Assembly: GCA_013698095.1 (NCBI GenBank)
Contig: JACCVQ010000120.1
Location: 2,350 to 66,349, forward strand
Direction: 5' to 3'
From: Chloroflexota bacterium
GTDB lineage: Bacteria > Chloroflexota > Limnocylindria > Limnocylindrales > CSP1-4
Length of the DNA stretch: 64,000 nucleotides
Part shown: positions 1 to 64,000 of the stretch, in pieces
Position numbering within the stretch: the first letter of the stretch is position 1
Layout: the number at the start of each line of letters is the position of its first letter
Made by a program: the position numbers and the translations under genes
Notes under the pieces: generated by a model
The model's input: only the letters and a program-made list of their open reading frames with translations
Told to the model about the DNA's origin: nothing
The model's database searches: none

Positions 1-122
1 GACGACCGCTACCCCTACTCGTGGCTCCCGCCCGACGCCGACGACCACGCACGGGAAGCCTCCGAGCTCGCGGAGCGAGGCCCGGAGGCATTCCCGGACT
101 GAGTCGGGGTCGGGTCGGTCGG

Positions 123-308
123 GAACCGATCCCGATCGCGTAGCCGAGGCACCAGCGTCTGCTGAACGGCGTCCTCGGATCGGTGGAGGTCGCGGAGGAT
201 CTGGTTGGCGACGCCGATCGTCGCGATCTCGCGCTCGCCGGCGGCGAGACAGCTGGCACAGCGCGACGTGCGTCGCGGGTGGCCCTTGAGATGACGGAGC
301 AGCATCAT
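123..308 (-). pseudogene. degenerate N-terminal (region 2-like) fragment of an ECF sigma factor, paralogous to the sigma gene at 2301-2855
   Basis: Residues ...IGVANQILRDLHRSEDAVQQTLVPRLRDRDRF of ORF 15-581(-) align with ...IANRIIRDLDRSEDAVQQALVTAWRELPRLRDPERF of the downstream sigma. The TAWRE segment is deleted, no region 4 follows, and the tail is unrelated sequence. Confidence 0.35.
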
Positions 309-324
309 AGGCCGATGCATCTTC

Positions 325-1434
325 GTGCCGGCCACGGCCCCACCGCGGCGATCCGGTCCCGCCGCTGCCCGACAACCCACCGTGGCTAATCCGCGAATCG
401 CGGATCGCCACATCGCCGAGCGGGTCGACTGCGTCGTCATCGGCGGTGGCCCGGCCGGGCTGTCGGCCGCCATCCAGGTCGCCAGGCTTGCCCGATCGTG
501 CGTCCTGGTCGATGACGATCGCGGCCGCTCGCTCTGGTCGCAGACGACCCGCAACTTCCTCGGCTTCCCGAACGGGATCAAGGCGACCGACCTGCGCCTG
601 CTCGGACAGCGCCAGGCAACGAACCACGGTGTGATCCTGCGGGCGGGTCATGTTGCCGGCCTGCGCAGGAGCCGGAGTGGGCATGGTTTCGATGTCCTCG
701 TCGAGCCGCCCGACGACGTGGTCGACCTTGCCACCGCCGAACCCGGCCTCGAGGCGAACCAGTCTCGCGAGCGTGCCGCGCGCCGGATGGACGAGCGGCA
801 GACCTCCCGGCCGACCGTCGTCCGGGGCCGGACCGTAATCCTCGCGACCGGCGTCGCCGACCGCTACCCGGCCTTCGACGGGCGTGACGCATGCGTCGGG
901 ATCAGCCTGTTCTGGTGCATCGTCTGCGACGGCTACGAGGCCCGCGGTCGGCGGGTCGCGGTGGTCGGCGATGACGATGACGCGGTCTCGACCGCCTTCT
1001 TCCTGGCTCGCCTCAGCGATCGGGTCATCCTCGTCACGAACCGAGGCCGTAGTCGGCTGCCACGGACGCGCCAGTCAAAGCTCGAGTCCCGTGGCGTGGA
1101 GGTCGTCCGAGCGGTCGTGGAGGCCTACGACCACGTCGCAGGCCGGATCCACACGGTCCGCGTTGGCGGTCACACGTCGCCGATCCCGGTCGAGATGGTG
1201 TTCGTCTCATCCCCACGCGCGCCTCGCACGCTGCTCGCCCGACGCCTCGGCGCCCGCCGCGACGACGCCGGCTATCTCGTCGTCGACGCCGCCATGCGGA
1301 CCTCTGTCGACGGCCTGTGGGCCGCCGGCGATATCCTCGCCGGCCATCCCCACCAGGTCGGCGAAGGGGCGGCAACCGGTGCCGTTGCCGCGACGGCCGT
1401 CAGCTACGACTTGATGGACCCATCCGCCCGCTGA
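325..1434 (+). CDS. FAD/NAD(P)-binding pyridine nucleotide-disulfide oxidoreductase (thioredoxin reductase-like); start uncertain (GTG 325 or GTG 382)
   Basis: Dinucleotide-binding motif VDCVVIGGGPAGL, a second Rossmann motif RVAVVGDDDDAV, and a C-terminal WAAGDI motif typical of TrxR-like flavoproteins. Confidence 0.7.
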   Translation: MPATAPPRRSGPAAARQPTVANPRIADRHIAERVDCVVIGGGPAGLSAAIQVARLARSCVLVDDDRGRSLWSQTTRNFLGFPNGIKATDLRLLGQRQATNHGVILRAGHVAGLRRSRSGHGFDVLVEPPDDVVDLATAEPGLEANQSRERAARRMDERQTSRPTVVRGRTVILATGVADRYPAFDGRDACVGISLFWCIVCDGYEARGRRVAVVGDDDDAVSTAFFLARLSDRVILVTNRGRSRLPRTRQSKLESRGVEVVRAVVEAYDHVAGRIHTVRVGGHTSPIPVEMVFVSSPRAPRTLLARRLGARRDDAGYLVVDAAMRTSVDGLWAAGDILAGHPHQVGEGAATGAVAATAVSYDLMDPSAR

Positions 1435-1446
1435 CGTCCGGGTCGT

Positions 1447-2304
1447 TCAGGGCATGCCGAGCGTCGCGAGGATCGCCTCTGCGGCCGGCAGCGCCGCCTG
1501 GACGTCGGCCGTCGGTCCGCTCAGATAAATGGAAAGCGGGCGGCCGTCGACGTCCACCACCCATGTCTTGAGCGAGTCGCCGACGCTCGTGTCGTAGGCG
1601 CGGCTGCCCTCGTCGAAATACATGGTGGCTCGACCCGGCACGGTCAGCGCTGTCTGGAAGCCGGTGTACGCGCCGAGAGTCACGGGTGTCGGATCGTCCG
1701 GATCGGCCTGGTTCGTCCGGTGGACCACGTCCAGCGCCAGCGATGGCGCTGTATGAGTGAACGCGAGGTCGGCCTTGCCGAGCCGGAGGCCGAAGAGCTC
1801 ACGGTCCTCCCGGGTTCGCGTCCAGCCGTCCGGCATCGTCAGCACCACGGTCGGCCGGAAGATCGGGGTGTGCCACGTTCCTGCCGCAACGGGTCCTGGA
1901 GCGAACGCCGAGCCCGGAGCCGCGGACGACGACGGAGCGATCGATGCCAACTGCGATGGCGACCGTGACGCCGAGGCCGACGGCCCGACGCTCGCGCTCG
2001 CGGACGCGGCGCCAGACGCGGCGGGCGTCGACGGCGACGGCGATGCGCCTCCGACATTCGGGCCGCTGGGCCGCCCCACCAGGGCGACGCCGGCGACGAC
2101 GACCACGAGTGCGGCAAGGGTCGCCGCAACGAGCTTCCAACCGGTGGACATCAGGCTGAACCTCCGTGTGGGAACGAACGAACGCCGCTGGGGCGTCGTG
2201 GCGATGGCCGCCATGGCCGCGTCGAGGACGCGATCGGGGAGCTCGTCCGTACCCGGGCCGAGCAGCCCGTCGAGCGCGCGTTCGATTTCGAGTTGGGTCG
2301 TCAT
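1447..2304 (-). CDS. putative membrane-anchored anti-sigma factor (single TM helix, Ser/Ala/Pro-rich linker)
   Basis: Lies immediately downstream of the ECF sigma gene with a 4-nt overlap. Single hydrophobic helix WKLVAATLAALVVVVAGVALV after a short cytoplasmic N-terminus. Confidence 0.55.
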   Translation of the reverse strand: MTTQLEIERALDGLLGPGTDELPDRVLDAAMAAIATTPQRRSFVPTRRFSLMSTGWKLVAATLAALVVVVAGVALVGRPSGPNVGGASPSPSTPAASGAASASASVGPSASASRSPSQLASIAPSSSAAPGSAFAPGPVAAGTWHTPIFRPTVVLTMPDGWTRTREDRELFGLRLGKADLAFTHTAPSLALDVVHRTNQADPDDPTPVTLGAYTGFQTALTVPGRATMYFDEGSRAYDTSVGDSLKTWVVDVDGRPLSIYLSGPTADVQAALPAAEAILATLGMP

Positions 2305-2855
2305 CGCCGCGGTTCCTCACCGACCGCGATCGGACGTTCGGCGGCATCAAGTGCGGCCCGCAGGGCGCGGTGGGCGTAGTGCAGACGGGAGCGGGCGGTT
2401 CCGTCGGGGATGCCCAGAGTCACGGCAATCTCCGCCGGCTGGAGCCCGAGGTAGTGACGGAGGACGAGGATCGCCCGTTGGTCCGGTGGCAGACGCCGGA
2501 ACCCGCGCTCCAGCTCGTCGCGGTCGGCCACCGCGCCCGTGTCGTCGGGGGCGAGTGGGCCATCGATGTGGAGGATCCGGATGTTCGAGTTCCACTGTCG
2601 GAGCCGACGGGCCTCGACGTAGCAAGCATGGACGAGGACGCGATCGATCCACGCATCGAATCGCTCGGGATCGCGCAAGCGTGGAAGCTCGCGCCATGCC
2701 GTGACGAGGGCCTGCTGGACGGCGTCCTCAGAGCGATCCAGGTCGCGGATGATTCGGTTGGCGATCCCGAACAGCCGGTCACCGCAAGCCCGGGCCAGGA
2801 GACCGAACGCCTTCTGGTCACCATGCTGCGCCTTCTGAACGAGATCGGCGTTCAA
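2301..2855 (-). CDS. ECF (sigma-70 family) RNA polymerase sigma factor
   Basis: Region 2 motifs (DLDRSEDAVQQALVTAWRELPRLRDPERFDAWI) and region 4 HTH (QRAILVLRHYLGLQPAEIAVTLGIPDGTARSRLHYA). Confidence 0.85.
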   Translation of the reverse strand: MNADLVQKAQHGDQKAFGLLARACGDRLFGIANRIIRDLDRSEDAVQQALVTAWRELPRLRDPERFDAWIDRVLVHACYVEARRLRQWNSNIRILHIDGPLAPDDTGAVADRDELERGFRRLPPDQRAILVLRHYLGLQPAEIAVTLGIPDGTARSRLHYAHRALRAALDAAERPIAVGEEPRR

Positions 2856-2993
2856 CGGACCCCTCGGTACAGTGCCGCGCGGGTGACGGCGTCACCCGTC
2901 CAGAGTGATAACGGGCATTAGTCGTTCAATCTTTCATCGCCGGTCGCGCGCAGGCGTCTGTCGCGGGCCGTCAGTCCGAGGCATCATGCGCGC

Positions 2994-3764
2994 ATGCGCG
3001 ATCCCCTCGATCGGTCCTTTCGCGACCGAGTCCTGACCGGCGACCATCTGTTCGGCCTGTTCCTCGACCTTGCCTCGCCGGCCTCGGCCGAGATCTGCGG
3101 CGCGGCTGGCTACGACTGGCTGTTGATCGACCTCGAGCACGGGGCGTCGACCGAGGCGGATCTCCTCGGCCTGATCCACGCCGTCGAGGCGGGTGGCTCG
3201 ACCGCGCTCGTCCGGCCCCAGACCGGGGAGCGGATCCGGATCGGCCGGGCGCTGGACATGGGCGCTCGCGGGATCATGGTTCCGCGGCTCGATTCGGTGG
3301 ACCAGGCCGGCGAGGCCGTGACGTTCCTGCGCTATCCACCGGCCGGGATTCGCGGCGTGGCCACCCGGGTCCGCGGCGCCGGCCTCGGCACAGTCGCCCA
3401 CGCCGACGTGCAGCGCCTGAACGAGCGGGTTCTCGGGATCATTCAGATCGAGTCCGTCGGCGGCCTGCGCGACGCCGACGCCATCGCCGCGGTCGACGGC
3501 GTCGACGTCCTGTTCGTCGGGCCGGCCGATCTGTCGCACTCGCTGGGTATCCCCGGCCAGTTCCAGCATCCGGACTACCTGGCCGCCCTGGAACGGGTCG
3601 TGACCGCCTGCCAGGCCCACGGCAAGGCCGCCGGGATCCTCGTCTACGACACCACCGTGGTCCCGGCTCACCTCGAGCTCGGCTTCACGTTCGTCGGGAT
3701 CGGCGCCGATGCGGCGTTCGTCGCGGACGGCGCGAAACGCTCGCTCGCGGCTGTCCGGACCTAG
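2994..3764 (+). CDS. HpcH/HpaI family 2-keto-3-deoxy-acid aldolase
   Basis: Class II aldolase TIM-barrel signature (LLIDLEHG, GIMVPRLDS, IQIESVGGL, VLFVGPADLS). The 2934-3671(-) ORF is its antisense. Confidence 0.8.
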   Translation: MRDPLDRSFRDRVLTGDHLFGLFLDLASPASAEICGAAGYDWLLIDLEHGASTEADLLGLIHAVEAGGSTALVRPQTGERIRIGRALDMGARGIMVPRLDSVDQAGEAVTFLRYPPAGIRGVATRVRGAGLGTVAHADVQRLNERVLGIIQIESVGGLRDADAIAAVDGVDVLFVGPADLSHSLGIPGQFQHPDYLAALERVVTACQAHGKAAGILVYDTTVVPAHLELGFTFVGIGADAAFVADGAKRSLAAVRT

Positions 3765-3778
3765 CGCTCCGGGACGCG

Positions 3779-4585
3779 ATGATCGCCACGCTCACGCGCC
3801 GACTTCGCCCACTCCGGCCGGTTCTCGCGCCGATCTGGCACGGAGCCAGAGCGATCGTCGGGCGCGACTCCCGGTTCTCCGTGCCGAACCTGGCGGACCG
3901 TGGCACGACGGCGCTCGGCGAGGCGGTCCGGGTCGCACGCCGCCGGCCGACGCCGGCGATCCGCGCCCTCCGCTCGATCGAGCTGGTCGATCTCGGCAGC
4001 GCCGTGCCGTACTACAAGGCCCGACGCGTCTACCTGTCCGCCGGAGCGCGGATCGCGAACGACCTGATCCAGCGGCGGAGTTTGACGACCGCGCTCGAGC
4101 TGGGGCCGCACCTGCGCTCGCTGATCGTCGGGGCCGACACGATGGACATCGTCTCGTCACCGGACCTCCGGGCCGAGGGCCGCCGGATCATTCATGACGC
4201 GACCGCGACACCATGGCCGATCCCCGACAAGGCGTATGACCTGTTCGTCGCCTTCCAGGTCTTCGAGCACCTCGGCGATCGCCAGCCGGCCGCGTTCGGC
4301 GAGGTTCGCCGGGTCGCCCGCAACGCGATCCTGTCGCTGCCGATCGACTGGGAGATGGCCGATCCGGCGAACTGCCATCACCGCCTGACCGAGGCGACCG
4401 TTCTCGGCTGGTTCGGGCCGGTCGTCCCGAGCCGGATCGTCGTCGGCAATCCGGGCCACCGGAAGCGCCTGCTGTTCGTGTTCGAGGACCTGCCCGCGCC
4501 CGAGGTCCGCTCGGTCGATCAGCCAGGCACGACGGCCAGCGCGACGACGACCTCGGCCGAGCCGGCGGCCAGCTCGGCGGGCTGA
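3779..4585 (+). CDS. hypothetical protein, weak class I SAM-dependent methyltransferase-like fold
   Basis: ALELGPHLRSLIVGAD and DLFVAFQVFEHLG resemble motif I and post-I of Methyltransf_11/23, but degenerate. High-GC3 coding frame. Confidence 0.5.
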   Translation: MIATLTRRLRPLRPVLAPIWHGARAIVGRDSRFSVPNLADRGTTALGEAVRVARRRPTPAIRALRSIELVDLGSAVPYYKARRVYLSAGARIANDLIQRRSLTTALELGPHLRSLIVGADTMDIVSSPDLRAEGRRIIHDATATPWPIPDKAYDLFVAFQVFEHLGDRQPAAFGEVRRVARNAILSLPIDWEMADPANCHHRLTEATVLGWFGPVVPSRIVVGNPGHRKRLLFVFEDLPAPEVRSVDQPGTTASATTTSAEPAASSAG

Positions 4586-4598
4586 TCCCAGCGCCACC

Positions 4599-5591
4599 TC
4601 AGCGGCGGGCGCGGACCTGGCCGTCGAGCGGCAGCGCCGGCTGCGGCCCGTCGCAGGCCTGGCCCGCGGTCTGGGCGACGAGGACGCCGACGATGACGAG
4701 CGCGGCTCCGACCAGCTGGATGGGCGCAAGCGTCTCGTGGAGGAACAGGAACGCCAGCGACACGATGATGAGTGGCTCGACGGTGCTCACGAGCGCGGCC
4801 TGGGCGGCGCCGATCCGGCGCGAGCCGGCGTAGAACGTCTGGATCGCGAGGAATGTGCCGGTGAACCCGATCGCGACGAGGTACGGCCATGCCTCGCCCG
4901 GGATCCGGTCGGGAGCGAACGGCCGGCCGGTCGCGATGGCGCCGCCGACGAAGACGACCGCCGTCGCGGTGATCATCAGTGCGCTGGCCGCGGCGGCATC
5001 GTCGACATGGCCGTCGCCCTCGGCCTCGGGCGCCAGCCGGTCCGAGCGCTCCCCGGCCAGTCGGGCCGACAGGATGATCCAGCCGGCGTAGATCAGCGGC
5101 GAGGCGAGGACGAGGGCGATCCCGGCCACGGGCGGCGGTGTTGCGAGGTCGATCCCGCCGAGGGCGAGGAGGACACCGACGAGGGCAATTCCCAACGCGA
5201 TCCACGGCCGCCGCCCGGACAGACGCGTGGCGAACCGGACCGACAGCACCGCGACGATCGCCGGATACAGGTAGACGAGGACGCCAGCGAGTGACGCCGG
5301 AACCGTCTCGAGACCGGCGTAGTACGTCCCGGCGTTGCCCGTGTACCAGACGCCGAGCCCGATCGCGATCAGCGCCTGGCGTCGGCCGAGTCGCCCGAGC
5401 GAGGCGCGCCGCGGCGCCGAGAGGAGGATCCACGCCCAAGCCAAGGCTGCCCCGATCGTGAACCGCCACGCGAGCAGCTGGAGCCAGTCGAGACCCGCGC
5501 CGTAGATCGGTTTCGAGAGGACCGTGCCAGACCCGAATCCGAACGCCGAGATGACGATGAGGGCGAGCCCAACGGCCCGGCGGCGATCCAC
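4599..5591 (-). CDS. DMT superfamily (EamA-like) transporter
   Basis: Ten predicted TM helices in a two-fold EamA repeat pattern. Confidence 0.8.
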   Translation of the reverse strand: MDRRRAVGLALIVISAFGFGSGTVLSKPIYGAGLDWLQLLAWRFTIGAALAWAWILLSAPRRASLGRLGRRQALIAIGLGVWYTGNAGTYYAGLETVPASLAGVLVYLYPAIVAVLSVRFATRLSGRRPWIALGIALVGVLLALGGIDLATPPPVAGIALVLASPLIYAGWIILSARLAGERSDRLAPEAEGDGHVDDAAAASALMITATAVVFVGGAIATGRPFAPDRIPGEAWPYLVAIGFTGTFLAIQTFYAGSRRIGAAQAALVSTVEPLIIVSLAFLFLHETLAPIQLVGAALVIVGVLVAQTAGQACDGPQPALPLDGQVRARR

Positions 5592-5649
5592 CGCGGGAGG
5601 CTATCAGCCCGCTGGGTGGTCGGTGGCGAGGGTCAGGGCCGCCCGGCTC

Positions 5650-5955
5650 TCAGCGCGGCAGTGGCGTGCCGTCTCCCTGGCGTTCGGCGTCGGCCTGGGC
5701 GTCGCGATCTGCCACCTCGCTCGTCGCGGCGGTCCCCGAGGTGATCACCTCGCGCTCGGCCTCGTCGACGCCGGGCGTCTCGTTGGTGGTCCGGCCGTCG
5801 TTCGTCGCCGACTCGCCGGTGTTGGGCTGGCCGCCTCCGGGCTGGGCGCCGTCGGGAGCGTGCCGCTCGTACTCGGTGCCCGAGCCGGCGTCGTCCTTGA
5901 GGCCGGCCGAGCCACCGCGGAATGCGCCGGTCGGGTCGCTCTCGCGCTCGTTCAT
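5650..5955 (-). CDS. small hydrophilic Gly/Asp/Glu-rich protein B (101 aa), paralog of the upstream small protein
   Basis: Starts MNERESDP... with an AAGGAG RBS 8 nt upstream. Its ATG overlaps the stop of the upstream small gene (ATGA). High GC3. Confidence 0.45.
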   Translation of the reverse strand: MNERESDPTGAFRGGSAGLKDDAGSGTEYERHAPDGAQPGGGQPNTGESATNDGRTTNETPGVDEAEREVITSGTAATSEVADRDAQADAERQGDGTPLPR

Positions 5956-6158
5956 CGCTCGTTCTCCTTCGCGTCGTGGCTCGGCTCCGTGCCGGGACCG
6001 GAGGAATTGTCGCCACCCTGGCGAGGCATCCAATCGGGGGGCTGTTCCTTCTTCTCACGGTGCTGCGGCTCGTTGGCGCCGCTGCCGCTGCGCTTGCCGT
6101 AGCGGGTCGAGCCGGCGTCGCCCGCGCCGTGCTGTTGGGGGTCGCTCTGATCGTTCAT
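5952..6158 (-). CDS. small hydrophilic Gly-rich protein A (68 aa)
   Basis: Starts MNDQSDPQQHGAGDAGS...; its N-terminus is similar to protein B (MN[DE][QR][SE]DP...G.G..SG). Divergent from the CBS gene. Confidence 0.45.
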   Translation of the reverse strand: MNDQSDPQQHGAGDAGSTRYGKRSGSGANEPQHREKKEQPPDWMPRQGGDNSSGPGTEPSHDAKENER

Positions 6159-6340
6159 GCTCGGACCATCGACGATCGGCCGTTGCGGCCGATGTCGCGA
6201 ACCGGTGCCCCACCTCGCAGGCGGCTCGCAGCCCGCTTGGCCCCGCGGCAGCCGTCTGGGCGACCGCGGCGCCACCTCCTCGCGACTCTCGCGCAATCGT
6301 GCCGGCCGGCCTGCCGGGGCGAGTTGGATACACTGGCCGC

Positions 6341-6850
6341 GTGACTGAACTGTCTGAAGGCGCCGTCGTCGCCCGTGTTCCGTTCCTCGTCGACGAGCGC
6401 CTCCAGGTCGTCGGCCGGCGCGAGCCCGTGACCGTCGAACCGGGCACGAGCCTGGCAGACTGCCTTGCGGCGATCCGCCGAACGGGGACCGGCGATTCGG
6501 TCTTCGTCGTGGACGCTGCCGGTCGCCTCGTGGGCGTCCTGACCGAGCGCGACATCTTCGCTCGCCTCGTGGGCCACGACGTCGCCCCGATCGACCTCGG
6601 CGAGCCGGTCGAGACGTTGATGACGACGAAGCCACACCACCTCCACCTGGACGAGACCGTCCGGGCGGCGATCGAGCTCATGCAGACCGGCCGCTACCGG
6701 AACGTGCCGCTGCTCGACGACGACGATGTCCTCCAGGGAGTCGTCCGGCCGCACGATTTGCTCAAGTACCTCGCCGAGGCGTTTCCCGAGGAGCTCCTGA
6801 ACCTTCCGCCACGACCGCACCAGACCATGAAACGCGCCGAGGGGGGCTGA
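6341..6850 (+). CDS. CBS domain pair protein
   Basis: Two CBS motifs (VFVVDAAGRLVGVLTERDI and NVPLLDDDDVLQGVVRPHDLL). GTG start at 6341. Confidence 0.75.
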   Translation: MTELSEGAVVARVPFLVDERLQVVGRREPVTVEPGTSLADCLAAIRRTGTGDSVFVVDAAGRLVGVLTERDIFARLVGHDVAPIDLGEPVETLMTTKPHHLHLDETVRAAIELMQTGRYRNVPLLDDDDVLQGVVRPHDLLKYLAEAFPEELLNLPPRPHQTMKRAEGG

Positions 6851-6857
6851 CGCTCAC

Positions 6858-8729
6858 GTGACCACCACCCGCGAGACCGAGCCGGAGACCCAGGAGCTCG
6901 AGCGCGTCACGATCCGCTTCGCCGGCGACTCCGGCGACGGGATGCAGCTGACCGGGACCCAGTTCACCCGGACAGCAGCCGTGTATGGCAACGACATCAG
7001 CACCCTGCCCGACTACCCCGCCGAGATTCGTGCCCCGGCCGGCTCCCTGCCGGGCGTGTCCGGCTTCCAGATCAGCTTCTCGTCGAACGAGATCCATACG
7101 CCCGGCGACGAGCCCGACGTGCTCGTGGCGATGAACCCGGCGGCCCTCAAGACGAACGTCATGGACCTGCCGGCCGGGGGCGCCCTGATCGTCAACAGCG
7201 ACGCGTTCACAGCCTCCAACCTGAGCAAGGCGGGCTACGCCGCCAATCCGCTCCAGGACGGCTCGCTCAAGCAGTACGCCCTGTTCGAGATCCCGATCTC
7301 GACCCTGAACGAGCGCTCGCTGGACGGGCTCGACATGACCTCGAAGCAGAAGGACCTGACGAAGAACTTCTTCGCCCTCGGGATCATGTTCTGGCTCTAT
7401 GGCCGGGAGATGGACGCGACGATCCGCTGGATCAACGAGAAGTTCGGCAAGCGGCCGGTCGTCGCCGAGGCCAACACCCGGGCCCTCAAGGCGGGTTACG
7501 CGTTCGGCGAGACGACCGAGATCTTCCACACCCACTACCGGGTGGCGCCGGCCAAGCTGGCCCCCGGGACCTACCGCAACATCACCGGCAACGAAGCGAC
7601 CTCCCTGGGCATGCTCGCGGCGTCGAAGCTCGCGAAGCGGCCGCTGTTCTATGGCTCGTACCCGATCACCCCGGCCTCGGACATCCTCCACCAGCTGTCG
7701 GGCTACAAGAACTTCGGGGTCAAGACGTTCCAGGCCGAGGACGAGATCGCCGCGATCGGCGCCGCGATCGGGGCGGCCTATGGCGGGGCAATGGGCCTGA
7801 CAGCCTCGTCCGGTCCGGGGATTGCCTTGAAGTCCGAGGCGCTCGGCCTGGCGGTCATGGTCGAGCTGCCGCTGGTCGTGATCGACGTCCAGCGGGCCGG
7901 CCCGTCGACCGGCATGCCGACGAAGAATGAGCAATCCGACCTCCTCCAGGTGATGTTCGGCCGGAACGGCGACTCGCCGCTGCCCGTCATCGCGCCGGCA
8001 ACACCGGGCGAGTGCTTCGATCTCGCGATCGAGGCGTGGCGGATCGCCCTGAAGTACGTCACGCCGGTCGTGTACATGTCCGACGCGTTCCTGGCCACGG
8101 GCGCCGAGCCGTGGCTGATCCCGTCGCTCGAGGACCTGCCCGACATCTCGGTCCAGAATTGGACGGAGCGCGAGGGCTTCCACCCGTACGAGCGCGATCC
8201 GCGGACGCTCGCCCGGAAGTGGGCGGTCCCGGGCACGCCCGGCCTCGAGCACCGGATCGGCGGCCTCGAAAAGGCAGACGTCACCGGCAACGTCAGCTAC
8301 GACCCGGACAACCACCACCGGATGCAGCTCCTGCGCCAGGCCAAGGTCGCCCGGATCGCCGACGACGTCGCGCCGCTCGACGTATTCGGGCCGGACCGCG
8401 GCGATCTCCTGATCCTGGGCTGGGGCTCGACGTACGGCGCGATCCGGAGCGCGGTCGAGCGCCTCCACGTCGACGGCCGGAGCGTCGCCCACGCCCATCT
8501 CCGCCACCTGAATCCATTCCCGGCCAACACCGAGAAGGTTCTCCGGAGCTATCGCCGGGTCCTGATCCCTGAGGTCAACCTCGGCCAGCTGTCGATGTTG
8601 ATCCGGAGCCAGTTCCTGATCGACGCCGAGGGCTACAACCGGGTCCGCGGCAAGCCCTTCACCATCGCCGAGATCGTGGCCCAGGCCGAGCGAATTGTCG
8701 GCACAACCGATGCGGAGCACCGGTCATGA
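6858..8729 (+). CDS. korA: 2-oxoglutarate:ferredoxin oxidoreductase subunit alpha
   Basis: Fused gamma/alpha-type OFOR domains (FAGDSGDGMQLTG... and GSYPITPASDILH), typical of actinobacterial KorA. Confidence 0.9.
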   Translation: MTTTRETEPETQELERVTIRFAGDSGDGMQLTGTQFTRTAAVYGNDISTLPDYPAEIRAPAGSLPGVSGFQISFSSNEIHTPGDEPDVLVAMNPAALKTNVMDLPAGGALIVNSDAFTASNLSKAGYAANPLQDGSLKQYALFEIPISTLNERSLDGLDMTSKQKDLTKNFFALGIMFWLYGREMDATIRWINEKFGKRPVVAEANTRALKAGYAFGETTEIFHTHYRVAPAKLAPGTYRNITGNEATSLGMLAASKLAKRPLFYGSYPITPASDILHQLSGYKNFGVKTFQAEDEIAAIGAAIGAAYGGAMGLTASSGPGIALKSEALGLAVMVELPLVVIDVQRAGPSTGMPTKNEQSDLLQVMFGRNGDSPLPVIAPATPGECFDLAIEAWRIALKYVTPVVYMSDAFLATGAEPWLIPSLEDLPDISVQNWTEREGFHPYERDPRTLARKWAVPGTPGLEHRIGGLEKADVTGNVSYDPDNHHRMQLLRQAKVARIADDVAPLDVFGPDRGDLLILGWGSTYGAIRSAVERLHVDGRSVAHAHLRHLNPFPANTEKVLRSYRRVLIPEVNLGQLSMLIRSQFLIDAEGYNRVRGKPFTIAEIVAQAERIVGTTDAEHRS

Positions 8730-8814
8730 CGGATCCACGGGCCGATGGGCGTCGCGGAGCTCCGCCTCGGACCTCGCAGAGCGAGCGACCCATGACCGCT
8801 GAGGTTGCCCTTCC

Positions 8815-9939
8815 ATGACTGAACCGACCGTCACGCGGGCGGGGTCCACCGCCCCTGCCAACCCGCCTGAGGCGCGCGTCGCGGCGCCGCTGCCGGCGGC
8901 TCAACCGGCGCTCAGCCCGGAGAACGCCGCGATCATCCAGCTGACCCGGAAGGACTTCGTGTCCGACCAGGAGGTCCGCTGGTGCCCGGGCTGCGGCGAC
9001 TACTCGATCCTCGCCCAGACCCAGAAGCAGATGCCGGATTTCGGCGTGCCCCGCGAGAACATCGTGTTCATCAGCGGGATCGGCTGCTCCGGTCGGCTGC
9101 CGTACTACATGAACACGTACGGTTTCCACACGATCCACGGCCGGGCCCCGACCCTCGCGACCGGTCTCAAGGCCGCCCGCCCCGAGCTGATGGTCTGGGT
9201 GATCACCGGTGACGGCGACGCGTTGTCGATCGGCGGCAACCACATCCTCCACTCGATGCGGCGAAACGTCGACATCACGCTCGTGATGTTCAACAACCGG
9301 ATCTACGGCCTGACGAAGGGCCAGGCCAGCCCGACGTCGGAGTTCGGCAAGAAGACGAAGTCGACCCCGGCGGGGACGGTCGACACCCCGATCCAGCCGC
9401 TGACCGTGGCCCTCGCCGCCGAGGCGTCGTTCGTGGCGCGGAGCGTCGACACCCACACGGAGCACCTCCAGCAGACCCTCCAGCGGGCGGGGATGCATCA
9501 CGGCTCGACGTTCGTCGAGGTCCTCCAGAACTGCAACATCTTCAACGACGGGGCGTGGCGTGACTTCACCGATCGCGAGGTCCGCGAGGACCGGATGCTG
9601 GTCCTCGAGCACGGCAAGCCGATGATCTTCGGCAAGCACCGCGACAAGGGGATCCGGCTGCGCGGCCTCCATCCCGAGGTGGTCACGATCGGCCAGAACG
9701 GGATCGCCGAGAGCGACCTCCTCGTTCACGACGAGCAGTCCGACGAGCCGTACCTCGCCCTGATGCTGTCGCGGATGTTCTGGCCCGATTACCCGGTCCC
9801 GGTCGGCGTCCTGCGCGCGGTCGCCCGGCCGACCCACGACCAGCTGATCGGCCAGCAGATCAGCGCGGCCGTGACCGCCGACGGCGAGGGCGATCTCGCG
9901 GCCGCCCTCGCCAGCGGCGAGACCTGGACGGTCGAGTAG
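8815..9939 (+). CDS. korB: 2-oxoglutarate:ferredoxin oxidoreductase subunit beta (TPP-binding)
   Basis: WCPGCGDYS motif and TPP-binding motif ITGDGDALSIGGNH. Confidence 0.9.
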   Translation: MTEPTVTRAGSTAPANPPEARVAAPLPAAQPALSPENAAIIQLTRKDFVSDQEVRWCPGCGDYSILAQTQKQMPDFGVPRENIVFISGIGCSGRLPYYMNTYGFHTIHGRAPTLATGLKAARPELMVWVITGDGDALSIGGNHILHSMRRNVDITLVMFNNRIYGLTKGQASPTSEFGKKTKSTPAGTVDTPIQPLTVALAAEASFVARSVDTHTEHLQQTLQRAGMHHGSTFVEVLQNCNIFNDGAWRDFTDREVREDRMLVLEHGKPMIFGKHRDKGIRLRGLHPEVVTIGQNGIAESDLLVHDEQSDEPYLALMLSRMFWPDYPVPVGVLRAVARPTHDQLIGQQISAAVTADGEGDLAAALASGETWTVE

Positions 9940-9943
9940 CTCG

Positions 9944-10453
9944 ATGCCGGCCATTCGCTGCCCCACCTGCGGCTTCGAGAACCTGCTCGGCTCGGACGTC
10001 TGCGACAACTGCGGCTCGGACCTCGCCGGTCACGACGTCCCGCAGTCGCCGACGACATTCCGGGGCCAGCTCCTCGGCGAGCATCTCGATGCGCTCGGGA
10101 TCAGCGCCCCGACGATCGTCGACGGCTCGGCCGAGGTGGACGACGCGATCCGCCGGATGCACGAGGACGAGATCGACTGCGTCCTCGTCGCCGAGGATGG
10201 CCGGCTGGTCGGGATCTTCACCGATCGCGATGCCGTCCTGAAGGTGGCAGGCCTGCCTCTCGAGAAGCGCACGATCGGGGACCTGATGACCCGCGACCCG
10301 GTGGTCCTCCGCCACGACGAGACGATCGCGGTCGCGATCAACAAGATGGCGGTCGGCGGGTTCCGGCACATCCCGATCGTCGAGGACGGCCGTCCGACCG
10401 GCGTCGTCACCGCGCGCGACGTGTTCCGCCACCTCGTCGAGTCGCTCGGCTGA
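9944..10453 (+). CDS. zinc-ribbon plus CBS domain pair protein
   Basis: N-terminal CPTCGFEN...CDNCGS zinc ribbon followed by two CBS motifs. Confidence 0.75.
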   Translation: MPAIRCPTCGFENLLGSDVCDNCGSDLAGHDVPQSPTTFRGQLLGEHLDALGISAPTIVDGSAEVDDAIRRMHEDEIDCVLVAEDGRLVGIFTDRDAVLKVAGLPLEKRTIGDLMTRDPVVLRHDETIAVAINKMAVGGFRHIPIVEDGRPTGVVTARDVFRHLVESLG

Positions 10454-10473
10454 GCCGGACCGCGCCGCCGATC

Positions 10474-10914
10474 GTGACCGCCAGCACGGGTCCCGCCCGC
10501 GTCCTCGTCCTCGCCGACGACCTGATCTGGTCGACGCGCCTCGCCGGCCACGTCCGGACCGCCGGTGCCGAGCCGGTCACGGTCCGAACCGCCGCCGGCT
10601 GGACAGCCGCGCTCGCCGAGTCCGACCTCGCCGGCGCGATCGTCGATCTGACGAGCCTGGCGTACGACGGCCTCGCCTCGATCGCTGCCGCCCGCGATGC
10701 CGGGGTGGCGGTCCTGGCGGTCGGCCAGCACGACGACCATGTCCTGCGTCGAGACGCGCTCGCCGTCGGCGCCGATCGGGTCCTCGCCTACCGCAAGCTG
10801 TTCGAGGATGGGCCGACGACGATCGCCCGCTGGCTCGCCGCGTCGGCGGCCTCGGACTCGGCCTCGGACTCGGCAGCGCTTGACGCCGACCACACGGAGC
10901 CTGCCACCCGATGA
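10474..10914 (+). CDS. response-regulator receiver (REC)-like domain protein, possibly degenerate
   Basis: VLVLADD...IVDL...AVGQH...AYRK pattern resembles a CheY-like receiver. GTG start. Confidence 0.5.
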   Translation: MTASTGPARVLVLADDLIWSTRLAGHVRTAGAEPVTVRTAAGWTAALAESDLAGAIVDLTSLAYDGLASIAAARDAGVAVLAVGQHDDHVLRRDALAVGADRVLAYRKLFEDGPTTIARWLAASAASDSASDSAALDADHTEPATR

Positions 10915-12074
10915 CGACCGCCGCCCCAGACCATCCCCGAATTCCTGGCGCCCGCTACACCGAGCGCCTCGAGCGGCTCGCTACCCTCGTCGGCGAGCGC
11001 GGCCTGGCCGCCGCGTTGATCGGCGTCGGCCCGGACCTCGACTACCTGACGGGCTACCGGGCGATGCCGCTCGAGCGGCTGACGATGCTGGCCGTCGTCG
11101 CCGGCGAGGCGCCGGTGCTGGTCGTCCCGCGTCTCGAGGAACCGGCCGCGCGAGCCGGCCTCCGAACGGACGTCGAGATCGCGACCTGGATGGAGACCGA
11201 CGATCCCCATGGGCTCGTCGCGGGGCTCGTCGAGCGAGCCCGCGGCCGCGCTTCCGCGACGATCGCCGTCTCCGACCGGCTCTGGTCGGTCCATCTCCTG
11301 CGCCTCCAAGGCGCGACTCCCGGCGCGCGCTGGGTGTCGGCCACAGAAGCGCTGCGCGAGCTCCGGATGGTCAAGGACGCCGACGAGATCGAGCTCCTCC
11401 GGCTGGCCGGCGCGGCGGCCGATCGGGTCGTCGACCAGATCGCATCGGGCCGGCTCATCGGCCGGACCGAGGAGGACGTTGCCCGCGAAGTCCGCACCCG
11501 GCTCCTCGCCGAAGGTCATGAGCTGGCGGAGTTCGCGATCGTCGCGTCCGGACCCAACTCGGCATCGCCGCATCACGAGGCCTCCGATCGAGTCATCCAG
11601 GCCGGCGAGCCGATCGTCCTCGACATCGGCGGGGCGCTCGGGGGCTACGGCAGCGACACGACCCGGACCCTGTGGGTGACCGGTGGCGACGACGCCAACG
11701 GCCCAACCGAGGAGTTCCGCCACCTCTTCGCGGTCCTGCTCGCGGCCCAGGTCGCGGCGACGGCCGCCGTCCGGCCGGGGATCGCTGCGGAGGCCGTTGA
11801 TCGGACCGCCCGCGACATCATCGACGGCGAGGGCTACGGCGAGAACTTCTTCCACCGGACCGGTCACGGCATCGGCCTCGAAGGCCACGAGGAGCCGTAT
11901 CTGGTGGCCGGCAACGGCGAGTCACTGGCCGAGGGCATGGCATTCAGCGTGGAGCCCGGGATCTACCTGCCTGGTCGCTACGGGGCGCGGATCGAGGACA
12001 TCGTGGTCTGCGGACCCGACGGGCCGGTCATCCTGAACAACGAGCCGCGCGAGCTGCGGGTCGTCGCCGGCTGA
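10911..12074 (+). CDS. M24 family Xaa-Pro aminopeptidase
   Basis: Creatinase N-terminal domain plus pita-bread fold with metal ligands (HRTGHGIGLEGHE, SVEPGIY). ATGA overlap with the upstream gene. Confidence 0.85.
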   Translation: MTTAAPDHPRIPGARYTERLERLATLVGERGLAAALIGVGPDLDYLTGYRAMPLERLTMLAVVAGEAPVLVVPRLEEPAARAGLRTDVEIATWMETDDPHGLVAGLVERARGRASATIAVSDRLWSVHLLRLQGATPGARWVSATEALRELRMVKDADEIELLRLAGAAADRVVDQIASGRLIGRTEEDVAREVRTRLLAEGHELAEFAIVASGPNSASPHHEASDRVIQAGEPIVLDIGGALGGYGSDTTRTLWVTGGDDANGPTEEFRHLFAVLLAAQVAATAAVRPGIAAEAVDRTARDIIDGEGYGENFFHRTGHGIGLEGHEEPYLVAGNGESLAEGMAFSVEPGIYLPGRYGARIEDIVVCGPDGPVILNNEPRELRVVAG

Positions 12075-12295
12075 CCCGCCACCCGCATCGCTCGGATCAC
12101 CCGCACGAGGCCGGCGTTCGCTGCCGCCCACAGGTCGATCCGCCCTCACACCGATGCCAGCGCGGTATCATCGCCGGACGACGGACCGGTTCCGGTCCGC
12201 CCCCAGGCTGAATTTTCGATGTCCTCGTCCCTTCTGCGGCGCTCCGGCGCCGCCGTCACCATCGGCGCTCCGGTTCGCCGGGGAACGACCGGACC

Positions 12296-13126
12296 GTGAG
12301 CCGGCGCCACCACGGCGGCCGCCCACATCGAACGGGCCAGACGCGGCCGTCCGAGCCCGCCCGTCCGCGCTCGGATGCGGCCCCAAACGTCGCTGATCAG
12401 GCCGCGCCGACCGCCCGGCCCGGCACGCACGGCGAGAGGCCAGCGCCTGGCCCGGGAGCGACCCAGCCAGCAGCCCTCCTCCGAGCCAAGCCCGCCGCCG
12501 AACCGTTCCAGGCAGGTCCAGCGGGTGCCGGAATGGATCGATCCCTGCCCGGTGAGCGGCGCGCCGCCGACCGACGATTCGGCGGTGATCGGGACCGGAC
12601 GGACGAGCGGGCCCATGGCGAACCGATGAGCCAGTCCGCGCCGGGCGACGGGCCCGCCGAATCGCGCCCCGCGCAGATCGCGTCGCCCGTCTCCGAGCCG
12701 ATGAACGGGGCGGGGTCCGCCGCGGTGGCCACCGGGTCTGCCTCGGCCGGCTTGGCCGTTCCCGCCGCCTCCGGCCCCGCTCCCGCGGCTTCCGGGCTCA
12801 CCGACCGCCGGCCCGAGCTCGGCGAGGCACCTGGTTTCAGCGCCGGCCCGGTCTGTACCGCTCCCCAGCTGCGCCGGTTCATCAAGAGCCGACCCTATGT
12901 CCCGATGCATGAGCTCCGTCGCCGCTTCGGGATCAATGGCAGCGAGGACGATGTCACCGGCATCACACTCGGGACGAGCACGATCTTCGTCGGCCTGCCC
13001 GGTCGCGAGGGGTCGCTGCTGGGCGAGCTGCTGCGGGGCGGCGAAGTCGGGTATGAGCTGTCGCTCGACCCGCGGACACCGATCGTGATCGGCCTGTATC
13101 CGATGCGGCCGGTCGCCCGCTCCTGA
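12296..13126 (+). CDS. hypothetical protein (Pro/Ala-rich N-terminus, conserved-looking ~90-aa C-terminal domain); the true start may be the ATG at 12626
   Basis: The C-terminal part (CTAPQLRRFIKSRPYVPMHELRRRFGI...IVIGLYPMRP) looks like a folded domain. The N-terminal part is low complexity. Confidence 0.3.
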   Translation: MSRRHHGGRPHRTGQTRPSEPARPRSDAAPNVADQAAPTARPGTHGERPAPGPGATQPAALLRAKPAAEPFQAGPAGAGMDRSLPGERRAADRRFGGDRDRTDERAHGEPMSQSAPGDGPAESRPAQIASPVSEPMNGAGSAAVATGSASAGLAVPAASGPAPAASGLTDRRPELGEAPGFSAGPVCTAPQLRRFIKSRPYVPMHELRRRFGINGSEDDVTGITLGTSTIFVGLPGREGSLLGELLRGGEVGYELSLDPRTPIVIGLYPMRPVARS

Positions 13127-13212
13127 GTTCAGATCCGCTCGAAAAGCGAGGAAACAAACGGTGCCGAGACGCACCGGCGCTATGTTGACAGCAGCCCCGT
13201 CGGATGCGACCG

Positions 13213-13240
13213 TTGACCGCGGACAAAAGTACTGGATACT
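13213..13240 (+). promoter_or_regulatory. candidate sigma-A-like promoter (TTGACC-N16-GATACT)
   Basis: Relatively AT-rich intergenic region about 100 nt upstream of the secreted-protein gene. Confidence 0.25.
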
Positions 13241-13345
13241 GGCCTGACCATTGGGGTCAACGGTCCGGGCCGCATCACCCACCCGGGGATGGCCAGAGGG
13301 GCCAAAGGACGAACCGGAGTGCGCTCCGGCGAAAGGAAGCTGGGT

Positions 13346-14299
13346 ATGCGCGCGAATTCTCTTCGACGGGTGGCCGCAGGAGCCACCGCTCTGCTGCTGA
13401 CAGGGGCCACGGTCCTGTCCATGACCGGCTCGGTCCTGGCGGCTGTGCCCACGGCGGACGCTGCGAGCGCGGCGATTCCGGCCAGCTACACGGCAGGCAA
13501 TGCCGCCGGCTTCCGGGGCACGTACCACTTCACCGACAGCAGCACGCTGGCCAAGCTTTACCTGACGCTGACGACCACCGGCGCCGACGCGAACGTCTAC
13601 TTCAGCGCCACGATGAACGGCGCCAACGCCGCGCGGTTCTGCACCGTCGGCACCGTGACGACGACGTGCACCTTCAAGTCGGTCCGGACAAATGACCGGT
13701 TCGTCATCACGTCGGCCTACTCCACGTCGGCAGCAGCGGTCACGGCCAATTTCAAGTGGGGCACCACCGGCTCCACGGGCAGCGACGGCGGGACCAGCCA
13801 CGGTGACACCTGGGACGACACCATCCGAACGGCCAGACTGAGCAGCGACGCGAACTATGGCGGCGGCTTCTCGATCGCGAGCGGCTCCTCGATCGGCAAC
13901 AACCAGGCGGTCTCGATGTCAAACCGCCAGGCGACCAGGATCGCAAACCTGGCCGCCGGCGTCCCGGGCAGCGTCCTCGACGGCGGCACCGCGACCGGGT
14001 CGTGCGTCAGCAACGCAACCGTGGACTGCGCCGCGCTGATCGGCGAGTGGTCCGAGGTCAACGTCGGCGACGGCCAGTCGTTCTCTACCGCCTTCACGAT
14101 CGTCATCACCTACTACTCGGGCACGCCGCGCGGCTTCGTCCATTCATACCTGGACGCGAACGGCGATTCCCAGCAGGAGACGATCGGGGCATGCCCCAAG
14201 AAGAATCCCGCCGCGGCCGCGCCCTGCTTCAGCTGGAGCGCATCCGCCAACCAGGCGACGATCTACACCCTCCACAACGGATCGTGGCGGGGCCTGTAG
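13346..14299 (+). CDS. secreted Thr/Ser/Ala-rich protein with 6 Cys, function unknown
   Basis: Signal peptide MRANSLRRVAAGATALLLTGATVLSMTGSVLAAVPTADA. No recognisable catalytic motifs. Confidence 0.6.
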   Translation: MRANSLRRVAAGATALLLTGATVLSMTGSVLAAVPTADAASAAIPASYTAGNAAGFRGTYHFTDSSTLAKLYLTLTTTGADANVYFSATMNGANAARFCTVGTVTTTCTFKSVRTNDRFVITSAYSTSAAAVTANFKWGTTGSTGSDGGTSHGDTWDDTIRTARLSSDANYGGGFSIASGSSIGNNQAVSMSNRQATRIANLAAGVPGSVLDGGTATGSCVSNATVDCAALIGEWSEVNVGDGQSFSTAFTIVITYYSGTPRGFVHSYLDANGDSQQETIGACPKKNPAAAAPCFSWSASANQATIYTLHNGSWRGL

Positions 14300-14303
14300 A
14301 CCG

Positions 14304-17300
14304 CTAGCCTGCGACCGCCACCGCAAGCGCCGCAAGGGTCGCGTCCGCGGCGACGGTGGCGCCCTTCCGCCGATACAGGTCCAGGGCCTCCTGCAAGGGA
14401 GGCCCTGCCTCGTTGCCACGGCCGCTTCCCGCCAGGATCGCGCCGAGATCGACCAGGGCATCGGCCCGCAGGACCAGGTCGACGGTCCCCGCCGTCAGTT
14501 CGACCGCTTCGCGGGCCAGGGCCTCGGCCTCCGCACCGCGGCCTCGGGCGAGCAGGACACTCGCTTCCGCCTGGCGCCACAGGATCTGGGCCTCGTTGTC
14601 GTCGGGGTCAGCGAGGCTCCGGGTGAGCTCGGCCGAAGCGGCGGCGCCGGCGCCGTCGCCAAGGGCCAAGCGGGCTCGCGAGTGGAGTCCGGCGACAGTT
14701 GAGCGGAAGTAGCGCTCGCCGATCGCCTCGAGGTCGACGAGGTCGCGCGTGAGCGCGCCGTCCGCGGCGACCGGATCGCCGGCCAGGAATGCGATACGCG
14801 ACGTTTCGATCGAGGTGGTCGAGGCCGTGACGCTCGGACCCAGGTCGACCAGGACGCGGCGGCTCTCGATCGCGAGCGACGTCGCCTCCTCGAAGCGGCC
14901 CACCATTGCCAGCAGGAGCCCCCGGATCAGACCGATGACGGCCTCGGCCATGCGGTCCCCGGCCACCTCCTGGGCGAGGGCCTCGCACTCACGGATCGCG
15001 TCCGGCACCGGGGTGTCGCCATGGAGCGAGAGCACGGCGTAGGCGATCGATCCACGGGCAGTCGCCCGGCTGTCCCCGGTCTTCCGGGCGGCGGCGATGA
15101 CTCCCTGGATTGCAACCCTGGCCTCGGTGTAGCGGCCGGCCGTCCCGTGGATGGCCGCGAGCAGCCGCCAGGCGAGAGCGAGCCCGACGTCGTCGTCGGC
15201 GGCCTGGAACCACGCGATGTGCTCCTCGGTTTCCGCAATCGCCGCCGCCGCGTGTCCGACGACCTCCGTGCCGAGGTGGGTGTGGATGCTGCGGGCGACC
15301 GCGGCATGTCGCGCGAGACGTTCGTCGCCGAGCTGATCCGCGGCTGATCGAGCCTGGTCGATCGATGCCAGCGACCCGCCGAAGTCACCGTTCTCGAGGA
15401 GGACCGACCCGAGATCGAGGAGGATCTGGACCCGCGTCGGCGAGTCGGGTCCGAGCAGCATCGATGCTCGGCGGAGGAGGTTTGCCGCCGCCGGAAGGTC
15501 ACCCCGCGAGAACGCGCGCCGGCCGGCGTTGGCGAGCTTCTCCGCGGCACGTTCGGCAATGGACCGGCCCTGGTCATCGAGCGGCCCCAGCTCGGAGCGG
15601 TAGCGAACGGCCTGCTCGAGGTGATAGCCCAGGATCTCCTCGAACTCGGTCTCGCGGCCGCGCTCGCGATTGACCGGCTCGGCCCACTCGACGAACCGCT
15701 CGTGGAGGGTCGCCCGGGCCCGCTTCAGGAGGCTCTGGTAGGCGGCATCGCGGACGAGGATGTGGTGGAAGCGGAAGGTCGGGTCCTCTGCATCGGCCGC
15801 CTGCGGGTGGACGAACTGCTTGCGATCGAGGGCCGTGAGGTGGTCCTCGACGGCCGGCCGGATCGCGTCGGGCACGAGCTGTTCGATGGCCGCTGCCGCG
15901 AACACGAGACCGATGACCGCGGCGGGGTCGACAACTGCCCGTTCCTGGCGGGTCAGCGCGTCGAGGCGGGCAGCCAGGAGGGCCGCGATCGTTGGCGGCA
16001 CGACGACGTCGCCGCCCGGGTCGCGCTCGCGGAGCATGGTGACGATCTGCTCGATGTAGAGCGGGTTGCCCTCGGCCGCGGCGACGACCTTGGCGCGGGT
16101 CTCAGCGGCAAGCTCCACACCGGCCAGGAGCTGTTCGATCATCACTTCGACATCGGCCGGCTGGAGCGGAGTGAGATCGATCCGACCGACGGTCGCCGAA
16201 GCGAGCCATTCGCCGTGGACGTCGGCGATCTCGGGCCGGGCCGAGCAGAGCACGAGGATCGGTGCGTCCCGGACCGAGTCGACGACGTGTTCGAGGAAGT
16301 CGATGAACGTCGCTTCGGCCGAGTGGATGTCGTCGATGAGGATCACGACCGGGCGCGTCGCGGCCTGCGCCTCGAGCAGCTTGCGGGCGCCCCAGAAGAG
16401 CTCAGCCATCGGATGGGCCGAGGTCGACAGGCCGATTGCGGCGGCGACCCGGTCAACGATCGCTTCGCGGTCAGGCTCGTCCTCGGGCAGGAGGGTCGCG
16501 ATCCGGTCGCGGGCAACCTCTGCCGAGTCGTCCTCGCCGATCCGGGCGGCCGAGCGGACGATCTCGACCAGCGGCCAGAAAGTGATCCCGTCACCGTAGG
16601 CCAGACAGCGGCCCCGGAACACGGTCGCCTCGGCCTCGACCGAGGCGAGGAAGTCGGAGATCAGGCGCGTCTTGCCGACGCCGGCATCACCGATGACGGT
16701 CACGAGCCGGGCCAGCCGGGCCGACGAGATGGCCCGGAACGAATCCTGGAGGAGTCCCATCTCCGCGACGCGCCCGACGAACGGCGCGGCCGAGGCCGGC
16801 GTCGCGGTTGGCGCGATCGCCCGGACGTCGATCAGGCGGTAGGCCGGGACCGGCTCCGGCTTGCCCTTCAGCATCAGCTCGACCCGCTCCACCTCGACGT
16901 GGTTGCGGACCAGCTGATATGTCACCTCGCCGATCAGGACCTCGCCGGCCGGCGCGTTCTGCTCGAGCCGGGCAGTCACGTTGACCGCGTCGCCGGTTGC
17001 CAGGTTCTGGTCGGCATTCGGGTCCATGTTGGCCACGATCTCGCCGGTGTTGACTCCGGTCCGATTCGTGATCTGGACGCCGTAGAAGCGCTGGAGATCC
17101 TCGTTCAGGCGGGCCAGCACCTTCTGCATCCCGAACGCCGCCCGGACCGCCCGCAGGGCATCGTCCTCGTGGGCCCGGATCAGGCCGAACACCGCCATGA
17201 TGGCGTCGCCAATGTTCTTCTCGACCTTGCCGCCGTGGCGCTCGATCTCGACTGCCATCGAACTGAAGTAGCGGGCCTTGATCTCGTTCATCGCCTCGGC

Positions 17301-17777
17301 ATCGATCGAGCCCGTGAGGGCGGTCGAGTCCTTGAGGTCGGTGAAGACGAGCGTCACGAACTTGCGGACTTCCTGGGCCGGCAGGATCGGCGTCGTGGCG
17401 GCGGGCCGGGCCGGGGCGGCAGCCAGAAGGCTGCCCAACGGCATCGCATCCCCGGACGCCGCCCGGGACAGGGACACGCCGCTGTCGCCGGGCGTGGACC
17501 GCGACGGGGCCGGCGGCACCGGGTGATGCGGCGCGCTCGAAGGGCCACCGGCCGGACGAGCCGCCGGGCCCCCGTCAGGAGACGTCGGTCCGGGCGTGCC
17601 TGCCGCGAGCGGTGTTCCACAGAACCCGCAGAGCCGGAACTTTGAGGGGTTCTCCTCGCCGCAGCCACCGCACACGATCGTGTCCGGGACCGGCGCGAGC
17701 GACGACCCGCAGAACCCGCACAGGCGGAATCGGGCCGGGTTTTCCTCGCCGCATGACAGGCAGTGGACGGTGTCCAT
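14304..17777 (-). CDS. double zinc-ribbon / class III nucleotidyl cyclase / STAND (AAA) NTPase / TPR-repeat multidomain protein
   Basis: Two CxxC...CxxC ribbons (CLSCGEEN...CGFCGS; CGGCGEEN...CGFCGT). Cyclase motifs (FTDLKDST, NIGDAIMAVFG, NVTARLEQ). Walker A IGDAGVGKTR. Long helical TPR-like C-terminus without an HTH. Start at ATG 17777 (MDTVHC). Confidence 0.85.
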   Translation of the reverse strand: MDTVHCLSCGEENPARFRLCGFCGSSLAPVPDTIVCGGCGEENPSKFRLCGFCGTPLAAGTPGPTSPDGGPAARPAGGPSSAPHHPVPPAPSRSTPGDSGVSLSRAASGDAMPLGSLLAAAPARPAATTPILPAQEVRKFVTLVFTDLKDSTALTGSIDAEAMNEIKARYFSSMAVEIERHGGKVEKNIGDAIMAVFGLIRAHEDDALRAVRAAFGMQKVLARLNEDLQRFYGVQITNRTGVNTGEIVANMDPNADQNLATGDAVNVTARLEQNAPAGEVLIGEVTYQLVRNHVEVERVELMLKGKPEPVPAYRLIDVRAIAPTATPASAAPFVGRVAEMGLLQDSFRAISSARLARLVTVIGDAGVGKTRLISDFLASVEAEATVFRGRCLAYGDGITFWPLVEIVRSAARIGEDDSAEVARDRIATLLPEDEPDREAIVDRVAAAIGLSTSAHPMAELFWGARKLLEAQAATRPVVILIDDIHSAEATFIDFLEHVVDSVRDAPILVLCSARPEIADVHGEWLASATVGRIDLTPLQPADVEVMIEQLLAGVELAAETRAKVVAAAEGNPLYIEQIVTMLRERDPGGDVVVPPTIAALLAARLDALTRQERAVVDPAAVIGLVFAAAAIEQLVPDAIRPAVEDHLTALDRKQFVHPQAADAEDPTFRFHHILVRDAAYQSLLKRARATLHERFVEWAEPVNRERGRETEFEEILGYHLEQAVRYRSELGPLDDQGRSIAERAAEKLANAGRRAFSRGDLPAAANLLRRASMLLGPDSPTRVQILLDLGSVLLENGDFGGSLASIDQARSAADQLGDERLARHAAVARSIHTHLGTEVVGHAAAAIAETEEHIAWFQAADDDVGLALAWRLLAAIHGTAGRYTEARVAIQGVIAAARKTGDSRATARGSIAYAVLSLHGDTPVPDAIRECEALAQEVAGDRMAEAVIGLIRGLLLAMVGRFEEATSLAIESRRVLVDLGPSVTASTTSIETSRIAFLAGDPVAADGALTRDLVDLEAIGERYFRSTVAGLHSRARLALGDGAGAAASAELTRSLADPDDNEAQILWRQAEASVLLARGRGAEAEALAREAVELTAGTVDLVLRADALVDLGAILAGSGRGNEAGPPLQEALDLYRRKGATVAADATLAALAVAVAG

Positions 17778-17878
17778 GTCCTGAGAATACGACGGCGCTC
17801 GATGTTGTCCGCCTCGCACCGCGTACGATGCGCCCGAGCGGCGTCGCCGCGGCCCGCGCGACGGAGGGTGATGTCCAG

Positions 17879-18580
17879 ATGGCGGCGGCCGACGACCTGA
17901 TGGCCCGGGATGCGCTCCGCGCGAGCGGCCTCTTTGCCAAGGCCGACGAGCAGGCCATCGACGCATTGGTTCGGGTCTTCCGGATTCGCCGGTTCCGACG
18001 GGGCGAGACCGTGTTCCACCAGGGCGACCCGGGCGACGCGCTGTTCGTCCTCGCCAGCGGATCGGTCAAGGTTGTCCTGCCGAGCGATGAGGGCGCCGAG
18101 CCCGCCATCGTCGCGATCCTCGGCGCCGGCGAGTTCTTCGGCGAGCTGGCGATCCTCGACGGCGCGCCCCATTCGGCCACGATCGTTGCGGTCGAGGCCT
18201 CCGAGACCCTCGTCCTCCATCGCGACACCTTCCTGGAGCTGATCGACGCCGACCCGGGGCTTCGGCGCGCCCTTCTCGCTGGCCTCGCTGCCGAGATTCG
18301 ACGCCTGACCGGCCACGTCGAGGATCTCCACTTCCTCGACCTGCCGGGCCGGCTCGCATCGCGCATCGTTCGCCTGGCTGCGAGCGCCGGGATCACCAGT
18401 GGTGAGGCCCGGATCGGATGGCCCTACACCCAGTCGGAACTGGCCGGAATGATCGGCGGATCGCGCCAGTCGGTGAACCGCCTGCTCGCCGACCTGGCCG
18501 AGCAGGGTCTCCTCCGACTCGAGCGTGACCTGCTCATCGTCCATGACATCGAGCGTCTCGCCGCAACGGTGGAGCGGTGA
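17879..18580 (+). CDS. Crp/Fnr family transcriptional regulator (cNMP-binding plus HTH)
   Basis: cNMP-binding motif FFGELAIL...HSATIVA and C-terminal HTH SQSELAGMIGGSRQSVNRLLADL. Divergent from the cyclase gene. Confidence 0.85.
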   Translation: MAAADDLMARDALRASGLFAKADEQAIDALVRVFRIRRFRRGETVFHQGDPGDALFVLASGSVKVVLPSDEGAEPAIVAILGAGEFFGELAILDGAPHSATIVAVEASETLVLHRDTFLELIDADPGLRRALLAGLAAEIRRLTGHVEDLHFLDLPGRLASRIVRLAASAGITSGEARIGWPYTQSELAGMIGGSRQSVNRLLADLAEQGLLRLERDLLIVHDIERLAATVER

Positions 18581-19377
18581 CCGGGGCCGGCGCAGCGGAT
18601 CCCCTGATCCCGACGCTCCGGGCGGTCGCCCTCCGGGTCGAGGCGGCCCGTCGTCTCTCGCCGCCGGCCGGCAGCGCGGTCCTGCACTCGATCGTGGAGG
18701 CGACGGTCGCCCTGTTCGATGCCGAGGCCGCCTCGATCGCTCTCCACGACGTGGCGGCCGATCGCCTGGTCTTCACCGTGGCGGCGGGCGACCAGGGCCA
18801 GGGCGTGGTCGGCCTGACGATTGGACCGGCCGAAGGCGTCGCGGGCTACGTCTTCTCGAGTGGTCAGCCGCTCGCTCTCTCGGACGTGGAGCGGGACGCC
18901 CGGTTTGGCCGGACGACGGCGGAGCGGACCGGCTACGTGCCGCGCTCCCTGGTGGCGGTGCCGCTCCTCGACGACGAGGGCATCCTGGGCGTGCTCGAGG
19001 TCCTCGACAAACGGGGCGCAGGCGCGTCCTTCGATCTTCGCGACATCGAGCTCGCGAGCGTGTTCGCCCGCCAGGCCGCGGTCGCGATCCGGAGCAGCCG
19101 CGTCGAGCGCGACACGGCCACGTTGCTCGGCACGGTGCTCGACGCCGTGAACCGCGCCCCACCGGACGACCTCGACGTCGAGCCGATCGTTGCCGCGGCC
19201 GTTGCCGCTCTTGACGGCGACGGGGCCGAGCCGCTCTGGGCGCTGGCCGACCAGGTTGCCCGGATCCGGGCGATCGAGCCGGCCCAGCTCGATCTGGTGC
19301 GCGACCTCCTGGCGGTCCTCGTGACCCGAGCCGAGCGCGGGGGCGCGAGCAGCCGCGCCCGACCGCGCCCCCGATGA
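18577..19377 (+). CDS. GAF domain protein
   Basis: GAF fold pattern (SIALHD...GVAGYVFSSGQPLALSDV...VAVPLLDDEGILGVLEVLD). GTGA overlap with the crp stop. Confidence 0.75.
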   Translation: MTGAGAADPLIPTLRAVALRVEAARRLSPPAGSAVLHSIVEATVALFDAEAASIALHDVAADRLVFTVAAGDQGQGVVGLTIGPAEGVAGYVFSSGQPLALSDVERDARFGRTTAERTGYVPRSLVAVPLLDDEGILGVLEVLDKRGAGASFDLRDIELASVFARQAAVAIRSSRVERDTATLLGTVLDAVNRAPPDDLDVEPIVAAAVAALDGDGAEPLWALADQVARIRAIEPAQLDLVRDLLAVLVTRAERGGASSRARPRPR

Positions 19378-20186
19378 GCGGCCCACTCCCGGCCTGGAGC
19401 GAGCCGTTCGCGGCCGATCATCGAGCGACTCTCGATCGCACCGCGCCGTTCGCGGCCGTCGATCGCGGCTGGGCGTTCGGTGCCGGGGACGGCGCAGGCG
19501 TCGTCGTCGCGGTCGTTGACTCGGGAGTCGAGGGTGGCCATCCCGCGGTCGGCGGCGCGCTGCGCGAGAGCGTCCGGGTCGAGCTCGACGGTGACGACGC
19601 GGTAATCATCGCCGACGATCCGACCGATGCGGTCGGTCACGGCACCGCGTGTGCCGGGATCGTCCATGCGCTCGCTCCGGCGGCGACGCTCCTCTCGGTC
19701 CGCGTCCTCGGGACCGACAATCGGGGCAAGGGGCTTGCGTTCGCGACCGGCCTGGACTGGGCGATCAACAACGGCGCCTCGGTCATCAACCTCAGCCTGT
19801 CGTCGCGGAGCGAGTCGATGTACGCGACCTTCCACGATCTTGCCGATCGGGCGTACTTCGCGAACGCGCTCCTCGTCTGCGCGGCGAACAACGTCGCGGT
19901 TGCGAGCTACCCGTCGCTGTTCGCCGCGGTCGTGTCGGTCGCCGCCCACGACGTTCGCGATCCGGACATCTGGTTCTACAACCCCCATCCCCCGGTCGAG
20001 TTCGGGGCGTACGGCTTGGACGTCGACGTGGCCTGGAAGGACGGCGGCCGGATCGTCGCGACCGGCAACAGCTTCGCGGCGCCGCACATCGCCGGTCTGG
20101 CGGCGCGCATCCGGGCCGCCCATCCGGGGGCATCGCCGTTCGAGATCAAGACGATCCTCGCCGCGACCGCCTCGCCGCCGGCCTGA
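19374..20186 (+). CDS. S8 family (subtilisin-like) serine peptidase, catalytic domain only, no signal peptide
   Basis: Catalytic triad motifs VVDSGV (Asp), HGTACAG (His) and GNSFAAPH (Ser). ATGA overlap with the GAF gene. Confidence 0.8.
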   Translation: MSGPLPAWSEPFAADHRATLDRTAPFAAVDRGWAFGAGDGAGVVVAVVDSGVEGGHPAVGGALRESVRVELDGDDAVIIADDPTDAVGHGTACAGIVHALAPAATLLSVRVLGTDNRGKGLAFATGLDWAINNGASVINLSLSSRSESMYATFHDLADRAYFANALLVCAANNVAVASYPSLFAAVVSVAAHDVRDPDIWFYNPHPPVEFGAYGLDVDVAWKDGGRIVATGNSFAAPHIAGLAARIRAAHPGASPFEIKTILAATASPPA

Positions 20187-20296
20187 ACCGGACAGACCCG
20201 GACCGAGCCGGACAGAGCCGGACAGAGCGACGCCCCGTCCGTGCCCGGGACGGGGCGCTGGGTGAGGGGTCTATCACCCGGAAATGGGCGCAGGTG

Positions 20297-20623
20297 TCAG
20301 CGAACGTGGCCCTCGACATCATCGTCAACCACTTCGCCGCCACCGGACGGCCGGCGGAAGTCGCCACCGGTGCCGGGGAGTCGCGCGGGGACCGGGCCAA
20401 CGCCGTGGCCTTCGACATCGTGCTCGGTGCCGTCGACCTCGCCGCCGCCTGACGGCCGGCGGAAGTCGCCAGCGGTGCCGGGCAGACGCGGCGCGAAGCC
20501 GTCGCCCGACCGGACACGGTGGCCTTCGACGTCACCGGTCACGTTCAAGCCGTCGTTGGTGTTGACCACGGCATCGGGCTCGCCGGTGACCTGTTCACGG
20601 GGCAGGCGAGAGACCTTCTTCAT
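20297..20623 (-). CDS. small acidic Gly/His-rich protein (108 aa) with ~35-aa internal tandem repeats, no Cys and no TM
   Basis: AGGAAAcggtaATG RBS. Repeats RLPGT[AG]GDFRRPSGGGEV and three DVEGH motifs. Seven nucleotide differences between the repeat copies, six synonymous in this frame. Confidence 0.55.
   Translation of the reverse strand: MKKVSRLPREQVTGEPDAVVNTNDGLNVTGDVEGHRVRSGDGFAPRLPGTAGDFRRPSGGGEVDGTEHDVEGHGVGPVPARLPGTGGDFRRPSGGGEVVDDDVEGHVR
20312..20556. repeat. imperfect tandem direct repeat (~105-bp period, about 2.3 copies) inside the small protein gene
   Basis: gacggccggcggaagtcgcca[c/g]cggtgccggg... recurs at 20346 and 20451. Confidence 0.6.
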
Positions 20624-20894
20624 TACCGTTTCCTCCATCGTGACCCCAACCCGGGCATTCCGCCCGACTCGTATCGTCGTGCTACATGGGCCACGATACG
20701 CGCCCCGGCCCGCTACGTGCAGCCGCGGCGTGACGGCCTGCGTGTCAAGTGCGGCACACGGCGCCGGGCGCCCCATCGCGGCAACGATTCGGGCGCCCAG
20801 TGGACCAGGCGCGGCGGAGAGCCGTGCCCGGCGCTCTTTCGGGCGCCCGGTGACCGAACGGACGGAGGAACGGGTGCCGGACGTCGAATCGTGG

Positions 20895-22772
20895 TCAGTA
20901 GCTCTTCGGGAGCGCCTCGGCGCTTGGCCGCGCCGTCCGGAGGTCCTTGAGCGATGCCTGGTCAACACCGGAGAACCGAGGGAGATCGGCGCTGTTCGTC
21001 CGGCTCAGTCGCGCGGTCAGGGTCGAGAGGAACAAGGATCCCAGCTCCGGAACCGCCATGAGCGAGCGAAGGGTGGCCGCCGGGACCTCGACCACGGTCG
21101 TGGCTTCCTCGGCCACCACCGTCGCCGTCCGGCGGCTGCCGGTCAGCGCAGCGATCTCGCCGAAGAAGTCACCGGGCGCCATCGAAGCCAGTGATCGGTA
21201 GCTGCCGTCAAGATCGGGCGTGCCCGCCACGGCTCGGCCGTCCAGGATGAAGTAGGCCGCGTCGCCGACCTCGCCCTCGCCGACGATCGTCGTTCCGGCC
21301 GGGACATCGCGGACGGTCGAGGCCGCCAGCAGCGCGTCGCGCGCGCCGGCATCGATCCGCGCCAGGGCCGGCAGGTGACCGGCCAGCCTGTCGAAGTCGG
21401 CGAGCGTGACCTTTCGGAACGCGACCGCGCCGGCCGGTTGATCCTTCGCCCGGCGGAGGGCCGACATCGCCTGGAGCCATTCCGTGGCCGGCCGGCCGAG
21501 CCCGGGCATCACGGCCGTGACGAGACCGGCGACGACGAGCACGAGCGACGAGACGACCACGAGGATTCGGACGTCGATGATGTCGGCCAGACCGGCGAGG
21601 GCGATGCCGACGAGGAAGACGACATCGCGGGCGACCGCGAACGCCGCGAACACCCGGCCGCGGAGTTCGCGCGGCGTGTTGCGCTGGAGGAGGACGCGCC
21701 GGGTGATCGAGGAGGGAGCGTTGAAGAAGCCCGAGATCGTGACAAGGATGATCGCCACAGGAATGGTCGTCGCAAAGCCGTACGCGACCCCGGCGACGCC
21801 CATGGCGATCGTCGCAACGACGATCCACGATCCCTCCCGGAAGCGATCGGCGAAGCGGGCCATCAGGAGGCTGCCGACCACGAACCCGACCGACGTCATG
21901 CCTTCCTGGATGCCGTACTCGAACTCGGAGGCATGGAGCGCATCGATCGCGAACGGCAGGAGCAGGACGTTCCACAGGCCGAACGAGAAGTAGACCGGCA
22001 CGCCGCTCAGGAAGAGGGATCGCAGGAGCGGCGTGTGGACGAGCGTCGACACGCCTTCTTTCAGGTTCTCGACGACGACCTTGATGCTCGTGTCGCCCTC
22101 GGCCTCGATCTTCCCGACCCCCACGAACAGCAGGAGCGCGGCCGACACGAGGAACGTCACGCCGTCGAGGTAGAACGCCCACTCGATGCTGAATGCGGTC
22201 GCGAGCAATCCCGACAGGGCGAACCCGATCGAGGTCGAGCCGAAGGAGCTGATCATGATCCACGAGTTCGCCGCTGCCAGTTCCTCGTCGGTCGCGACCT
22301 CGGGCAGGAGGGCGTCGTTGGCCGGGTTGAAGAACTGCGAGATCGTGCTCACCGCCGCGACGGCGAGGTACAGCAAGACGATGTTGATGCTGATGAGGAA
22401 CGGGATCGCGAACACGATCCCCGCCCGAACCAGGTCGGCGATGATCATGATCTTGCGCCGGTCGTAGCGGTCCACGAAGACGCCCGCGAATAGCCCGATC
22501 AGGAGCGTCGGGATGGCCGTCGCCGCGAACATCAAGCCGACCGCCAGAGCGGAGCCTGTAGCTGTGAAGACGAGAATGCCGGCGGCGAGGTCGGTCAGGG
22601 CGGTCCCGATCGTCGACACGAGCTGGGCCGACCAGAGAAGCCGGAAGTCGCGCTTCCGGAAGACCGAGAACGGCGACGGAGCGCCGGCGGCGACCGCTCC
22701 GCCGTCAAGCGTCGTCGCCCCGCCGTCCAGGGGCTGCCCGTCGGCGCCACTTCCTGTTGCCGAATCGGTCAC
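20895..22772 (-). CDS. MFS transporter fused to a C-terminal cyclic nucleotide-binding domain
   Basis: Twelve-TM MFS core followed by a cNMP-binding motif (GDFFGEIAALTGSRRTATVVA). GTG start at 22772 with GAGGAAG RBS. Confidence 0.8.
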   Translation of the reverse strand: MTDSATGSGADGQPLDGGATTLDGGAVAAGAPSPFSVFRKRDFRLLWSAQLVSTIGTALTDLAAGILVFTATGSALAVGLMFAATAIPTLLIGLFAGVFVDRYDRRKIMIIADLVRAGIVFAIPFLISINIVLLYLAVAAVSTISQFFNPANDALLPEVATDEELAAANSWIMISSFGSTSIGFALSGLLATAFSIEWAFYLDGVTFLVSAALLLFVGVGKIEAEGDTSIKVVVENLKEGVSTLVHTPLLRSLFLSGVPVYFSFGLWNVLLLPFAIDALHASEFEYGIQEGMTSVGFVVGSLLMARFADRFREGSWIVVATIAMGVAGVAYGFATTIPVAIILVTISGFFNAPSSITRRVLLQRNTPRELRGRVFAAFAVARDVVFLVGIALAGLADIIDVRILVVVSSLVLVVAGLVTAVMPGLGRPATEWLQAMSALRRAKDQPAGAVAFRKVTLADFDRLAGHLPALARIDAGARDALLAASTVRDVPAGTTIVGEGEVGDAAYFILDGRAVAGTPDLDGSYRSLASMAPGDFFGEIAALTGSRRTATVVAEEATTVVEVPAATLRSLMAVPELGSLFLSTLTARLSRTNSADLPRFSGVDQASLKDLRTARPSAEALPKSY

Positions 22773-22904
22773 GGAATCGCTTCCTCTCAGGGCCGCTCGG
22801 TTGGCGCCGCCCGCATGCGTCGGTACCCCGGTTGACTGCGGCCGAGTGTACCGAACGAGACAGGCCACGGCCGGCCGACTGCGGCACTCGCTCCAGCGGG
22901 CCCG

Positions 22905-23492
22905 TCAGTCCCGGGCGAACGGGACGGGCAGCTGGACACCCTCCCGGGCCAGGAGCTCGCGCTTGATCTCGAGGAGCTCCTCGCGGCTCCCGAACCAGTC
23001 GCCGCCGTAGCCTCCGATCGACCCGTCGCCAGCGATCACCCGGTGACACGGGATCGCAAGGCCGATCGGGTTGCGACCGACTGCCCCGCCCACCGCCCGC
23101 GCCGCGCCGGGCCGGCCGATCGTCCGAGCCAGCCGGCCGTAGCTCGTGACCTCGCCCCAGGCCAGGCCGTGCACCCCGCCGAGCACCGCGCGGTCCCATT
23201 CGCTGCGGCCGGCCAGATCGAGCGGCAGCGCCGCGAGCGCGAGCGCGTCACCCGCGTCGAACGCCTCGAGCGCAGCCACGGCCCGATCGAGCATCGGACT
23301 CGTCCCATCGACGAGGCTCCGGCCGGTCCGGCAGGCGACGTCGGAAGTGAACGGCTCACGTGGCGTCCGAATGGCGATCCCGACGACCGCATTCTCCGAG
23401 GTTGCAACCTGAACTGGCCCCCAGCGGCCACCGACCGTCGTCGCGACGAAGGTCCCACCGGCGCCGCCGTGTTCGAAATGAGGTGGCTGCAC
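22905..23492 (-). CDS. ogt: methylated-DNA--protein-cysteine methyltransferase
   Basis: Active-site motif IPCHRVI and HTH-like DNA-binding region. Confidence 0.85.
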   Translation of the reverse strand: MQPPHFEHGGAGGTFVATTVGGRWGPVQVATSENAVVGIAIRTPREPFTSDVACRTGRSLVDGTSPMLDRAVAALEAFDAGDALALAALPLDLAGRSEWDRAVLGGVHGLAWGEVTSYGRLARTIGRPGAARAVGGAVGRNPIGLAIPCHRVIAGDGSIGGYGGDWFGSREELLEIKRELLAREGVQLPVPFARD

Positions 23493-23634
23493 CGGTCAAT
23501 GATCCGATGCCGCGGCCACCGGCGCCGAGCGGTTCCGGGATCCGGACGTGCAATGTACCTGCAAGCGCGTGCCTGCTTCCTCGCTTCGCGCCGAGACGCA
23601 TCGCCGCCGATTCTGCCGTCAGGAGCGGAAGACC

Positions 23635-23871
23635 ATGGTTTTTGACGATGGACCGCGGCCCACGCTCGTCCTGAACCCGCCCGACGACGACGCATTCCGC
23701 TCGTTGGCCGAAGGTTTGGTCCAGGACGGCGCCCAGCGGCCGGAATTGTTGCAGGCCGCCCTACGCGGGACGTACAGTCACGCCCTCGTCCGGCCCCGTG
23801 AGCTTGCCGGTGAGCAAGCTCACGTGTGGTATGTCTATCGCGACGGTCACTGGATTCGCCCTGCTCGCTGA
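23635..23871 (+). CDS. hypothetical small protein (78 aa)
   Basis: AGGAGCGGAAGACC-ATG RBS; coding-like GC3. Confidence 0.4.
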   Translation: MVFDDGPRPTLVLNPPDDDAFRSLAEGLVQDGAQRPELLQAALRGTYSHALVRPRELAGEQAHVWYVYRDGHWIRPAR

Positions 23872-23905
23872 GAGAGACGAACCCTCGACCAGGAGGAGGG
23901 ACCCT

Positions 23906-24163
23906 ATGAACGAAAAGGCCGACGGCCCGCCCGGGCGGAGAGACCTTTCCGACGAGGCGGACAACGCAGCCCAGGACCTCAAGGCCACCGCCGACGCGAT
24001 CCGCGTCGACATCGGAAGGCTGGCGGTGATCGAGGACGAGAAGCTCGCCCTCGACCCCGAGGATCCTCGCGTCGACGAGGCGTCCGATGAGGCCGTTGTG
24101 CTCGCCGATCGGATCGGCATGCAGGCGCGCGCCGAGCGCCAGTTGAGCCGCGAACTGGGGTGA
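23906..24163 (+). CDS. hypothetical acidic small protein (85 aa), no Cys/His
   Basis: AGGAGGAGGGACCCT-ATG RBS. Not a CsoR or CopZ homolog. Confidence 0.4.
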   Translation: MNEKADGPPGRRDLSDEADNAAQDLKATADAIRVDIGRLAVIEDEKLALDPEDPRVDEASDEAVVLADRIGMQARAERQLSRELG

Positions 24164-24201
24164 CCTCAGACCGCATCGCGTGAGGTCGGCACCGCCCTGA
24201 T

Positions 24202-24216
24202 ATACTCCCCGGGAGT

Positions 24217-24218
<2 letters not shown>
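24202..24218. promoter_or_regulatory. perfect 17-bp palindrome ATACTCCC-C-GGGAGTAT overlapping the copA start codon (candidate CsoR-like operator)
   Basis: Eight-bp arms around a central C, with the ATG at 24217 inside the right arm. Confidence 0.4.
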
Positions 24219-26930
<2,712 letters not shown>

Positions 26931-26934
<4 letters not shown>

Positions 26935-27424
26935 CATCCCCGTGGCCGCGTGCCCGCATCCCGGTCTCAGACCGACCCGACCCGCGCGACCTCGCGGGCG
27001 ACTTCGGCCACCGCCACGTCTCGCAGGTGCGCTTCGCCGACACCGACGCGATGGGCCATGTCAACAACGCCGTCTACCTGACCTACATCGAGTCGGCTCG
27101 GGTCGCGTGGTGGGCCGACGTGACCGGCGAGGCGATCCAGCGCGAGCCGGGCCGCGCCGAAGGGTTGATCCTCGCCGAGGCGGACGTCGCGTTCCGGGCG
27201 CCGGTCTTCCACGGCGAGACGGTGACCGTCGAGACGCGTCCCACGCGGATCGGGCGGACCAGCATCGCCTCACGGCCTGCCGGGCCGGTGGTCCGTCCCG
27301 CCTCGCTGCAACGTGCCGGAGCGTGATCGTCCGCTACGACTACGTCAGCGAGGGCCCGGCCCCGCTCGACGCTGAGCTCATCGCCCGGATCGAGGCAGCA
27401 GAGGGCCGCTCACTCCGCGACTGA
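26931..27424 (+). pseudogene. 4HBT (YbgC-like) acyl-CoA thioesterase, frameshifted near 27255-27265
   Basis: N-terminal part (FADTDAMGHVNNAVYL...TRIGRTSIA) in frame 26931. The conserved C-terminus (HRLT...CRSVIVRYDYVSEGPAPLDAEL) continues in the -1 frame (26942-27424 ORF). Confidence 0.55.
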
Positions 27425-27447
27425 GTCTCGCGGGCCGTGGACGCCGG

Positions 27448-28785
27448 TCAGGTCTCGACCGCGCGGAAGATCGTCACGGCGTTCTGGCCGCCGAAGCCGA
27501 AGCCGTGAACGGCGACCGTATCGACCTTTGCCTTCCGAGCGGTCAGCGGCACGTAGTCCAGGTCGCACTCGGGATCCGGCGTGTCGAGATTGGCCGTCGG
27601 CGGGATCACCTGGTCACGGATCGCGCCGATTCCGGCCAGAGCGGATGCGATGCCGGCAGCTCCGACCAGGTGGCCGATCATGGACTTCGGCGAGCTGATC
27701 GCGACCTTCTTCGCGTGCGCTCCGTAGGCGACCTTGATCGCTCGCGTCTCGGTCAGGTCGTTGAGGGCCGTCGACGTCCCGTGGGCCACGATGTAGTCGA
27801 TCTCGTCGGGCGCGACGCCGGCATGGCGGAGAGCATTCGTCATCGCCCGGCTCTGGCCCCGGCCGGTGGGCTCGGGGGCGCTGATATGGAACGCGTCTGC
27901 GGTCAGGGCGCCACCGATCACCTCGGCGATCGGCGTCGCGCCGCGCTCCAGGGCGTGGGCCAGCGATTCGATCACGACGACACCTGCGCCCTCGCCGAGG
28001 ACGAACCCGTCACGATCGCCGGCAAACGGGCGCGAGGCGGTCTCGGGCGAGTCGTTGCGCTTCGAGAGCGCGCCCATGTTGGCGAGCGCCGCGACCCCCA
28101 TCGGCACGATGGGTGCCTCCGAGCCGCCGGTCAGGACGACATCGCACTCGCCGGTCCGGATCAGGCGGAGCGCATCGTGGAAGGCGATCACCGAGGTGGC
28201 GCAGGCCGCGACCTGGGTCATGACCGGGCCCGTCAGGCCCCACTCCATCGACAGCAGCGCCGCGCCCATCGAGCCCGACAGGGCCGGAACCGCGAATGCG
28301 GACACGAACCGCGGGCCCTTCGCGTCGTGGACGTGGGTGCCGTCGATGATCGCCTCGATACCGCCGCCGCCGGTGTTCATCACGACCCCGACGCGATCAC
28401 GCTGGTCCTCGGTCATCGCCGCGAAGTCGATGCCGCTGTGAGCGACGGCCTCCTTGCCGGCGGCCATCCCGAGGTGGATGAACCGGGTCATCCGGCGGGC
28501 CATCTTCGCGTCCATGTGGGCTGTCGGGTCGAAGTCGAGGACCTCGGCCGCGATCCGGACCTCGAACGCCGACGCATCGAAGCTCTGGATCAGACGCGTC
28601 CCGGTCACACCGGCGACGAGGTTCGACCAGTACGTCGGGAAGTCGTTCCCGATCGGCATCACGGCTCCGAGACCTGTGACCACCGCCCTCCGGGACGGAT
28701 CTGTTTCAGGCAACGTGGTTCGCTCCTCGCGGATTAGTGCCGGGATTGTAGTCAGCGGACACGGATGTCGTGCCTGAACGACCAT
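27448..28785 (-). CDS. beta-ketoacyl-ACP synthase II (FabF/KasB-like); start could be TTG 28713
   Basis: RRAVVTGLGAV..., active-site Cys in ACATS, HGTSTALND, GHLVGAAG. Confidence 0.85.
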   Translation of the reverse strand: MVVQARHPCPLTTIPALIREERTTLPETDPSRRAVVTGLGAVMPIGNDFPTYWSNLVAGVTGTRLIQSFDASAFEVRIAAEVLDFDPTAHMDAKMARRMTRFIHLGMAAGKEAVAHSGIDFAAMTEDQRDRVGVVMNTGGGGIEAIIDGTHVHDAKGPRFVSAFAVPALSGSMGAALLSMEWGLTGPVMTQVAACATSVIAFHDALRLIRTGECDVVLTGGSEAPIVPMGVAALANMGALSKRNDSPETASRPFAGDRDGFVLGEGAGVVVIESLAHALERGATPIAEVIGGALTADAFHISAPEPTGRGQSRAMTNALRHAGVAPDEIDYIVAHGTSTALNDLTETRAIKVAYGAHAKKVAISSPKSMIGHLVGAAGIASALAGIGAIRDQVIPPTANLDTPDPECDLDYVPLTARKAKVDTVAVHGFGFGGQNAVTIFRAVET

Positions 28786-28902
28786 GGCGGCGTTGCCCGC
28801 CTCCGGCCCTCGCTCACGACCGTCCGAGGTCACTCGCTCCGGTCCCCGGCGGCGCCTTGCCCTGGTCGCCCAAATCACAACGAACGCAGTCGCACCCGTG
28901 CC

Positions 28903-30177
28903 TCAATCGCCGTCGTAGCGCTTGAAGATCACCGCCCCATTGTGGCCACCCAGGCCGATGTTATTGCTCAAGGCGTATCGAACCTCGTGCGCCGTCGCCT
29001 CGGTCACGACCCACAGGTCGCAGTCCGGGTCGGGGTCGCGGTAGTTGATCGTCGGCGGGATGCACTGCTCGGCGACCGACATCACGGTGGCGAAGGCCTC
29101 GAACGCCCCGGCCGCACCCATCATGTGGCCGGTCATCGACTTCGTCGCGCTGATCGCGAGCGAGTGGCGCGAGCCGGCGGCCCGATCGCCGAAGACGGTC
29201 CAGAGAGCCTCCGCCTCACGCTGATCGCCGAGCGGCGTCGAGGTCCCGTGGGGATTGATCAGGTCGACCTCGTCGGCGGGCACCCCGCGTCGCTGGAGGG
29301 CCATCTTCATGGCCCGCGCCGAGCCGGTCCCGCCCGCGATCGGCTGGATCATGTCCCAGCCGTCTGCCGCCGAGCCGTAGCCCGCCACCTCGGCGTAGAT
29401 CTTCGCTCCGCGCGCCTTCGCCAGCTCGAGGTCCTCGAGGAACAGCCCGCCCGCACCCTCGCCCAGGACGAACCCGTCGCGGGTCTTGTCGAACGGTCGC
29501 GACACGGTCTGGAGCGGTTCGCCGGGCCGCGGCATACCCATCCCGCGCATGTTCGTGAAGCCGGCGTGGGCGGTCTCGAGGAGCGGCGCCTCGGTCGAGC
29601 CCGAAATCACCGCGATGCAGTCGCCGCGGCGGATCGCCTCGGCACCCTCGGCCACGTTGTGGGTGCCGGTTGCGCAGGCCGACACGATGCAGACGTTGTG
29701 ACCGATCGCGCCGGTCTCGATCGCGAGCATCCCGGATGCGGAGTCGACGAGGGCGTTCGCGATGAACGTCGGCGGAACGGCCCTGGGACCCTTCTCGTGG
29801 AGGTTGACCCAAGCGTCGATCATCAACTGCTGGCCACCCGCCCCGGACCCGAAGACGACTCCGACCTCCTCGCGGTTCTCGTCGGTGATCTCGAATCCGG
29901 AATCCAGAAGCGCCTGCTTGCCGGCGGCGACGCCGAAGTGCATCGCGCTCTCGCTGCGCCGGACGGCCTTCGGGTCCATCCATTCGGCGGCGTTGAAATC
30001 GCGGACCTCGCCAGCGGCCTTGGCTTCGTACCGATCGACCGGAAAGCGGGTGATCTCGGCGAGCCCGGACGTGCCCCGGACGAGATTGTCCCAGGCCGTC
30101 TTGACGTCATTGCCGACGGGGCTGACGACACCGAGGCCGGTGACGACGACACGTCGGGTGTAGTCGGGAGTGCGCAC
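28903..30177 (-). CDS. beta-ketoacyl-ACP synthase (FabF/KasA-like)
   Basis: RRVVVTGLGVV, SACATG, HGTSTPLGD, GHMMGAAG. GTG start with AAGGA RBS. Confidence 0.85.
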   Translation of the reverse strand: MRTPDYTRRVVVTGLGVVSPVGNDVKTAWDNLVRGTSGLAEITRFPVDRYEAKAAGEVRDFNAAEWMDPKAVRRSESAMHFGVAAGKQALLDSGFEITDENREEVGVVFGSGAGGQQLMIDAWVNLHEKGPRAVPPTFIANALVDSASGMLAIETGAIGHNVCIVSACATGTHNVAEGAEAIRRGDCIAVISGSTEAPLLETAHAGFTNMRGMGMPRPGEPLQTVSRPFDKTRDGFVLGEGAGGLFLEDLELAKARGAKIYAEVAGYGSAADGWDMIQPIAGGTGSARAMKMALQRRGVPADEVDLINPHGTSTPLGDQREAEALWTVFGDRAAGSRHSLAISATKSMTGHMMGAAGAFEAFATVMSVAEQCIPPTINYRDPDPDCDLWVVTEATAHEVRYALSNNIGLGGHNGAVIFKRYDGD

Positions 30178-30202
30178 GCGGGCGAGTCCTTTCTGGGACG
30201 GA

Positions 30203-31171
30203 TCAGGCCGTGGTGACGGTCGCGAACGGAACGAGCAGCCGGTCCGTGGCTGCGGGGTCGTCGAGCGGCAGCGCGGCGGCATCCGGCGCGATCCGCTTGA
30301 TCAGGCCGGTCAGGACACGGCCCGGCCCGACCTCGAGGAAGGTGTCGATGCCGGCCGCGGTCATTCGCTCGACCGCGGCGATCCAGTTCACGCCGGCAGT
30401 GAGGTGGTCGACGAGCTCGGTGCGGGCGCCGTCGGCAGTCGTGATGAGTCGGGCGTCGGGGTTGGCGATGAGGGGCAGGACCGGGTCGCGAAACTCGATG
30501 TCGGCAAGGATCCGGCGCATGCCGGCGGCGGCCTCGGCCATCAGGGGTGAGTGGGCGGCGACCGATACGGGCAGGACGATCGCCTTGCGCGCGCCGAGTT
30601 CCCGGGCGATGTCTGCGGCCGCCACGATCGCGGCTCGCTCGCCGGAGACGACGACCTGGCCCGGGGCGTTTCGATTGGCGACGCCGACGACGCCGTGAGC
30701 CGACGCGCGCTCGACGAGGGCCGGCAGGGCGGCGTCGTCGAGGCCGATGATCGCGGCCATCGCGCCGTCACGACCGGCTCCCGACGCCTGCATCAGGCGG
30801 CCACGCTCGCGAACGAGGCGGACTCCGTCGTGCAGCGAGATGACCTCGGCGGCGACGAGGGCGGAGTACTGGCCCATCGAGTGGCCGGCTGCAAACGCGA
30901 CGGCCGGCTCGGTGATCTCGAGGCTGGTCCAGCGCTCACGGATCGCGGCGAGGTAGGCGATCGAGGTCGCGAGGAGCGCCGGCTGGGCGTTCTGCGTCCG
31001 GTCCAGGGCGTCGGCCGGGCCATCGAACGTGAGGGCGCTGATGGGTTCGCCGAGAGCAGCGTCGGCGGCAGCGAAGATGGCAGCCGCAGCCGGCGAGGCC
31101 GAAGCGAGTGCGCGTCCCATGCCGACCGACTGCGAGCCCTGTCCCGGAAAGACGAAGGCAGTCGTGGTCAT
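30203..31171 (-). CDS. fabD: malonyl CoA-ACP transacylase
   Basis: FVFPGQGSQ, GHSMGQYSA and AHSPLM motifs. Confidence 0.85.
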   Translation of the reverse strand: MTTTAFVFPGQGSQSVGMGRALASASPAAAAIFAAADAALGEPISALTFDGPADALDRTQNAQPALLATSIAYLAAIRERWTSLEITEPAVAFAAGHSMGQYSALVAAEVISLHDGVRLVRERGRLMQASGAGRDGAMAAIIGLDDAALPALVERASAHGVVGVANRNAPGQVVVSGERAAIVAAADIARELGARKAIVLPVSVAAHSPLMAEAAAGMRRILADIEFRDPVLPLIANPDARLITTADGARTELVDHLTAGVNWIAAVERMTAAGIDTFLEVGPGRVLTGLIKRIAPDAAALPLDDPAATDRLLVPFATVTTA

Positions 31172-31282
31172 CGTGCTCAGAGTAGACCGCGCAATCGTCG
31201 ACACACGGCTCGGCCTGTGCGCGAGTGCACGGATATTCCTCGTTCGGTCCATACTCCGCTCGATGAGGCGGGCAAGCGACGG

Positions 31283-31864
31283 ATGAGCATTGAAACCCGA
31301 CCGTCAGGGCGACGCGTCCGGACCCCGCCGCCCGCCCGGACGATCGCCCGGCGGTTCGAAGCCGACCTGTCCGCAACCGTCCTCGCGGCTGGCACCCGGA
31401 TCACGAACGTCCGGCAGATCTCGGAACGGGTCGCGATGGGCCGGGCCCTGTGGCGCGAGCTCGTCATCGGGTTCGCGTCGCAGCTGGGCGAGATGCGTCT
31501 CGGGTTCACCCAGCTGGCGGCGCTCTACGTTCTCGCCGACACCGGGACGATGACGATCGGCGATCTGGCGGAGGTGATCAACCGCTCGCCGTCGGCGACC
31601 AGCCGGCTGGTGGACGGGCTCGTCCGGCGCCGGCTCGTCGAGCGCCGGATCGAGGCCGAGGATCGGCGCCAGCGGTCGCTCGTGCTCACGTCGCGCGGCG
31701 CCGCCCTGCTGCGGGTGGTCGATCGCGCCCGGGCCGATCAGTTTCTGTCGGCCATCCGGCCGTTGCCGACCGCCGAGCGGGCACTCATCGCGATGGGGGT
31801 CGCCGCCCTGGCCACCCACGCGATCTCGCGTCGGGGACGATTGATCAAAAACCGGGTCGAGTAG
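31283..31864 (+). CDS. MarR family transcriptional regulator, divergent from fabD
   Basis: Winged-HTH TIGDLAEVINRSPSATSRLVDGLVRRRLVER. An alternative start gives a ~142-aa product. Confidence 0.75.
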   Translation: MSIETRPSGRRVRTPPPARTIARRFEADLSATVLAAGTRITNVRQISERVAMGRALWRELVIGFASQLGEMRLGFTQLAALYVLADTGTMTIGDLAEVINRSPSATSRLVDGLVRRRLVERRIEAEDRRQRSLVLTSRGAALLRVVDRARADQFLSAIRPLPTAERALIAMGVAALATHAISRRGRLIKNRVE

Positions 31865-32185
31865 CGGTCGCGGCAAGAGCGGCTTGCAGCGCTGGCTCGC
31901 CGGGTGGACTGATCCCTGTCAGCGCCCAGCGGCACCAGAGAGACCCATGGACGCCAACCTGCGCATCGCCCAGCAGTCCGGATCGAGCACCGTCACAGCG
32001 CCGGCCGCTGGTCGCCGCTCGAGCGGATCCACCGCGACTGTGCCGCCCACGACAGCGAGCGGTCGTGGATCCGGAAGACGATCTTCCGCTGCTCGGGCTG
32101 CGCCGAGAACGTGACGGTCACCGTCGGCGACGAGGACGAGGTGCCGTCACCCGGCCCAGACGACCTGAGCGCCTTCGCTCCGCGG

Positions 32186-32374
32186 TCAGGCCGACGCGGC
32201 CTCGTCGCGCTCGATGACGATCGTGGCCCGTGGCCGGTTCAGCCGGCCACTGGCCCGCGCGATCATCGCCTCGATCGAGATGACGCTCGTCCTGTCGGCC
32301 GGTCCGCGCTGGGCGTAGCCGTCGCGCAGAGCGCACAGGCGTTCGAAGAACTCACGTCGCTGTTGTCGGTTCAT
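32186..32374 (-). CDS. hypothetical small protein (62 aa)
   Basis: GGGAG RBS 7 nt upstream of the ATG; coding-like codon usage. Confidence 0.3.
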   Translation of the reverse strand: MNRQQRREFFERLCALRDGYAQRGPADRTSVISIEAMIARASGRLNRPRATIVIERDEAASA

Positions 32375-32555
32375 GACGTTGCTCCCGCTTCGTCGTGGGG
32401 CCGCTCGGCCGCCATCGACGAACGTCATCCTCGATTCTGGGAGCTCTCGCGCCATCGGGCGGCTGCCCGATCCGTCGCCGCCGGTGTGCCCCATTTCGGG
32501 AGCCTCCACGATCTGCCTGCCTTACGCCGGTCCCGCGAGGTCTGGGATCCTGCGA

Positions 32556-33989
32556 TCAGCCGCAGAAGCGACGCACCACGTCGTACAGGACAGGCAGTCC
32601 CCAGCGGAGCGCGTCGACGCCGACCCGCTCGTCGACGCCGTGGAATCGCTCCATGAACCGCTCCTCGGGGTCCAGGAGGAGCGGCGAGAAGCCATAGGTC
32701 GGGACGTCGAGGAGCGCGGTGTGCTTGGCGTCGGTCGCGAACGGGACCATGAACGGAAGTGGAATGCCGTCCGGGTCGTGGTCGACGACCGTCCGGGCCA
32801 GGAGTCGGTACACGTCGGTGTCGACCGGCGCGGCCACCGGCGGGGCGTGGATCACGAGGGCGACGTCGACGTGGGCCGCAAGGTCGCCGAGCCGTCCGAT
32901 GACGGTCTCGCGCATGTCCTCCTCGGTCGTGCCCGGCAGGAGCCGGCAGTCGAGTTCGATCGAGGCGTCACCGGGGATGACGTTGTACTTGATCCCGGCG
33001 TGGACGATGTTGGGGCTGACCGTGTCGCGCAGGAGCGCCCGGATCACGCGGGCCGGCGTAGGGTCGCAGATCGCATCGAGGGCCGCCTCGCCGAGGCGCG
33101 GATCCTCGCTGGCAAGGGCCCGCAGGAGGCGCGCCTGCTCGCCATCGAGCTGGTCGGCGACGCCCCCGAGGAACGTCCGCATCACCTCTGTCGGGCGGGG
33201 GCCGCCCTGGACGGCGAGGCGGATGACGGCCTGGGCCGCCCGAACCGCCGCGTTGTCGTCGCGCGGCATCGAGCCGTGGCCCCACGTCCCGTGGACGGTC
33301 AGGCGGTACACGGCATAGCCCTTCTCGGCAACGCCGATCGGGTAGAACCGGCGCCCGCCGAACGAGGTCGCGACGGCACCGGATTCGTTGATGGCGGCGG
33401 CGGCCTGGATCAGCTCCGGCCGCTCCTGGACGATCCAGCCGATCCCGTTCAGACCGCCCGCCTCCTCGTCAGCCGTGCTCGTGAGGATCACGTCGCGGGT
33501 GAGACCCGGAATCGGATCCGTGGCGGGGTCGCGGCCGGCGGCCCGCGCCTCGGCGGCGAGCATCCGGACGACGGTCAGCTCCATCGCGAGGAGGTTCTTC
33601 ATGTCGACCGCACCGCGGCCCCAGACGTAGCCGTCGGCGAGATCGCCGTCGAACGGTCCATGGGTCCACGCCCCGGCGGCGGCCGGTACGACGTCGAGAT
33701 GGCTCAGGAGAAGGAGCGGCTCGCCACCGCTGCCGTCGCCCCGCAGCCGGGCGCTGACCGAGCCGCGGCCGGGCACGAGCTCGACGACCTCGGATGGCAC
33801 GCCGGCGTCGGCCAACGCGAGGGCGATCCAGGTCGCGGCCCTCGTCTCGCCGTCGGGCGCGTCGAACGGGACGGGATTGACCGACGGGATCCGGATCAGC
33901 TCGCGGAGTGTCTCGAGCAGCTCGTCACCGGCCCGCCCGAGCACGTCCGGGTCGAGGGCGGCCGAGGGCAGGGCGGGCGGTGCGGTCAC
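32556..33989 (-). CDS. M20 family metallopeptidase (dipeptidase / deacylase)
   Basis: LLLLSHLDVV, GAVDMK and TADEE metal-binding motifs. Confidence 0.8.
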   Translation of the reverse strand: MTAPPALPSAALDPDVLGRAGDELLETLRELIRIPSVNPVPFDAPDGETRAATWIALALADAGVPSEVVELVPGRGSVSARLRGDGSGGEPLLLLSHLDVVPAAAGAWTHGPFDGDLADGYVWGRGAVDMKNLLAMELTVVRMLAAEARAAGRDPATDPIPGLTRDVILTSTADEEAGGLNGIGWIVQERPELIQAAAAINESGAVATSFGGRRFYPIGVAEKGYAVYRLTVHGTWGHGSMPRDDNAAVRAAQAVIRLAVQGGPRPTEVMRTFLGGVADQLDGEQARLLRALASEDPRLGEAALDAICDPTPARVIRALLRDTVSPNIVHAGIKYNVIPGDASIELDCRLLPGTTEEDMRETVIGRLGDLAAHVDVALVIHAPPVAAPVDTDVYRLLARTVVDHDPDGIPLPFMVPFATDAKHTALLDVPTYGFSPLLLDPEERFMERFHGVDERVGVDALRWGLPVLYDVVRRFCG

Positions 33990-33999
33990 GGTCAGGCGC

Positions 34000-34296
34000 T
34001 CAGGCAGGCCGGCCGGCGAGCGCGTTGAACCCGAGAAGGGCCGCGATGATGCCGAGGACGAAGCCGCTGAGGACGATCGTGATCACCATGGCCAGCAGGA
34101 TCCGCAGGAGGCGTCGCTCCTCGCGCGCGGCGGCGGCCGGGTCCGGGTCGCGCCCGCCGGGGATGTACGGGGTCGCGAGGCCGCGCTTCCGGGCGGCAGC
34201 GCTGCGCTCGCTGTCATAGGCCCCGGGATCGGGCGGGACGGCGGTGCTCGACATGCCGGAGTCGGTTGGGGGGGCGGCCGGACGATGGCTGGTCAC
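34000..34296 (-). CDS. small membrane protein with a C-terminal TM helix; GTG start coupled to the GNAT stop (ATG at 34254 is an alternative)
   Basis: GTGA overlap with the upstream GNAT gene. C-terminal helix ILLAMVITIVLSGFVLGIIAALLGF. Confidence 0.4.
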   Translation of the reverse strand: MTSHRPAAPPTDSGMSSTAVPPDPGAYDSERSAAARKRGLATPYIPGGRDPDPAAAAREERRLLRILLAMVITIVLSGFVLGIIAALLGFNALAGRPA

Positions 34297-35249
34297 CGGG
34301 TCATCATCGCCGCGTCGACGGATCCGCGCATCGTGAGGAGGTCGGTCATCGGCCGATAGCCGAGTCTCCGGTTCACGGCCTGCATCGCGAGGTTGTCCTC
34401 GTCGCTGCCAGTCTCGAGGGCCGTGTAGCCATGGTCCGTTGCCCAGGAGATCGTCCGGAGCTTGAGGGCCGTCGCCAGCCCGCGGCGGCGCCACGTCCGG
34501 AGAACTGCGGTCATGTCATGGAAGGCAATTCCCGCCGACCCCGGCTTGTCCAGGAGCGCGGCGTAGCCGACGACCTGATCCGTGGCCCGCTCGATCGCGA
34601 TCACGAAGCCGCCGGCCGGGATCCCTGGTCGGTCGACGTCCCGTGCCCGGAACTCGGCGACGTCACCGGCGGTCATCGGCTTGTCGCCGCCCGGGATGTC
34701 AAGGAATGCCTCGAGGGCGACCGCATGGACGCCCTCGACGAGTTCGGGTCGCGTGGCCAGGTCGGTCAGCTCGATCCCGTTGGGGACGTCGACGGCCACC
34801 GGGCCGTGGCCGGCCAGCTCGAGCCGGACGGCATGCGCCCGCTCGAACTCGACGAAGCCTCGCCGCTCGAGGAAGGCGACCGCGTCCGCGCGATCGGCAG
34901 CGACGGGAACGTGGAGCTGGCGCTTGCCGCCCTCCTTCGCGACCCGCGCCGTCGCGCTGAGGAGGGCCGCTCCTGCTCCACGACCGCGCGCGTCGGGCAG
35001 GACATCGACCGTCGCCCACAGCGCCCCGTACTCGGGCGGATGGACCCAGATCCGGCCGACCGTCGCGGCGCCGATTGGACGGCCGTCGAGCTCGGCGATG
35101 AACCGCTCCTCGCCTGGGTAAGTCGCGTCGGCCCAGCGCATCTCCTCGACCGAGGTGGGGTCCTCCGGCGACGTCGCGTTGGCGATGGCCGCAATCGTGG
35201 CGAGATCGACATCGTCGTCGGTCGAGGCGGTCCGGATCGTGAGCGTCAC
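34293..35249 (-). CDS. tandem GNAT-domain N-acetyltransferase (MshD-like architecture)
   Basis: Two acetyl-CoA binding motifs (RGRGAGAALL, RRRGLATALK). GTGA overlap with the LLM gene. Confidence 0.75.
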   Translation of the reverse strand: MTLTIRTASTDDDVDLATIAAIANATSPEDPTSVEEMRWADATYPGEERFIAELDGRPIGAATVGRIWVHPPEYGALWATVDVLPDARGRGAGAALLSATARVAKEGGKRQLHVPVAADRADAVAFLERRGFVEFERAHAVRLELAGHGPVAVDVPNGIELTDLATRPELVEGVHAVALEAFLDIPGGDKPMTAGDVAEFRARDVDRPGIPAGGFVIAIERATDQVVGYAALLDKPGSAGIAFHDMTAVLRTWRRRGLATALKLRTISWATDHGYTALETGSDEDNLAMQAVNRRLGYRPMTDLLTMRGSVDAAMMTR

Positions 35250-36145
35250 CCGGTCGCGTCGCGCAGGGGCACGAGGCAGTCACCGACGATCTCGTCGAGC
35301 CCCGCCGGGCCGAGGGCCGCGGGCATGCCCAGGACGATGTGGGTGGCGCCCGCGGCGATGAGGCCGCGGGCGGCGGTCACGGCCTCGCGCCGACTGGCGG
35401 CGGTGGCGCCGGTCTGGACCTGGCCGGCGACATCGAAATCCGCCGGGTCACGACCCTCGTCCGACAAGGCGGCCGCGAGCTCGTCGCGTTTTTCCGCGAA
35501 GTACTCGATGTTGCCGGCGTGGGTCCCGGGCAGGAGCCAGCCCGCGGCGATCCTGGCCGCCAGCCGGATGCCGCGCGGCCCCTGGCCGCCGAGGTAGATG
35601 GGCGGACCGCCGGGCGTCCGCGGCGGCGGGGCGCAGACAGCGCCGCTCAACGGGTAGTGCGGATCGGGCCGGGTCACGCCGGGCGGTGCGGCGGCTTCCG
35701 GCGTGAACAGCGCCCGGATCGTGTCGACCGCGGCAACGAGCCGGTCGATCCGGAGACCGATCGGCGGCAGCTCGATCCCGAACGGCTCGTGCTCGCCTTC
35801 GAACCAGCCCGCGCCGAGGCCGAGGTTGAACCGGCCGTCGGTCGCGTGATCGAGGACGATCGCCGCCTTGGCGAGCAGGACCGGATGGCGGAACGTGTTC
35901 GACAGAACCGCATGACCAACAGTGATCCCGGGCACATGGTGGACGAGCGTCGCGAGCAGGGTCAGCGCCTCGAGCGAGCCACCCGGCGTGGCCGCGTCCA
36001 TGTTCGTGAGGTGGTCGTTCAGCCAGCCGCTGTCGAACCCGCCGTGGTCGGCGGCCGTGAGCTCGCCTGCCCGTGCCCATGTGGCGTCGAGCGTTGCCCA
36101 GTCGGCGTCCTGGGGCGAGGTCTTGAACCCGATCCGGACCGTCAT
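35246..36145 (-). CDS. LLM class (luciferase-like) flavin/F420-dependent oxidoreductase
   Basis: TIM-barrel LLM signature ([17 protein letters not shown]). ATGA overlap with ilvD. Confidence 0.8.
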
Positions 36146-37959
36146 CCGCCCGAGATCACGAGGTCCGGCGCGGAGGCCTCGGCGTCGACGGAGCGCTGGC
36201 TTCGGCCGAGCGCGGTCGTCATCTGCCGGCCGGTCGTCACCGCGCCTTCGGAGGCGGACGAGACGAGCGCCGCGTACTTGGCCATCACGCCGCCGGTGTA
36301 GCGCGCGGCCGGCGCCGTCAAGGCCTCCCGGCGCTCGTCGAGCACGGCCGCGTCGACGGTCAGGTCCAGCCGCCGCGCGTCGACGTCGATGACGATCTCG
36401 TCACCCTCCGCGACCAGCCCGATCGGCCCCCCGAGGGCTGCCTCCGGGGCGATGTGGCCGATCATCAGCCCGTGGGTTCCGCCCGAAAACCGACCGTCGG
36501 TGATCAGCGCCACGCTGTCGCCAAGCCCCTCGCCGACGAGGGCGCCGGTCACGCTCAGCATCTCCTGCATCCCGGGCCCGCCGACCGGGCCCTCGTAGCG
36601 GATCACGACCACGTCGCCGGCCACGATCCGCCGATCTCGGACAGCGGCGAAGCAGTCCGCCTCCGAGTCGAAGACGCGGGCCGGGCCCCGATGGAGGCGG
36701 CGCTCGTGGCCGGCCAGCTTGACGACGCATCCGTCGGGGGCGAGCGAGCCGCGCAGGATCGCGAGGCCGCCGGTCGGCTTCAACGGGCGATCGATCGGCA
36801 GGACGACGACCTGGCCCTCGGTCTCGACCGCCGCGGCGGCGATGTCGGCGGTCGAGCGGCCGTCGACGTTGGGCGCCGCGCCGTCGATCCGGCCGCCGGC
36901 CAGGAGCTCGCGGGTGACAAGTCCCAATCCCCCGGCCTCGTACAGGTGGGTGGCGGTGTAGCGGCCACCCGGCTGGAGGTCGGCCACGATCGGGGTCCGG
37001 TTGGCGATCGTGTCGAACTCGTCGATGCCGAGCGGCAGGCCGTACTCGTGGGCGATCGCGAGGAGGTGGAGGACGGCGTTGGTCGAGCCCCCGGTCGCCG
37101 CGACGGCAGCGATCGCGTTGTCGATCGACGTCCTGGTCACGAAGCGCGAAGGGCGGAGATCCTCACGGACCAGACGCATCACGAGCTCGCCGGCCCGCCG
37201 GGCAGCGTCGTCCTTGGCCGGATCCTCGGACGGGATGTCGTTCAGGCCCGCAGGCGACAGTCCGAGCATCTCCATGACCATGCTCATCGTGTTCGCCGTG
37301 AACTGGCCGCCGCACGCGCCTGGGCCCGGGCACGAGGCGTTCTCGACCTCGTACAGCTGGTCGAGCGTGATCCTGCCGGCCCGGTAGGCTCCGATCGCCT
37401 CGAAGATCGTCACGACTGTCGCGTCCCGTGAGCCGCCGTCTGCCCCGCCCATGGGCACCGAGCGGATGCCGGGATAGATCGTGCCGGAATAGAGCGCGAG
37501 GCCGGGGATGTCGAGCCGGCCGAGGGCCATCGCCGCGCCAGGCCCGGTCTTGTCGCAGCCGAAGATGCAGACGAGCCCGTCGAACAGGTGGCCGCGCGCG
37601 ACGAGCTCGATCGAATCGGCCACGACCTCACGGCTGACGAGCGACGCCTTCATCCCCTCGGTGCCCATCGACACCCCGTCGCTGACCGAGATCGTGTTGA
37701 ACTCCATCGGCGTCCCGCCGGCCGCCCGGATGCCGGACTTCACCGATTCCGCCAGGCGGCGGTGGTTGAAGTTGCACGGCATCGTCTCGATCCAGTTGTG
37801 CCCGACGCCGACGATGGGCTTGGCGAGGTCCTCGTCGCTGAAGCCGATCGCCTTGAGCATCCCTCGCGCTCCGGCCCGATCGGGACCGTCGGTCAATGCG
37901 GCGGAATGACGCTTGGCGGGATCGGACTGGCGGTCGTCGGGGTTCTGCGACTCGGACAT
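36142..37959 (-). CDS. ilvD: dihydroxy-acid dehydratase
   Basis: Fe-S ligands and CDKTGPG motif; full length 605 aa. Confidence 0.9.
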
Positions 37960-38149
37960 CAGGGGCGTCTCCGGTGACGGGCGACGGACAGGCGGCTGGG
38001 AACGCGGTCAAGTCTAGGACGCGAACGCCGACGCCGAAACCGACACCGCCACGAACGCCGGCCCTGCGGTCGACCGGCGCGATCTCTTCCACCCTGACCC
38101 GCACGCGACTATGCTGTGGGGATCGCAAGGCGGACTGCTGGAGAGGGTG

Positions 38150-38581
38150 ATGGCGACGCATACGGACCAGAAGCTCGAAATCCTCAAGCGGGTCCCGCTC
38201 CTGGCCGGGCTCGGCCGGCGCGAGATCGAGGAGGTCGGCCGATTGGCCGAGGAGGTCGACGTCCCGGCCGGCAAGGTGCTGATGCGCGAGGGCGACACCG
38301 GCCGCGAGTTCTTCGTCCTCATCGACGGCTCGGTCGGGATCGATCGTGGCGGGGAGCACCTCCGGACGATGGAGGGCGGCGACTTCTTCGGCGAGATCGC
38401 GCTGCTGGCCGAGGGGCCGCGGACCGCGACGGCGACCGCCGCCGCCGATTCCAAGCTCCTGGTCCTTGGCCATCGGGAGTTCCATTCGCTGATGGACCAG
38501 TTCCCGGCGATCCGGACCTGTGTCTTCGAAGCGCTGGCCAAGCGGATCCGCGTCCTGGAGCCCGAATCCCCGCAGTGCTGA
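38150..38581 (+). CDS. stand-alone cyclic nucleotide-binding domain protein
   Basis: GDFFGEIALLAEGPRTATA motif. GGAGAGGGTG-ATG RBS. Confidence 0.75.
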   Translation: MATHTDQKLEILKRVPLLAGLGRREIEEVGRLAEEVDVPAGKVLMREGDTGREFFVLIDGSVGIDRGGEHLRTMEGGDFFGEIALLAEGPRTATATAAADSKLLVLGHREFHSLMDQFPAIRTCVFEALAKRIRVLEPESPQC

Positions 38582-38807
38582 CCATCCGCTGATGGACCTT
38601 CGTCGGCGCCGTAACCGATCCGCCACCGAACCGCGACCCGCGCCGTGAACAAGCCTCTTGCCTTCCTGCCCGATGCGATGCACGATGGCTACTAGATGAG
38701 AATGTCCGCTCGGTTCATGGCCTGCCCCTGTCCGTGTACCGCCATGCAGGGCGGACGGTGTAAGCAGGGCGTGCGGCTCCACTGACGGCTGGCTCGCCCC
38801 ACCACCG

Positions 38808-38835
38808 GACCCCTGCACGGCAGGGGTCTTTTTCG
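38808..38835 (+). terminator. strong intrinsic terminator-like hairpin (gacccctgc-acg-gcaggggtc followed by TTTTT)
   Basis: Nine-bp GC stem plus U tract. Located 225 nt downstream of the cNMP-binding gene and 40 nt upstream of the rhodanese start. Confidence 0.5.
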
Positions 38836-38875
38836 TTCTCACGACCTGTCTTCTCGATCATTGCAGGAGATCCCG

Positions 38876-40231
38876 ATGACCCAGTCCGTCGCCACCCACT
38901 CGGGCAGCCCGCCGTCGATCGACGCCGGCGCCCTCCACGATCGACTCGCCGACCTCGCGCTGACGATCGTCGATGTTCGACCACTCAGCGCCTTCAATGG
39001 TTGGCGCCTCACCGATGAAGCCCGCGGCGGCCATGTGCCCGGCGCCGTGTCCCTGCCCCAAGCCTGGTTCGAGAGCGTCGACCGGCCCGAGCTCCTCCGC
39101 CTCCTGGAGCGCAAGGGCATCACCGCCGCACGTGACATCGTCGTCTACGGCCGCGACGAGACCGAGGCCGCTGCCGCCGTCGCCGGCCTCGCCGACCTCG
39201 GAGTGCCCGGCGCGACAATTCTCGCCGGTGGCTTCAGCGCCTGGGCCACGGCCGATGATCGCCCGGTCGATCGACTGGCGCGACACGATCGGCTCGTCCA
39301 TATCGAGTGGCTCGGCCAGCTCCTCGCCGGTGGCAAGCCGGAGGCAGCGCCGGCCGGCAAGTTCCTCCTGTTCCACGTCAACTTCGGCGTCCCCGAGGAA
39401 TACGCGGAAGGTCACATCCCGGGCGCCGGCTACCTCGACACGAACTGGCTCGAGAACCCAAAGGACTGGAACCGCCGGACGCCCGACGAGCTCGAGAACG
39501 CCCTTCGCAGCCTCGGCATCACGAGCGACACGACCATCGTGGTCTACGGCCGCGACACGGTCGGTGAGGCCAACGAGAAATGGCCCGGCCGGCGAGCCGG
39601 ACAGATCGCCGCCACCCGGGCGTTGATGATCCTGCGCTACGCCGGGGTCGAGGACGTCCGCCTCCTCGACGGCGGCTACGACTGGTGGGTGCGGGCCGGT
39701 TACCCGGTCGAGACCACGCCGCGCGACGTCGTTCCGGTCGCCGACTTCGGCGTCCAGATCCCGCTCCGGCCCGAGGTCATCGTCGACATCGCCGAGGCCA
39801 AGGAAATCCTGGCCGACCAGGGCGGTGCGGCGCTCGTCAGCGTCCGGACCTGGAAGGAGCACATCGGCCGGGTCAGCGGCTATAACTACATCGGGCCGGC
39901 CGGCCGGATCGCAGGCGACGTCTGGGGCAACTGCGGCGCCGACGCCTATCACATGCAGCACTACCGGAACATCGACAACACGATGCGGGCATACCCCGAG
40001 ATCACGGCCAACTGGGCCGAGGCCGGGATCACCGCCGACAAGTGGGTCGCGTTCTACTGCGGCACCGGCTGGCGGGCAAGCGAGACCTGGTTCTACGCCT
40101 ATCTCCAGGGCTGGGACCGGATCGCGGTCTACGACGGCGGCTGGTTCGAGTGGAGCCAGGATCCGGCGAACAACCCGATCGAAATCGGCGACCCCGACGC
40201 GGTCTCGCCCCAGGACGAGTACGCCGCGTAG
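38876..40231 (+). CDS. multi-rhodanese-domain sulfurtransferase
   Basis: Rhodanese repeats with active-site CGTGWRAS. AGGAGA RBS. Confidence 0.8.
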   Translation: MTQSVATHSGSPPSIDAGALHDRLADLALTIVDVRPLSAFNGWRLTDEARGGHVPGAVSLPQAWFESVDRPELLRLLERKGITAARDIVVYGRDETEAAAAVAGLADLGVPGATILAGGFSAWATADDRPVDRLARHDRLVHIEWLGQLLAGGKPEAAPAGKFLLFHVNFGVPEEYAEGHIPGAGYLDTNWLENPKDWNRRTPDELENALRSLGITSDTTIVVYGRDTVGEANEKWPGRRAGQIAATRALMILRYAGVEDVRLLDGGYDWWVRAGYPVETTPRDVVPVADFGVQIPLRPEVIVDIAEAKEILADQGGAALVSVRTWKEHIGRVSGYNYIGPAGRIAGDVWGNCGADAYHMQHYRNIDNTMRAYPEITANWAEAGITADKWVAFYCGTGWRASETWFYAYLQGWDRIAVYDGGWFEWSQDPANNPIEIGDPDAVSPQDEYAA

Positions 40232-40255
40232 GTCGATCGCGGTCGCCGGCCGGCG

Positions 40256-42004
40256 TCAGCGCTGGCCGGCGATCCACGTTTCGACGACGCCCCGGAGCGT
40301 GGCCAGGCCCACCGCGCCCTGGCCGAGGACGACGTCGTGGAAGGCGCGGATGTCGAAGCGATCGCCGAGCGCCGCCCGGGCCTGATCGCGGAGGGCGAGG
40401 ATCTCGCGCTGGCCGAGCTTGTAGGCGAGTGCCTGGCCGGGGATCGCGAGATAGCGATCGACTTCGTTGGCAATGTTGTTCGGCGCGAGCGCCGTGTGTT
40501 CGGTCATGAACCGGATCGCCGCAGCGCGGCTCCAGCCGAGGGCGTGGAGTCCGGTGTCGACGACCAGACGGCTTGCCCGCCAGGCGTCGAACGACAGGAT
40601 TCCGAACCGGTCGAGATCGCCCGACAGGAGGCCCATCTCCTCGGACAGCCGTTCGCTGTACAGGCCCCACCCTTCGATATAGGCGGTCGGGCCGGCGAAG
40701 CGTCGGAACGCCGGCAGCTCGTCGAGCTCCTGGGCGATCGCGATCTGGAGGTGATGGCCCGGGACGGCCTCGTGGAACGCCAGCGTCTCCGCCTCATACC
40801 GAGGGCGAGTCTCTGGCTCGGTGGTGTTGATGTAGTAGCTCCCGGGCCGGCTGCCGTCGGCGGCGGGCTCGCGGTAGTAGGCGATCGTGGAGTACCTGGC
40901 CTCGTGCTGGCCGATCTCGACGACCACGCAGGGCGCCTTCGGCAGGCGGCCGAACCAGGCAGCGATCGCCGCGTTCGCCCGCGCGAGCGACCCTTGGGCG
41001 ACGGCCAGCACCTCGGCCGACGTCGCGAACTGGAGCGTCAGGTCCGAGCGCAACCGGGCAAGGATCGCCGGCTGGTCGCCGGTCCCGAGCAGGCGGCCGC
41101 CCAGCTCACGGAACTCGGCGTCGATCCGATCGGTCTCCTCCAGCCCGATCCGGTGGATCTCGTCCGGGCTCAGGCCGAGGGTCGTGTTCGCCCGGACGAG
41201 GCGGGCGTAGGCCTCGTCGCCACTGGGCAGAGCGCAGAGCCCGGGCCGGTCGTCGTCGCGGGCCACCGGCCGGAGCTCGTCAGCAAGGAACGAGCGGTAG
41301 CGCGCGAAGGCCGGGCGAACGCCGTTCTCGACGGCCCCGGCGACGTCCGTCGCGTAGCGCTCGCGGGTGGCGGGCGGCCAGTCATCCGGCGTGTCGCGCA
41401 CCGGATCAAGGAGCGGCCAGGTGTCCACCGGCCGGGCGAGCAGGTCGTCCAACTCGATCAGGACGCTCCGAACCAGGGCCTGCGGCGCCGCCACGCCGCG
41501 CCCGAGCGCCGAGCGCGATGTCTCGACCAGGCGGTCGATCGACGGGCCCATCTCGCGCCAGCGGCCGACCAGCGCCTCCCCGTCCGCGGTCGATGCAACG
41601 GGCTGGAAGGACGGGATGTTCAGGAACTGGACCTGAGGTCCGTCGAGCGGATCGACCGCCCATCCCGCGACGCCCGACTCGACGAGATCGAGCTCTGCCT
41701 GGAGGAAGTCGAGCAGGGCTGCGTGGGTCACTCGGTCGCCAGCGAGGAGCCCCGCCCGATCGATCGCCATGGCCCGCCGGCGGAAGGTGTCGAGGCGCTC
41801 GCGATCGGCCTCGAGCGCATCGTGGCCGTTGGCCCGGAGGTGGGCGTCGAAGCGGCGGTCGCCGAGCGCGGTGGCGGCGACGGGCCGCGCGGCGAGCTGG
41901 CTGTTCCACGCTTCGTCGGCCAGCGCGGCAAGGCTGGTCGCGGCGTCGTTGGTCCTGTCAGGATCCCCGGCGCGGCCGGTTTCGGATGAGGTCTGGTCGG
42001 TCAT
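40256..42004 (-). CDS. DUF885 family protein (putative metallopeptidase-like)
   Basis: HEAVPGHHLQ zinc-binding-like motif. Start chosen at ATG 42004 to avoid overlap with the downstream gene. Confidence 0.7.
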   Translation of the reverse strand: MTDQTSSETGRAGDPDRTNDAATSLAALADEAWNSQLAARPVAATALGDRRFDAHLRANGHDALEADRERLDTFRRRAMAIDRAGLLAGDRVTHAALLDFLQAELDLVESGVAGWAVDPLDGPQVQFLNIPSFQPVASTADGEALVGRWREMGPSIDRLVETSRSALGRGVAAPQALVRSVLIELDDLLARPVDTWPLLDPVRDTPDDWPPATRERYATDVAGAVENGVRPAFARYRSFLADELRPVARDDDRPGLCALPSGDEAYARLVRANTTLGLSPDEIHRIGLEETDRIDAEFRELGGRLLGTGDQPAILARLRSDLTLQFATSAEVLAVAQGSLARANAAIAAWFGRLPKAPCVVVEIGQHEARYSTIAYYREPAADGSRPGSYYINTTEPETRPRYEAETLAFHEAVPGHHLQIAIAQELDELPAFRRFAGPTAYIEGWGLYSERLSEEMGLLSGDLDRFGILSFDAWRASRLVVDTGLHALGWSRAAAIRFMTEHTALAPNNIANEVDRYLAIPGQALAYKLGQREILALRDQARAALGDRFDIRAFHDVVLGQGAVGLATLRGVVETWIAGQR

Positions 42005-42062
42005 CCGCGGATCGTAGGCCGCCAGGGCGCAGCCCGGCGGGGCGGTCCGAAGCGAACCGTCA

Positions 42063-43241
42063 TCAGTGGATGCAGGCTCCCGTGTCGACTGCTCCCGTCC
42101 GGCCGATCCACGGTTGGATCGTCGTCGCGACCCGGGTTGGGCTGAGGGCGTATCCGACGTCCTCGTCCGTTCGCGCCTCGGCGAAGACGACGCCACCGAC
42201 CGTCCCGTCGGTGAGGATCAGTGGCCCGCCACTGTCGCCCTGGTCCACGACGGCCCGGAGCTCGAGGATCATGCGCGTGACCTTTTGCTCGCCGTAGATG
42301 TCGCGGCCGTTGGCGCTGTACGCACCGGAGATGGCGGCCGCCTCGACATGGAGCGCCCCGCCATGAGGGAAGCCGAGGGTCGCCCCGGTCGCGCCCCGCT
42401 TCGGGTCCGCCGCCGCGAATCGGAGGGCCGGCGCGTCGAGCCTCGGGACCCAGAGGAGTGCGACATCGAGCTCGGGATCCGCGAAGACGACCACGGCGTC
42501 GAGCGACGGTCCGTCGGCGGTCCGGACCCGGACGGTCCGTCCACCGGCGATGACGTGGGCGTTCGTGACGACGTAGCCGCGAGCCACGGCGAAACCCGTC
42601 CCGGTCGACTGGAATTCGCAGGTCAGGGCCGAGATCCGGAGCGTACTCGCGGTAGCGGCTGCGGCGATTGCCTGGGCCGCCGGGTCGGTCGGGCGATCGA
42701 CATCGGGAGCCGGCAGCGGATCCAGCCCCACGAACAGGTCGGGGATGGCGGTGTCGTCGAGGAGGCGACCCAGCTCGGCCGCGATCTCGGTCGGCGGCGG
42801 CAAGATCGTGCTCAGGCCGCGGACGAGGATCGAGGTCTGGGCCTGAACCGCCAGGCTGCGCATCGGCCCCGCCCCGAGGAGGCCCCCGACGAGCCAGACG
42901 ACGAGGATGGCCTGGGCGGCTCCGACGAACCCGCCCAGGAGCCGATCGACGCCGCCGAGGACGCCGCCCCGAAGACGGATGGCGATTGTCCGCCCGACGG
43001 CCGACCCGATCGCTTCACCGACCCCGACGACGAAGAGCAGCCCGCCCAGCACCGCGATCGCGCGGAACTCCGCTGGAATCGTCTCGAGCGGCTGTTCGAG
43101 CCAGGGCAGCGCGGCGATCGCCAGGACCGCCCCACCGAACGCGCCGAGCAGGCCGCCGATCTGGGGCAACGCTCCGGAGCTGACGCCGATCAACACGGCG
43201 GCGATGACGAGGACGACGATGACGAGATCGAAGAGGTTCAC
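42063..43241 (-). CDS. CvpA-family membrane domain fused to trypsin-like serine protease (MarP-like)
   Basis: Four N-terminal TM helices plus an S1 protease with TNAHV (His) and GDSGGP (Ser). Confidence 0.8.
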   Translation of the reverse strand: MNLFDLVIVVLVIAAVLIGVSSGALPQIGGLLGAFGGAVLAIAALPWLEQPLETIPAEFRAIAVLGGLLFVVGVGEAIGSAVGRTIAIRLRGGVLGGVDRLLGGFVGAAQAILVVWLVGGLLGAGPMRSLAVQAQTSILVRGLSTILPPPTEIAAELGRLLDDTAIPDLFVGLDPLPAPDVDRPTDPAAQAIAAAATASTLRISALTCEFQSTGTGFAVARGYVVTNAHVIAGGRTVRVRTADGPSLDAVVVFADPELDVALLWVPRLDAPALRFAAADPKRGATGATLGFPHGGALHVEAAAISGAYSANGRDIYGEQKVTRMILELRAVVDQGDSGGPLILTDGTVGGVVFAEARTDEDVGYALSPTRVATTIQPWIGRTGAVDTGACIH

Positions 43242-43320
43242 CGCCGCGAAGTATGGAGGAGCGCCGCGGACCGAGGCGTGGGGCGCGAGCGCTGCGGCGA
43301 CTCGGCGGCTCCGGAGGGGG

Positions 43321-43914
43321 TCAGTCGATGGTGATCTCGATCGGCGGAGCCTCGCCGCCCGGAGCGGCGATCCGGTAGGTGCCGGGCTCGAGCTCGCCGA
43401 GATCGACGATCGTCGCCTTGAGCACGGCGATCTCGATGCACACGATGTCGCCGGGGCCGGAGCCGTCGACTAGGCTGATGGCGATGTCCGTCCCGGAGCG
43501 CTCCACCTTGACCGAGTCGAGGATCGAACACGGCTCGACGCCGCTGTAGTACGTGACCTTGACGAGGACGCGACGGCCGTCGACAGAGGCCTGGATGAGC
43601 GTCGGGGCGACCGGGTGAAGGTTGGCCTGACCGGGCTTGGGGACGACGAGCTGCGCCTGGCCGACACCGGGATTGACAGGACCCGGAGCCGTCGGGAGGT
43701 CGACGCCGACTCCGCTGCCCGGATCGCCCGCCGAGGCCCCGCCCCCGCCCCCGCTAGGCTGGCTTGCCGCCGGCGGATTCGTGGCTGGCGGTGGCGCGCT
43801 CGGCGATGGACTGGCTGCCGGCGCCTCCGCGGTGCCGGTGCAGGCGCTGACCACGAGGCCGGCGACGAGGACGAGGATGAGGCGTGGGCGGATGGCCCGG
43901 TGGGAGGTCGTCAT
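43321..43914 (-). CDS. putative lipoprotein
   Basis: Signal peptide with lipobox LVVSAC; Pro/Ala/Ser-rich linker. Confidence 0.55.
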   Translation of the reverse strand: MTTSHRAIRPRLILVLVAGLVVSACTGTAEAPAASPSPSAPPPATNPPAASQPSGGGGGASAGDPGSGVGVDLPTAPGPVNPGVGQAQLVVPKPGQANLHPVAPTLIQASVDGRRVLVKVTYYSGVEPCSILDSVKVERSGTDIAISLVDGSGPGDIVCIEIAVLKATIVDLGELEPGTYRIAAPGGEAPPIEITID

Positions 43915-43997
43915 GGCCCGGAGACGACGCGATCCGAGCCCTGGTTCCGTTGGCTGGGGGACCGGCCTCAGGCCCCCGCCGGCTCGAGCCGCCGGGC

Positions 43998-44633
43998 TCA
44001 GGCTGCGCCGGGGCGGGTGTCGATCCGGGCGGGGTGACGGGCCTCCCAGGCATCGATCGCCGGGACCTTGGCCAGGAGATAGCCCATCTCGTCGGTTCCG
44101 GCGAGGAGCATCATGCGGGCGAAGGGGTCCACCTCGAAGGGCAGGTCCTCGTCGCCAGGCAGGTGGACGAGCTGGGCCTCGAGGTCGACCGTCAGCTGGG
44201 CCGTCGGGTTGGCCGCCACCATTTCGAACAGCTGACGATGGCGCTCCGCCTCGACCACGATCGGGAGCAGGCCGTTCTTGAGGGCGTTGTTCCGGAAGAT
44301 GTCGGCGAATGAGGTCGACAGGATCGCCCGGATTCCCCATGCGGTGAGGGCCCACGGCGCATGCTCGCGCGAGGACCCCGTGCCGAAGTTGTCGCCGACG
44401 AGGAGGATCTTCCGGTCGAGCATCGCGACCCGATCCATCACGAAAAGCGGCTCCTTGAGCCCGCCGTCCTCGTCGTATCGCCAGTCGCGGAAGAGCGCCT
44501 CGCGGAGGCCGTCCTTGTCGGTGACCTTCAGGTAGCGCGCCGGCACGATCTGGTCGGTGTCCACGTTCTCGGCCGGCAGCGGAATGACCGCGCTCGTGAA
44601 CGACTGGAAGCGCGCGCCCACGTCAGCGTCCAC
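43998..44633 (-). CDS. leuD: 3-isopropylmalate dehydratase small subunit
   Basis: [14 protein letters not shown] motif. Overlaps the leuC stop. Confidence 0.9.
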
Positions 44634-46068
44634 CGACCGCGGCCAGGAGCTCGATGCCGGGCAGCTTCCGCGGATCGCTGACCTCGCCGGCGATGGCCGA
44701 CGCGGCCGCCGTCAGCGGCGAGGCGAGGAACGTCCGGCCGCCCTTGCCCTGGCGGCCCTCGAAGTTCCGGTTCGAGGTGCTGATCGCATATTGGCCGGGT
44801 GCCAGCTGGTCGCCGTTCATCGCGATGCACATCGAGCAGCCGGCTTCGCGCCACTCGGCGCCGGCCGCCCGGAAGATGTGGTTGAGACCCTCGCGCTCGG
44901 CCTCGCGCTTCACCTCGTCGGAGCCCGGCACGATCATCATCCGGACGCCGTCGGCCACGTGGCGATCCTTCAACACCTCGGCCGCGAGCCGGAGATCGCT
45001 GATCCGGCCATTCGTGCACGAGCCGACGAAGACGACGTCGACCTTCTGGCCCAGGATCGCCTGCCCCGGCTGGAGGTCCATGTACTCCAGAGCTCGCTCG
45101 AGCGCCCGCTTGCCTGCGCCGTCGTCGAGATCGGCCGGGGAGGGGACGCGCGACGTGATCGGAATGCCCATGCCGGGGTTCGTGCCGTACGTGACCATCG
45201 GCTCGAGGGCCGAGGCGTCGATCGCGATCGTCTTGTCGTAGACAGCTCCCGGGTCGCTCGGCAGCCCGCGCCAGCGCTCGACCGCGGCGTCCCACGCCGT
45301 TCCCTGCGGCGCGTGCGTCCGGCCGGCAACGTATTCGAATGTCGTGTCATCCGGGGCGATCAGCCCGGCCCTCGCCCCGCCCTCGATCGACATGTTGCAG
45401 ATCGTCATCCGCTGTTCCATCGTCAGCGACCGGATCGCATCGCCGGAGTACTCGAAGACGTGGCCGGTGCCGCCGCCGATCCCGATCCGTGCGATCAGCG
45501 CGAGGATGATGTCCTTGCTGCTCACACCGGGCGCGAGGCGGCCGTCGACCTGGACCTCATAGGTCCTGGGCTGGCGCTGGAGCAGGGTCTGCGTCGCGAG
45601 GACCATCTCGACCTCGCTCGTCCCGATCCCGAAGGCCAAGGCGCCGAACGCCCCGTGGGTCGCGGTATGGGAGTCGCCGCAGACGATCGTCATGCCGGGC
45701 TGGGTCAGCCCGAGCTGCGGCCCGATCACGTGGACGATGCCCTGACCGGGATCGCCCATGCCGTGGAGGGGGATTCCGAACTCGGTGCAGTTGCGGGTCA
45801 GCTGGTCCACCTGGGCAGCGGCCATCGGGTCCGCCATCGGAAGGCTGCGCGGGTGGGTCGGGATCGAGTGGTCGGCGGTCGCCACGGTCCGCTCGGGGTG
45901 GCGGACGGTGAGGCCGCGAGCCCGGAGTCCGCTGAACGCCTGGGGCGAGGTGACCTCGTGGACGAGGTGGAGGTCGATCGCCAGGACGGCCGGCGCGCCC
46001 TGGTCCTGGTCGACGACGTGGTCATCCCAGATCTTGTCGACGATCGTGCGCGGCTGCGAACTGGTCAT
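44623..46068 (-). CDS. leuC: 3-isopropylmalate dehydratase large subunit
   Basis: Aconitase-family Fe-S motifs (VCGDSHT, GSCTNGR). Confidence 0.9.
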
Positions 46069-46259
46069 GGCGTGGCGGGGCTCTCGTGTTCAGATTGGCT
46101 GGGCAGCAGAGGGTAGCAGAGGATCGAGCGGCGTCCGGGCGGGGCGATTGCGGGGCCGTCTCGCGATCACCGGACGATTCGCCCATGGCTGGGCGCGTCG
46201 CGGCGCATGCAGAATGCGCCTCACGGCCGAGGTCCGGCCAGCGCGGAGATCCCCCGCCG

Positions 46260-46799
46260 ATGGTCATCCTGTACGGCATCCCGATCGGCGTGCTGCTCGG
46301 GCTCGCGCTCGGCGGCCGGATCGATCGCCTGGCCGACGTCACATTTCGGTTGGCGCCGCTGGCGTTCCTGGCCCTCGCGATCCAGCTGGTCCTGTTCTCG
46401 CCGCTGACCGACGGGCTGCCGGAGGCGACGGGGCGCTGGATCTACATCGTCTCGACGGCCCTGGTCCTGGTCGTCGTCGGCGCGAACCTGCGGCTACCCG
46501 GCGTTGTGCTGATCGCGGCCGGCGCTGCCTCGAACCTCGCCGCGATCGTCGCCAACGGCGGGGCGATGCCAGCCGCTCCGGGCGCCCTGGCGGCAGTCGG
46601 ACTCGGGACCGGCGGCAACACGAACAGCATCGTCGTTGAGCGCCCGGCCCTGGAACCGCTGACCGACATCTTCGCGACGCCGGAGTGGCTGCCACTGGCC
46701 AACGTATTCAGCGTCGGAGACGTCCTGATCCTCGTCGGGCTGGCGCTGGCGATCGCACTGGCGATGCGCCGCCGACCGGCCCTGGCCGCTCCGGCCTGA
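46260..46799 (+). CDS. hypothetical integral membrane protein (about 5 TM helices)
   Basis: Hydrophobic helices throughout; start at ATG 46260. Confidence 0.5.
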   Translation: MVILYGIPIGVLLGLALGGRIDRLADVTFRLAPLAFLALAIQLVLFSPLTDGLPEATGRWIYIVSTALVLVVVGANLRLPGVVLIAAGAASNLAAIVANGGAMPAAPGALAAVGLGTGGNTNSIVVERPALEPLTDIFATPEWLPLANVFSVGDVLILVGLALAIALAMRRRPALAAPA

Positions 46800-47638
46800 T
46801 CGCCAGGCGAGGCGCGGTCGGGCGGCTCTGGAGCCGCCGGAGGCGAGTCGGTGCAGCGGGGCAACTCGGACCGTTGGCTGGCGCGAAGTGGTACTCCCGT
46901 TGGATGTCAGGCCGGGTCCCGCTCAGCCATCTTCGGAACGAGGACATCCGTCCTCCGCCGACGCCACCGTCCAGGGCAAACCCGTCGTGAGGCTGGGACG
47001 CAAAGCCAGGGATCTCCGATGGGAGACCGCCCGGCCGCCGGGACGTCGACGACGAGGACTCATAAGGAGTCGATCATCCGATGAAGACGAAACTGGCGTT
47101 CTTCAGGGGCAAGTCCTTCCGCGCCTTGTTCACCCTGTCCTCCCTGGCCAGCGCCGCCCTGGTGCTCGAGGCTGCGCAGCGCTGGCATTGAGCCGATCGG
47201 CGTCCACGGCGCCGGCGATGGATTGACGGGACCGTCGGGCGACCGGCGGTCTCGTGGTGTCTGGCGCCGTCGTCGACACCGGGACGCCCGGTCGCGTGAA
47301 CGAATCGGTGCGGTGCAGCTAGTTGCGCGATCACGGGGCGCCTCGTAGACTGCGCGGACCAGCCGGCTCGGCCGGAAATGTTCGGGAGATCGTCTTGGGT
47401 CTGTTCGATGGCCGGAATCGACGCCACGTGGCAATCGCGATCCGCGCGGATGGCCGCCGTGTCCAGATTCCGCTGAACGACTCCGGGCTGTCGGACGGCT
47501 CGCCTCTCGGTCTTCTTCGCTCCCTCGTGGTCGGGCTTGAGAGCCTTCTCGGGCTTCTCATTACCGGCTCCCGGCGGGAGAACGGAGGCGATCGGAGGAA
47601 CGGGCGCTAGGCGCCAAGAACCACCGAGAAACCAACGG

Positions 47639-47670
47639 GACCCTCGCCGGGTGGCGAGGGTCTTTTGTTG
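47639..47670 (+). terminator. attenuator-type intrinsic terminator in the ilvB leader (gaccctcgcc-gggt-ggcgagggtc followed by TTTTGTTG)
   Basis: Ten-bp GC stem plus U-rich tract about 95 nt upstream of the ilvB start. Preceded by a Leu/Val-rich small ORF that uses rare CTT codons. Confidence 0.5.
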
Positions 47671-47766
47671 TCCAGGTCGACATCCGGGCGCGGGCACCCG
47701 GGCGGAGCGGCGATCGGCGTGACTCCGGAAACGAGTGATGCAGTCGAGAGGGCAGGGCAGGGATCG

Positions 47767-49641
47767 ATGACGATGACGAAAGGACCGACGGCGCAACCGC
47801 CGGGTCCGAGCGAGGCTCGTCCGGCGCGGCGGAGCCACGTTCCCAGCGACGGCACGGCGAACGCTCGCGCGGTCGAGGCGGCCCGCCGGGCCATGCTCGA
47901 CGACACGCGACCGCGGCACCGGACCCGAATCGGGGCCGACGTCGTGTGCGAGGCACTCCTCCTCCAGGGCGTCGATCTCTTCTTCTCGTACCCGGGCGGC
48001 GTGATCCTGCCGCTCTACGACGTCCTCGGCGATTACCCCCAGCTCCGCCACGTGCTCGTTCGCCACGAGCAGGGTGGCGCCCATGCGGCCGACGGCTTCG
48101 CCCGGGTCACCGGCCAGGTCGGGGTGTGCATGGGCACGTCCGGCCCCGGCGCCACGAACCTCGTCACCGGGATCGGGACGGCCATGCTCGACTCCGTTCC
48201 GATGGTCGCGATCACCGGCAACGTCCCCTCGGCCCTGATCGGCAAGGACGCCTTCCAGGAGATCGACATCAACGGCATCACCCTGCCGATGACAAAGCAC
48301 AACTACCTCGTCCGCGACGCGAACGACCTGCCGCGCGCCCTGGCCGAGGCGTTCCACATCGCCCGCAGCGGTCGGCCGGGACCGGTCCACGTCGACATCA
48401 CGAAGGACGCCCTCCAGCAGGAGACGTCGGCACCGCATCCGACCCATGAGGAGGTCGTGGCCGGGCTGCCCGGCTTCCGCCCGAATCTCGATGCCAACGG
48501 TCGCCAGCTCAAGCTCGCCGCAGCGGAGCTGGCAACGGCCAAGCGGCCGGTGATCCTGGCCGGTCACGGCGTTCTCCACGCCGAAGCGTGGGACGAGCTC
48601 GTCGCTTTCGCCGAGAAGACCCAGACCCCGGTGGCCCACACGCTGCTCGGGATCGGGGCGATCTCCGAGGACCATCCGCTGAGCTACGGCTTCATGGGGA
48701 TGCACGGCTGGAAGCACGTCAACCGGGCGATCCAGTCGGCCGATCTGCTGATCGCGATCGGGATGCGCTTCGATGACCGGGTCACCGGCAACGTCCGGAC
48801 CTACGCTCCCTACGCCCGGATCGTCCACGTCGACATCGACCCGGCCGAGATCGGCAAGAACGTGGCGGTCGAGGTTCCGATCGTGGGCGATGCGAAGCGC
48901 GTTCTCGCCGCCCTCCTGCCGCTGGTCGAGCCGGTCGATCCGGCGACCCGCGCGGACTACTTCGCCGAGCTGGCCGAGTGGCGGCGCGACTCGGAAGGCT
49001 CGTCGTGGCACGGCTCGGGCGCGTGGCGCGAGGGTGTCCTGTCGGCCGACTACGTGATCGACCGGATCGGCGAGCTGTCGGCCCACGAAGCGACCTACGT
49101 CGCCGACGTCGGCCAGAACCAGATGTGGCTCGCCCGCTACGCCGGGTTCCGCCACCCGAACACGCACGTTTCGTCGGGCGGTCTCGGGACGATGGGCTTC
49201 AGCGTCCCGGCGGCGATGGGCGCGGCGCTCGGCCGGCCCGATCGCGAGACCTGGGCGATCACCGGCGACGGCGGCTTCCAGATGACATCGCAGGAGCTGA
49301 TGACCCTCACCGCGGACAAGATCCCCGTGAAGATCGCTCTCCTCGACAACAAGAAGCTCGGGATGATCCGACAGTGGCAGGAGATCATCTACGCCGGCAA
49401 CTACCACTCCGCCCACCTTCCGGGGCCCGATTTCGCGAAGCTCGCCGACGCCTACGGCATCCCGGCCTTCCGGGCGCGCACGCCGGCCGAGGTCGACGAC
49501 GTGATCAAGGCCGCCCAGGCGGTCGACGGCCCGGCCCTCGTCTGGTTCGAGATCGCCGAGGAGCAGAACATCTTCCCGATGATGCCGGCCGGCAAGGGCC
49601 TGTCCGACCTGATCGAGAAGTGGGGAGGGGCGGACGAGTGA
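47767..49641 (+). CDS. ilvB: acetolactate synthase large subunit
   Basis: TPP-enzyme motifs (GTSGPGATN, GDGGFQMT). Confidence 0.9.
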   Translation: MTMTKGPTAQPPGPSEARPARRSHVPSDGTANARAVEAARRAMLDDTRPRHRTRIGADVVCEALLLQGVDLFFSYPGGVILPLYDVLGDYPQLRHVLVRHEQGGAHAADGFARVTGQVGVCMGTSGPGATNLVTGIGTAMLDSVPMVAITGNVPSALIGKDAFQEIDINGITLPMTKHNYLVRDANDLPRALAEAFHIARSGRPGPVHVDITKDALQQETSAPHPTHEEVVAGLPGFRPNLDANGRQLKLAAAELATAKRPVILAGHGVLHAEAWDELVAFAEKTQTPVAHTLLGIGAISEDHPLSYGFMGMHGWKHVNRAIQSADLLIAIGMRFDDRVTGNVRTYAPYARIVHVDIDPAEIGKNVAVEVPIVGDAKRVLAALLPLVEPVDPATRADYFAELAEWRRDSEGSSWHGSGAWREGVLSADYVIDRIGELSAHEATYVADVGQNQMWLARYAGFRHPNTHVSSGGLGTMGFSVPAAMGAALGRPDRETWAITGDGGFQMTSQELMTLTADKIPVKIALLDNKKLGMIRQWQEIIYAGNYHSAHLPGPDFAKLADAYGIPAFRARTPAEVDDVIKAAQAVDGPALVWFEIAEEQNIFPMMPAGKGLSDLIEKWGGADE

Positions 49642-50273
49642 GCGCTGATGCGAGCTCGAACGGAGTCGTGCCGGAAGTCGCCGCGGCTTCGGCCGCGTCC
49701 ACGTCGCCGGCACCGGCGCGCAGCGCAGGCCCGCCGCCGGCCCGGGCCCTGCCCGGTGGTGGCGAGACCCGCCGCCACACCCTGATCGCGATCGTCCTCG
49801 ACAAGCCCGGCGTCCTGAACCGGGTTGCGTCGCTGATGCGGGCTCGCAACTTCAACATCGATTCGCTGGCGGTCAGCCGGACCGACCAGCCCGACGTCAG
49901 CCGGATGACGATCACCCTCCACGGGGACGACGTCGCGGTCGAGCAGGCCGCCAAGCAGCTGTATCGCCTGATCGATGTCCTGAAGGTCCAGGATGTGACC
50001 GCCGAGTCGGTCGTCGCCCAGGAGTTGGCCCTCGTGAAGATCCGGGCGACCGACTCGAACCGGGGCGAGATCCTGAAGTTGGTCGAACTGTCGAAGGGCA
50101 GGGTCGTTGACCTGGCCCCCGAATCGGTCGTCGTGGAGGTGACCGGACCGGAGGCCGAGATCGACGGGTTCGTCGCCCTCGTCCGCAGCTACGGGATCAA
50201 GGAAATCGTTCGAACCGGATCGGTCGTCATGAGCAGAGGGTCGAATTCGATCGAGGAAGCGGTGAAGAGGTGA
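49638..50273 (+). CDS. ilvN: acetolactate synthase small (regulatory) subunit
   Basis: ACT domain (HTLIAIVLDKPGVLNRVASLMRARNFNIDSLAV). GTGA overlap with ilvB. Confidence 0.85.
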   Translation: MSADASSNGVVPEVAAASAASTSPAPARSAGPPPARALPGGGETRRHTLIAIVLDKPGVLNRVASLMRARNFNIDSLAVSRTDQPDVSRMTITLHGDDVAVEQAAKQLYRLIDVLKVQDVTAESVVAQELALVKIRATDSNRGEILKLVELSKGRVVDLAPESVVVEVTGPEAEIDGFVALVRSYGIKEIVRTGSVVMSRGSNSIEEAVKR

Positions 50274-50376
50274 AGACGGTGCGGAAGCATCCCCGGCGAA
50301 CTGACACGACATCTCCGAGGCGCGAGGCCGAGGCGCAGCCTCCGCAGGCCATCGCTCCGAGGACGGCGGTAAAGCG

Positions 50377-51453
50377 ATGACAGCGCGCATGTACTACGAC
50401 AACGACGCCCGGCCCGAGGCGCTCGCGGGGCAGACCGTCGCGATCATCGGCTACGGGTCGCAGGGTCATGCCCATGCCCGGAACCTTCACGAGTCGGGGG
50501 TCGATGTCGTCGTCGGTCTGAAACCGGGCTCCAAGAGCCGGGCCGTCGCCGAGGAGGCCGGCCTCCGCGTCGCCGACGTCGCCGAGGCCGTGAAGTCGGC
50601 CGAAGTGATCATGATCGCGGTCCCCGACACGCTCCAGAAGTCGGTCTACGACGCCGAGATCGAGCCGTACCTCCGGCCCGGCCAGCTCCTGATGTTCGCC
50701 CATGGCTTCAACATCCGGTTCGACCGGATCAAGCCGCCGGCCAACATCGACGTCGGGATGGTCGCCCCGAAGGGCCCCGGTCATCTCCTCCGCTCGGTGT
50801 ACGAGTCGGGCGGCGGCGTGCCGGCCCTGTTCGCGGTCGAGAACGACGCCTCGGGCACGGCCCGCGATCGCGTCCTCGCGTACGCCCGCGGGATCGGCTC
50901 GACCCGGGCCGGCGTCCTCGAGACAACGTTCAAGGAAGAGACCGAGACCGACCTGTTCGGTGAGCAGGCGCTCCTGTGCGGCGGCGTGTCGGCCCTGATA
51001 AAGGCCGCGTTCGAGACGCTCGTCGAGGCCGGCTACCAGCCCGAGCTCGCATATTTCGAGACGATGCACGAACTGAAGCTGATCGTCGACCTGATGTACC
51101 GCGGCGGCCTGAACTTCATGCGATTCAGCGTCAGCGACACCGCCGAGTACGGCGACTATGTCTCGGGCCCGCGGATCACCGAGGGCGTGAAGGCCACGAT
51201 GAAGGACGTCCTGTCCGACATCCAGAGCGGCTCGTTCGCCAGCCGCTGGGTCGCCGAACAGGAATCCGGCGGGGCCGAGTTCGCCCGCCTCCGACAGCAG
51301 GACAAGGAGCACCAAATCGAGCAGGTGGGGCGCGATCTGCGCGCCCAGATGACCTTCCTCAACCCTGTCGTGGTTGCCGCCGGCGAGGCCCAGGGGTCGG
51401 TCGGGTCCGCGGCAACCGCTCCTGCCTCCGCCACCGCCGGGCCCGCGCGGTGA
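50377..51453 (+). CDS. ilvC: ketol-acid reductoisomerase
   Basis: [12 protein letters not shown] Rossmann motif; full-length class I KARI. Confidence 0.9.
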
Positions 51454-53069
51454 GCGGCTCCGCGGTCGCGGCCGGCAGCGTCCGGATCTTCGACACGACC
51501 CTGCGTGACGGTGAGCAGGCACCGGGCGCCGGTCTGACCGCCGCCGAGAAGCTCGAGGTCGCGCGCCAGCTCGCGCGGCTCAAGGTCGACGTCATCGAAG
51601 CGGGATTCCCGGCGGCCTCGCCGGGCGACTTCGAGGCAGTCCGCCGGATCGCCCAGGAGACGAGGGGCGGGATCGCGGTGGCGGCCCTCGCCCGCTGCCG
51701 CGACGGGGATCCGCAGCGGGCCGTCGAAGCGATCCGGATCGCCGAGCGGCCGCATCTCCACGTGTTCATCGCGACGAGTGACATCCACCTCAAGCACAAG
51801 CTCAAGATCTCGCGCGAGCAGGCCCTCGCCGAGGCCGTCCGTTGGGTGCGCTACGGCAGGGAGGCGCTCGGCTCGGACGCCGAGATCGAGTTCTCGGCCG
51901 AGGACGCCTCGCGGACCGACACCGACTTCCTCCTCCAGATCTACGAGTCGGTCGTGGCGGCCGGGGCGTCGACCGTCAACATCCCCGACACCGTCGGCTA
52001 CGCGATCCCGTCGGAATTCGGGGCGCTCACGAAGCGCGTCGTCGACCTCGTCGGGCGCGACGCCACCGTCAGCGTTCACTGCCACAACGACCTCGGGCTG
52101 GCCACCGCCAACACCCTGGCCGCGGTCCAGGCCGGGGCGCGCCAGGTGGAGGTCACGATCAACGGCCTCGGCGAACGGGCTGGCAACGCCTCGCTGGAAG
52201 AGGTCGTGATGTCGCTCAGGACCCGCCCGACCCAGTTCCCGGAGCTCGTCAGTGGCGTCCAGACCGAGCAGATCACCGCCGCCTCGCGTCTCGTCAGCTA
52301 CCTGACCGGGTTCGCGGTCCAGCCGAACAAGGCGGTCGTCGGCGGGAATGCCTTCGCCCACGAATCCGGGATCCACCAGGACGGGGTGATCAAGAACCCG
52401 CTGACCTACGAGATCATGACCCCGCAGTCGGTCGGGCTGACCGGCAGCCAGCTCACGATCGGCAAGCTGTCGGGGCGGCGCGGACTCCAGGGCAAGCTCC
52501 GCGAGCTCGGCCACGACGTCGAGGGCGAGGCGCTCGACGCTCTCTATCGCCAGGCGATCGCCCTCGCCGACGCCAAGAAGGATGTCACCGACGCGGACTT
52601 GCTCGCCCTCGTCGAGCAGCGCGCGTCGGAGGTCCCGGCGTCGGTCGAGCTCGTCGGCTGGAGCGTCACCTCGTCGCACGGTGGCAACGCCACGGGCTCG
52701 GTCACCCTGACGGTTCGCGGGGAGGACCGCTCGGCCGAGGCGACCGGCAACGGTCCGGTTGACGCTCTCTATTCGGCTGTCGATCAGGCACTCCACGGCC
52801 AGCTCGGCTGGCATCCGGTGCTCACCCACTGGGAGATCAAGGCGGTCTCGGCCGGCGAGGACGCCCAGGGCCAGGTCCTCGTCCGCTGCCGGCGCTCGTC
52901 GGAGGAAGGTCCGGGGGCGCTGGTGGTGTCGGGTCACGGGTTATCGACGAACATCATCGAGGCGTCCCTCGACGGCTACCTGGTCGCGGTGAACAAGCTC
53001 CATGGGGCCGAGATCAACGGCGTCGACGTGGCGTTCGTCGGGCAGCGCACGGCCGAGAACCTGCCGTGA
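51450..53069 (+). CDS. leuA: 2-isopropylmalate synthase (short bacterial type)
   Basis: [24 protein letters not shown], and a C-terminal LeuA dimerisation domain (GNGPVDA). GTGA overlap with ilvC. Confidence 0.85.
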
Positions 53070-54217
53070 CGGACGCCCGCTACCGGATCGCGACGATCCC
53101 CGGCGATGGCGTCGGGCCGGACGTGGTCGCGGCGGCGTGCCGGGTCGTCGACACGGCCGGCGCCCAATTCGGGTTCACGGTCGACTGGTCGGAGCACCTG
53201 GCCGGCGGCGCGGCCATCGACGAATACGGTGTCGCCATCCGGCCCGAGGACGTCGAGGCCTGCGGCACCGCCGACGCGATCCTCCTCGGCGCCGTCGGCG
53301 GTCCGACGTGGTCCGATCCGTCGGCAACAGTCCGGCCGGAGCAGGCGCTCTTCGCCCTGCGTGGCGGCCTGGGGCTCTACGCGAACCTCCGGCCGGTCAG
53401 CGTCCACCCGGCGCTGATCGCCTCCTCGCCGCTTCGTCCGGAGCTCCTCGCCGGCGTCGACCTGCTGATCGTCCGTGAGCTCACCGGCGGCGTCTACTTC
53501 GGCGCGCGGGAGGAGCCGGCCGGTGCACCCGGCTCACGGCGCGCGGTCGACACGATGCCGTACGCCGAGCACGAGATCCGGCGCGTCGTCGAGCTGGCGT
53601 TCCAGTTGGCCGCCGATCGGCGCGGTAACGTCATGTCGGTCGACAAGGCCAACGTCCTCGCTACCTCGCGCCTCTGGCGGACGGTCGCGACCGAGGTCGG
53701 CGCGGAGTGGCCAAGCGTCACCCTGGCTCATCAGCTCGTCGACTCGTGCGCGATGCTCCTGGTCCGTCGCCCCGCCGACTTCGACGTGGTCGTCACCGAG
53801 AACCTCTTCGGCGACATCCTGTCCGACGAGGCTGCGGTTCTGGCTGGGAGCCTGGGCATGCTGCCGTCGGCATCGCTTGGCGAGCGGCGCGCGGAGCACG
53901 GCATCTTCGGCCTGTACGAGCCGATCCATGGCTCGGCCCCGGACATCGCGGGCCGTGATCTCGCCAACCCGATCGGAACGATCCTGTCGGCGGCGATGCT
54001 CCTCCGCCTGTCGCTGGGCCGCGAGGATGCAGCGGCGGCACTCGAGGCCGCTGTCAGCGACACGCTGGATGCCGGCTTCAGGACCGCCGACCTGATGCCG
54101 CCCGGCGGCGACACGGCCGGCCTGAACCAGGTCGGGACGCAGGGGATGACGGGGGCGATCGTGGACCGGATCGCGATTCCGGAGGCTGCGCGGGAGACCG
54201 CCGCAGCCCGTCCGTGA
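53066..54217 (+). CDS. leuB: 3-isopropylmalate dehydrogenase
   Basis: NLFGDILSDEAA motif; overlaps the leuA stop. Confidence 0.9.
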   Translation: MTDARYRIATIPGDGVGPDVVAAACRVVDTAGAQFGFTVDWSEHLAGGAAIDEYGVAIRPEDVEACGTADAILLGAVGGPTWSDPSATVRPEQALFALRGGLGLYANLRPVSVHPALIASSPLRPELLAGVDLLIVRELTGGVYFGAREEPAGAPGSRRAVDTMPYAEHEIRRVVELAFQLAADRRGNVMSVDKANVLATSRLWRTVATEVGAEWPSVTLAHQLVDSCAMLLVRRPADFDVVVTENLFGDILSDEAAVLAGSLGMLPSASLGERRAEHGIFGLYEPIHGSAPDIAGRDLANPIGTILSAAMLLRLSLGREDAAAALEAAVSDTLDAGFRTADLMPPGGDTAGLNQVGTQGMTGAIVDRIAIPEAARETAAARP

Positions 54218-54254
54218 TCGACCTGGTCCGTTTCCTCACCAAAGGTTCCCGCCG

Positions 54255-55952
54255 ATGACGACGAATTCCGTCCCAGACCGACCCGTCACCCTCTACGACA
54301 CGACCCTCCGCGACGGCACCCAGGGTGAGAACGTCACCCTGAGCCTCGCCGACAAGCTCCGGATCGCCAGGATGCTCGACGAGTACGGGATGCCCTACAT
54401 CGAGGGCGGCTGGCCGGGCTCCAATCCAAAGGACATCGAGTTCTTCAAGGCCGCCCGGGGCATGACGTGGCAGACCGCGAAGCTGGCGGCGTTCGGGTCT
54501 ACCCGCCACCGCTCGAACACCGCCGCCAACGACCCAAATTTGCGCGAGCTCGTCGCGGCCGAGACGCCGGTCGTGACGATCTTCGGCAAGAGCTGGCTGC
54601 TCCACGTGGTCGAGGTCCTCGGCGCGACGCCCCAGGAGAACCTCGACATGGTCGCGGACTCGGTCCGGTTCATTGTCGAGCGCGGCCGCGAGCTGATCTA
54701 CGACGCCGAGCACTTCTTCGATGGCTATCGCGACGATCGGGACTACGCCCTGGCGACGCTCCGGGCCGCCCGCCAGGCTGGTGCCCGGACCCTCGTCCTG
54801 TGCGACACCAACGGCGGCACCCTGACCGACGAGCTGGTCACGATCGTGACCGACGTCCGCGGCGCGCTCGAGGGCGACACCGAGGCGGCGGGCGGCGGAG
54901 CGCCCGTCGAGTGGGGGATCCACACCCACAACGACGCCGAGCTTGCGGTCGCCAACTCGATGGCCGCGGTGGCTGCAGGCGTGCGCCACGTCCAGGCAAC
55001 GATCAACGGCTACGGCGAGCGCGCCGGCAACGCGAACATGGTCTCGATCCTGGCCAATCTGGCGCTCAAGACCGCGCACAAGCTCGTGCCCGCCGGTGGC
55101 GGCGCTCTGGAGGGCCTGACCGAGCTCAGTCGATCGGTCGCCGAGATCGCCAACCTCAACCCGAACGATTGGCAGCCCTACGTCGGCCGGTCGGCTTTCG
55201 CCCACAAGGGCGGCGTCCACGGCGCCGCCGTCGCCAAGGTCGAGCGGAGCTACCAGCACATCGACCCGACCGCCGTCGGCAATGCCGGGCGGCTCGTCGT
55301 GTCGGAGCTGGGCGGCCGGGCGAACACGCGCATCCGCGCGGAGCAGCTCGGACACCAGCTCGAGGGCGTGATCGACCCGAAGGTCCTGAGCGATCTGATC
55401 AAGCAACTCGAGTCGGAGGGCCTCGCCTTCGAGGGCGCCGAAGCCAGCTTCGAGCTCCTGATCCGCCGTCACCAATCGGACTACCGCGCCCCGTTCACGA
55501 TCCTCGACTACACCTGCCTCGTCGAGCAGCGCGCGGGCCGCGAGCTCCTCGCCGAGGCGACGGTCAAGGTCCAGGTCGACGGAGAGATCCTCCACACCGC
55601 GGCCGACGGGAACGGCCCGGTCAACGCCCTCGACGCGGCGCTCCGGAAGGCGCTCCGGGCCTTCTATCCCCAGCTCGACCTCGTCCATCTCTACGACTAC
55701 AAGGTCCGGATCCTCGACGGCGACTCGGCAACGGCTGCCCGGACCCGGGTGATCATCGATTCGTCGAACGGGACGCTCGAGTGGTCCACGATGGGCAGCG
55801 ACACGAACATCATCGCGGCGTCGGCCCAGGCCCTCGCCGACTCGCTCGAATACGCGATCTGGAAATCGGGCGGCGAGCTCCTTCGCCGCGACGAACGACA
55901 TTTCACGACGGCGTCGGCGTCCACCGCGGCGACGTCCACGACCGGGAGGTAA
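54255..55952 (+). CDS. cimA: (R)-citramalate synthase / LeuA-family transferase
   Basis: LYDTTLRDGTQ, GGWPGSNPKD, HTHNDAELAVAN, and a C-terminal GNGPVNA regulatory domain. Confidence 0.8.
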   Translation: MTTNSVPDRPVTLYDTTLRDGTQGENVTLSLADKLRIARMLDEYGMPYIEGGWPGSNPKDIEFFKAARGMTWQTAKLAAFGSTRHRSNTAANDPNLRELVAAETPVVTIFGKSWLLHVVEVLGATPQENLDMVADSVRFIVERGRELIYDAEHFFDGYRDDRDYALATLRAARQAGARTLVLCDTNGGTLTDELVTIVTDVRGALEGDTEAAGGGAPVEWGIHTHNDAELAVANSMAAVAAGVRHVQATINGYGERAGNANMVSILANLALKTAHKLVPAGGGALEGLTELSRSVAEIANLNPNDWQPYVGRSAFAHKGGVHGAAVAKVERSYQHIDPTAVGNAGRLVVSELGGRANTRIRAEQLGHQLEGVIDPKVLSDLIKQLESEGLAFEGAEASFELLIRRHQSDYRAPFTILDYTCLVEQRAGRELLAEATVKVQVDGEILHTAADGNGPVNALDAALRKALRAFYPQLDLVHLYDYKVRILDGDSATAARTRVIIDSSNGTLEWSTMGSDTNIIAASAQALADSLEYAIWKSGGELLRRDERHFTTASASTAATSTTGR

Positions 55953-55955
55953 CCG

Positions 55956-56522
55956 ATGGCCGCCGACAGCTCCACAGCCACCCAGCGTCCCGCCGGCGAC
56001 TCGGCAGATACCCTCCACCTCGCCCGCTGGACCGTCACGTCCGGCTCGAACGCGAACTCACGCGGCGCCGTCGTCATCTCTGCCGGCGATCACCAGTGGG
56101 AGGCGTCCGCGGAGGGCAACGGCGCGATCGATGCCCTGTTCCGGGCGGTTGACGGCGCCCTCAAGGACGTTCTCACCGGGCATCCGCGGCTGGTCGGGTA
56201 CGTGGTCCGCGCACTCGGCGACGCGCCCGACGCGGAAGGCCGGGTCACGATCACGATCGCCCCGCCCGACGGGGCGGAGGGCGCCCGGGCGAGCGGACGC
56301 TACAAGGGCGAGATCACCTCGACGAACATCATCGCGGCCTCGATCGAGGCCTACATCGATGCGATCAACGAGCTCCTGGCCGAGGAGCACTGGCAGGGCG
56401 CGACCGAGACGGCCGGCAACCGCAAGCGGGCCAAGGTCAGCGAGCCGACCGCCAAGGCCCAGCGGGCCGAGCTGGATGAGGAAGCCGGCCGGATCGACAC
56501 GACCGACTGGTTCAATCATTAG
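55956..56522 (+). CDS. stand-alone LeuA allosteric/dimerisation-domain protein (no catalytic barrel)
   Basis: ASAEGNGAIDALFRAVDGAL resembles the C-terminal regulatory domain of LeuA and CimA. ATG 4 nt after the cimA stop. Confidence 0.55.
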   Translation: MAADSSTATQRPAGDSADTLHLARWTVTSGSNANSRGAVVISAGDHQWEASAEGNGAIDALFRAVDGALKDVLTGHPRLVGYVVRALGDAPDAEGRVTITIAPPDGAEGARASGRYKGEITSTNIIAASIEAYIDAINELLAEEHWQGATETAGNRKRAKVSEPTAKAQRAELDEEAGRIDTTDWFNH

Positions 56523-56820
56523 GGTCGGCGGGCGCCCAGTGCCGCGCAGCCCGGATCCGGCGCCGCTCGGGCAAACGACAGCCACAGGCGCACAACGCAC
56601 CCGCGGGCGGGCGAAAACGTCGCTCCGATCGGTCATCTGCCGTCACGGCTGTCATCTGAGCGAGATTCGATCCCGGATGCTGCCCGCGGACGTCCTTCGG
56701 GCGCCGAAGGCAATGGTGACTGTCGTATGAGTGTCAGCCGGCGTTGGCGGCCCGGCACGTCTCGGGCCCCGCGCGCCGCCCGACCGCGCCGCCCCGACCG
56801 GATCGAGGACACTTCGCGTG

Positions 56821-57678
56821 ATGAGCGACACCAGCGCAGTCGTCTACCAGGGAGAACCCGGCGCCTTCTCGGAGGAGGCGGCGATCGGCTTCTTCGCGGA
56901 CGGTCGCGGGCGCACCGCCGTGCCGACGTGGCGATCCGTGTTCGAGGCGGTCGCCGACGGGACGGCCGGGGCGGGGGTTGTCGCGATCGAGAGTTCGCTG
57001 GCCGGCACGATCCGCGAGACGTACGACCTGCTCGCCGAGTTCTACGATCGCGACGTCCGGATCGTCGGTGAGGTCACGGTTCCGGTCCGGCTTGCGCTCC
57101 TTGCGCTGCCCGGCCAATCGATCGAGTCGATCGACCGCGTCTACAGCCACGCCCAGGCTCTGGTCCAGGCCGATGCCTTCCTGCGTTCCCGATCCTGGGA
57201 GGTCATGACGACCTACAACACCGCGGGCGCGGCCCGGATGATCGCCGAGCGGGACGAGAGGCGCGCGGCCGCGATCGCATCGCCCCGCGTGGCTGATCTG
57301 TACGGACTCGAGATTTTGGCCGCCGATGTCCAGTCGGGCGAGGAGAACCGGACCCGGTTTGCGGTGCTCGCCCGGGACGCCGAGGGTGCGCTCGGTCCGA
57401 AGGATCTCGACGGCCCGCGCAAGACGACGCTCGTGTTCGCGGTCCGCAACGTCCCGGGCTCGCTCCATCGCTGCCTGGGCGCCTTCGCGGCGCGTGGCGT
57501 CAACCTCTCGTCGCTGGAATCGCGGCCCGCCCGGCGCGCCCGCTGGGAATACGTGTTCTGGGTCGACGTCGACGCCGGGGTCGACGATCCGGCGTGCGCT
57601 GCCGCCCTGGGCGACCTCCGCGCGGAGACGGAGATGGTCCGCGTCCTCGGCTCCTATACGCGCGCGATCGACGCCTGA
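56821..57678 (+). CDS. pheA: prephenate dehydratase
   Basis: PDT domain (VVYQGEPGAFSE...ESRP) and C-terminal ACT domain. Confidence 0.85.
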   Translation: MSDTSAVVYQGEPGAFSEEAAIGFFADGRGRTAVPTWRSVFEAVADGTAGAGVVAIESSLAGTIRETYDLLAEFYDRDVRIVGEVTVPVRLALLALPGQSIESIDRVYSHAQALVQADAFLRSRSWEVMTTYNTAGAARMIAERDERRAAAIASPRVADLYGLEILAADVQSGEENRTRFAVLARDAEGALGPKDLDGPRKTTLVFAVRNVPGSLHRCLGAFAARGVNLSSLESRPARRARWEYVFWVDVDAGVDDPACAAALGDLRAETEMVRVLGSYTRAIDA

Positions 57679-57708
57679 CGGATCACGCCACCGGCTGGCG
57701 CAGGATCT

Positions 57709-58104
57709 TCAGATCGCGCTGGCGCAGGCGCGGCGCTTCGAGGCGTCGAGGGCGTTCGGCTCCTTGCAGAACGGGCAGGTCTTCACCTCCGGTGCCTCCT
57801 CTTCCTTGATGAGCATCCTGCTGATCTTGAACACGACGAAGGCGATCACGATGAAGGCGATGACCGAGTTGACGAAGGCTCCCCAGCGGATGGCGACCTC
57901 GGTGGCCGGGTCGGCGCCCGCCGCAGCCTTCAGGACGAACGTGAGATTGGCGAAGTCGACGCCTCCGAAGAGGGCGCCAACCGGCGGCATGATGATGTCG
58001 TTGACGAGGGAGTTCACGACGGTCCCGAGTGCCGTCCCGATGATCACGCCGATGGCCAGGGCCAGGGCGTTGGTCTTGAGGAGGAAACCTCGGAACTCGG
58101 ACAC
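57709..58104 (-). CDS. mscL: large-conductance mechanosensitive channel with a Cys-containing C-terminal tail
   Basis: FLLKTNALALAIGVIIGTALG...IIMPPVG signature. GTG start after a GGAGG RBS. Tail TCPFCKEPNALDASKRRACASAI. Confidence 0.8.
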   Translation of the reverse strand: MSEFRGFLLKTNALALAIGVIIGTALGTVVNSLVNDIIMPPVGALFGGVDFANLTFVLKAAAGADPATEVAIRWGAFVNSVIAFIVIAFVVFKISRMLIKEEEAPEVKTCPFCKEPNALDASKRRACASAI

Positions 58105-58132
58105 CACGGGCGAGGCCCTCCCTGCACGCCGA

Positions 58133-58546
58133 CTAGTGGCTGACGACCTTGGCCAGGCGGCCTGCCTCGGCGATCCACCCCGCGATCGTGGCCTCGCCCG
58201 GGATCTGGCGGATCCAGTTCGGGCGCGCCGCATCGAGCTCCTTGAAGGTGGTCGCGAGGTTGCCGGCGTTGCGCTGGGCGAGCTCTGCGCAGGAGTCGAC
58301 GCCGGCCGCCTCGAGCAGGTCGGCGTACTCGGATCCGACCCCATCGAGCCGCATCAGGTCGGCGTGGTTGACCCATTCGAGGAGCAGCCGCCCGGAGATC
58401 CCGGTCGCCTCGGACAGCTTGTCGCGTCCGGCGCCGGTCGCCGCGCGCTCCATGAGATCGTCGGTCGTGACCACGCCGGCTGCCGTCAATGTTGCTGCGA
58501 AGGTCGCTCCGATCCCCTCGACATCCTCGATCTTCATGCCCTTCAT
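58133..58546 (-). CDS. DUF4332-like helix-hairpin-helix domain protein
   Basis: IEDVEGIGATFAATLTAAGV and LDGVGSEYADLLEAAGVDS HhH-like repeats. Lies upstream of mscL. Confidence 0.55.
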   Translation of the reverse strand: MKGMKIEDVEGIGATFAATLTAAGVVTTDDLMERAATGAGRDKLSEATGISGRLLLEWVNHADLMRLDGVGSEYADLLEAAGVDSCAELAQRNAGNLATTFKELDAARPNWIRQIPGEATIAGWIAEAGRLAKVVSH

Positions 58547-58632
58547 CCTCCATCAACTGCCGGGTCGCCGTCGCGGCCGATGGTACGCTTCGGGACCCCA
58601 CGCCACCCGCCCCGATCTGTGCTGGAGCGACG

Positions 58633-60300
58633 ATGGACCAGGCCTTCCGCGACGAGATGACCGCAGGCTACACGCTCGCCGAGCCGGCCCTGACGATCGG
58701 CAGTCCGATGCTCGATGGCGAGCTGTTCAACGCCAGCCGGGTCCAGATCGCGCTGTCGATGATGAACCGCCACGGTCTGATCGCCGGCGCCACCGGGACG
58801 GGCAAGACCAAGACCCTCCAGCTCCTCGCCGGCGAGCTGTCGCAAGCCGGCGTTCCGGTCTTCATCTCCGACATCAAGGGCGACGTGACCGGGATCGCGC
58901 TGCCTGGCGACGCGGCGAACCCGAAGGTCGTCGAGCGGATGGCGTCACTCGAAGCGCCGTTCGTGGCCGCGGGCCATCCGGTCGAATTTCTGTCCCTGTC
59001 GGGCAAGCTCGGGGCACAGGTCCGGGCGACGGTCCACAGCTTCGGGCCGTTGCTCCTCGGCAAGGTCCTCGGCCTGAACGAGACGCAGACGTCGATCCTG
59101 TCCCTGATCTTCAAGTACTGCGACGACAACGACCTGCCGCTGCTCGACTTGCCCGATCTGGCGACGACCCTGAAGTTCCTGGCATCCGACGAGGGCAAGC
59201 CGATCCTGGCCGACTACGGCGGGATGTCGTCGGCCTCGGTCGGCGTCCTCCTCCGCTCGATCATCGTCCTCGAGCAGGCCGGGGCGGATACGTTCTTCGG
59301 CGAGCCCGAGTTCCAGGTTGGCGACCTGCTCCGAACGACCGCCGATGGCGCCGGGATCATCTCGGTTCTCGAGCTCCGCGACGTCATGGACCAGCCGAGC
59401 CTGTTCAGCACGTTCATGCTCTGGATGCTGGCCCAGCTGTACGAGACGCTGCCCGAGGTCGGCGACCTGCCCAAGCCGAAGCTGTGCTTCTTCTTCGACG
59501 AGGCGCACCTCCTCTTCGACGGCGCATCCGAGGCGCTTCTCGACCAGATCGAGCGGACGGTCCGGCTGATCCGCTCGAAGGGCGTGGGGGTCTTCTTCGT
59601 GACCCAGGCGCCAACCGACGTCCCGTCGTCTGTCCTCGCCCAGCTCGGCAATCGCGTCCAGCACGCGCTCCGGGCGTTCACCCCCGATGACGCCGACGCG
59701 CTGCGCAAGACCGCCCGGACCTTCCCGATGACGAGCCACTACGATGTGGAGAAGACGATCACCTCGCTCGGGACAGGCGAGGCGCTGGTCACTGTCCTGT
59801 CGCCGAAGGGCGTTCCCTCGCCTCTGGCGGCGACGCGCCTCTTCGCCCCGGACTCGTTGATGGCGGCCCTCCCGGACGCAGACCTCCAGGGCCGGATCGC
59901 GGCCAGCTCGTTCAGCGCGAAGTACGGTGCGACGGTGGATCGCGAGAGCGCCCACGAGATGATCACCGCGCGACTGACGACGGCCAAGGCGGCGGCCGCC
60001 AATGCCGCTGCCCAGGAGGCGATCGCGGCCGGCGTGGCGCCGACGACCGCCGGCGGGCTCAACCAGATGACGCCCGCTCAGCAGCAACGCGAGATCCAGC
60101 GCCAGGCCCGCGAGATGGCCACTGCCCAGCGCGCCGCCGAGAAGGCCCGCGCGGCCGCCGAGCGCAGGGCCCGGGCCGACGCCAAGGAGCGCAACGCGAT
60201 GGTCAAGACCGGTGTGTCGACCGCCGGCCGGGTGATCACGTCGCGGGCCGGGCAGGACTTCCTGCGTGGCGTGTTCGGGACGCTGTTCGGCAAGAAGTAG
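58633..60300 (+). CDS. HerA-like / DUF853 family P-loop NTPase
   Basis: Walker A GATGTGKT, Walker B FFFDEAHLLF, and a C-terminal charged coiled-coil tail. Confidence 0.8.
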   Translation: MDQAFRDEMTAGYTLAEPALTIGSPMLDGELFNASRVQIALSMMNRHGLIAGATGTGKTKTLQLLAGELSQAGVPVFISDIKGDVTGIALPGDAANPKVVERMASLEAPFVAAGHPVEFLSLSGKLGAQVRATVHSFGPLLLGKVLGLNETQTSILSLIFKYCDDNDLPLLDLPDLATTLKFLASDEGKPILADYGGMSSASVGVLLRSIIVLEQAGADTFFGEPEFQVGDLLRTTADGAGIISVLELRDVMDQPSLFSTFMLWMLAQLYETLPEVGDLPKPKLCFFFDEAHLLFDGASEALLDQIERTVRLIRSKGVGVFFVTQAPTDVPSSVLAQLGNRVQHALRAFTPDDADALRKTARTFPMTSHYDVEKTITSLGTGEALVTVLSPKGVPSPLAATRLFAPDSLMAALPDADLQGRIAASSFSAKYGATVDRESAHEMITARLTTAKAAAANAAAQEAIAAGVAPTTAGGLNQMTPAQQQREIQRQAREMATAQRAAEKARAAAERRARADAKERNAMVKTGVSTAGRVITSRAGQDFLRGVFGTLFGKK

Positions 60301-60528
60301 GCTCGAGGCCGACGAATCTGGCCAACCAGTCATGGGTGGACTGTTGAGTCGGATTGTCGGGCGTCACGATGCTTCGTCGGGGCAGAATCAGCCGCCGAAG
60401 GCTAACGCGCGGACTATGCCGCGAACGCGACCGGCTCGGGGCTGATCCAGGCGGACGCGGCGATCGGCGCGACGCCGTAGCCCGCGCGGTGGTCGACGGC
60501 GATCACCGCGCCGAATCTGAGCCGCGAT

Positions 60529-60548
60529 CCCCGGGCGCATCCCCGGGG
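60529..60548. terminator. GC hairpin (ccccggg-cgcatc-cccgggg) between convergent genes, no U-tract
   Basis: Seven-bp perfect stem between the HerA-like (+) and ppk2 (-) 3' ends. Confidence 0.25.
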
Positions 60549-60559
60549 CTCGTCGGCGT

Positions 60560-61384
60560 CTACTCCACGGTGACGCCGGTCAGGTCCTCAGGGGGCTTCG
60601 GGTAGACGGGCTTGAGGGCGGCGATCGTGTCGCCCAGGATCTCGGTCACGGCGAGGTTCCGGAACCATTTCCGGTTGGCCGGGATCACGTACCACGGGGC
60701 GTGGTCCGTCGAGCATCGCTCGAGGGCCTCGTCATAGGCGGCGACGTACTCGTCCCAACGCTTGCGCTCGTCGAGGTCGCCGAGCCGGAACTTCCAACGC
60801 TTGTCCGGCTCGTCGAGGCGGGCCTGGAGACGCTCGCGCTGCTCATCCTTTGAGATCCACAGGAAGAACTTGACGATCGTCGTGCCCTCGTCGGCGAGCA
60901 TCTTCTCCCAGTCGTTGATGTGGTCGAACCGGCGCGACCAGCGCTCCTTGGGGACGATGTCGTGGACGCGGACGATCAGGACGTCCTCGTAATGCGACCG
61001 ATCGAAGACTCCGATCTCGCCCTTGCCCGGCGTCCGCTGGTGGATCCGCCAGAGGTAGTCGTGGGCGAGCTCGGGGGCGGTGGGGACCTTGAACGACGTG
61101 ACCGAGCAGCCGGCCGGCTGGAACGCGCCCATGACGTGTTTCAACGTCCCGCCCTTGCCCGCCGTGTCGATGCCCTGGAGGACGACGAGGACCGGGTGCT
61201 TCGCTTCGGCCCACAGCTTGTCCTGCAGCTCCGAGAGGCGCTCGAGTCCGGTCTGAAGAGTGGCCAGCGACGCTTCCTTGTCGCGACCGTGGGTTTCGGC
61301 GGGGTCGATGTCGGCGAGGCGGAATGTCGATCCGGGCTTCACGCGGAGCAGGTCGCGCAGCGGGCGGGATCGGGTGGGGCTCAT
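60560..61384 (-). CDS. ppk2: polyphosphate kinase 2 family (polyphosphate:nucleotide phosphotransferase)
   Basis: P-loop VVLQGIDTAGKGG and lid motifs. GAGGA RBS. Confidence 0.85.
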   Translation of the reverse strand: MSPTRSRPLRDLLRVKPGSTFRLADIDPAETHGRDKEASLATLQTGLERLSELQDKLWAEAKHPVLVVLQGIDTAGKGGTLKHVMGAFQPAGCSVTSFKVPTAPELAHDYLWRIHQRTPGKGEIGVFDRSHYEDVLIVRVHDIVPKERWSRRFDHINDWEKMLADEGTTIVKFFLWISKDEQRERLQARLDEPDKRWKFRLGDLDERKRWDEYVAAYDEALERCSTDHAPWYVIPANRKWFRNLAVTEILGDTIAALKPVYPKPPEDLTGVTVE

Positions 61385-61460
61385 CGGCTGGTCCTCGCGC
61401 GGGGCGTCGTCGGGGGCGCGCATAGAATGGCACGACGATCTCATTCGCAGGAGCTCCAGC

Positions 61461-62906
61461 ATGACCACCGCCACCGGCGCCAAGCCCCATCCAATCTTCC
61501 TCGCGGGCACGTGGGTGGAGTCGGACGACCCGCTGATCATTACCAACCCGGCCGACGCGGCCAACCCGGCCGGCTCCACGTTCCACGCGACCGAGGCCCA
61601 GTACGAACAGGCCGTCGAGGCCGCCGTCAAGGCATTCGACGTCACGAAGACCCTGCCGGCATACGAGCGGGGCGCGATCCTGCGCAACATCTCGAGCGGG
61701 ATCAAGGCCCGGCGCGAGGAGCTCGGGCGGCTGCTATCGCTCGAGGCCGGCAAGCCGATCCGCGACGCCCTGATCGAGGTCGATCGGGCCGTCATCACGT
61801 TCCGGCTGGGCGCGGAAGAGGCCGAGCGGATGGTCGGCGAGACGATCCCGCTCGACCTGATGCCGGCCTCGAAGGGCCGGATGGGCATCACACGCCGCTT
61901 CCCGATCGGGCCGATCGCGGCGATCAGCCCGTTCAACTTCCCGCTCAACCTGGCCGCCCACAAGGTCTCGCCCGCGATCGCCAGCGGCAACCCGATCGTG
62001 CTGAAGCCGCCGTCCAAGGATCCGCTCACGATGCTGACCGTGGCCGAGATCATCGAGGAGGCCGGCGCGCCCGCGGGTAGCGTCAGCGTCCTGCCGATGA
62101 GCCGCGAGCTCGGCGACCGGATGGTGTCGGACGATCGCTTCAAGCTCCTGACCTTCACCGGCTCGCCGTCGGTCGGCTGGCGGATGAAGGAGCGGGCCGG
62201 CAAGAAGAAGGTCGTCCTCGAGCTCGGCGGCAACGCCGGGGTGATCATCGACAAGAGCGCCGACCTCGACTGGGCCGTCAAGCGCTGCCTGACCGGCGCG
62301 TTTGCCTATGCGGGACAGGTCTGTATCAGTGTTCAGCGGATGTTCATCCACGAGGACGTCTGGGACGCGTTCATGGCGAAGTTCGTGGCCGGCACGAAGG
62401 GGCTGAAGGTCGGCGACCCGCTCGACCCGCGGACCGATGTCGGACCGATGGTCGACGAGAACGCGGCGTCGCGGACGCAGCGCTGGGTCGACGAGGCGCT
62501 GGCGGCCGGCGGCAAGGCCCTCGCGGGTGGCAAGGCCGACGGGACCTTCTTCCCGCCGACGATCCTGACCGACGTCCCGATGACGGCCCAGGTCTGCTCG
62601 AACGAGGCCTTTGCCCCGCTCGTCGTTGCCTTCCCGTTCCGCGACATCGACGACGCCATCGCCAGGGTCAACGACTCGATGTTCGGGCTCCAGACCGGGG
62701 TCTTCACGAACGATCTCGGCGCGGCCTGGCGGTCCTTCAATGAGCTCGAGGTGGGGGGCGTGATCGTCAACGACGTCCCGACCTACCGGACCGACCACAT
62801 GCCGTACGGCGGCGTCAAGGACTCAGGGCTCGGCCGCGAGGGGATCCGGTGGGCCATCGAGGACATGACCGAGGTCCGGATCATGGTCCTCGCCTGGCCG
62901 AGCTGA
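61461..62906 (+). CDS. NAD(P)-dependent aldehyde dehydrogenase
   Basis: ELGGNAG and catalytic Cys in GQVCISVQR. AGGAG RBS. Confidence 0.9.
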   Translation: MTTATGAKPHPIFLAGTWVESDDPLIITNPADAANPAGSTFHATEAQYEQAVEAAVKAFDVTKTLPAYERGAILRNISSGIKARREELGRLLSLEAGKPIRDALIEVDRAVITFRLGAEEAERMVGETIPLDLMPASKGRMGITRRFPIGPIAAISPFNFPLNLAAHKVSPAIASGNPIVLKPPSKDPLTMLTVAEIIEEAGAPAGSVSVLPMSRELGDRMVSDDRFKLLTFTGSPSVGWRMKERAGKKKVVLELGGNAGVIIDKSADLDWAVKRCLTGAFAYAGQVCISVQRMFIHEDVWDAFMAKFVAGTKGLKVGDPLDPRTDVGPMVDENAASRTQRWVDEALAAGGKALAGGKADGTFFPPTILTDVPMTAQVCSNEAFAPLVVAFPFRDIDDAIARVNDSMFGLQTGVFTNDLGAAWRSFNELEVGGVIVNDVPTYRTDHMPYGGVKDSGLGREGIRWAIEDMTEVRIMVLAWPS

Positions 62907-63192
62907 AAGCGGGTCCTGCGAAGCATCCCGTTTCCGGCGCGCGAGTTGGAGCCCGCGACCGGTGGTTGCACCCACATCACGTTGATCAGGCACCTTGATC
63001 AGCTCGAACTCGAGCACGCTCGGCGCTCGGGCGTTTCCGACACCATCGCGTCCAGACCGCAGCCGGCCGAGCGCGCCGAGGGCCAATCCGATCAACGAGT
63101 TTGATCAGCGCGCGCCGCCAGCCAGACGTCGCGTCGTCGCGCGAACCGGGACGGTCGGGTCCGCGTCCCGCCCGGCGGGTCATCCTCGGGTC

Positions 63193-64000
63193 GTGGATTT
63201 GACGCTCACGCCTGCCCAGCTCGATCTCCAGGCGCGGGCGCGCGCCTACGTCGTCGACCACCTCCAGCCGATCGAGCAGGAGTTCGAGCGGGCCGCTGGC
63301 CGGCTCCCCACTGCGGCCCGGGACGAGTTGAAGCGCGCGGCGATCGAGGCCGGCCTCCACGGTGGCTCGTTCCCGCCCGAGCTCGGTGGCCAGGGCTGGT
63401 CCGTCCTCGAGCAGGTCATCGTTCATGAGCAGCTCGGTCAGGCGACCGGTGGTCTGTGGTCATTCATCCCGGGCGCCTACAACGCGCTGATCCACGCCGA
63501 CCCCGACCAGCGCCGGCGCTACCTCGAGCCGAGCATGCGCGGTGAGCGATTCGGGAGCTACGCGATCACCGAGCCGAACGCCGGCTCGGACGCCCGCACC
63601 CTGAAGGCCACGGCGCGGCGCGATCCGGCGACCGGCGAGTACATCCTGAACGGCGAGAAGTGGTTCGTGACCGGGCCGCCTGACGAGACCGACTTCATGA
63701 TCTTCCACTGCCTCGTCCCGGGCGCCGACGACAGCGACAGCCAGCCTCTGCCGACCCTCTTCCTCGTCGACTACGACACGCCCGGCCTGACAATGAAGCA
63801 CGACCCCGACTACACCCACACATTCGCTGACCGTCACCCACAGTTCGTCCTGGCGGATGTCCGGGTTCCGTCATCGGCGATCCTCGGCGGACTCGGCCGG
63901 GCCGACGAGGTCACGAACGAGTGGTTCGTGGAGGAGCGGATCCACATCGGCGCCCGCTGCGCCGGGGCGATGGAGCGGCTCCTCACCCTGGCCGTCGAGT
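63193..64000 (+). CDS. acyl-CoA dehydrogenase, 3' truncated by the window end
   Basis: ACAD N-terminal and middle domain motifs (FGSYAITEPNAGSD). The open frame runs off the window. Confidence 0.75.
   Translation, partial: MDLTLTPAQLDLQARARAYVVDHLQPIEQEFERAAGRLPTAARDELKRAAIEAGLHGGSFPPELGGQGWSVLEQVIVHEQLGQATGGLWSFIPGAYNALIHADPDQRRRYLEPSMRGERFGSYAITEPNAGSDARTLKATARRDPATGEYILNGEKWFVTGPPDETDFMIFHCLVPGADDSDSQPLPTLFLVDYDTPGLTMKHDPDYTHTFADRHPQFVLADVRVPSSAILGGLGRADEVTNEWFVEERIHIGARCAGAMERLLTLAVE

Follow-up and report, generated by a model that had tools for sequence, protein, structure and literature searches.

What joins a nucleotidyl cyclase, a Crp-family regulator, a GAF-domain protein, a subtilisin-like peptidase, a small repeat protein and a permease carrying a cyclic-nucleotide-binding domain, all encoded between positions 14304 and 22772 of this DNA? 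A sequence-only reading had proposed a second-messenger circuit controlling export and proteolysis, and had not recognised the combination as a described system; we also found no description of the six-gene combination in the literature that could be searched. The window, by which we mean the whole stretch of 64,000 nucleotides that was analysed, belongs to a Chloroflexota (Candidatus Limnocylindria) MAG and not to an actinobacterium, as had been assumed. With moderate confidence, we read the interval as one copy of a widespread cassette making, processing and exporting ribosomal peptides under cyclic-nucleotide control, for whose proteins we infer cNMP binding, proteolysis and export.

Gene content of the interval

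Pfam profile searches of the open reading frames found every proposed domain in its proposed place (Table 1), including a stand-alone CAP-domain protein expected near 38150 and located at 38018-38581. Of four cNMP-receiver-type domains said to lie within 8.5 kb, three are in the interval and the fourth is that distant protein. The overlaps of stop and start codons at crp/GAF (GTGA) and GAF/S8 (ATGA) are real, as read directly from the sequence. Independent gene calls on contig JAITZE010000156.1 (NCBI GCA_020063865.1) give the same lengths for the cyclase (1157 aa), GAF protein (266), S8 peptidase (270), repeat protein (108) and permease (625), the last also agreeing with a GTG start at 22772 preceded by a ribosome-binding site, and place the Crp start earlier (250 aa versus 233 aa here).

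Table 1. Coordinates of features in and beside the interval
Feature	Position	Strand	Composition and evidence
Hypothetical protein, 336 aa	13289..14299	+	Hydrophobic N-terminal segment, possible signal peptide; convergent with cyclase gene
Sensor cyclase, 1157 aa	14304..17777	-	DZR/DUF7577 zinc ribbons (double), Guanylate_cyc, AAA_16 (STAND-like) ATPase, TPR (Pfam)
Divergent intergenic region, 101 bp	17778..17878	.	Between cyclase gene and crp; conserved CGCGTACGATGC box (17820-17831), -10-like TACGAT
Crp-family regulator, 233 aa	17879..18580	+	cNMP_binding + HTH_Crp_2 (Pfam)
GAF-domain protein, 266 aa	18577..19377	+	GAF + ~90-aa C-terminal tail (Pfam); start overlaps crp stop, GTGA
Subtilisin-like S8 peptidase, cytoplasmic, 270 aa	19374..20186	+	Pfam, 99 bits; start overlaps GAF stop, ATGA
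10-bp tandem repeat (GCCGGACAGA x5.2), then 27-nt GC-rich hairpin (20231-20257)	20177..20257	.	TRF; RNA fold
Repeat protein REP, 108 aa	20297..20623	-	ORF + GGAGG ribosome-binding site
Palindromic operator candidate TGTGCCGCACTTGACA	20743..20758	-	~120 bp upstream of REP ATG; variant of family-wide TGTC-N8-GACA box
MFS permease (MFS_1/MFS_3, EntS-like, 12 TM) + C-terminal cNMP_binding domain, 625 aa	20895..22772	-	Pfam

The cyclase reading frame could extend to 17966, but the codon-position GC of this extension is non-coding. The true start therefore lies at 17777 (MDTVHC), which makes the divergent gap to crp 101 bp, close to the 100 bp or so originally claimed. Its Guanylate_cyc domain scores 64.8 bits and, aligned to Pseudomonas aeruginosa CyaB (3r5g), has both metal-binding Asp residues, the substrate Lys and the Asn/Arg pair. 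The CGCGTACGATGC box between the two genes is invariant in the window and in relatives L001, L002 and L004, cyclase-less loci included; a sigma-70 consensus scan found no promoter in this region.

Nucleotide-binding residues, by which the sequence-only reading proposed to judge its CAP domains, are canonical in the permease, whose phosphate-binding cassette is FFGEIAALTGSRRTATVVA (FGE...RRTA), but altered in Crp. The latter has CRP of M. tuberculosis and GlxR of C. glutamicum as its closest solved relatives (138 bits), and its cassette, GAPHSAT, has His where the Arg contacting the cNMP phosphate would stand. The window and six relatives keep this His, whereas distant orthologues retain Arg; because of the substitution, Crp of this lineage may bind weakly, take another ligand or act ligand-free. 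The GAF protein has as nearest solved counterparts the GAF domains of an HD-GYP protein, Lcd1 (cAMP), PDE5/2/10 and CyaB2; it lacks the full NKFDE signature, and sequence alone cannot assign its ligand.

The S8 peptidase has neither signal peptide nor prodomain and carries an N-terminal PAWSxxF motif; its Asp/His/Ser triad is intact and aligns, together with the oxyanion Asn, to subtilisin BPN'. The tandem repeat and hairpin that lie where the S8 and repeat-protein genes converge probably form a bidirectional terminator, which a consensus terminator scan did not match because the hairpin has no T-tract.

Conservation of the cassette

Within Limnocylindria, S8 is 80-91% identical and the flanking genes are syntenic too (an M24 peptidase upstream, an MGMT-like gene and a copper P-type ATPase downstream, the latter 1.4 kb past the MFS gene), so close relatives alone cannot prove linkage. 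We therefore rely on 80 distant species-level loci, retrieved only via GAF/S8 and searched by tblastn with the window proteins. Full-length Crp homologues are present in 56 of these, the permease with its cNMP-binding domain (MFS::CNB) in 43, the cyclase-ATPase in 21 (within 10 kb of GAF-S8; another seven loci have other cyclases) and REP in 49-58, almost all no more than 5 kb from GAF+S8. Gene order and strands are shuffled between lineages, and clustering of all neighbouring ORFs around GAF-S8 in the 80 loci revealed no other recurrent family. One locus, L008, is a single same-strand operon, REP-GAF-S8-MFS::CNB-cyclase, with the cyclase gene directly inside it. The GAF gene adjoins S8 in 79 of the 80, always as a separate overlapping gene, a count inflated by the prior ranking of loci against a GAF+S8 query. 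GAF-S8 fusion proteins apparent among cluster representatives may be artefacts; none occurs in any of the 79 genome loci where a GAF gene adjoins S8.

In the reciprocal direction, 120 metagenome loci were picked by a DNA pattern of two DVEGH motifs alone; 92 contain a cassette gene, and all eight that extend 2.5 kb or more in both directions contain GAF+S8. The families recur in Actinomycetota and several Chloroflexota classes, and a partial set in Abditibacteriaceae, Acidobacteriota and other single MAGs. The six-gene cassette is real and present in hundreds of soil bacterial species. Lack of conserved gene order in relatives had been named as fatal to the circuit; since the genes recur in many lineages, albeit rearranged, and a motif-first search recovers GAF+S8, conservation is what we find. 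The proposed circuit is partly supported: its genes form a functional unit rather than a chance neighbourhood, with families that recur around GAF+S8. The cyclase is a facultative member, absent at the same locus in the close relatives L001-L003. A cyclase within 10 kb in only about a third of the distant loci also weakens our preferred reading.

These results bear on whether there is a system at all. Independent cAMP-regulon or housekeeping genes could be neighbours through inherited synteny within one class, as the syntenic Limnocylindria flanks would suggest, but we give this almost no credence: it is already contradicted by the recurrence of the cassette's five families, and of no other, around GAF-S8 in different orders across Actinomycetota and a number of Chloroflexota classes, by the recovery of cassette genes from the motif alone and by the concentration of the operator described below.

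Membership of the 336-aa protein upstream is doubtful. Its presence varies together with that of the cyclase across Limnocylindria (neither gene was found in L001-L003); L065 has a homologue (43% identity, 229 bits), and L004 and L005 have in this place a length-matched protein without detectable tblastn similarity; a Pfam search gave no match, and the distant loci of other lineages yielded no counterpart.

The repeat protein and its proposed processing

The repeat protein had been treated as a bystander; the evidence now points to a probable substrate. Its gene comprises a 55-nt repeat in two copies and a 20-nt repeat in three, and the protein has three DVEGH motifs (nt 20519-20533, 20405-20419 and 20306-20320) flanking two units of 33-38 aa that contain LPGTxGDFRRPSGGGEV. 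REP is kept in L001, L002 and L004 with in-frame indels. The family is unannotated, with no Pfam or NCBIfam match, and its members carry 2-13 copies of an acidic-D(V/T)(E/Q)(G/A)(H/Q)-basic motif, preceded by acidic and followed by basic residues, with hypervariable spacers between the copies. The motif is encoded by 24 different 15-mers, synonymous variation that places the constraint at the protein level. Beside S8, the strict motif identifies REP in 49 of the 80 distant loci, and DAEGQ or other relaxed variants in about nine more.

The candidate operator TGTGCCGCACTTGACA is identical at 14 of 16 positions in the window, L001, L002 and L004, where its flanks diverge. Across 1.47 Mb of loci, TGTC-N8-GACA occurs 65 times; 34 of these boxes precede a REP start by 300 bp or less, where 0.78 would be expected, a concentration of about 40-fold, and they are often paired, 23 bp apart.

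Support for processing also comes from five loci (L034, L043, L048, L050 and L079) in which the same S8 adjoins RamC_N-kinase-LanC synthetases and Nif11-like precursors, that is, class III/IV lanthipeptide clusters; a LanC domain was not detected in the L050 synthetase. GAF and Crp are likewise present in L034, L048 and L050, whose precursors read DVSGY, EVSGY or EVAGQ at the leader/core junction. An adjacent ABC exporter has a C-terminal cNMP_binding domain in L034 and L050 (Pfam-confirmed), with near-full-length tblastn homologues in L048 and L058. The S8 leader peptidase ElxP recognises (D/E-5)(L/V-4)xx(Q-1), a motif of the same shape as that of REP (PMC10885120). REP is probably a multi-copy peptide precursor, the substrate of S8 and the point of the system.

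We propose the following course. The zinc-ribbon-cyclase-ATPase-TPR protein would sense a cue and produce cAMP or a related cNMP; Crp, as a pathway-specific regulator of the repeat-protein gene, would bind the TGT(C/G)-N8-GACA box and switch REP on. The cytoplasmic S8, acting as a processing protease controlled by its translationally coupled, putatively ligand-sensing GAF partner, would then cut REP after the motif His/Gln, at a site with an acidic P5, Val/Thr at P4 and His/Gln at P1, as for ElxP. In this genome, the cuts would release a 38-aa and a 33-aa peptide, each ending in ...DVEGH, for export by the MFS permease, a putative peptide exporter gated by its own cNMP-binding domain. For an MFS permease, peptides of 13-38 aa would be a bulky load, and the NCBIfam matches of this one (H+ antiporter, EntS, ryptide-exporter) are all below cutoff. 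Clustering of neighbouring ORFs revealed no modification enzyme around the cassette, so the product, if a peptide, would be linear and unmodified, a kind that dedicated clusters do not usually make.

The same absence of modification enzymes is compatible with a real cassette whose REP stays uncleaved, as a disordered acidic/His-rich protein (a metal buffer, chaperone or protease pseudosubstrate/regulator), while S8 has other cellular targets, for example in stress or dormancy proteolysis, and the permease moves a small molecule. REP is indeed rich in Asp, Glu and His, some members extremely so in His (in L032, DDDTEGHGHHHKNF x11); a copper ATPase lies nearby in Limnocylindria; and MFS_3/EntS-type permeases usually carry small molecules. 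We nevertheless regard this as unlikely. The otherwise invariant motif His is Gln throughout a subgroup (DAEGQ; L026, L036, L044-L046, L068), a change that fits a protease P1 better than a metal ligand, and metal genes do not recur outside Limnocylindria. Short conserved motifs with hypervariable spacers are the signature of multi-core precursors, and a motif of this shape is also found where leader and core meet in the lanthipeptide precursors beside the same S8.

Comparison with known systems

Judged from sequence, the cassette is most likely a cNMP-controlled peptide maturation and export module in which a sensor-controlled protease cuts a small tandem-repeat protein. LanP-type S8 leader peptidases (NisP, ElxP, LicP, CylA and the class III AmyP) share with the window S8 a subtilisin fold and, on the reading proposed here, a place beside ribosomal precursors and cleavage at a short motif. 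In contrast to them, the window S8 has no signal peptide, prodomain or anchor, is coupled to a GAF protein and would act on a tandem-repeat protein whose surroundings lack a modification enzyme. No lanthipeptide-protease model matches this peptidase; its best NCBIfam matches, mycosin and QhpE, fall below cutoff (NF049966, the second best, scores 106 bits against 165). QhpE is a small cytoplasmic subtilisin that removes the QhpC leader during quinohemoprotein amine dehydrogenase maturation, and resembles the window S8 in size (~220-270 aa), in lacking prodomain and signal peptide and in the intracellular ribosomal-peptide substrate that we propose here; no QhpC, QhpD or QhpG gene lies near the window S8.

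Kex2-processed fungal repeat proteins (alpha-factor, KEPs, dikaritin precursors) and multi-core cyanobactin precursors (PatE with PatA/PatG) yield many short peptides from hypervariable cores between conserved protease-recognition motifs, released by S8-family enzymes. The resemblance to REP is analogous, not homologous: those systems use dibasic sites in the eukaryotic secretory pathway, or cyanobactin heterocyclisation and macrocyclisation, and none is known to have a GAF partner or to be controlled by cyclic nucleotides. A match to the PatA/PatG model reaches only 31.9 bits against a cutoff of 421 (NCBIfam).

The regulatory parts recall the actinobacterial cAMP toolkit, with its CRP (Rv3676/GlxR), cyclase-ATPase-TPR proteins (Rv0386 type) and fusions of MFS or other transporters to cNMP-binding domains (Rv3728/Rv3239c type); attachment of such a domain to the C-terminus of an MFS permease is reportedly a known architecture. 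Crp is closest to the M. tuberculosis and GlxR proteins, and the cyclase shares the layout of cyclase, AAA ATPase and TPR. Toolkit proteins, however, are scattered members of a global regulon, whereas their counterparts here are grouped with a protease and a repeat protein in one cassette; the cyclase carries zinc ribbons at its N-terminus and lacks a LuxR HTH, and Crp has the candidate operator TGTC-N8-GACA rather than TGTGA-N6-TCACA, besides the lineage-specific His for Arg.

Pycsar, which pairs PycC with a cNMP-binding effector, likewise sets a class III-fold cyclase beside fusions of cNMP-binding and membrane modules. In a Pycsar/CBASS-like anti-phage or abortive-infection system, the STAND-type cyclase would sense infection and its cNMP would activate membrane and protease effectors. 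Defence systems commonly contain STAND ATPase-TPR sensors and protease effectors, the cassette is patchily distributed across lineages in shuffled order, and PADLOC matches the cyclase domain to PycC (60.6 bits at best) and both CNB domains to PycTIR or effectors. We consider this very unlikely, however, as those matches are at the domain level only and no complete system model was matched. The membrane protein is a full 12-TM EntS/antiporter-type permease, and the cassette lacks any short TM or TIR effector; a transcription factor of its own and an operator before a small repeat gene are part of it; the cyclase is dispensable; the Limnocylindria copy sits in conserved housekeeping synteny, with its highly similar S8, rather than in a variable island; and lanthipeptide biosynthetic clusters contain the same module.

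Genes of the interval

The best-supported reading of the interval is that its genes form a module in which a cyclic nucleotide controls the maturation and export of peptides. This cassette comprises genes for a 108-aa DVEGH repeat protein (REP), a GAF protein, an S8 peptidase, a Crp regulator and an MFS permease carrying a cyclic-nucleotide (cNMP)-binding domain (CNB; MFS::CNB), with or without a sensor cyclase. Genes were delimited by six-frame ORFs, codon-position GC and Pfam in a window of ~70% GC, and by these measures all the cassette features described in the sequence-only reading are present. The start/stop overlaps GTGA (crp/GAF) and ATGA (GAF/S8) are real, as read in the sequence, and the divergent spacing of about 100 bp between the cyclase gene and crp comes to 101 bp, because the extension of the cyclase ORF to 17966 has a non-coding composition by codon-position GC. 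Gene calls on NCBI GCA_020063865.1 (JAITZE010000156.1) give the same lengths for all cassette genes except Crp, which has an earlier start codon there (250 aa versus 233 aa here). The actinobacterial lineage assumed in the same reading had to be abandoned, as the closest homologues (80–100% identical) come from Chloroflexota / Candidatus Limnocylindrales MAGs. Scans for the sigma-70 consensus, the terminator consensus and Rfam families returned nothing within the interval.

Features discussed in the text, in window positions unless a locus is named
Feature	Position	Strand	Basis
551-aa ORF	12146-13801	-	
336-aa protein	13289-14299	+	
1157-aa protein: two zinc ribbons, class III cyclase, AAA_16 ATPase, TPRs	14304-17777	-	ORF/Pfam
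Crp, 233 aa	17879-18580	+	ORF/Pfam
GAF protein	18577-19377	+	ORF/Pfam
S8 peptidase	19374-20186	+	ORF/Pfam
10-bp tandem repeat	20177-20228		
GC-rich hairpin	20231-20257		
REP, 108-aa repeat protein	20297-20623	-	ORF
MFS permease with C-terminal cNMP-binding domain	20895-22772	-	ORF/Pfam
Copper-type P1B ATPase	24217-26934	+	
Stand-alone cNMP-binding protein	38018-38581	+	
L017, first REP gene	3343-3840	-	
L017, second REP gene	6461-6799	+	
L034, lanthipeptide-type cluster, class III/IV	9683-21276		
L048, lanthipeptide-type cluster, class III/IV	9785-18316		
L050, lanthipeptide-type cluster, class III/IV	9821-17740		
L043 and L079, lanthipeptide-type clusters, class III/IV	around 10000		

The catalytic domain of the cyclase (PF00211, 64.8 bits against a Pfam cutoff of 21.9) aligns to CyaB (3r5g) with FTD, IGD, EKNIGD and VNVTARLE all kept and with both metal-binding Asp residues, the substrate Lys and the transition-state Asn/Arg present. 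The alignment does not allow the product to be assigned as cAMP or another cNMP, since the second base-specifying position aligns to Asn/Leu, which is non-canonical (Asp/Thr indicates ATP). Rv0386-type cyclase–ATPase–TPR–LuxR proteins end in a LuxR HTH, whereas Pfam detects no HTH domain in the window cyclase, which scores 205 bits against TIGR03903 (TOMM kinase-cyclase), below the cutoff of 705.75. Among five close Limnocylindria relatives (L001–L005), some genomes have the cyclase and its neighbour, a 336-aa protein, and others lack them. The 336-aa protein has a hydrophobic N-terminal segment, maybe a signal peptide, and no Pfam match; it occurs only where the cyclase gene occurs (L001–L003 lack both), which suggests joint gain or loss of the two genes. 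L004 and L005 carry a 337-aa protein in the same position with no similarity detectable by tblastn, and L065, another Limnocylindrales genome, has a homologue that is 43% identical.

For the GAF protein (PF01590, 67.6 bits in Pfam), the nearest solved structures include cNMP-binding GAFs, with an HD-GYP GAF as the top match; its motif, DK...F...DI, keeps three of the five NKFDE positions, and the ligand is not assignable from sequence. In the S8 peptidase (PF00082, 99 bits in Pfam), VVDSG, GHGT, AANN and GNSFAAPH align to the catalytic positions of BPN', namely the Asp–His–Ser triad and the oxyanion Asn. Secreted subtilisins and LanP have a signal peptide and an I9-type propeptide, whereas the window enzyme has neither a signal peptide nor an Inhibitor_I9 propeptide (Pfam) and is thus predicted to be cytoplasmic; its N terminus is not hydrophobic and its subtilisin core begins at about residue 17–40. 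Five proteins of the same prodomain-less S8 clade (P0255, P0257, P0265, P0278 and P0301) are fused to other modules, and partners in this clade include a Ser/Thr kinase domain (~600 aa), a full ABC exporter (ABC_membrane + ABC_tran + S8, 967 aa) and, by eye, an apparent N-terminal LuxR-type HTH. The S8 and REP genes converge on a GC-rich hairpin, and a 10-bp tandem repeat (GCCGGACAGA, 5.2 copies) overlaps the stop codon of S8 and continues into that hairpin.

Crp belongs to the Crp/FNR family, with an N-terminal cNMP_binding domain (PF00027, 92 bits) and a C-terminal HTH (PF13545, 56 bits) in Pfam, and it aligns over its full length to M. tuberculosis CRP, its closest match together with GlxR. 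In cAMP-binding CRPs, the phosphate cassette reads Gly-Glu ... Arg-Ser/Thr-Ala and the Arg contacts the cyclic phosphate. The window cassette is FGELAILDGAPHSAT (GAPHSAT), in which His97 of the 233-aa protein replaces this Arg, so that Crp stands apart from CRP proper; its score against the E. coli CRP equivalog is 95 bits, below the cutoff of 266. The His is common to the window's subclade (the window, L001–L005 and L054), and the Arg is kept in L065 and in all distant orthologues. The permease is an MFS–CNB fusion (MFS_1 119 bits, MFS_3 89 bits, C-terminal cNMP_binding 67 bits in Pfam) with a canonical cassette, FFGEIAALTGSRRTATVVA (FGE...RRTA), and PRTATV is kept in its CNB at distant loci. 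The sequence-only reading had taken these domains for nucleotide receivers, which the canonical cassette of the permease fits and the His of the window Crp does not. The stand-alone CAP protein that it had placed near 38150 is there, ~15 kb from the cassette, with the canonical cassette FFGEIALLAEGPRTAT and without an output domain.

A Pycsar-like defence system, for which domain-level PycC/PycTIR matches in PADLOC are the one point in favour, is an improbable account of these domains. In Pycsar, PycC is paired with an effector that joins a CNB to a killing module, either a short TM or a TIR; in the cassette, the CNBs belong to a Crp regulator and to a permease with 12 TM segments. Arguments against Pycsar are that the permease is complete, that the cassette has a dedicated regulator with its operator, and that it occurs in housekeeping synteny and in a lanthipeptide context.

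REP family, gene linkage and operator

REP is the centre of the system. The window protein, with three motifs and 111 bp from the S8 stop, belongs to a family that we define by at least two acidic-[DE][VTA][EQ][GA][HQ]-basic motifs 13–38 aa apart in a protein of 46–290 aa, at most 5 kb from GAF+S8. Members consist of a short leader, 2–13 motifs at that spacing and a 3–8-aa tail past the last one; acidic and basic runs flank each motif and the spacers are hypervariable. In relatives, an invariant MKKxxRLPRE N terminus accompanies repeated DVEGH...PGTGGDxxRRPxGGGE units, and among distant loci L008 encodes MSDD...(DDDVEGHVARPRAN) x6..., L032 (DDDTEGHGHHHKNFADAE) x11 and L083 (ADEVEAHSLTTKPASKPSSKPSSK) x10. 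As many as 24 different 15-mers encode D[VT]EGH, and the constraint is therefore on the protein. Neither Pfam nor NCBIfam gave a match for the window REP or five distant members, even at E ≤ 1, and the 17 matches of a homology search with one member are all 'hypothetical'.

Instead of being a substrate, REP might be a disordered protein that binds metal or has a regulatory role, a reading that we consider unlikely and that is weakened both by His-to-Gln variants of the motif and by the hypervariable spacers. A metal-binding or ATCUN role for EGH loses ground to the same variants and to the lack of recurrent metal genes.

The five close relatives share the order Crp–GAF–S8, small protein, MFS::CNB, and prove little about linkage because their flanks are syntenic too. 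We searched the S8 peptidase against 50%-identity representatives and then scanned one genome per GTDB species with an alignment of distant members, which yielded at least 561 stretches encoding relatives. The best 80 of these cover Actinomycetota (Mycobacteriales, Frankiaceae, Nocardioides, Acidimicrobiia and Thermoleophilia), Chloroflexota (Chloroflexia, Ktedonobacteria, Anaerolineae, Dehalococcoidia and Limnocylindria) and single MAGs of five other groups. A GAF gene adjoins S8, always as a separate gene, in 79 of the 80 loci, a figure inflated by the ranking of loci against a GAF+S8 query. With tblastn of the window proteins, a full-length Crp homologue was found in 56/80 loci, MFS::CNB in 43/80 (plus 6 with MFS only) and the zinc-ribbon–cyclase–ATPase in 21/80 (plus 7 other cyclases), almost all within 5 kb and in many orders and orientations; L008 has them as a single same-strand operon, REP–GAF–S8–MFS::CNB–cyclase. 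Small ORFs with at least two D[VTIAL]E[GA]H motifs lie beside GAF–S8 in 32/80 distant loci, or 38 in total with the five close relatives and the window; a relaxed motif places REP in 49/80, and beyond these about nine further loci have REP with DAEGQ and other relaxed variants. Clustering of all neighbour ORFs within 6 kb, with a codon-position filter against antisense shadow ORFs, revealed no other recurrent family. Neighbourhood conservation, which the sequence-only reading had named as a check, is thus borne out in content, the cassette families recurring around GAF–S8 in distant lineages with their order varied. Fusion of GAF to S8 as Rosetta-stone evidence was rejected: four cluster representatives look fused, but at the 79 genome loci where a GAF gene adjoins S8 the two are in no case fused.

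The linkage also holds in reverse. Among 120 metagenome loci picked solely by a two-DVEGH DNA pattern, 92 contain a cassette gene, though most contigs are short, and the eight with at least 2.5 kb on both sides include GAF+S8 in 8/8, MFS in 7/8 and Crp in 6/8.

Footprinting upstream of the window REP identified TGTGCCGCACTTGACA, identical at 14 of 16 positions in four relatives while its flanks diverge. The corresponding TGTC-N8-GACA palindrome occurs 65 times in 1.47 Mb of distant loci, and 34 of these boxes lie within 300 bp upstream of a REP start (0.78 expected), mostly at 75–120 bp and often as pairs 23 bp apart. It is a 16-bp palindrome of Crp/FNR type with a core different from the classical CRP box TGTGA-N6-TCACA, for which the window shows no enrichment (5 matches versus 9.3 expected), and the cassette Crp homologue is the obvious candidate to bind it. 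That the cassette genes are neighbours by synteny alone is very improbable, being contradicted by the linkage at distant loci, the concentration of operators and the motif-first reverse test.

Two side observations concern the operator. The subclade with the Crp His has TGTG in the left half-site instead of TGTC. Some genomes (L017, L052, L021 and L015) have two REP genes per cassette; those of L017 flank GAF–S8–Crp on opposite strands, each preceded by the operator TGTCGGGAGGATGACA.

Lanthipeptide-cluster variants

In L034 (Abditibacteriaceae), L048 (Chloroflexia) and L050 (Actinomycetes), GAF–S8–Crp is followed by lanthipeptide-type genes. Their precursors are Nif11-like with hypervariable cores rich in Cys, Thr, Tyr and Trp, and the leader/core junctions, DVSGY, EVSGY and EVAGQ, have the shape of the REP motif. 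The synthetase is of the class III/IV type RamC_N–kinase–LanC, although no LanC domain was detected in the ORF of L050. Pfam confirms an ABC exporter ending in a cNMP_binding domain in L034 and L050, L048 and L058 have near-full-length tblastn homologues of it, and L034 additionally encodes a TPR-S-cyclase and a further CNB protein. The synthetase lies beside S8 in L079 and in L043, the cultured Ktedonosporobacter rubrisoli SCAWS-G2.

The LanKC-like synthetase is confined to these five variants. A RiPP cluster such as that of a lanthipeptide joins a precursor to at least one modification enzyme, whereas Pfam finds no such enzyme in the window and none recurs in REP-type loci. S8 enzymes are known in such pathways: the leader peptidase ElxP recognises (D/E-5)(L/V-4)xx(Q-1), and class III lanthipeptides are processed by S8 enzymes such as AmyP (PMC10885120). 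Peptide export linked to cNMP is not discussed in Haft 2010 (PMC2887384) or PMC4558948.

Proposed mechanism, significance and neighbouring genes

The biochemical steps that we infer beyond the observed gene linkage, motif architecture, operator position and lanthipeptide-cluster variants are as follows. The facultative sensor cyclase would provide the input, and its cyclic nucleotide would gate transcription of REP through Crp, processing through GAF–S8 and export through the CNB of the MFS permease. By analogy with ElxP, S8 would cut REP after His/Gln, with Val/Thr in S4, and the window REP would then be divided into a leader of 35 aa, two peptides (38 and 33 aa) and a tail of 2 aa.

More tentatively, and with some reserve, we propose that bacteria may have a widespread and so far unrecognised equivalent of the repeat peptides that Kex2 processes in fungi. 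In this view, a cytoplasmic subtilisin under GAF control would release families of short linear peptides, particular to each species, from DVEGH-repeat precursors, and soil Actinomycetota and Chloroflexota would secrete them. A single cyclic nucleotide, made by a dedicated STAND sensor cyclase, would act on all three levels together, gating transcription through Crp, processing through GAF–S8 and export through a CNB-fused MFS or ABC transporter. If true, the protease would be the first of RiPP type gated by a ligand, the transporters would be the first peptide exporters gated by a cNMP, and the peptides would be a candidate cell–cell signalling language in these largely uncultured lineages.

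The domain families are ordinary, and S8 leader peptidases, multi-core precursors and CNB-fused transporters are known kinds. The sequence-only reading had not recognised the combination as a described system, and we likewise found no description in the Pfam, NCBIfam and PADLOC copies or the full-text literature searched, be it of the DVEGH repeat-precursor family, an obligatory GAF partner of a protease, the cassette-specific operator or three-level cNMP gating. If the model holds, it adds a ribosomal peptide precursor family now annotated only as hypothetical or missed altogether, a protease partnered by a small-molecule sensor domain, and peptide exporters under direct cyclic-nucleotide gating. 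cAMP signalling in Actinomycetota and Chloroflexota would also gain a concrete output; to our knowledge, most of the many cyclases and cNMP-binding proteins in these phyla have no known function. The presence of the same module in class III/IV lanthipeptide clusters suggests that silent peptide clusters might be switched on by supplying the nucleotide or expressing the cyclase, and makes S8 a candidate for the leader peptidase, often an unknown enzyme in such clusters. The cassette is widespread, compact and directly testable, with Phycicoccus flavus CMS6Z-2 (L062) and Ktedonosporobacter rubrisoli as cultured carriers and a compact operon in L008.

Two stretches near the cassette are recorded here. 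Between the genes for an M24 peptidase and the 336-aa protein (12075-13288), there is no confident gene: a 551-aa ORF has no Pfam match and failed the codon-position GC filter, and relatives have a variable hypothetical gene of 93–228 aa at the matching stretch. On the other side, a copper-type P1B ATPase combines HMA, E1-E2 and hydrolase domains with a C-terminal cupredoxin domain in one polypeptide; L001 and L004 keep it, and two ORFs of ~80–96 aa lie upstream.

Follow-up and report, generated by a model that had tools for sequence, protein, structure and literature searches.

A DVEGH-repeat protein encoded beside a crp-GAF-subtilase operon in Limnocylindria-type Chloroflexota is a candidate ligand of the protease

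The window, by which we mean the whole 64-kb stretch of DNA that was analysed, contains a small minus-strand gene whose 108-aa product carries repeated DVEGH motifs. An earlier note on this DNA had placed the gene between a convergent, leaderless subtilisin-family (S8) peptidase and an MFS permease encoded upstream on the same strand. Both neighbours are as described: the S8 peptidase has 270 aa and neither signal nor pro-domain, and the permease carries a cNMP-binding domain. The features at the locus are:

17879 to 18580, plus strand: Crp/FNR-family regulator, 233 aa; 4-nt overlap between its stop and the start of GAF
18577 to 19377, plus strand: GAF-domain protein, 266 aa; 4-nt overlap between its stop and the start of S8
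19374 to 20186, plus strand: S8 (subtilisin-family) peptidase, 270 aa, cytoplasmic; PF00082 at residues 40-266, no other domain
20230 to 20258, minus strand: GC-rich hairpin with a stem of 11-12 bp, terminator-like without a U-tract, about 40 nt past the stop codon of the small gene (z = -1.85)
20297 to 20623, minus strand: type A DVEGH-repeat gene, 108 aa (MKKVSRLPREQ...DVEGHVR), from the ORF call and orthologues
20632 to 20636, minus strand: Shine-Dalgarno sequence GGAGG, 8 nt before the ATG; kept in 13/13 aligned orthologous loci
20693 to 20698, minus strand: -10-like hexamer TATCGT, reading TAnnnT in orthologues; the dyad lies 44 nt upstream
20730 to 20758, minus strand: bipartite operator TGTGCCGCACTTGACA-N8-GTCAC, conserved in 13 loci
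20895 to 22868, minus strand: MFS permease with C-terminal cNMP-binding domain, upstream of the small gene; start codon uncertain

Many long ORFs arise in high-GC DNA, and a plus-strand ORF of 317 aa (20241 to 21194) overlaps the small gene, which might be a chance ORF or a shadow of that longer frame in DNA of 70% GC. Comparison with orthologues argues against this. The sense ORF is open in all 13 compared sequences and is the sole frame with that property; stop codons break each of the antisense frames in 5 or more sequences, and that of the long plus-strand ORF in 10 of the 13. The start codon and GGAGG are conserved across orthologues, which bears out the good ribosome-binding site noted earlier, and 169 homologues conserve length, start and Shine-Dalgarno sequence. 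Of 22 invariant amino acid columns, 21 are encoded by at least two synonymous codons; at these 22 residues third codon positions vary in 21 cases, first and second positions in 1 of 44. Pairwise dN/dS among the orthologues ranges from 0.15 to 0.8 (median 0.41). By these comparisons the 108-aa ORF is a true protein-coding gene, with purifying selection on its minus-frame product as had been claimed, and the chance-ORF reading, which we consider exceedingly improbable, is already refuted as far as sequence allows. A search for homologues and for variation in repeat number, proposed in the earlier note, returned frame-conserving homologues in which the number of repeats does vary.

The minus frame had initially been chosen from the repeats themselves. 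Between the repeat cores at residues 46-63 and 81-98 there are 7 nucleotide differences, 6 synonymous and 1 non-synonymous (A51/G86) in the minus frame. This count stands, but the contrast drawn with the plus strand does not: the third codon positions of the long plus-strand ORF coincide with those of the small gene, and that frame, too, leaves 5 of the 7 differences silent (0 of 7 in the remaining two plus frames). The two-repeat test alone is therefore insufficient, and we chose the minus frame because of the orthologues, with their open frame and synonymous variation.

The two repeats of about 35 aa reported for the 108-aa product are present. They correspond to a 55-nt direct repeat, 89% identical and spaced by 105 nt (20331-20385 and 20436-20490), that is, to units of 35 aa; the 105-nt repeat was not reported by Tandem Repeats Finder and was detected as a dispersed direct repeat. 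The protein has the N-terminal sequence MKKxxRLPRE, DVEGH at residues 31, 69 and 102, and RLPGT[AG]GDFRRPSGGGE units at residues 46 and 81. It is acidic (pI 5.1) and rich in Gly (G 20%, V 14%, R 10%, D 10%), as the earlier note had put it, but the description 'His-rich' was overstated, the 4 His amounting to 3.7% (one per motif and one at residue 68). We found no Cys, transmembrane segment or signal peptide in it, again in line with the first description, and its maximum 19-residue hydropathy is -0.18. AlphaFold2, run with a 33-sequence alignment, returned a mean pLDDT of 54.7, a pTM of 0.10 and no secondary structure; the protein is predicted to be intrinsically disordered.

Scans against Pfam-A and NCBIfam at curated cutoffs assigned the 108-aa protein to 0 families. 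The same result was obtained for the type A and type B relatives scanned, where two chance-level Pfam matches lay far below cutoff (RRM_MARF1, E=0.1; HEAT_EF3_GNC1, E=0.25), and a full-text literature search for 'DVEGH' returned unrelated peptides only. By these searches the DVEGH-repeat proteins are an undescribed family, seen only in Limnocylindria-type Chloroflexota. In this uncurated family of small proteins, sequence clusters number about 170 for type A and about 460 for type B, and every one carries the annotation 'hypothetical'. The long matches in the profile searches, an AHNAK-like protein of 6481 aa among them, are artefacts of low complexity. Four matches of 200-235 aa (P0134, P0143, P0150 and P0167) were also set aside; judged by eye, they look like run-on gene calls that continue out of frame past the small ORF.

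Across the family the invariant element is [ED]-D-D-V-E-G-H, and both spacers and copy number vary freely. We counted 642 DVEGH sites in 285 family proteins, 580 of them exact, with each of the five positions at least 96% conserved, V and G included, and D or E at positions -1 and -2. Catalogued proteins of this set have 1-5 copies, and one metagenome locus has up to 6-7. While the putative 'core' PGTGGDFRRPSGGGE is wholly replaced in relatives, the 'spacer' DVEGH is invariant. Judged from the alignments, the conserved unit is the DVEGH motif and not the RLPGTGGDFRRPSGGGE core, and an invariant motif among free spacers is the pattern of a peptide-recognition motif. The second DVEGH type, type B, has a basic C-terminal tail, and its gene lies upstream of crp. 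In a profile-profile comparison of the two types only a 10-column DDVEGH stretch aligned (84% probability); in one genome (L100), GFSK[SA][KR] units are common to both. On these alignments, shared ancestry of types A and B is not established beyond the motif.

The genes on the opposite strand form, as their 4-nt overlaps indicate, a translationally coupled crp-GAF-S8 operon. The S8 peptidase lacks an I9 pro-domain, and its alignment with mature subtilisin BPN' begins at residue 22. Its catalytic residues D48, H89 and S233 are invariant, and full-length aligned orthologues are 79-91% identical. The basic residues R117, K119 and R145 are located on two substrate-binding strands (R/K at BPN' positions 101, 103 and 129). 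In one relative (L009) GAF and S8 are fused. Inspection of the GAF protein sequence revealed no NKFDE signature, and the literature on GAF, subtilisin and cAMP in combination yielded nothing relevant. The Crp/FNR regulator is closest to M. tuberculosis CRP (E = 4e-39) and to GlxR. Its recognition helix, R-Q-S-V-N-R, differs from that of CRP by Gln in place of Glu, and the orthologues of its own sub-clade carry His where the phosphate-binding Arg would be expected. The MFS permease belongs to the MFS_3/EntS-like efflux group and weakly matches a bacteriocin-transport-associated cNMP protein (38.8 bits, cutoff 161). The hairpin sits between the convergent small gene and S8 gene, where a consensus scan found no canonical terminator.

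To what extent the small gene and the operon travel together can be read from metagenome loci anchored on S8. A DVEGH ORF lies beside crp-GAF-S8 in 34 of the 34 loci that are readable on both flanks (22 downstream only, 6 upstream of crp only, 6 on both sides), with about 0.007 chance DVEGH matches expected per flank; all these loci come from one clade with extensive synteny, in which Cu-ATPase, MGMT and POR genes are also conserved, so that the 34 are not independent. Two placements occur, convergent downstream of S8 as in the window, or upstream of crp (type B). Protein-anchored look-ups found the small gene convergent to S8 in every case; the two are thus not co-transcribed. A scan of genome contigs with a tighter alignment gave only 6 loci. 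Nine loci with sequence downstream of S8 and an unreadable upstream side have no type A gene by the count, although one of them (L095) contains a frameshifted type A ORF that was missed by the filter of the count. A hypothetical gene found upstream of crp in some loci (CTAPQLRRFIKSRPYVPMHELRRRFGI...) belongs to a different family without DVEGH. The association with the operon outlasts both gene relocation and the replacement of everything but the motif. The adjacency of small gene and S8 is therefore a persistent linkage, and on this evidence the true partners of the small gene are the whole crp-GAF-S8 operon. The MFS gene occurs in most loci, but is missing between MGMT and the small gene in six (L009, L015, L019, L021, L046 and L056), and type B genes lie away from any permease; the earlier assignment of the permease as a dedicated exporter is not upheld.

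The small gene is preceded by the bipartite operator, whose first part is a 16-bp Crp/FNR-type dyad, TGTGCCGCACTTGACA, at 20743-20758. The complete element is found in a single copy in the 64-kb window, and elsewhere it precedes DVEGH genes of both types. Every bipartite copy but one in the fetched loci is situated just upstream of a DVEGH gene, the exception being position 11229 of L081, and the type A and type B genes of L100 have TGTCAGGTACATGACTCCGGGnnnGTCGCA common to both promoters. Shuffled sequence gives 0.095 matches. Other TGTG-N8-SACA sites in the window (12952 and 32039) are at chance level and without the second element. Since a sigma-70 consensus scan found no promoter, the elements were taken from the orthologue alignment, which suggests a promoter at TATCGT with a predicted transcription start about 7 nt after 20693. 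The 5'UTR folds no better than its shuffles (z = -0.45). Rfam revealed nothing near the locus, the sole match in the whole window being a c-di-GMP-I riboswitch at 46965, and by this search the conserved element at the locus is no known RNA. The adjacent Crp-family regulator is the candidate binder of the dyad at 20743-20758 and probably occupies it.

Limnocylindria are abundant, uncultured Chloroflexota of soil and freshwater, and to our knowledge almost nothing is known about their signalling. Likewise, we know of essentially no dedicated substrates or regulators of bacterial intracellular subtilases. Here the evidence for the gene is unusually clean, and a testable set of partners comes with it, namely a Crp-type regulator with its operator, a GAF sensor and a cytoplasmic subtilase. 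The small protein is probably a dedicated target or regulator of the sensor-linked protease rather than an exported peptide. As a tentative model, which we favour without holding it to be established, it would be a dedicated multivalent ligand of the cytoplasmic subtilase, induced by the regulator and either cut after DVEGH or acting as a pseudo-substrate. The small gene would be transcribed from its own promoter with the Crp/FNR-type dyad bound by the neighbouring Crp-family regulator, and the activity of the subtilase would be coupled to the GAF sensor protein. The [ED]-D-D-V-E-G-H motifs might be bound in the protease cleft so that V-E-G-H takes positions P4-P1, and the acidic run before the motif might face R117, K119 and R145 of S8; both roles are drawn from textbook subtilisin geometry. 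Cleavage behind each DVEGH would then break the small protein into fragments of about 35 aa; alternatively, the protein would occupy S8 as a pseudo-substrate. If this is true, small-molecule sensing would be wired to proteolysis in a new way, through a sensor-coupled subtilase that has a disordered multi-motif ligand of its own. The components are all small and soluble, so recombinant testing is possible without culturing the organism.

A bolder, 'prohormone-convertase-like' version of this model seems quite unlikely to us. In such a signalling module Crp would induce DVEGH pro-proteins, the GAF-controlled subtilase would cut after each DVEGH and the released peptides would be the effectors, type A yielding pieces of about 35 aa and type B a basic helical tail. 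These would act inside the cell and, in some lineages, might be exported. If true, the module would convert second-messenger signals into a controlled release of peptides by proteolysis.

The linkage, motif and operator that speak for a protease ligand speak equally for one that is never cleaved, a disordered multivalent pseudo-substrate inhibitor or scaffold of GAF-S8 that would restrain the protease until a signal arrives. Because S8 lacks both I9 and an ISP-type LIPY/F autoinhibitory motif, a restraint acting in trans would make sense, and a variable repeat number is what would be expected of a stoichiometric binder. This reading, proposed by analogy, is computationally inseparable from the substrate model; it is weakened by the lack of similarity to known protease inhibitors and by VEGH itself, which would resemble an acceptable rather than a cleavage-resistant subtilisin substrate, and we judge it unlikely. 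Also unlikely, if slightly less so, is a function unrelated to the protease, for instance as a hydrophilin/LEA-type protectant or stress protein of general action, the adjacency then reflecting a gene order inherited within one clade. In favour of this are the strong hydrophilicity, high Gly content and disorder of the protein, the soil habitat of the hosts and the collinearity of the whole region across relatives. However, inherited order leaves unexplained why a second, differently built DVEGH gene lies across the same operon, why loci without type A have type B and why both have one operator, and bulk protectants do not usually have so strict a motif of 7 residues.

Metal binding by a disordered protein, in which D-x-E-x-H and the acidic runs would chelate Cu, Ni or Zn in a buffering or chaperoning role and the link to the protease would be regulatory only, could account for the invariant Asp, Glu and His of the motif. 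Some relatives even have extra His beside it (VEGHGFH, VEGHGGHSH), and 3.6 kb away, in conserved synteny, lies the gene of a P-type ATPase of the Cu type that has HMA and cupredoxin domains. Yet conservation is as strict at Val and Gly, residues that a metal site has no need of, as at the potential ligands, His content is low, the type B genes are on the operon side far from the ATPase and the operator is of the Crp/FNR and not of a metal-sensor type, all of which makes this a doubtful explanation. The earlier note had likened the locus to the precursor, protease and exporter layout of processed-peptide systems; on this reading a peptide would be cut by S8 from a multi-core precursor and exported by the MFS-cNMP permease as a signal or antimicrobial. 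Tandem conserved units, a conserved N-terminal segment, the adjacent S8, the efflux-group assignment and bacteriocin-transport match of the permease and its presence in most loci would agree with such a layout, and a conserved N-terminus followed by invariant DVEGH between variable segments could formally be read as a RiPP-type precursor. Nevertheless, the small gene persists where the permease is missing, type B genes are distant from it, there is no sign of secretion, and it is the supposed core that is replaced in relatives. Neighbours in at least 12 loci are Crp, GAF, S8, MFS-cNMP, MGMT, Cu-ATPase and adenylate cyclase; a cyclodehydratase, rSAM, LanM or similar modifying enzyme is not among them. 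S8 scored 31.9 bits with the PatA/PatG model TIGR03895 (cutoff 421), 106 bits with the QhpE model NF049966 (cutoff 165) and 112 bits with the mycosin model TIGR03921 (cutoff 279). We therefore consider an exported peptide very unlikely.

The proposed protease ligand can be compared with several known systems. Yeast alpha-factor with Kex2 and cyanobactin PatE with PatA/PatG likewise combine a small precursor, repeated units, an invariant separating motif and a subtilisin-family enzyme. In contrast to them, the locus described here has no secretory route and no macrocyclase or heterocyclase, its exporter is dispensable, the recognition motif is acidic (DDVEGH) instead of dibasic and the 'cores' between motifs are not conserved across the DVEGH family. 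The intracellular subtilisins (ISPs) of Bacillus and Planococcus are, like S8, cytoplasmic enzymes without signal peptide or I9 whose activity needs restraint. A Pro-centred N-terminal segment is found near residues 6-9 in all three proteins, as [LVI]-[IFLV]-P-[YFH] in ISPs (PMC6220982), R-L-P-[RH] in the small protein and P-L-P-A-W in S8. An ISP-type LIPY/F motif was nevertheless rejected, as neither the S8 N-terminus MSGPLPAWSEPF nor RLP[RH]E of the small protein fits the ISP pattern. Unlike in ISPs, the candidate ligand with its repeated DVEGH motifs here has a gene to itself, and GAF, with Crp in addition, is coupled or fused to the protease. Calpain and calpastatin also pair a signal-gated intracellular protease with a disordered multi-repeat partner that has short conserved binding motifs; the analogy is functional only, between cysteine and serine clans without sequence similarity, and inhibition would be hypothetical in the present case.

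Two other classes were considered and rejected. Pup and UBact are small, disordered and acidic like the DVEGH proteins, and RRPSGGGE units recall the C-terminal GG[QE] of Pup. C-terminal GGE occurs in 18 of 285 DVEGH relatives, while the 108-aa protein ends in ...DVEGHVR; we detected no sequence match and, within +/-8 kb at any locus, no PafA/Dop ligase or proteasome genes. The Hpn-like His-rich metal-binding class is marked by high, clustered His, as opposed to 4 His in 108 aa. As for CRP/FNR regulons, the dyad TGTs-N8-sACA matches the geometry of TGTGA-N6-TCACA and of TGTCGGCnnGCCGACA of CooA, sites of CooA and HcpR having served for comparison (PMC545781). Unlike CRP/FNR sites, the operator includes, 8-9 nt further downstream, an additional GTC[GA]C element, and within the sequence examined the regulon is apparently confined to DVEGH genes.

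Comparison of orthologous sequences indicates that the minus-strand open reading frame at 20297..20623 is a gene (the small gene, or type A). In this window of about 70% G+C, it shares its locus with an antisense shadow frame:

20297..20623, minus strand: small gene, 108-aa product MKKVSRLPREQVTGEPDAVVNTNDGLNVTGDVEGHRVRSGDGFAPRLPGTAGDFRRPSGGGEVDGTEHDVEGHGVGPVPARLPGTGGDFRRPSGGGEVVDDDVEGHVR
20241-21194, plus strand: shadow ORF of 317 aa, antisense to the small gene, with stops in 10 of 13 orthologous sequences

A GGAGG Shine-Dalgarno sequence lies 8 nt ahead of the ATG. The gene carries a 55-nt direct repeat (89% identity, 105-nt spacing), which translates into two 35-aa units. The earlier note had found six of the seven nucleotide differences between the repeat cores to be synonymous in the minus frame, a count we reproduced with 18-codon cores, and non-synonymous in the plus frame. 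However, the 317-aa plus-strand ORF leaves five of the seven differences silent. Since both frames share their third codon positions, the internal repeat comparison cannot decide between them, and for the same reason the shadow ORF appears conserved in it. Selection on the minus frame is thus supported by the orthologues and not by the two-repeat count alone. The sense frame was open in every one of 13 DNA sequences from orthologous loci, the start codon and GGAGG were kept, and each antisense frame contained stops in at least five. Two or more synonymous codons were used at 21 of the 22 invariant residues; across these columns, third positions varied in 21/22 and first or second positions in 1/44. 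The median pairwise dN/dS of 0.41 reflects near-invariant motifs within freely changing linkers.

The search for homologues proposed in the earlier note yielded 169 proteins of 71–133 aa, all unnamed and, where the source gives an organism, from Chloroflexota or Candidatus Limnocylindrales MAGs. One of them (MBA2719340.1, 'hypothetical protein', Chloroflexi MAG) is 100% identical. When 1.84 billion representative proteins were searched exhaustively with a profile, only 62 clusters matched; a few long matches were rejected as low-complexity artefacts. Pfam and NCBIfam gave zero model matches for the small protein. It lacks cysteines, as previously noted, has no hydrophobic stretch, and shows a pI of 5.1, 20% glycine and only four histidines. 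AlphaFold2 with the family alignment predicted no secondary structure (pLDDT 54.7, pTM 0.10), and we read the protein as intrinsically disordered.

Close relatives keep an N-terminal M-[KG]-K-x-x-R-L-P-[RH]-E together with DVEGH, PGTGGD and RRPSGGGE. In more remote orthologues occupying this position in the chromosome, only an acidic run and DVEGH are kept and all else is replaced; one (locus L078) carries REGFSKPAREDEDVEGHGSQL x5, and others end in ...R-x-P/S-S-x-x-G-E (L064, L075, L081, L096). Repeat number varies, with 1–5 DVEGH copies per protein among 285 family proteins. These contain 642 sites, 580 of them exact, with at least 96% conservation at every one of the five positions, D/E at -1 and -2, and a hydrophobic residue at +2 in most sites.

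The small gene faces an operon of three genes, each overlapping the next by 4 nt (crp-GAF-S8):

17879-18580, plus strand: Crp/FNR regulator, first of the three
18577-19377, plus strand: GAF protein, overlapping both crp and S8
19374-20186, plus strand: S8 peptidase, 270 aa, convergent with the small gene
upstream of the small gene, minus strand: MFS permease with a cNMP-binding domain; MGMT gene
14304-17966, minus strand: adenylate/guanylate cyclase with double zinc-ribbon, AAA_16 and TPR, divergent from crp

As listed, the 1220-aa cyclase ORF overlaps crp, and the actual start probably lies at a more internal position. In other lineages (L049, L066, L071, L080, L091) the cyclase gene immediately follows S8, in the same orientation. 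Upstream of crp, in lineages without the cyclase there, lies a conserved hypothetical with the core CTAPQLRRFIKSRPYVPMHELRRRFGI...GLYPMRPV (L007:10839-11063, minus; L011:10852-11538, minus; L100:8242-8862, plus), which has neither a Pfam match nor DVEGH. At 20177-20228, 5.2 tandem copies of the 10-nt unit GCCGGACAGA cover the S8 gene end and the spacer that leads up to the shared hairpin.

The order MGMT, (MFS-cNMP), small gene, facing S8-GAF-Crp, recurred in 12/12 protein-anchored look-ups, including very divergent small-protein members (E = 3e-8, 6e-4). Because general synteny is high within the clade, we added an S8-anchored metagenome scan, which gave 80 further loci. GAF-S8 pairing was near-universal among them. 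In L009 of the protein-anchored set (8546-10219, minus), GAF and S8, elsewhere separate genes overlapping by 4 nt, form a single 557-aa ORF; either the fusion is genuine or a sequencing error has removed the stop codon. The convergent small gene is missing from some loci. Several of these carry, ahead of crp and in its orientation, a second kind of DVEGH gene, type B, examples of which in these or other loci are:

L100:9001-9333, plus strand: type B gene upstream of crp
L049:2357-2641, L055:1798-2460, L077:3077-3496, L081:2330-2971: further type B genes

Type B proteins begin with M-x-SKK..., continue with (x-A-T-E-D-D-V-E-G-H-x) repeats (6-7 DVEGH copies in one ORF of L081) and end in a conserved basic tail, MNPxLARELxRARERDIQR...KK. 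They make up a second, larger family, likewise uncurated and comprising about 464 sequence clusters, all 'hypothetical', with no member in the window. Some genomes have both types; on the 1.04-Mb contig L100, the two share GFSK[SA][KR] + EDDVEGH units. A DVEGH gene flanked crp-GAF-S8 in all 34 loci with both flanks readable (type A only in 22, type B only in 6, both in 6, neither in 0). Six-frame translation of the 64-kb window revealed only one other occurrence of the loose motif, so that about 0.007 chance matches are expected per flank.

Alignment of the 200 nt upstream of the small gene in 13 orthologues revealed conserved elements of a putative promoter:

20743-20758: conserved dyad TGTGcCGCAgTTGACA, upstream of the small gene
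20693-20698: TAnnnT hexamer (here TATCGT), 44 nt downstream of the dyad

A conserved GTC follows the dyad after 8-9 nt, and CGGGGTCA and the Shine-Dalgarno sequence follow the hexamer. The dyad, TGTs-N8-sACA, has the geometry of Crp/FNR operators such as TGTGA-N6-TCACA of CRP/HcpR and TGTCGGCnnGCCGACA of CooA (PMC545781). Dyad plus GTC[GA]C occurs once in the window. In the other loci it lies just upstream of type A or B genes, with one distant exception (L081); shuffled sequences gave 0.095 matches. On L100, about 30 nt of the element are near-identical ahead of the type A and type B genes. Two additional TGTG-N8-SACA dyads (12952-12967, minus; 32039-32054, plus) are no more than chance would give, and neither is followed by GTC[GA]C.

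The adjacent regulator is closest to M. tuberculosis CRP and GlxR (E = 4e-39), with the recognition helix R-Q-[ST]-V-N-R against R-E-T-V-N-K in aligned M. tuberculosis CRP, and we infer that it controls the DVEGH genes. Its phosphate-binding cassette (residues ~95-100) reads G-A-P-H-S-A-T, with His replacing the Arg conserved in CRP proteins. This His is found in about 40 Crp orthologues of the sub-clade, while more distant ones keep R-S-A-T. The effector may be other than cAMP. PDE2/5 and CyaB2 have cNMP-binding GAFs similar to the GAF domain here, but no NKFDE signature was seen on reading the sequence of the latter. The cyclic-nucleotide theme comes from the nearby cyclase and from the MFS permease with its canonical cNMP domain.

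The S8 triad D48/H89/S233 is intact and invariant, and neither signal peptide, pro-domain nor the ISP LIPY/F motif was found. Identity is 79-91% among full-length aligned orthologues and 69% for L018, a partial sequence; for the small proteins it is only ~50-80%. Alignment with the substrate-clamping strands of subtilisin BPN' places the invariant basic residues R117, K119 and R145 in S8:

BPN' 99-107 DGSGQYSWI; window S8 DNRGKGLAF
BPN' 125-131 SLGGPSG; window S8 SLSSRSE

Subtilisins prefer a hydrophobic P4 and a small P2, which makes V-E-G-H plausible as P4-P1; such docking would bring the acidic run ahead of it opposite the three basic residues.

On the best-supported reading, the Crp-type regulator would induce the DVEGH-repeat protein, which, being disordered and multivalent, would serve the cytoplasmic subtilase and its coupled GAF protein as a dedicated ligand. 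This ligand would most likely be a substrate, with cleavage following every DVEGH; a role as pseudo-substrate regulator is the alternative. The precursor-protease-exporter arrangement of the earlier note, with an exported peptide, appears very improbable: the MFS gene is gone from at least six loci that retain the small gene, and modification enzymes are absent. Metal binding is slightly less improbable, with an additional His beside the motif in some relatives; as Val and Gly are fixed as strongly as Asp, Glu and His, the motif points to peptide recognition rather than a bare metal-chelating site. A protectant function without relation to the protease, though unlikely, is the least improbable of these three.

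No curated family or annotation covers the DVEGH proteins or the module, and our literature search found no paper on them. The module recalls intracellular subtilases that must be kept in check, repeat precursors processed by S8 convertases, and the calpain/calpastatin pair, but belongs to none of these. It is readily testable in vitro.

Elsewhere in the window, a 905-aa heavy-metal P-type ATPase is encoded at 24217-26934 (plus), with orthologues carrying HMA and C-terminal cupredoxin domains; relatives have two small unannotated ORFs of 77-102 aa in the interval that separates it from MGMT. The sole Rfam match in the window is a c-di-GMP-I riboswitch aptamer at 46965-47042 (plus; RF01051, 53.5 bits, E = 1.2e-7).
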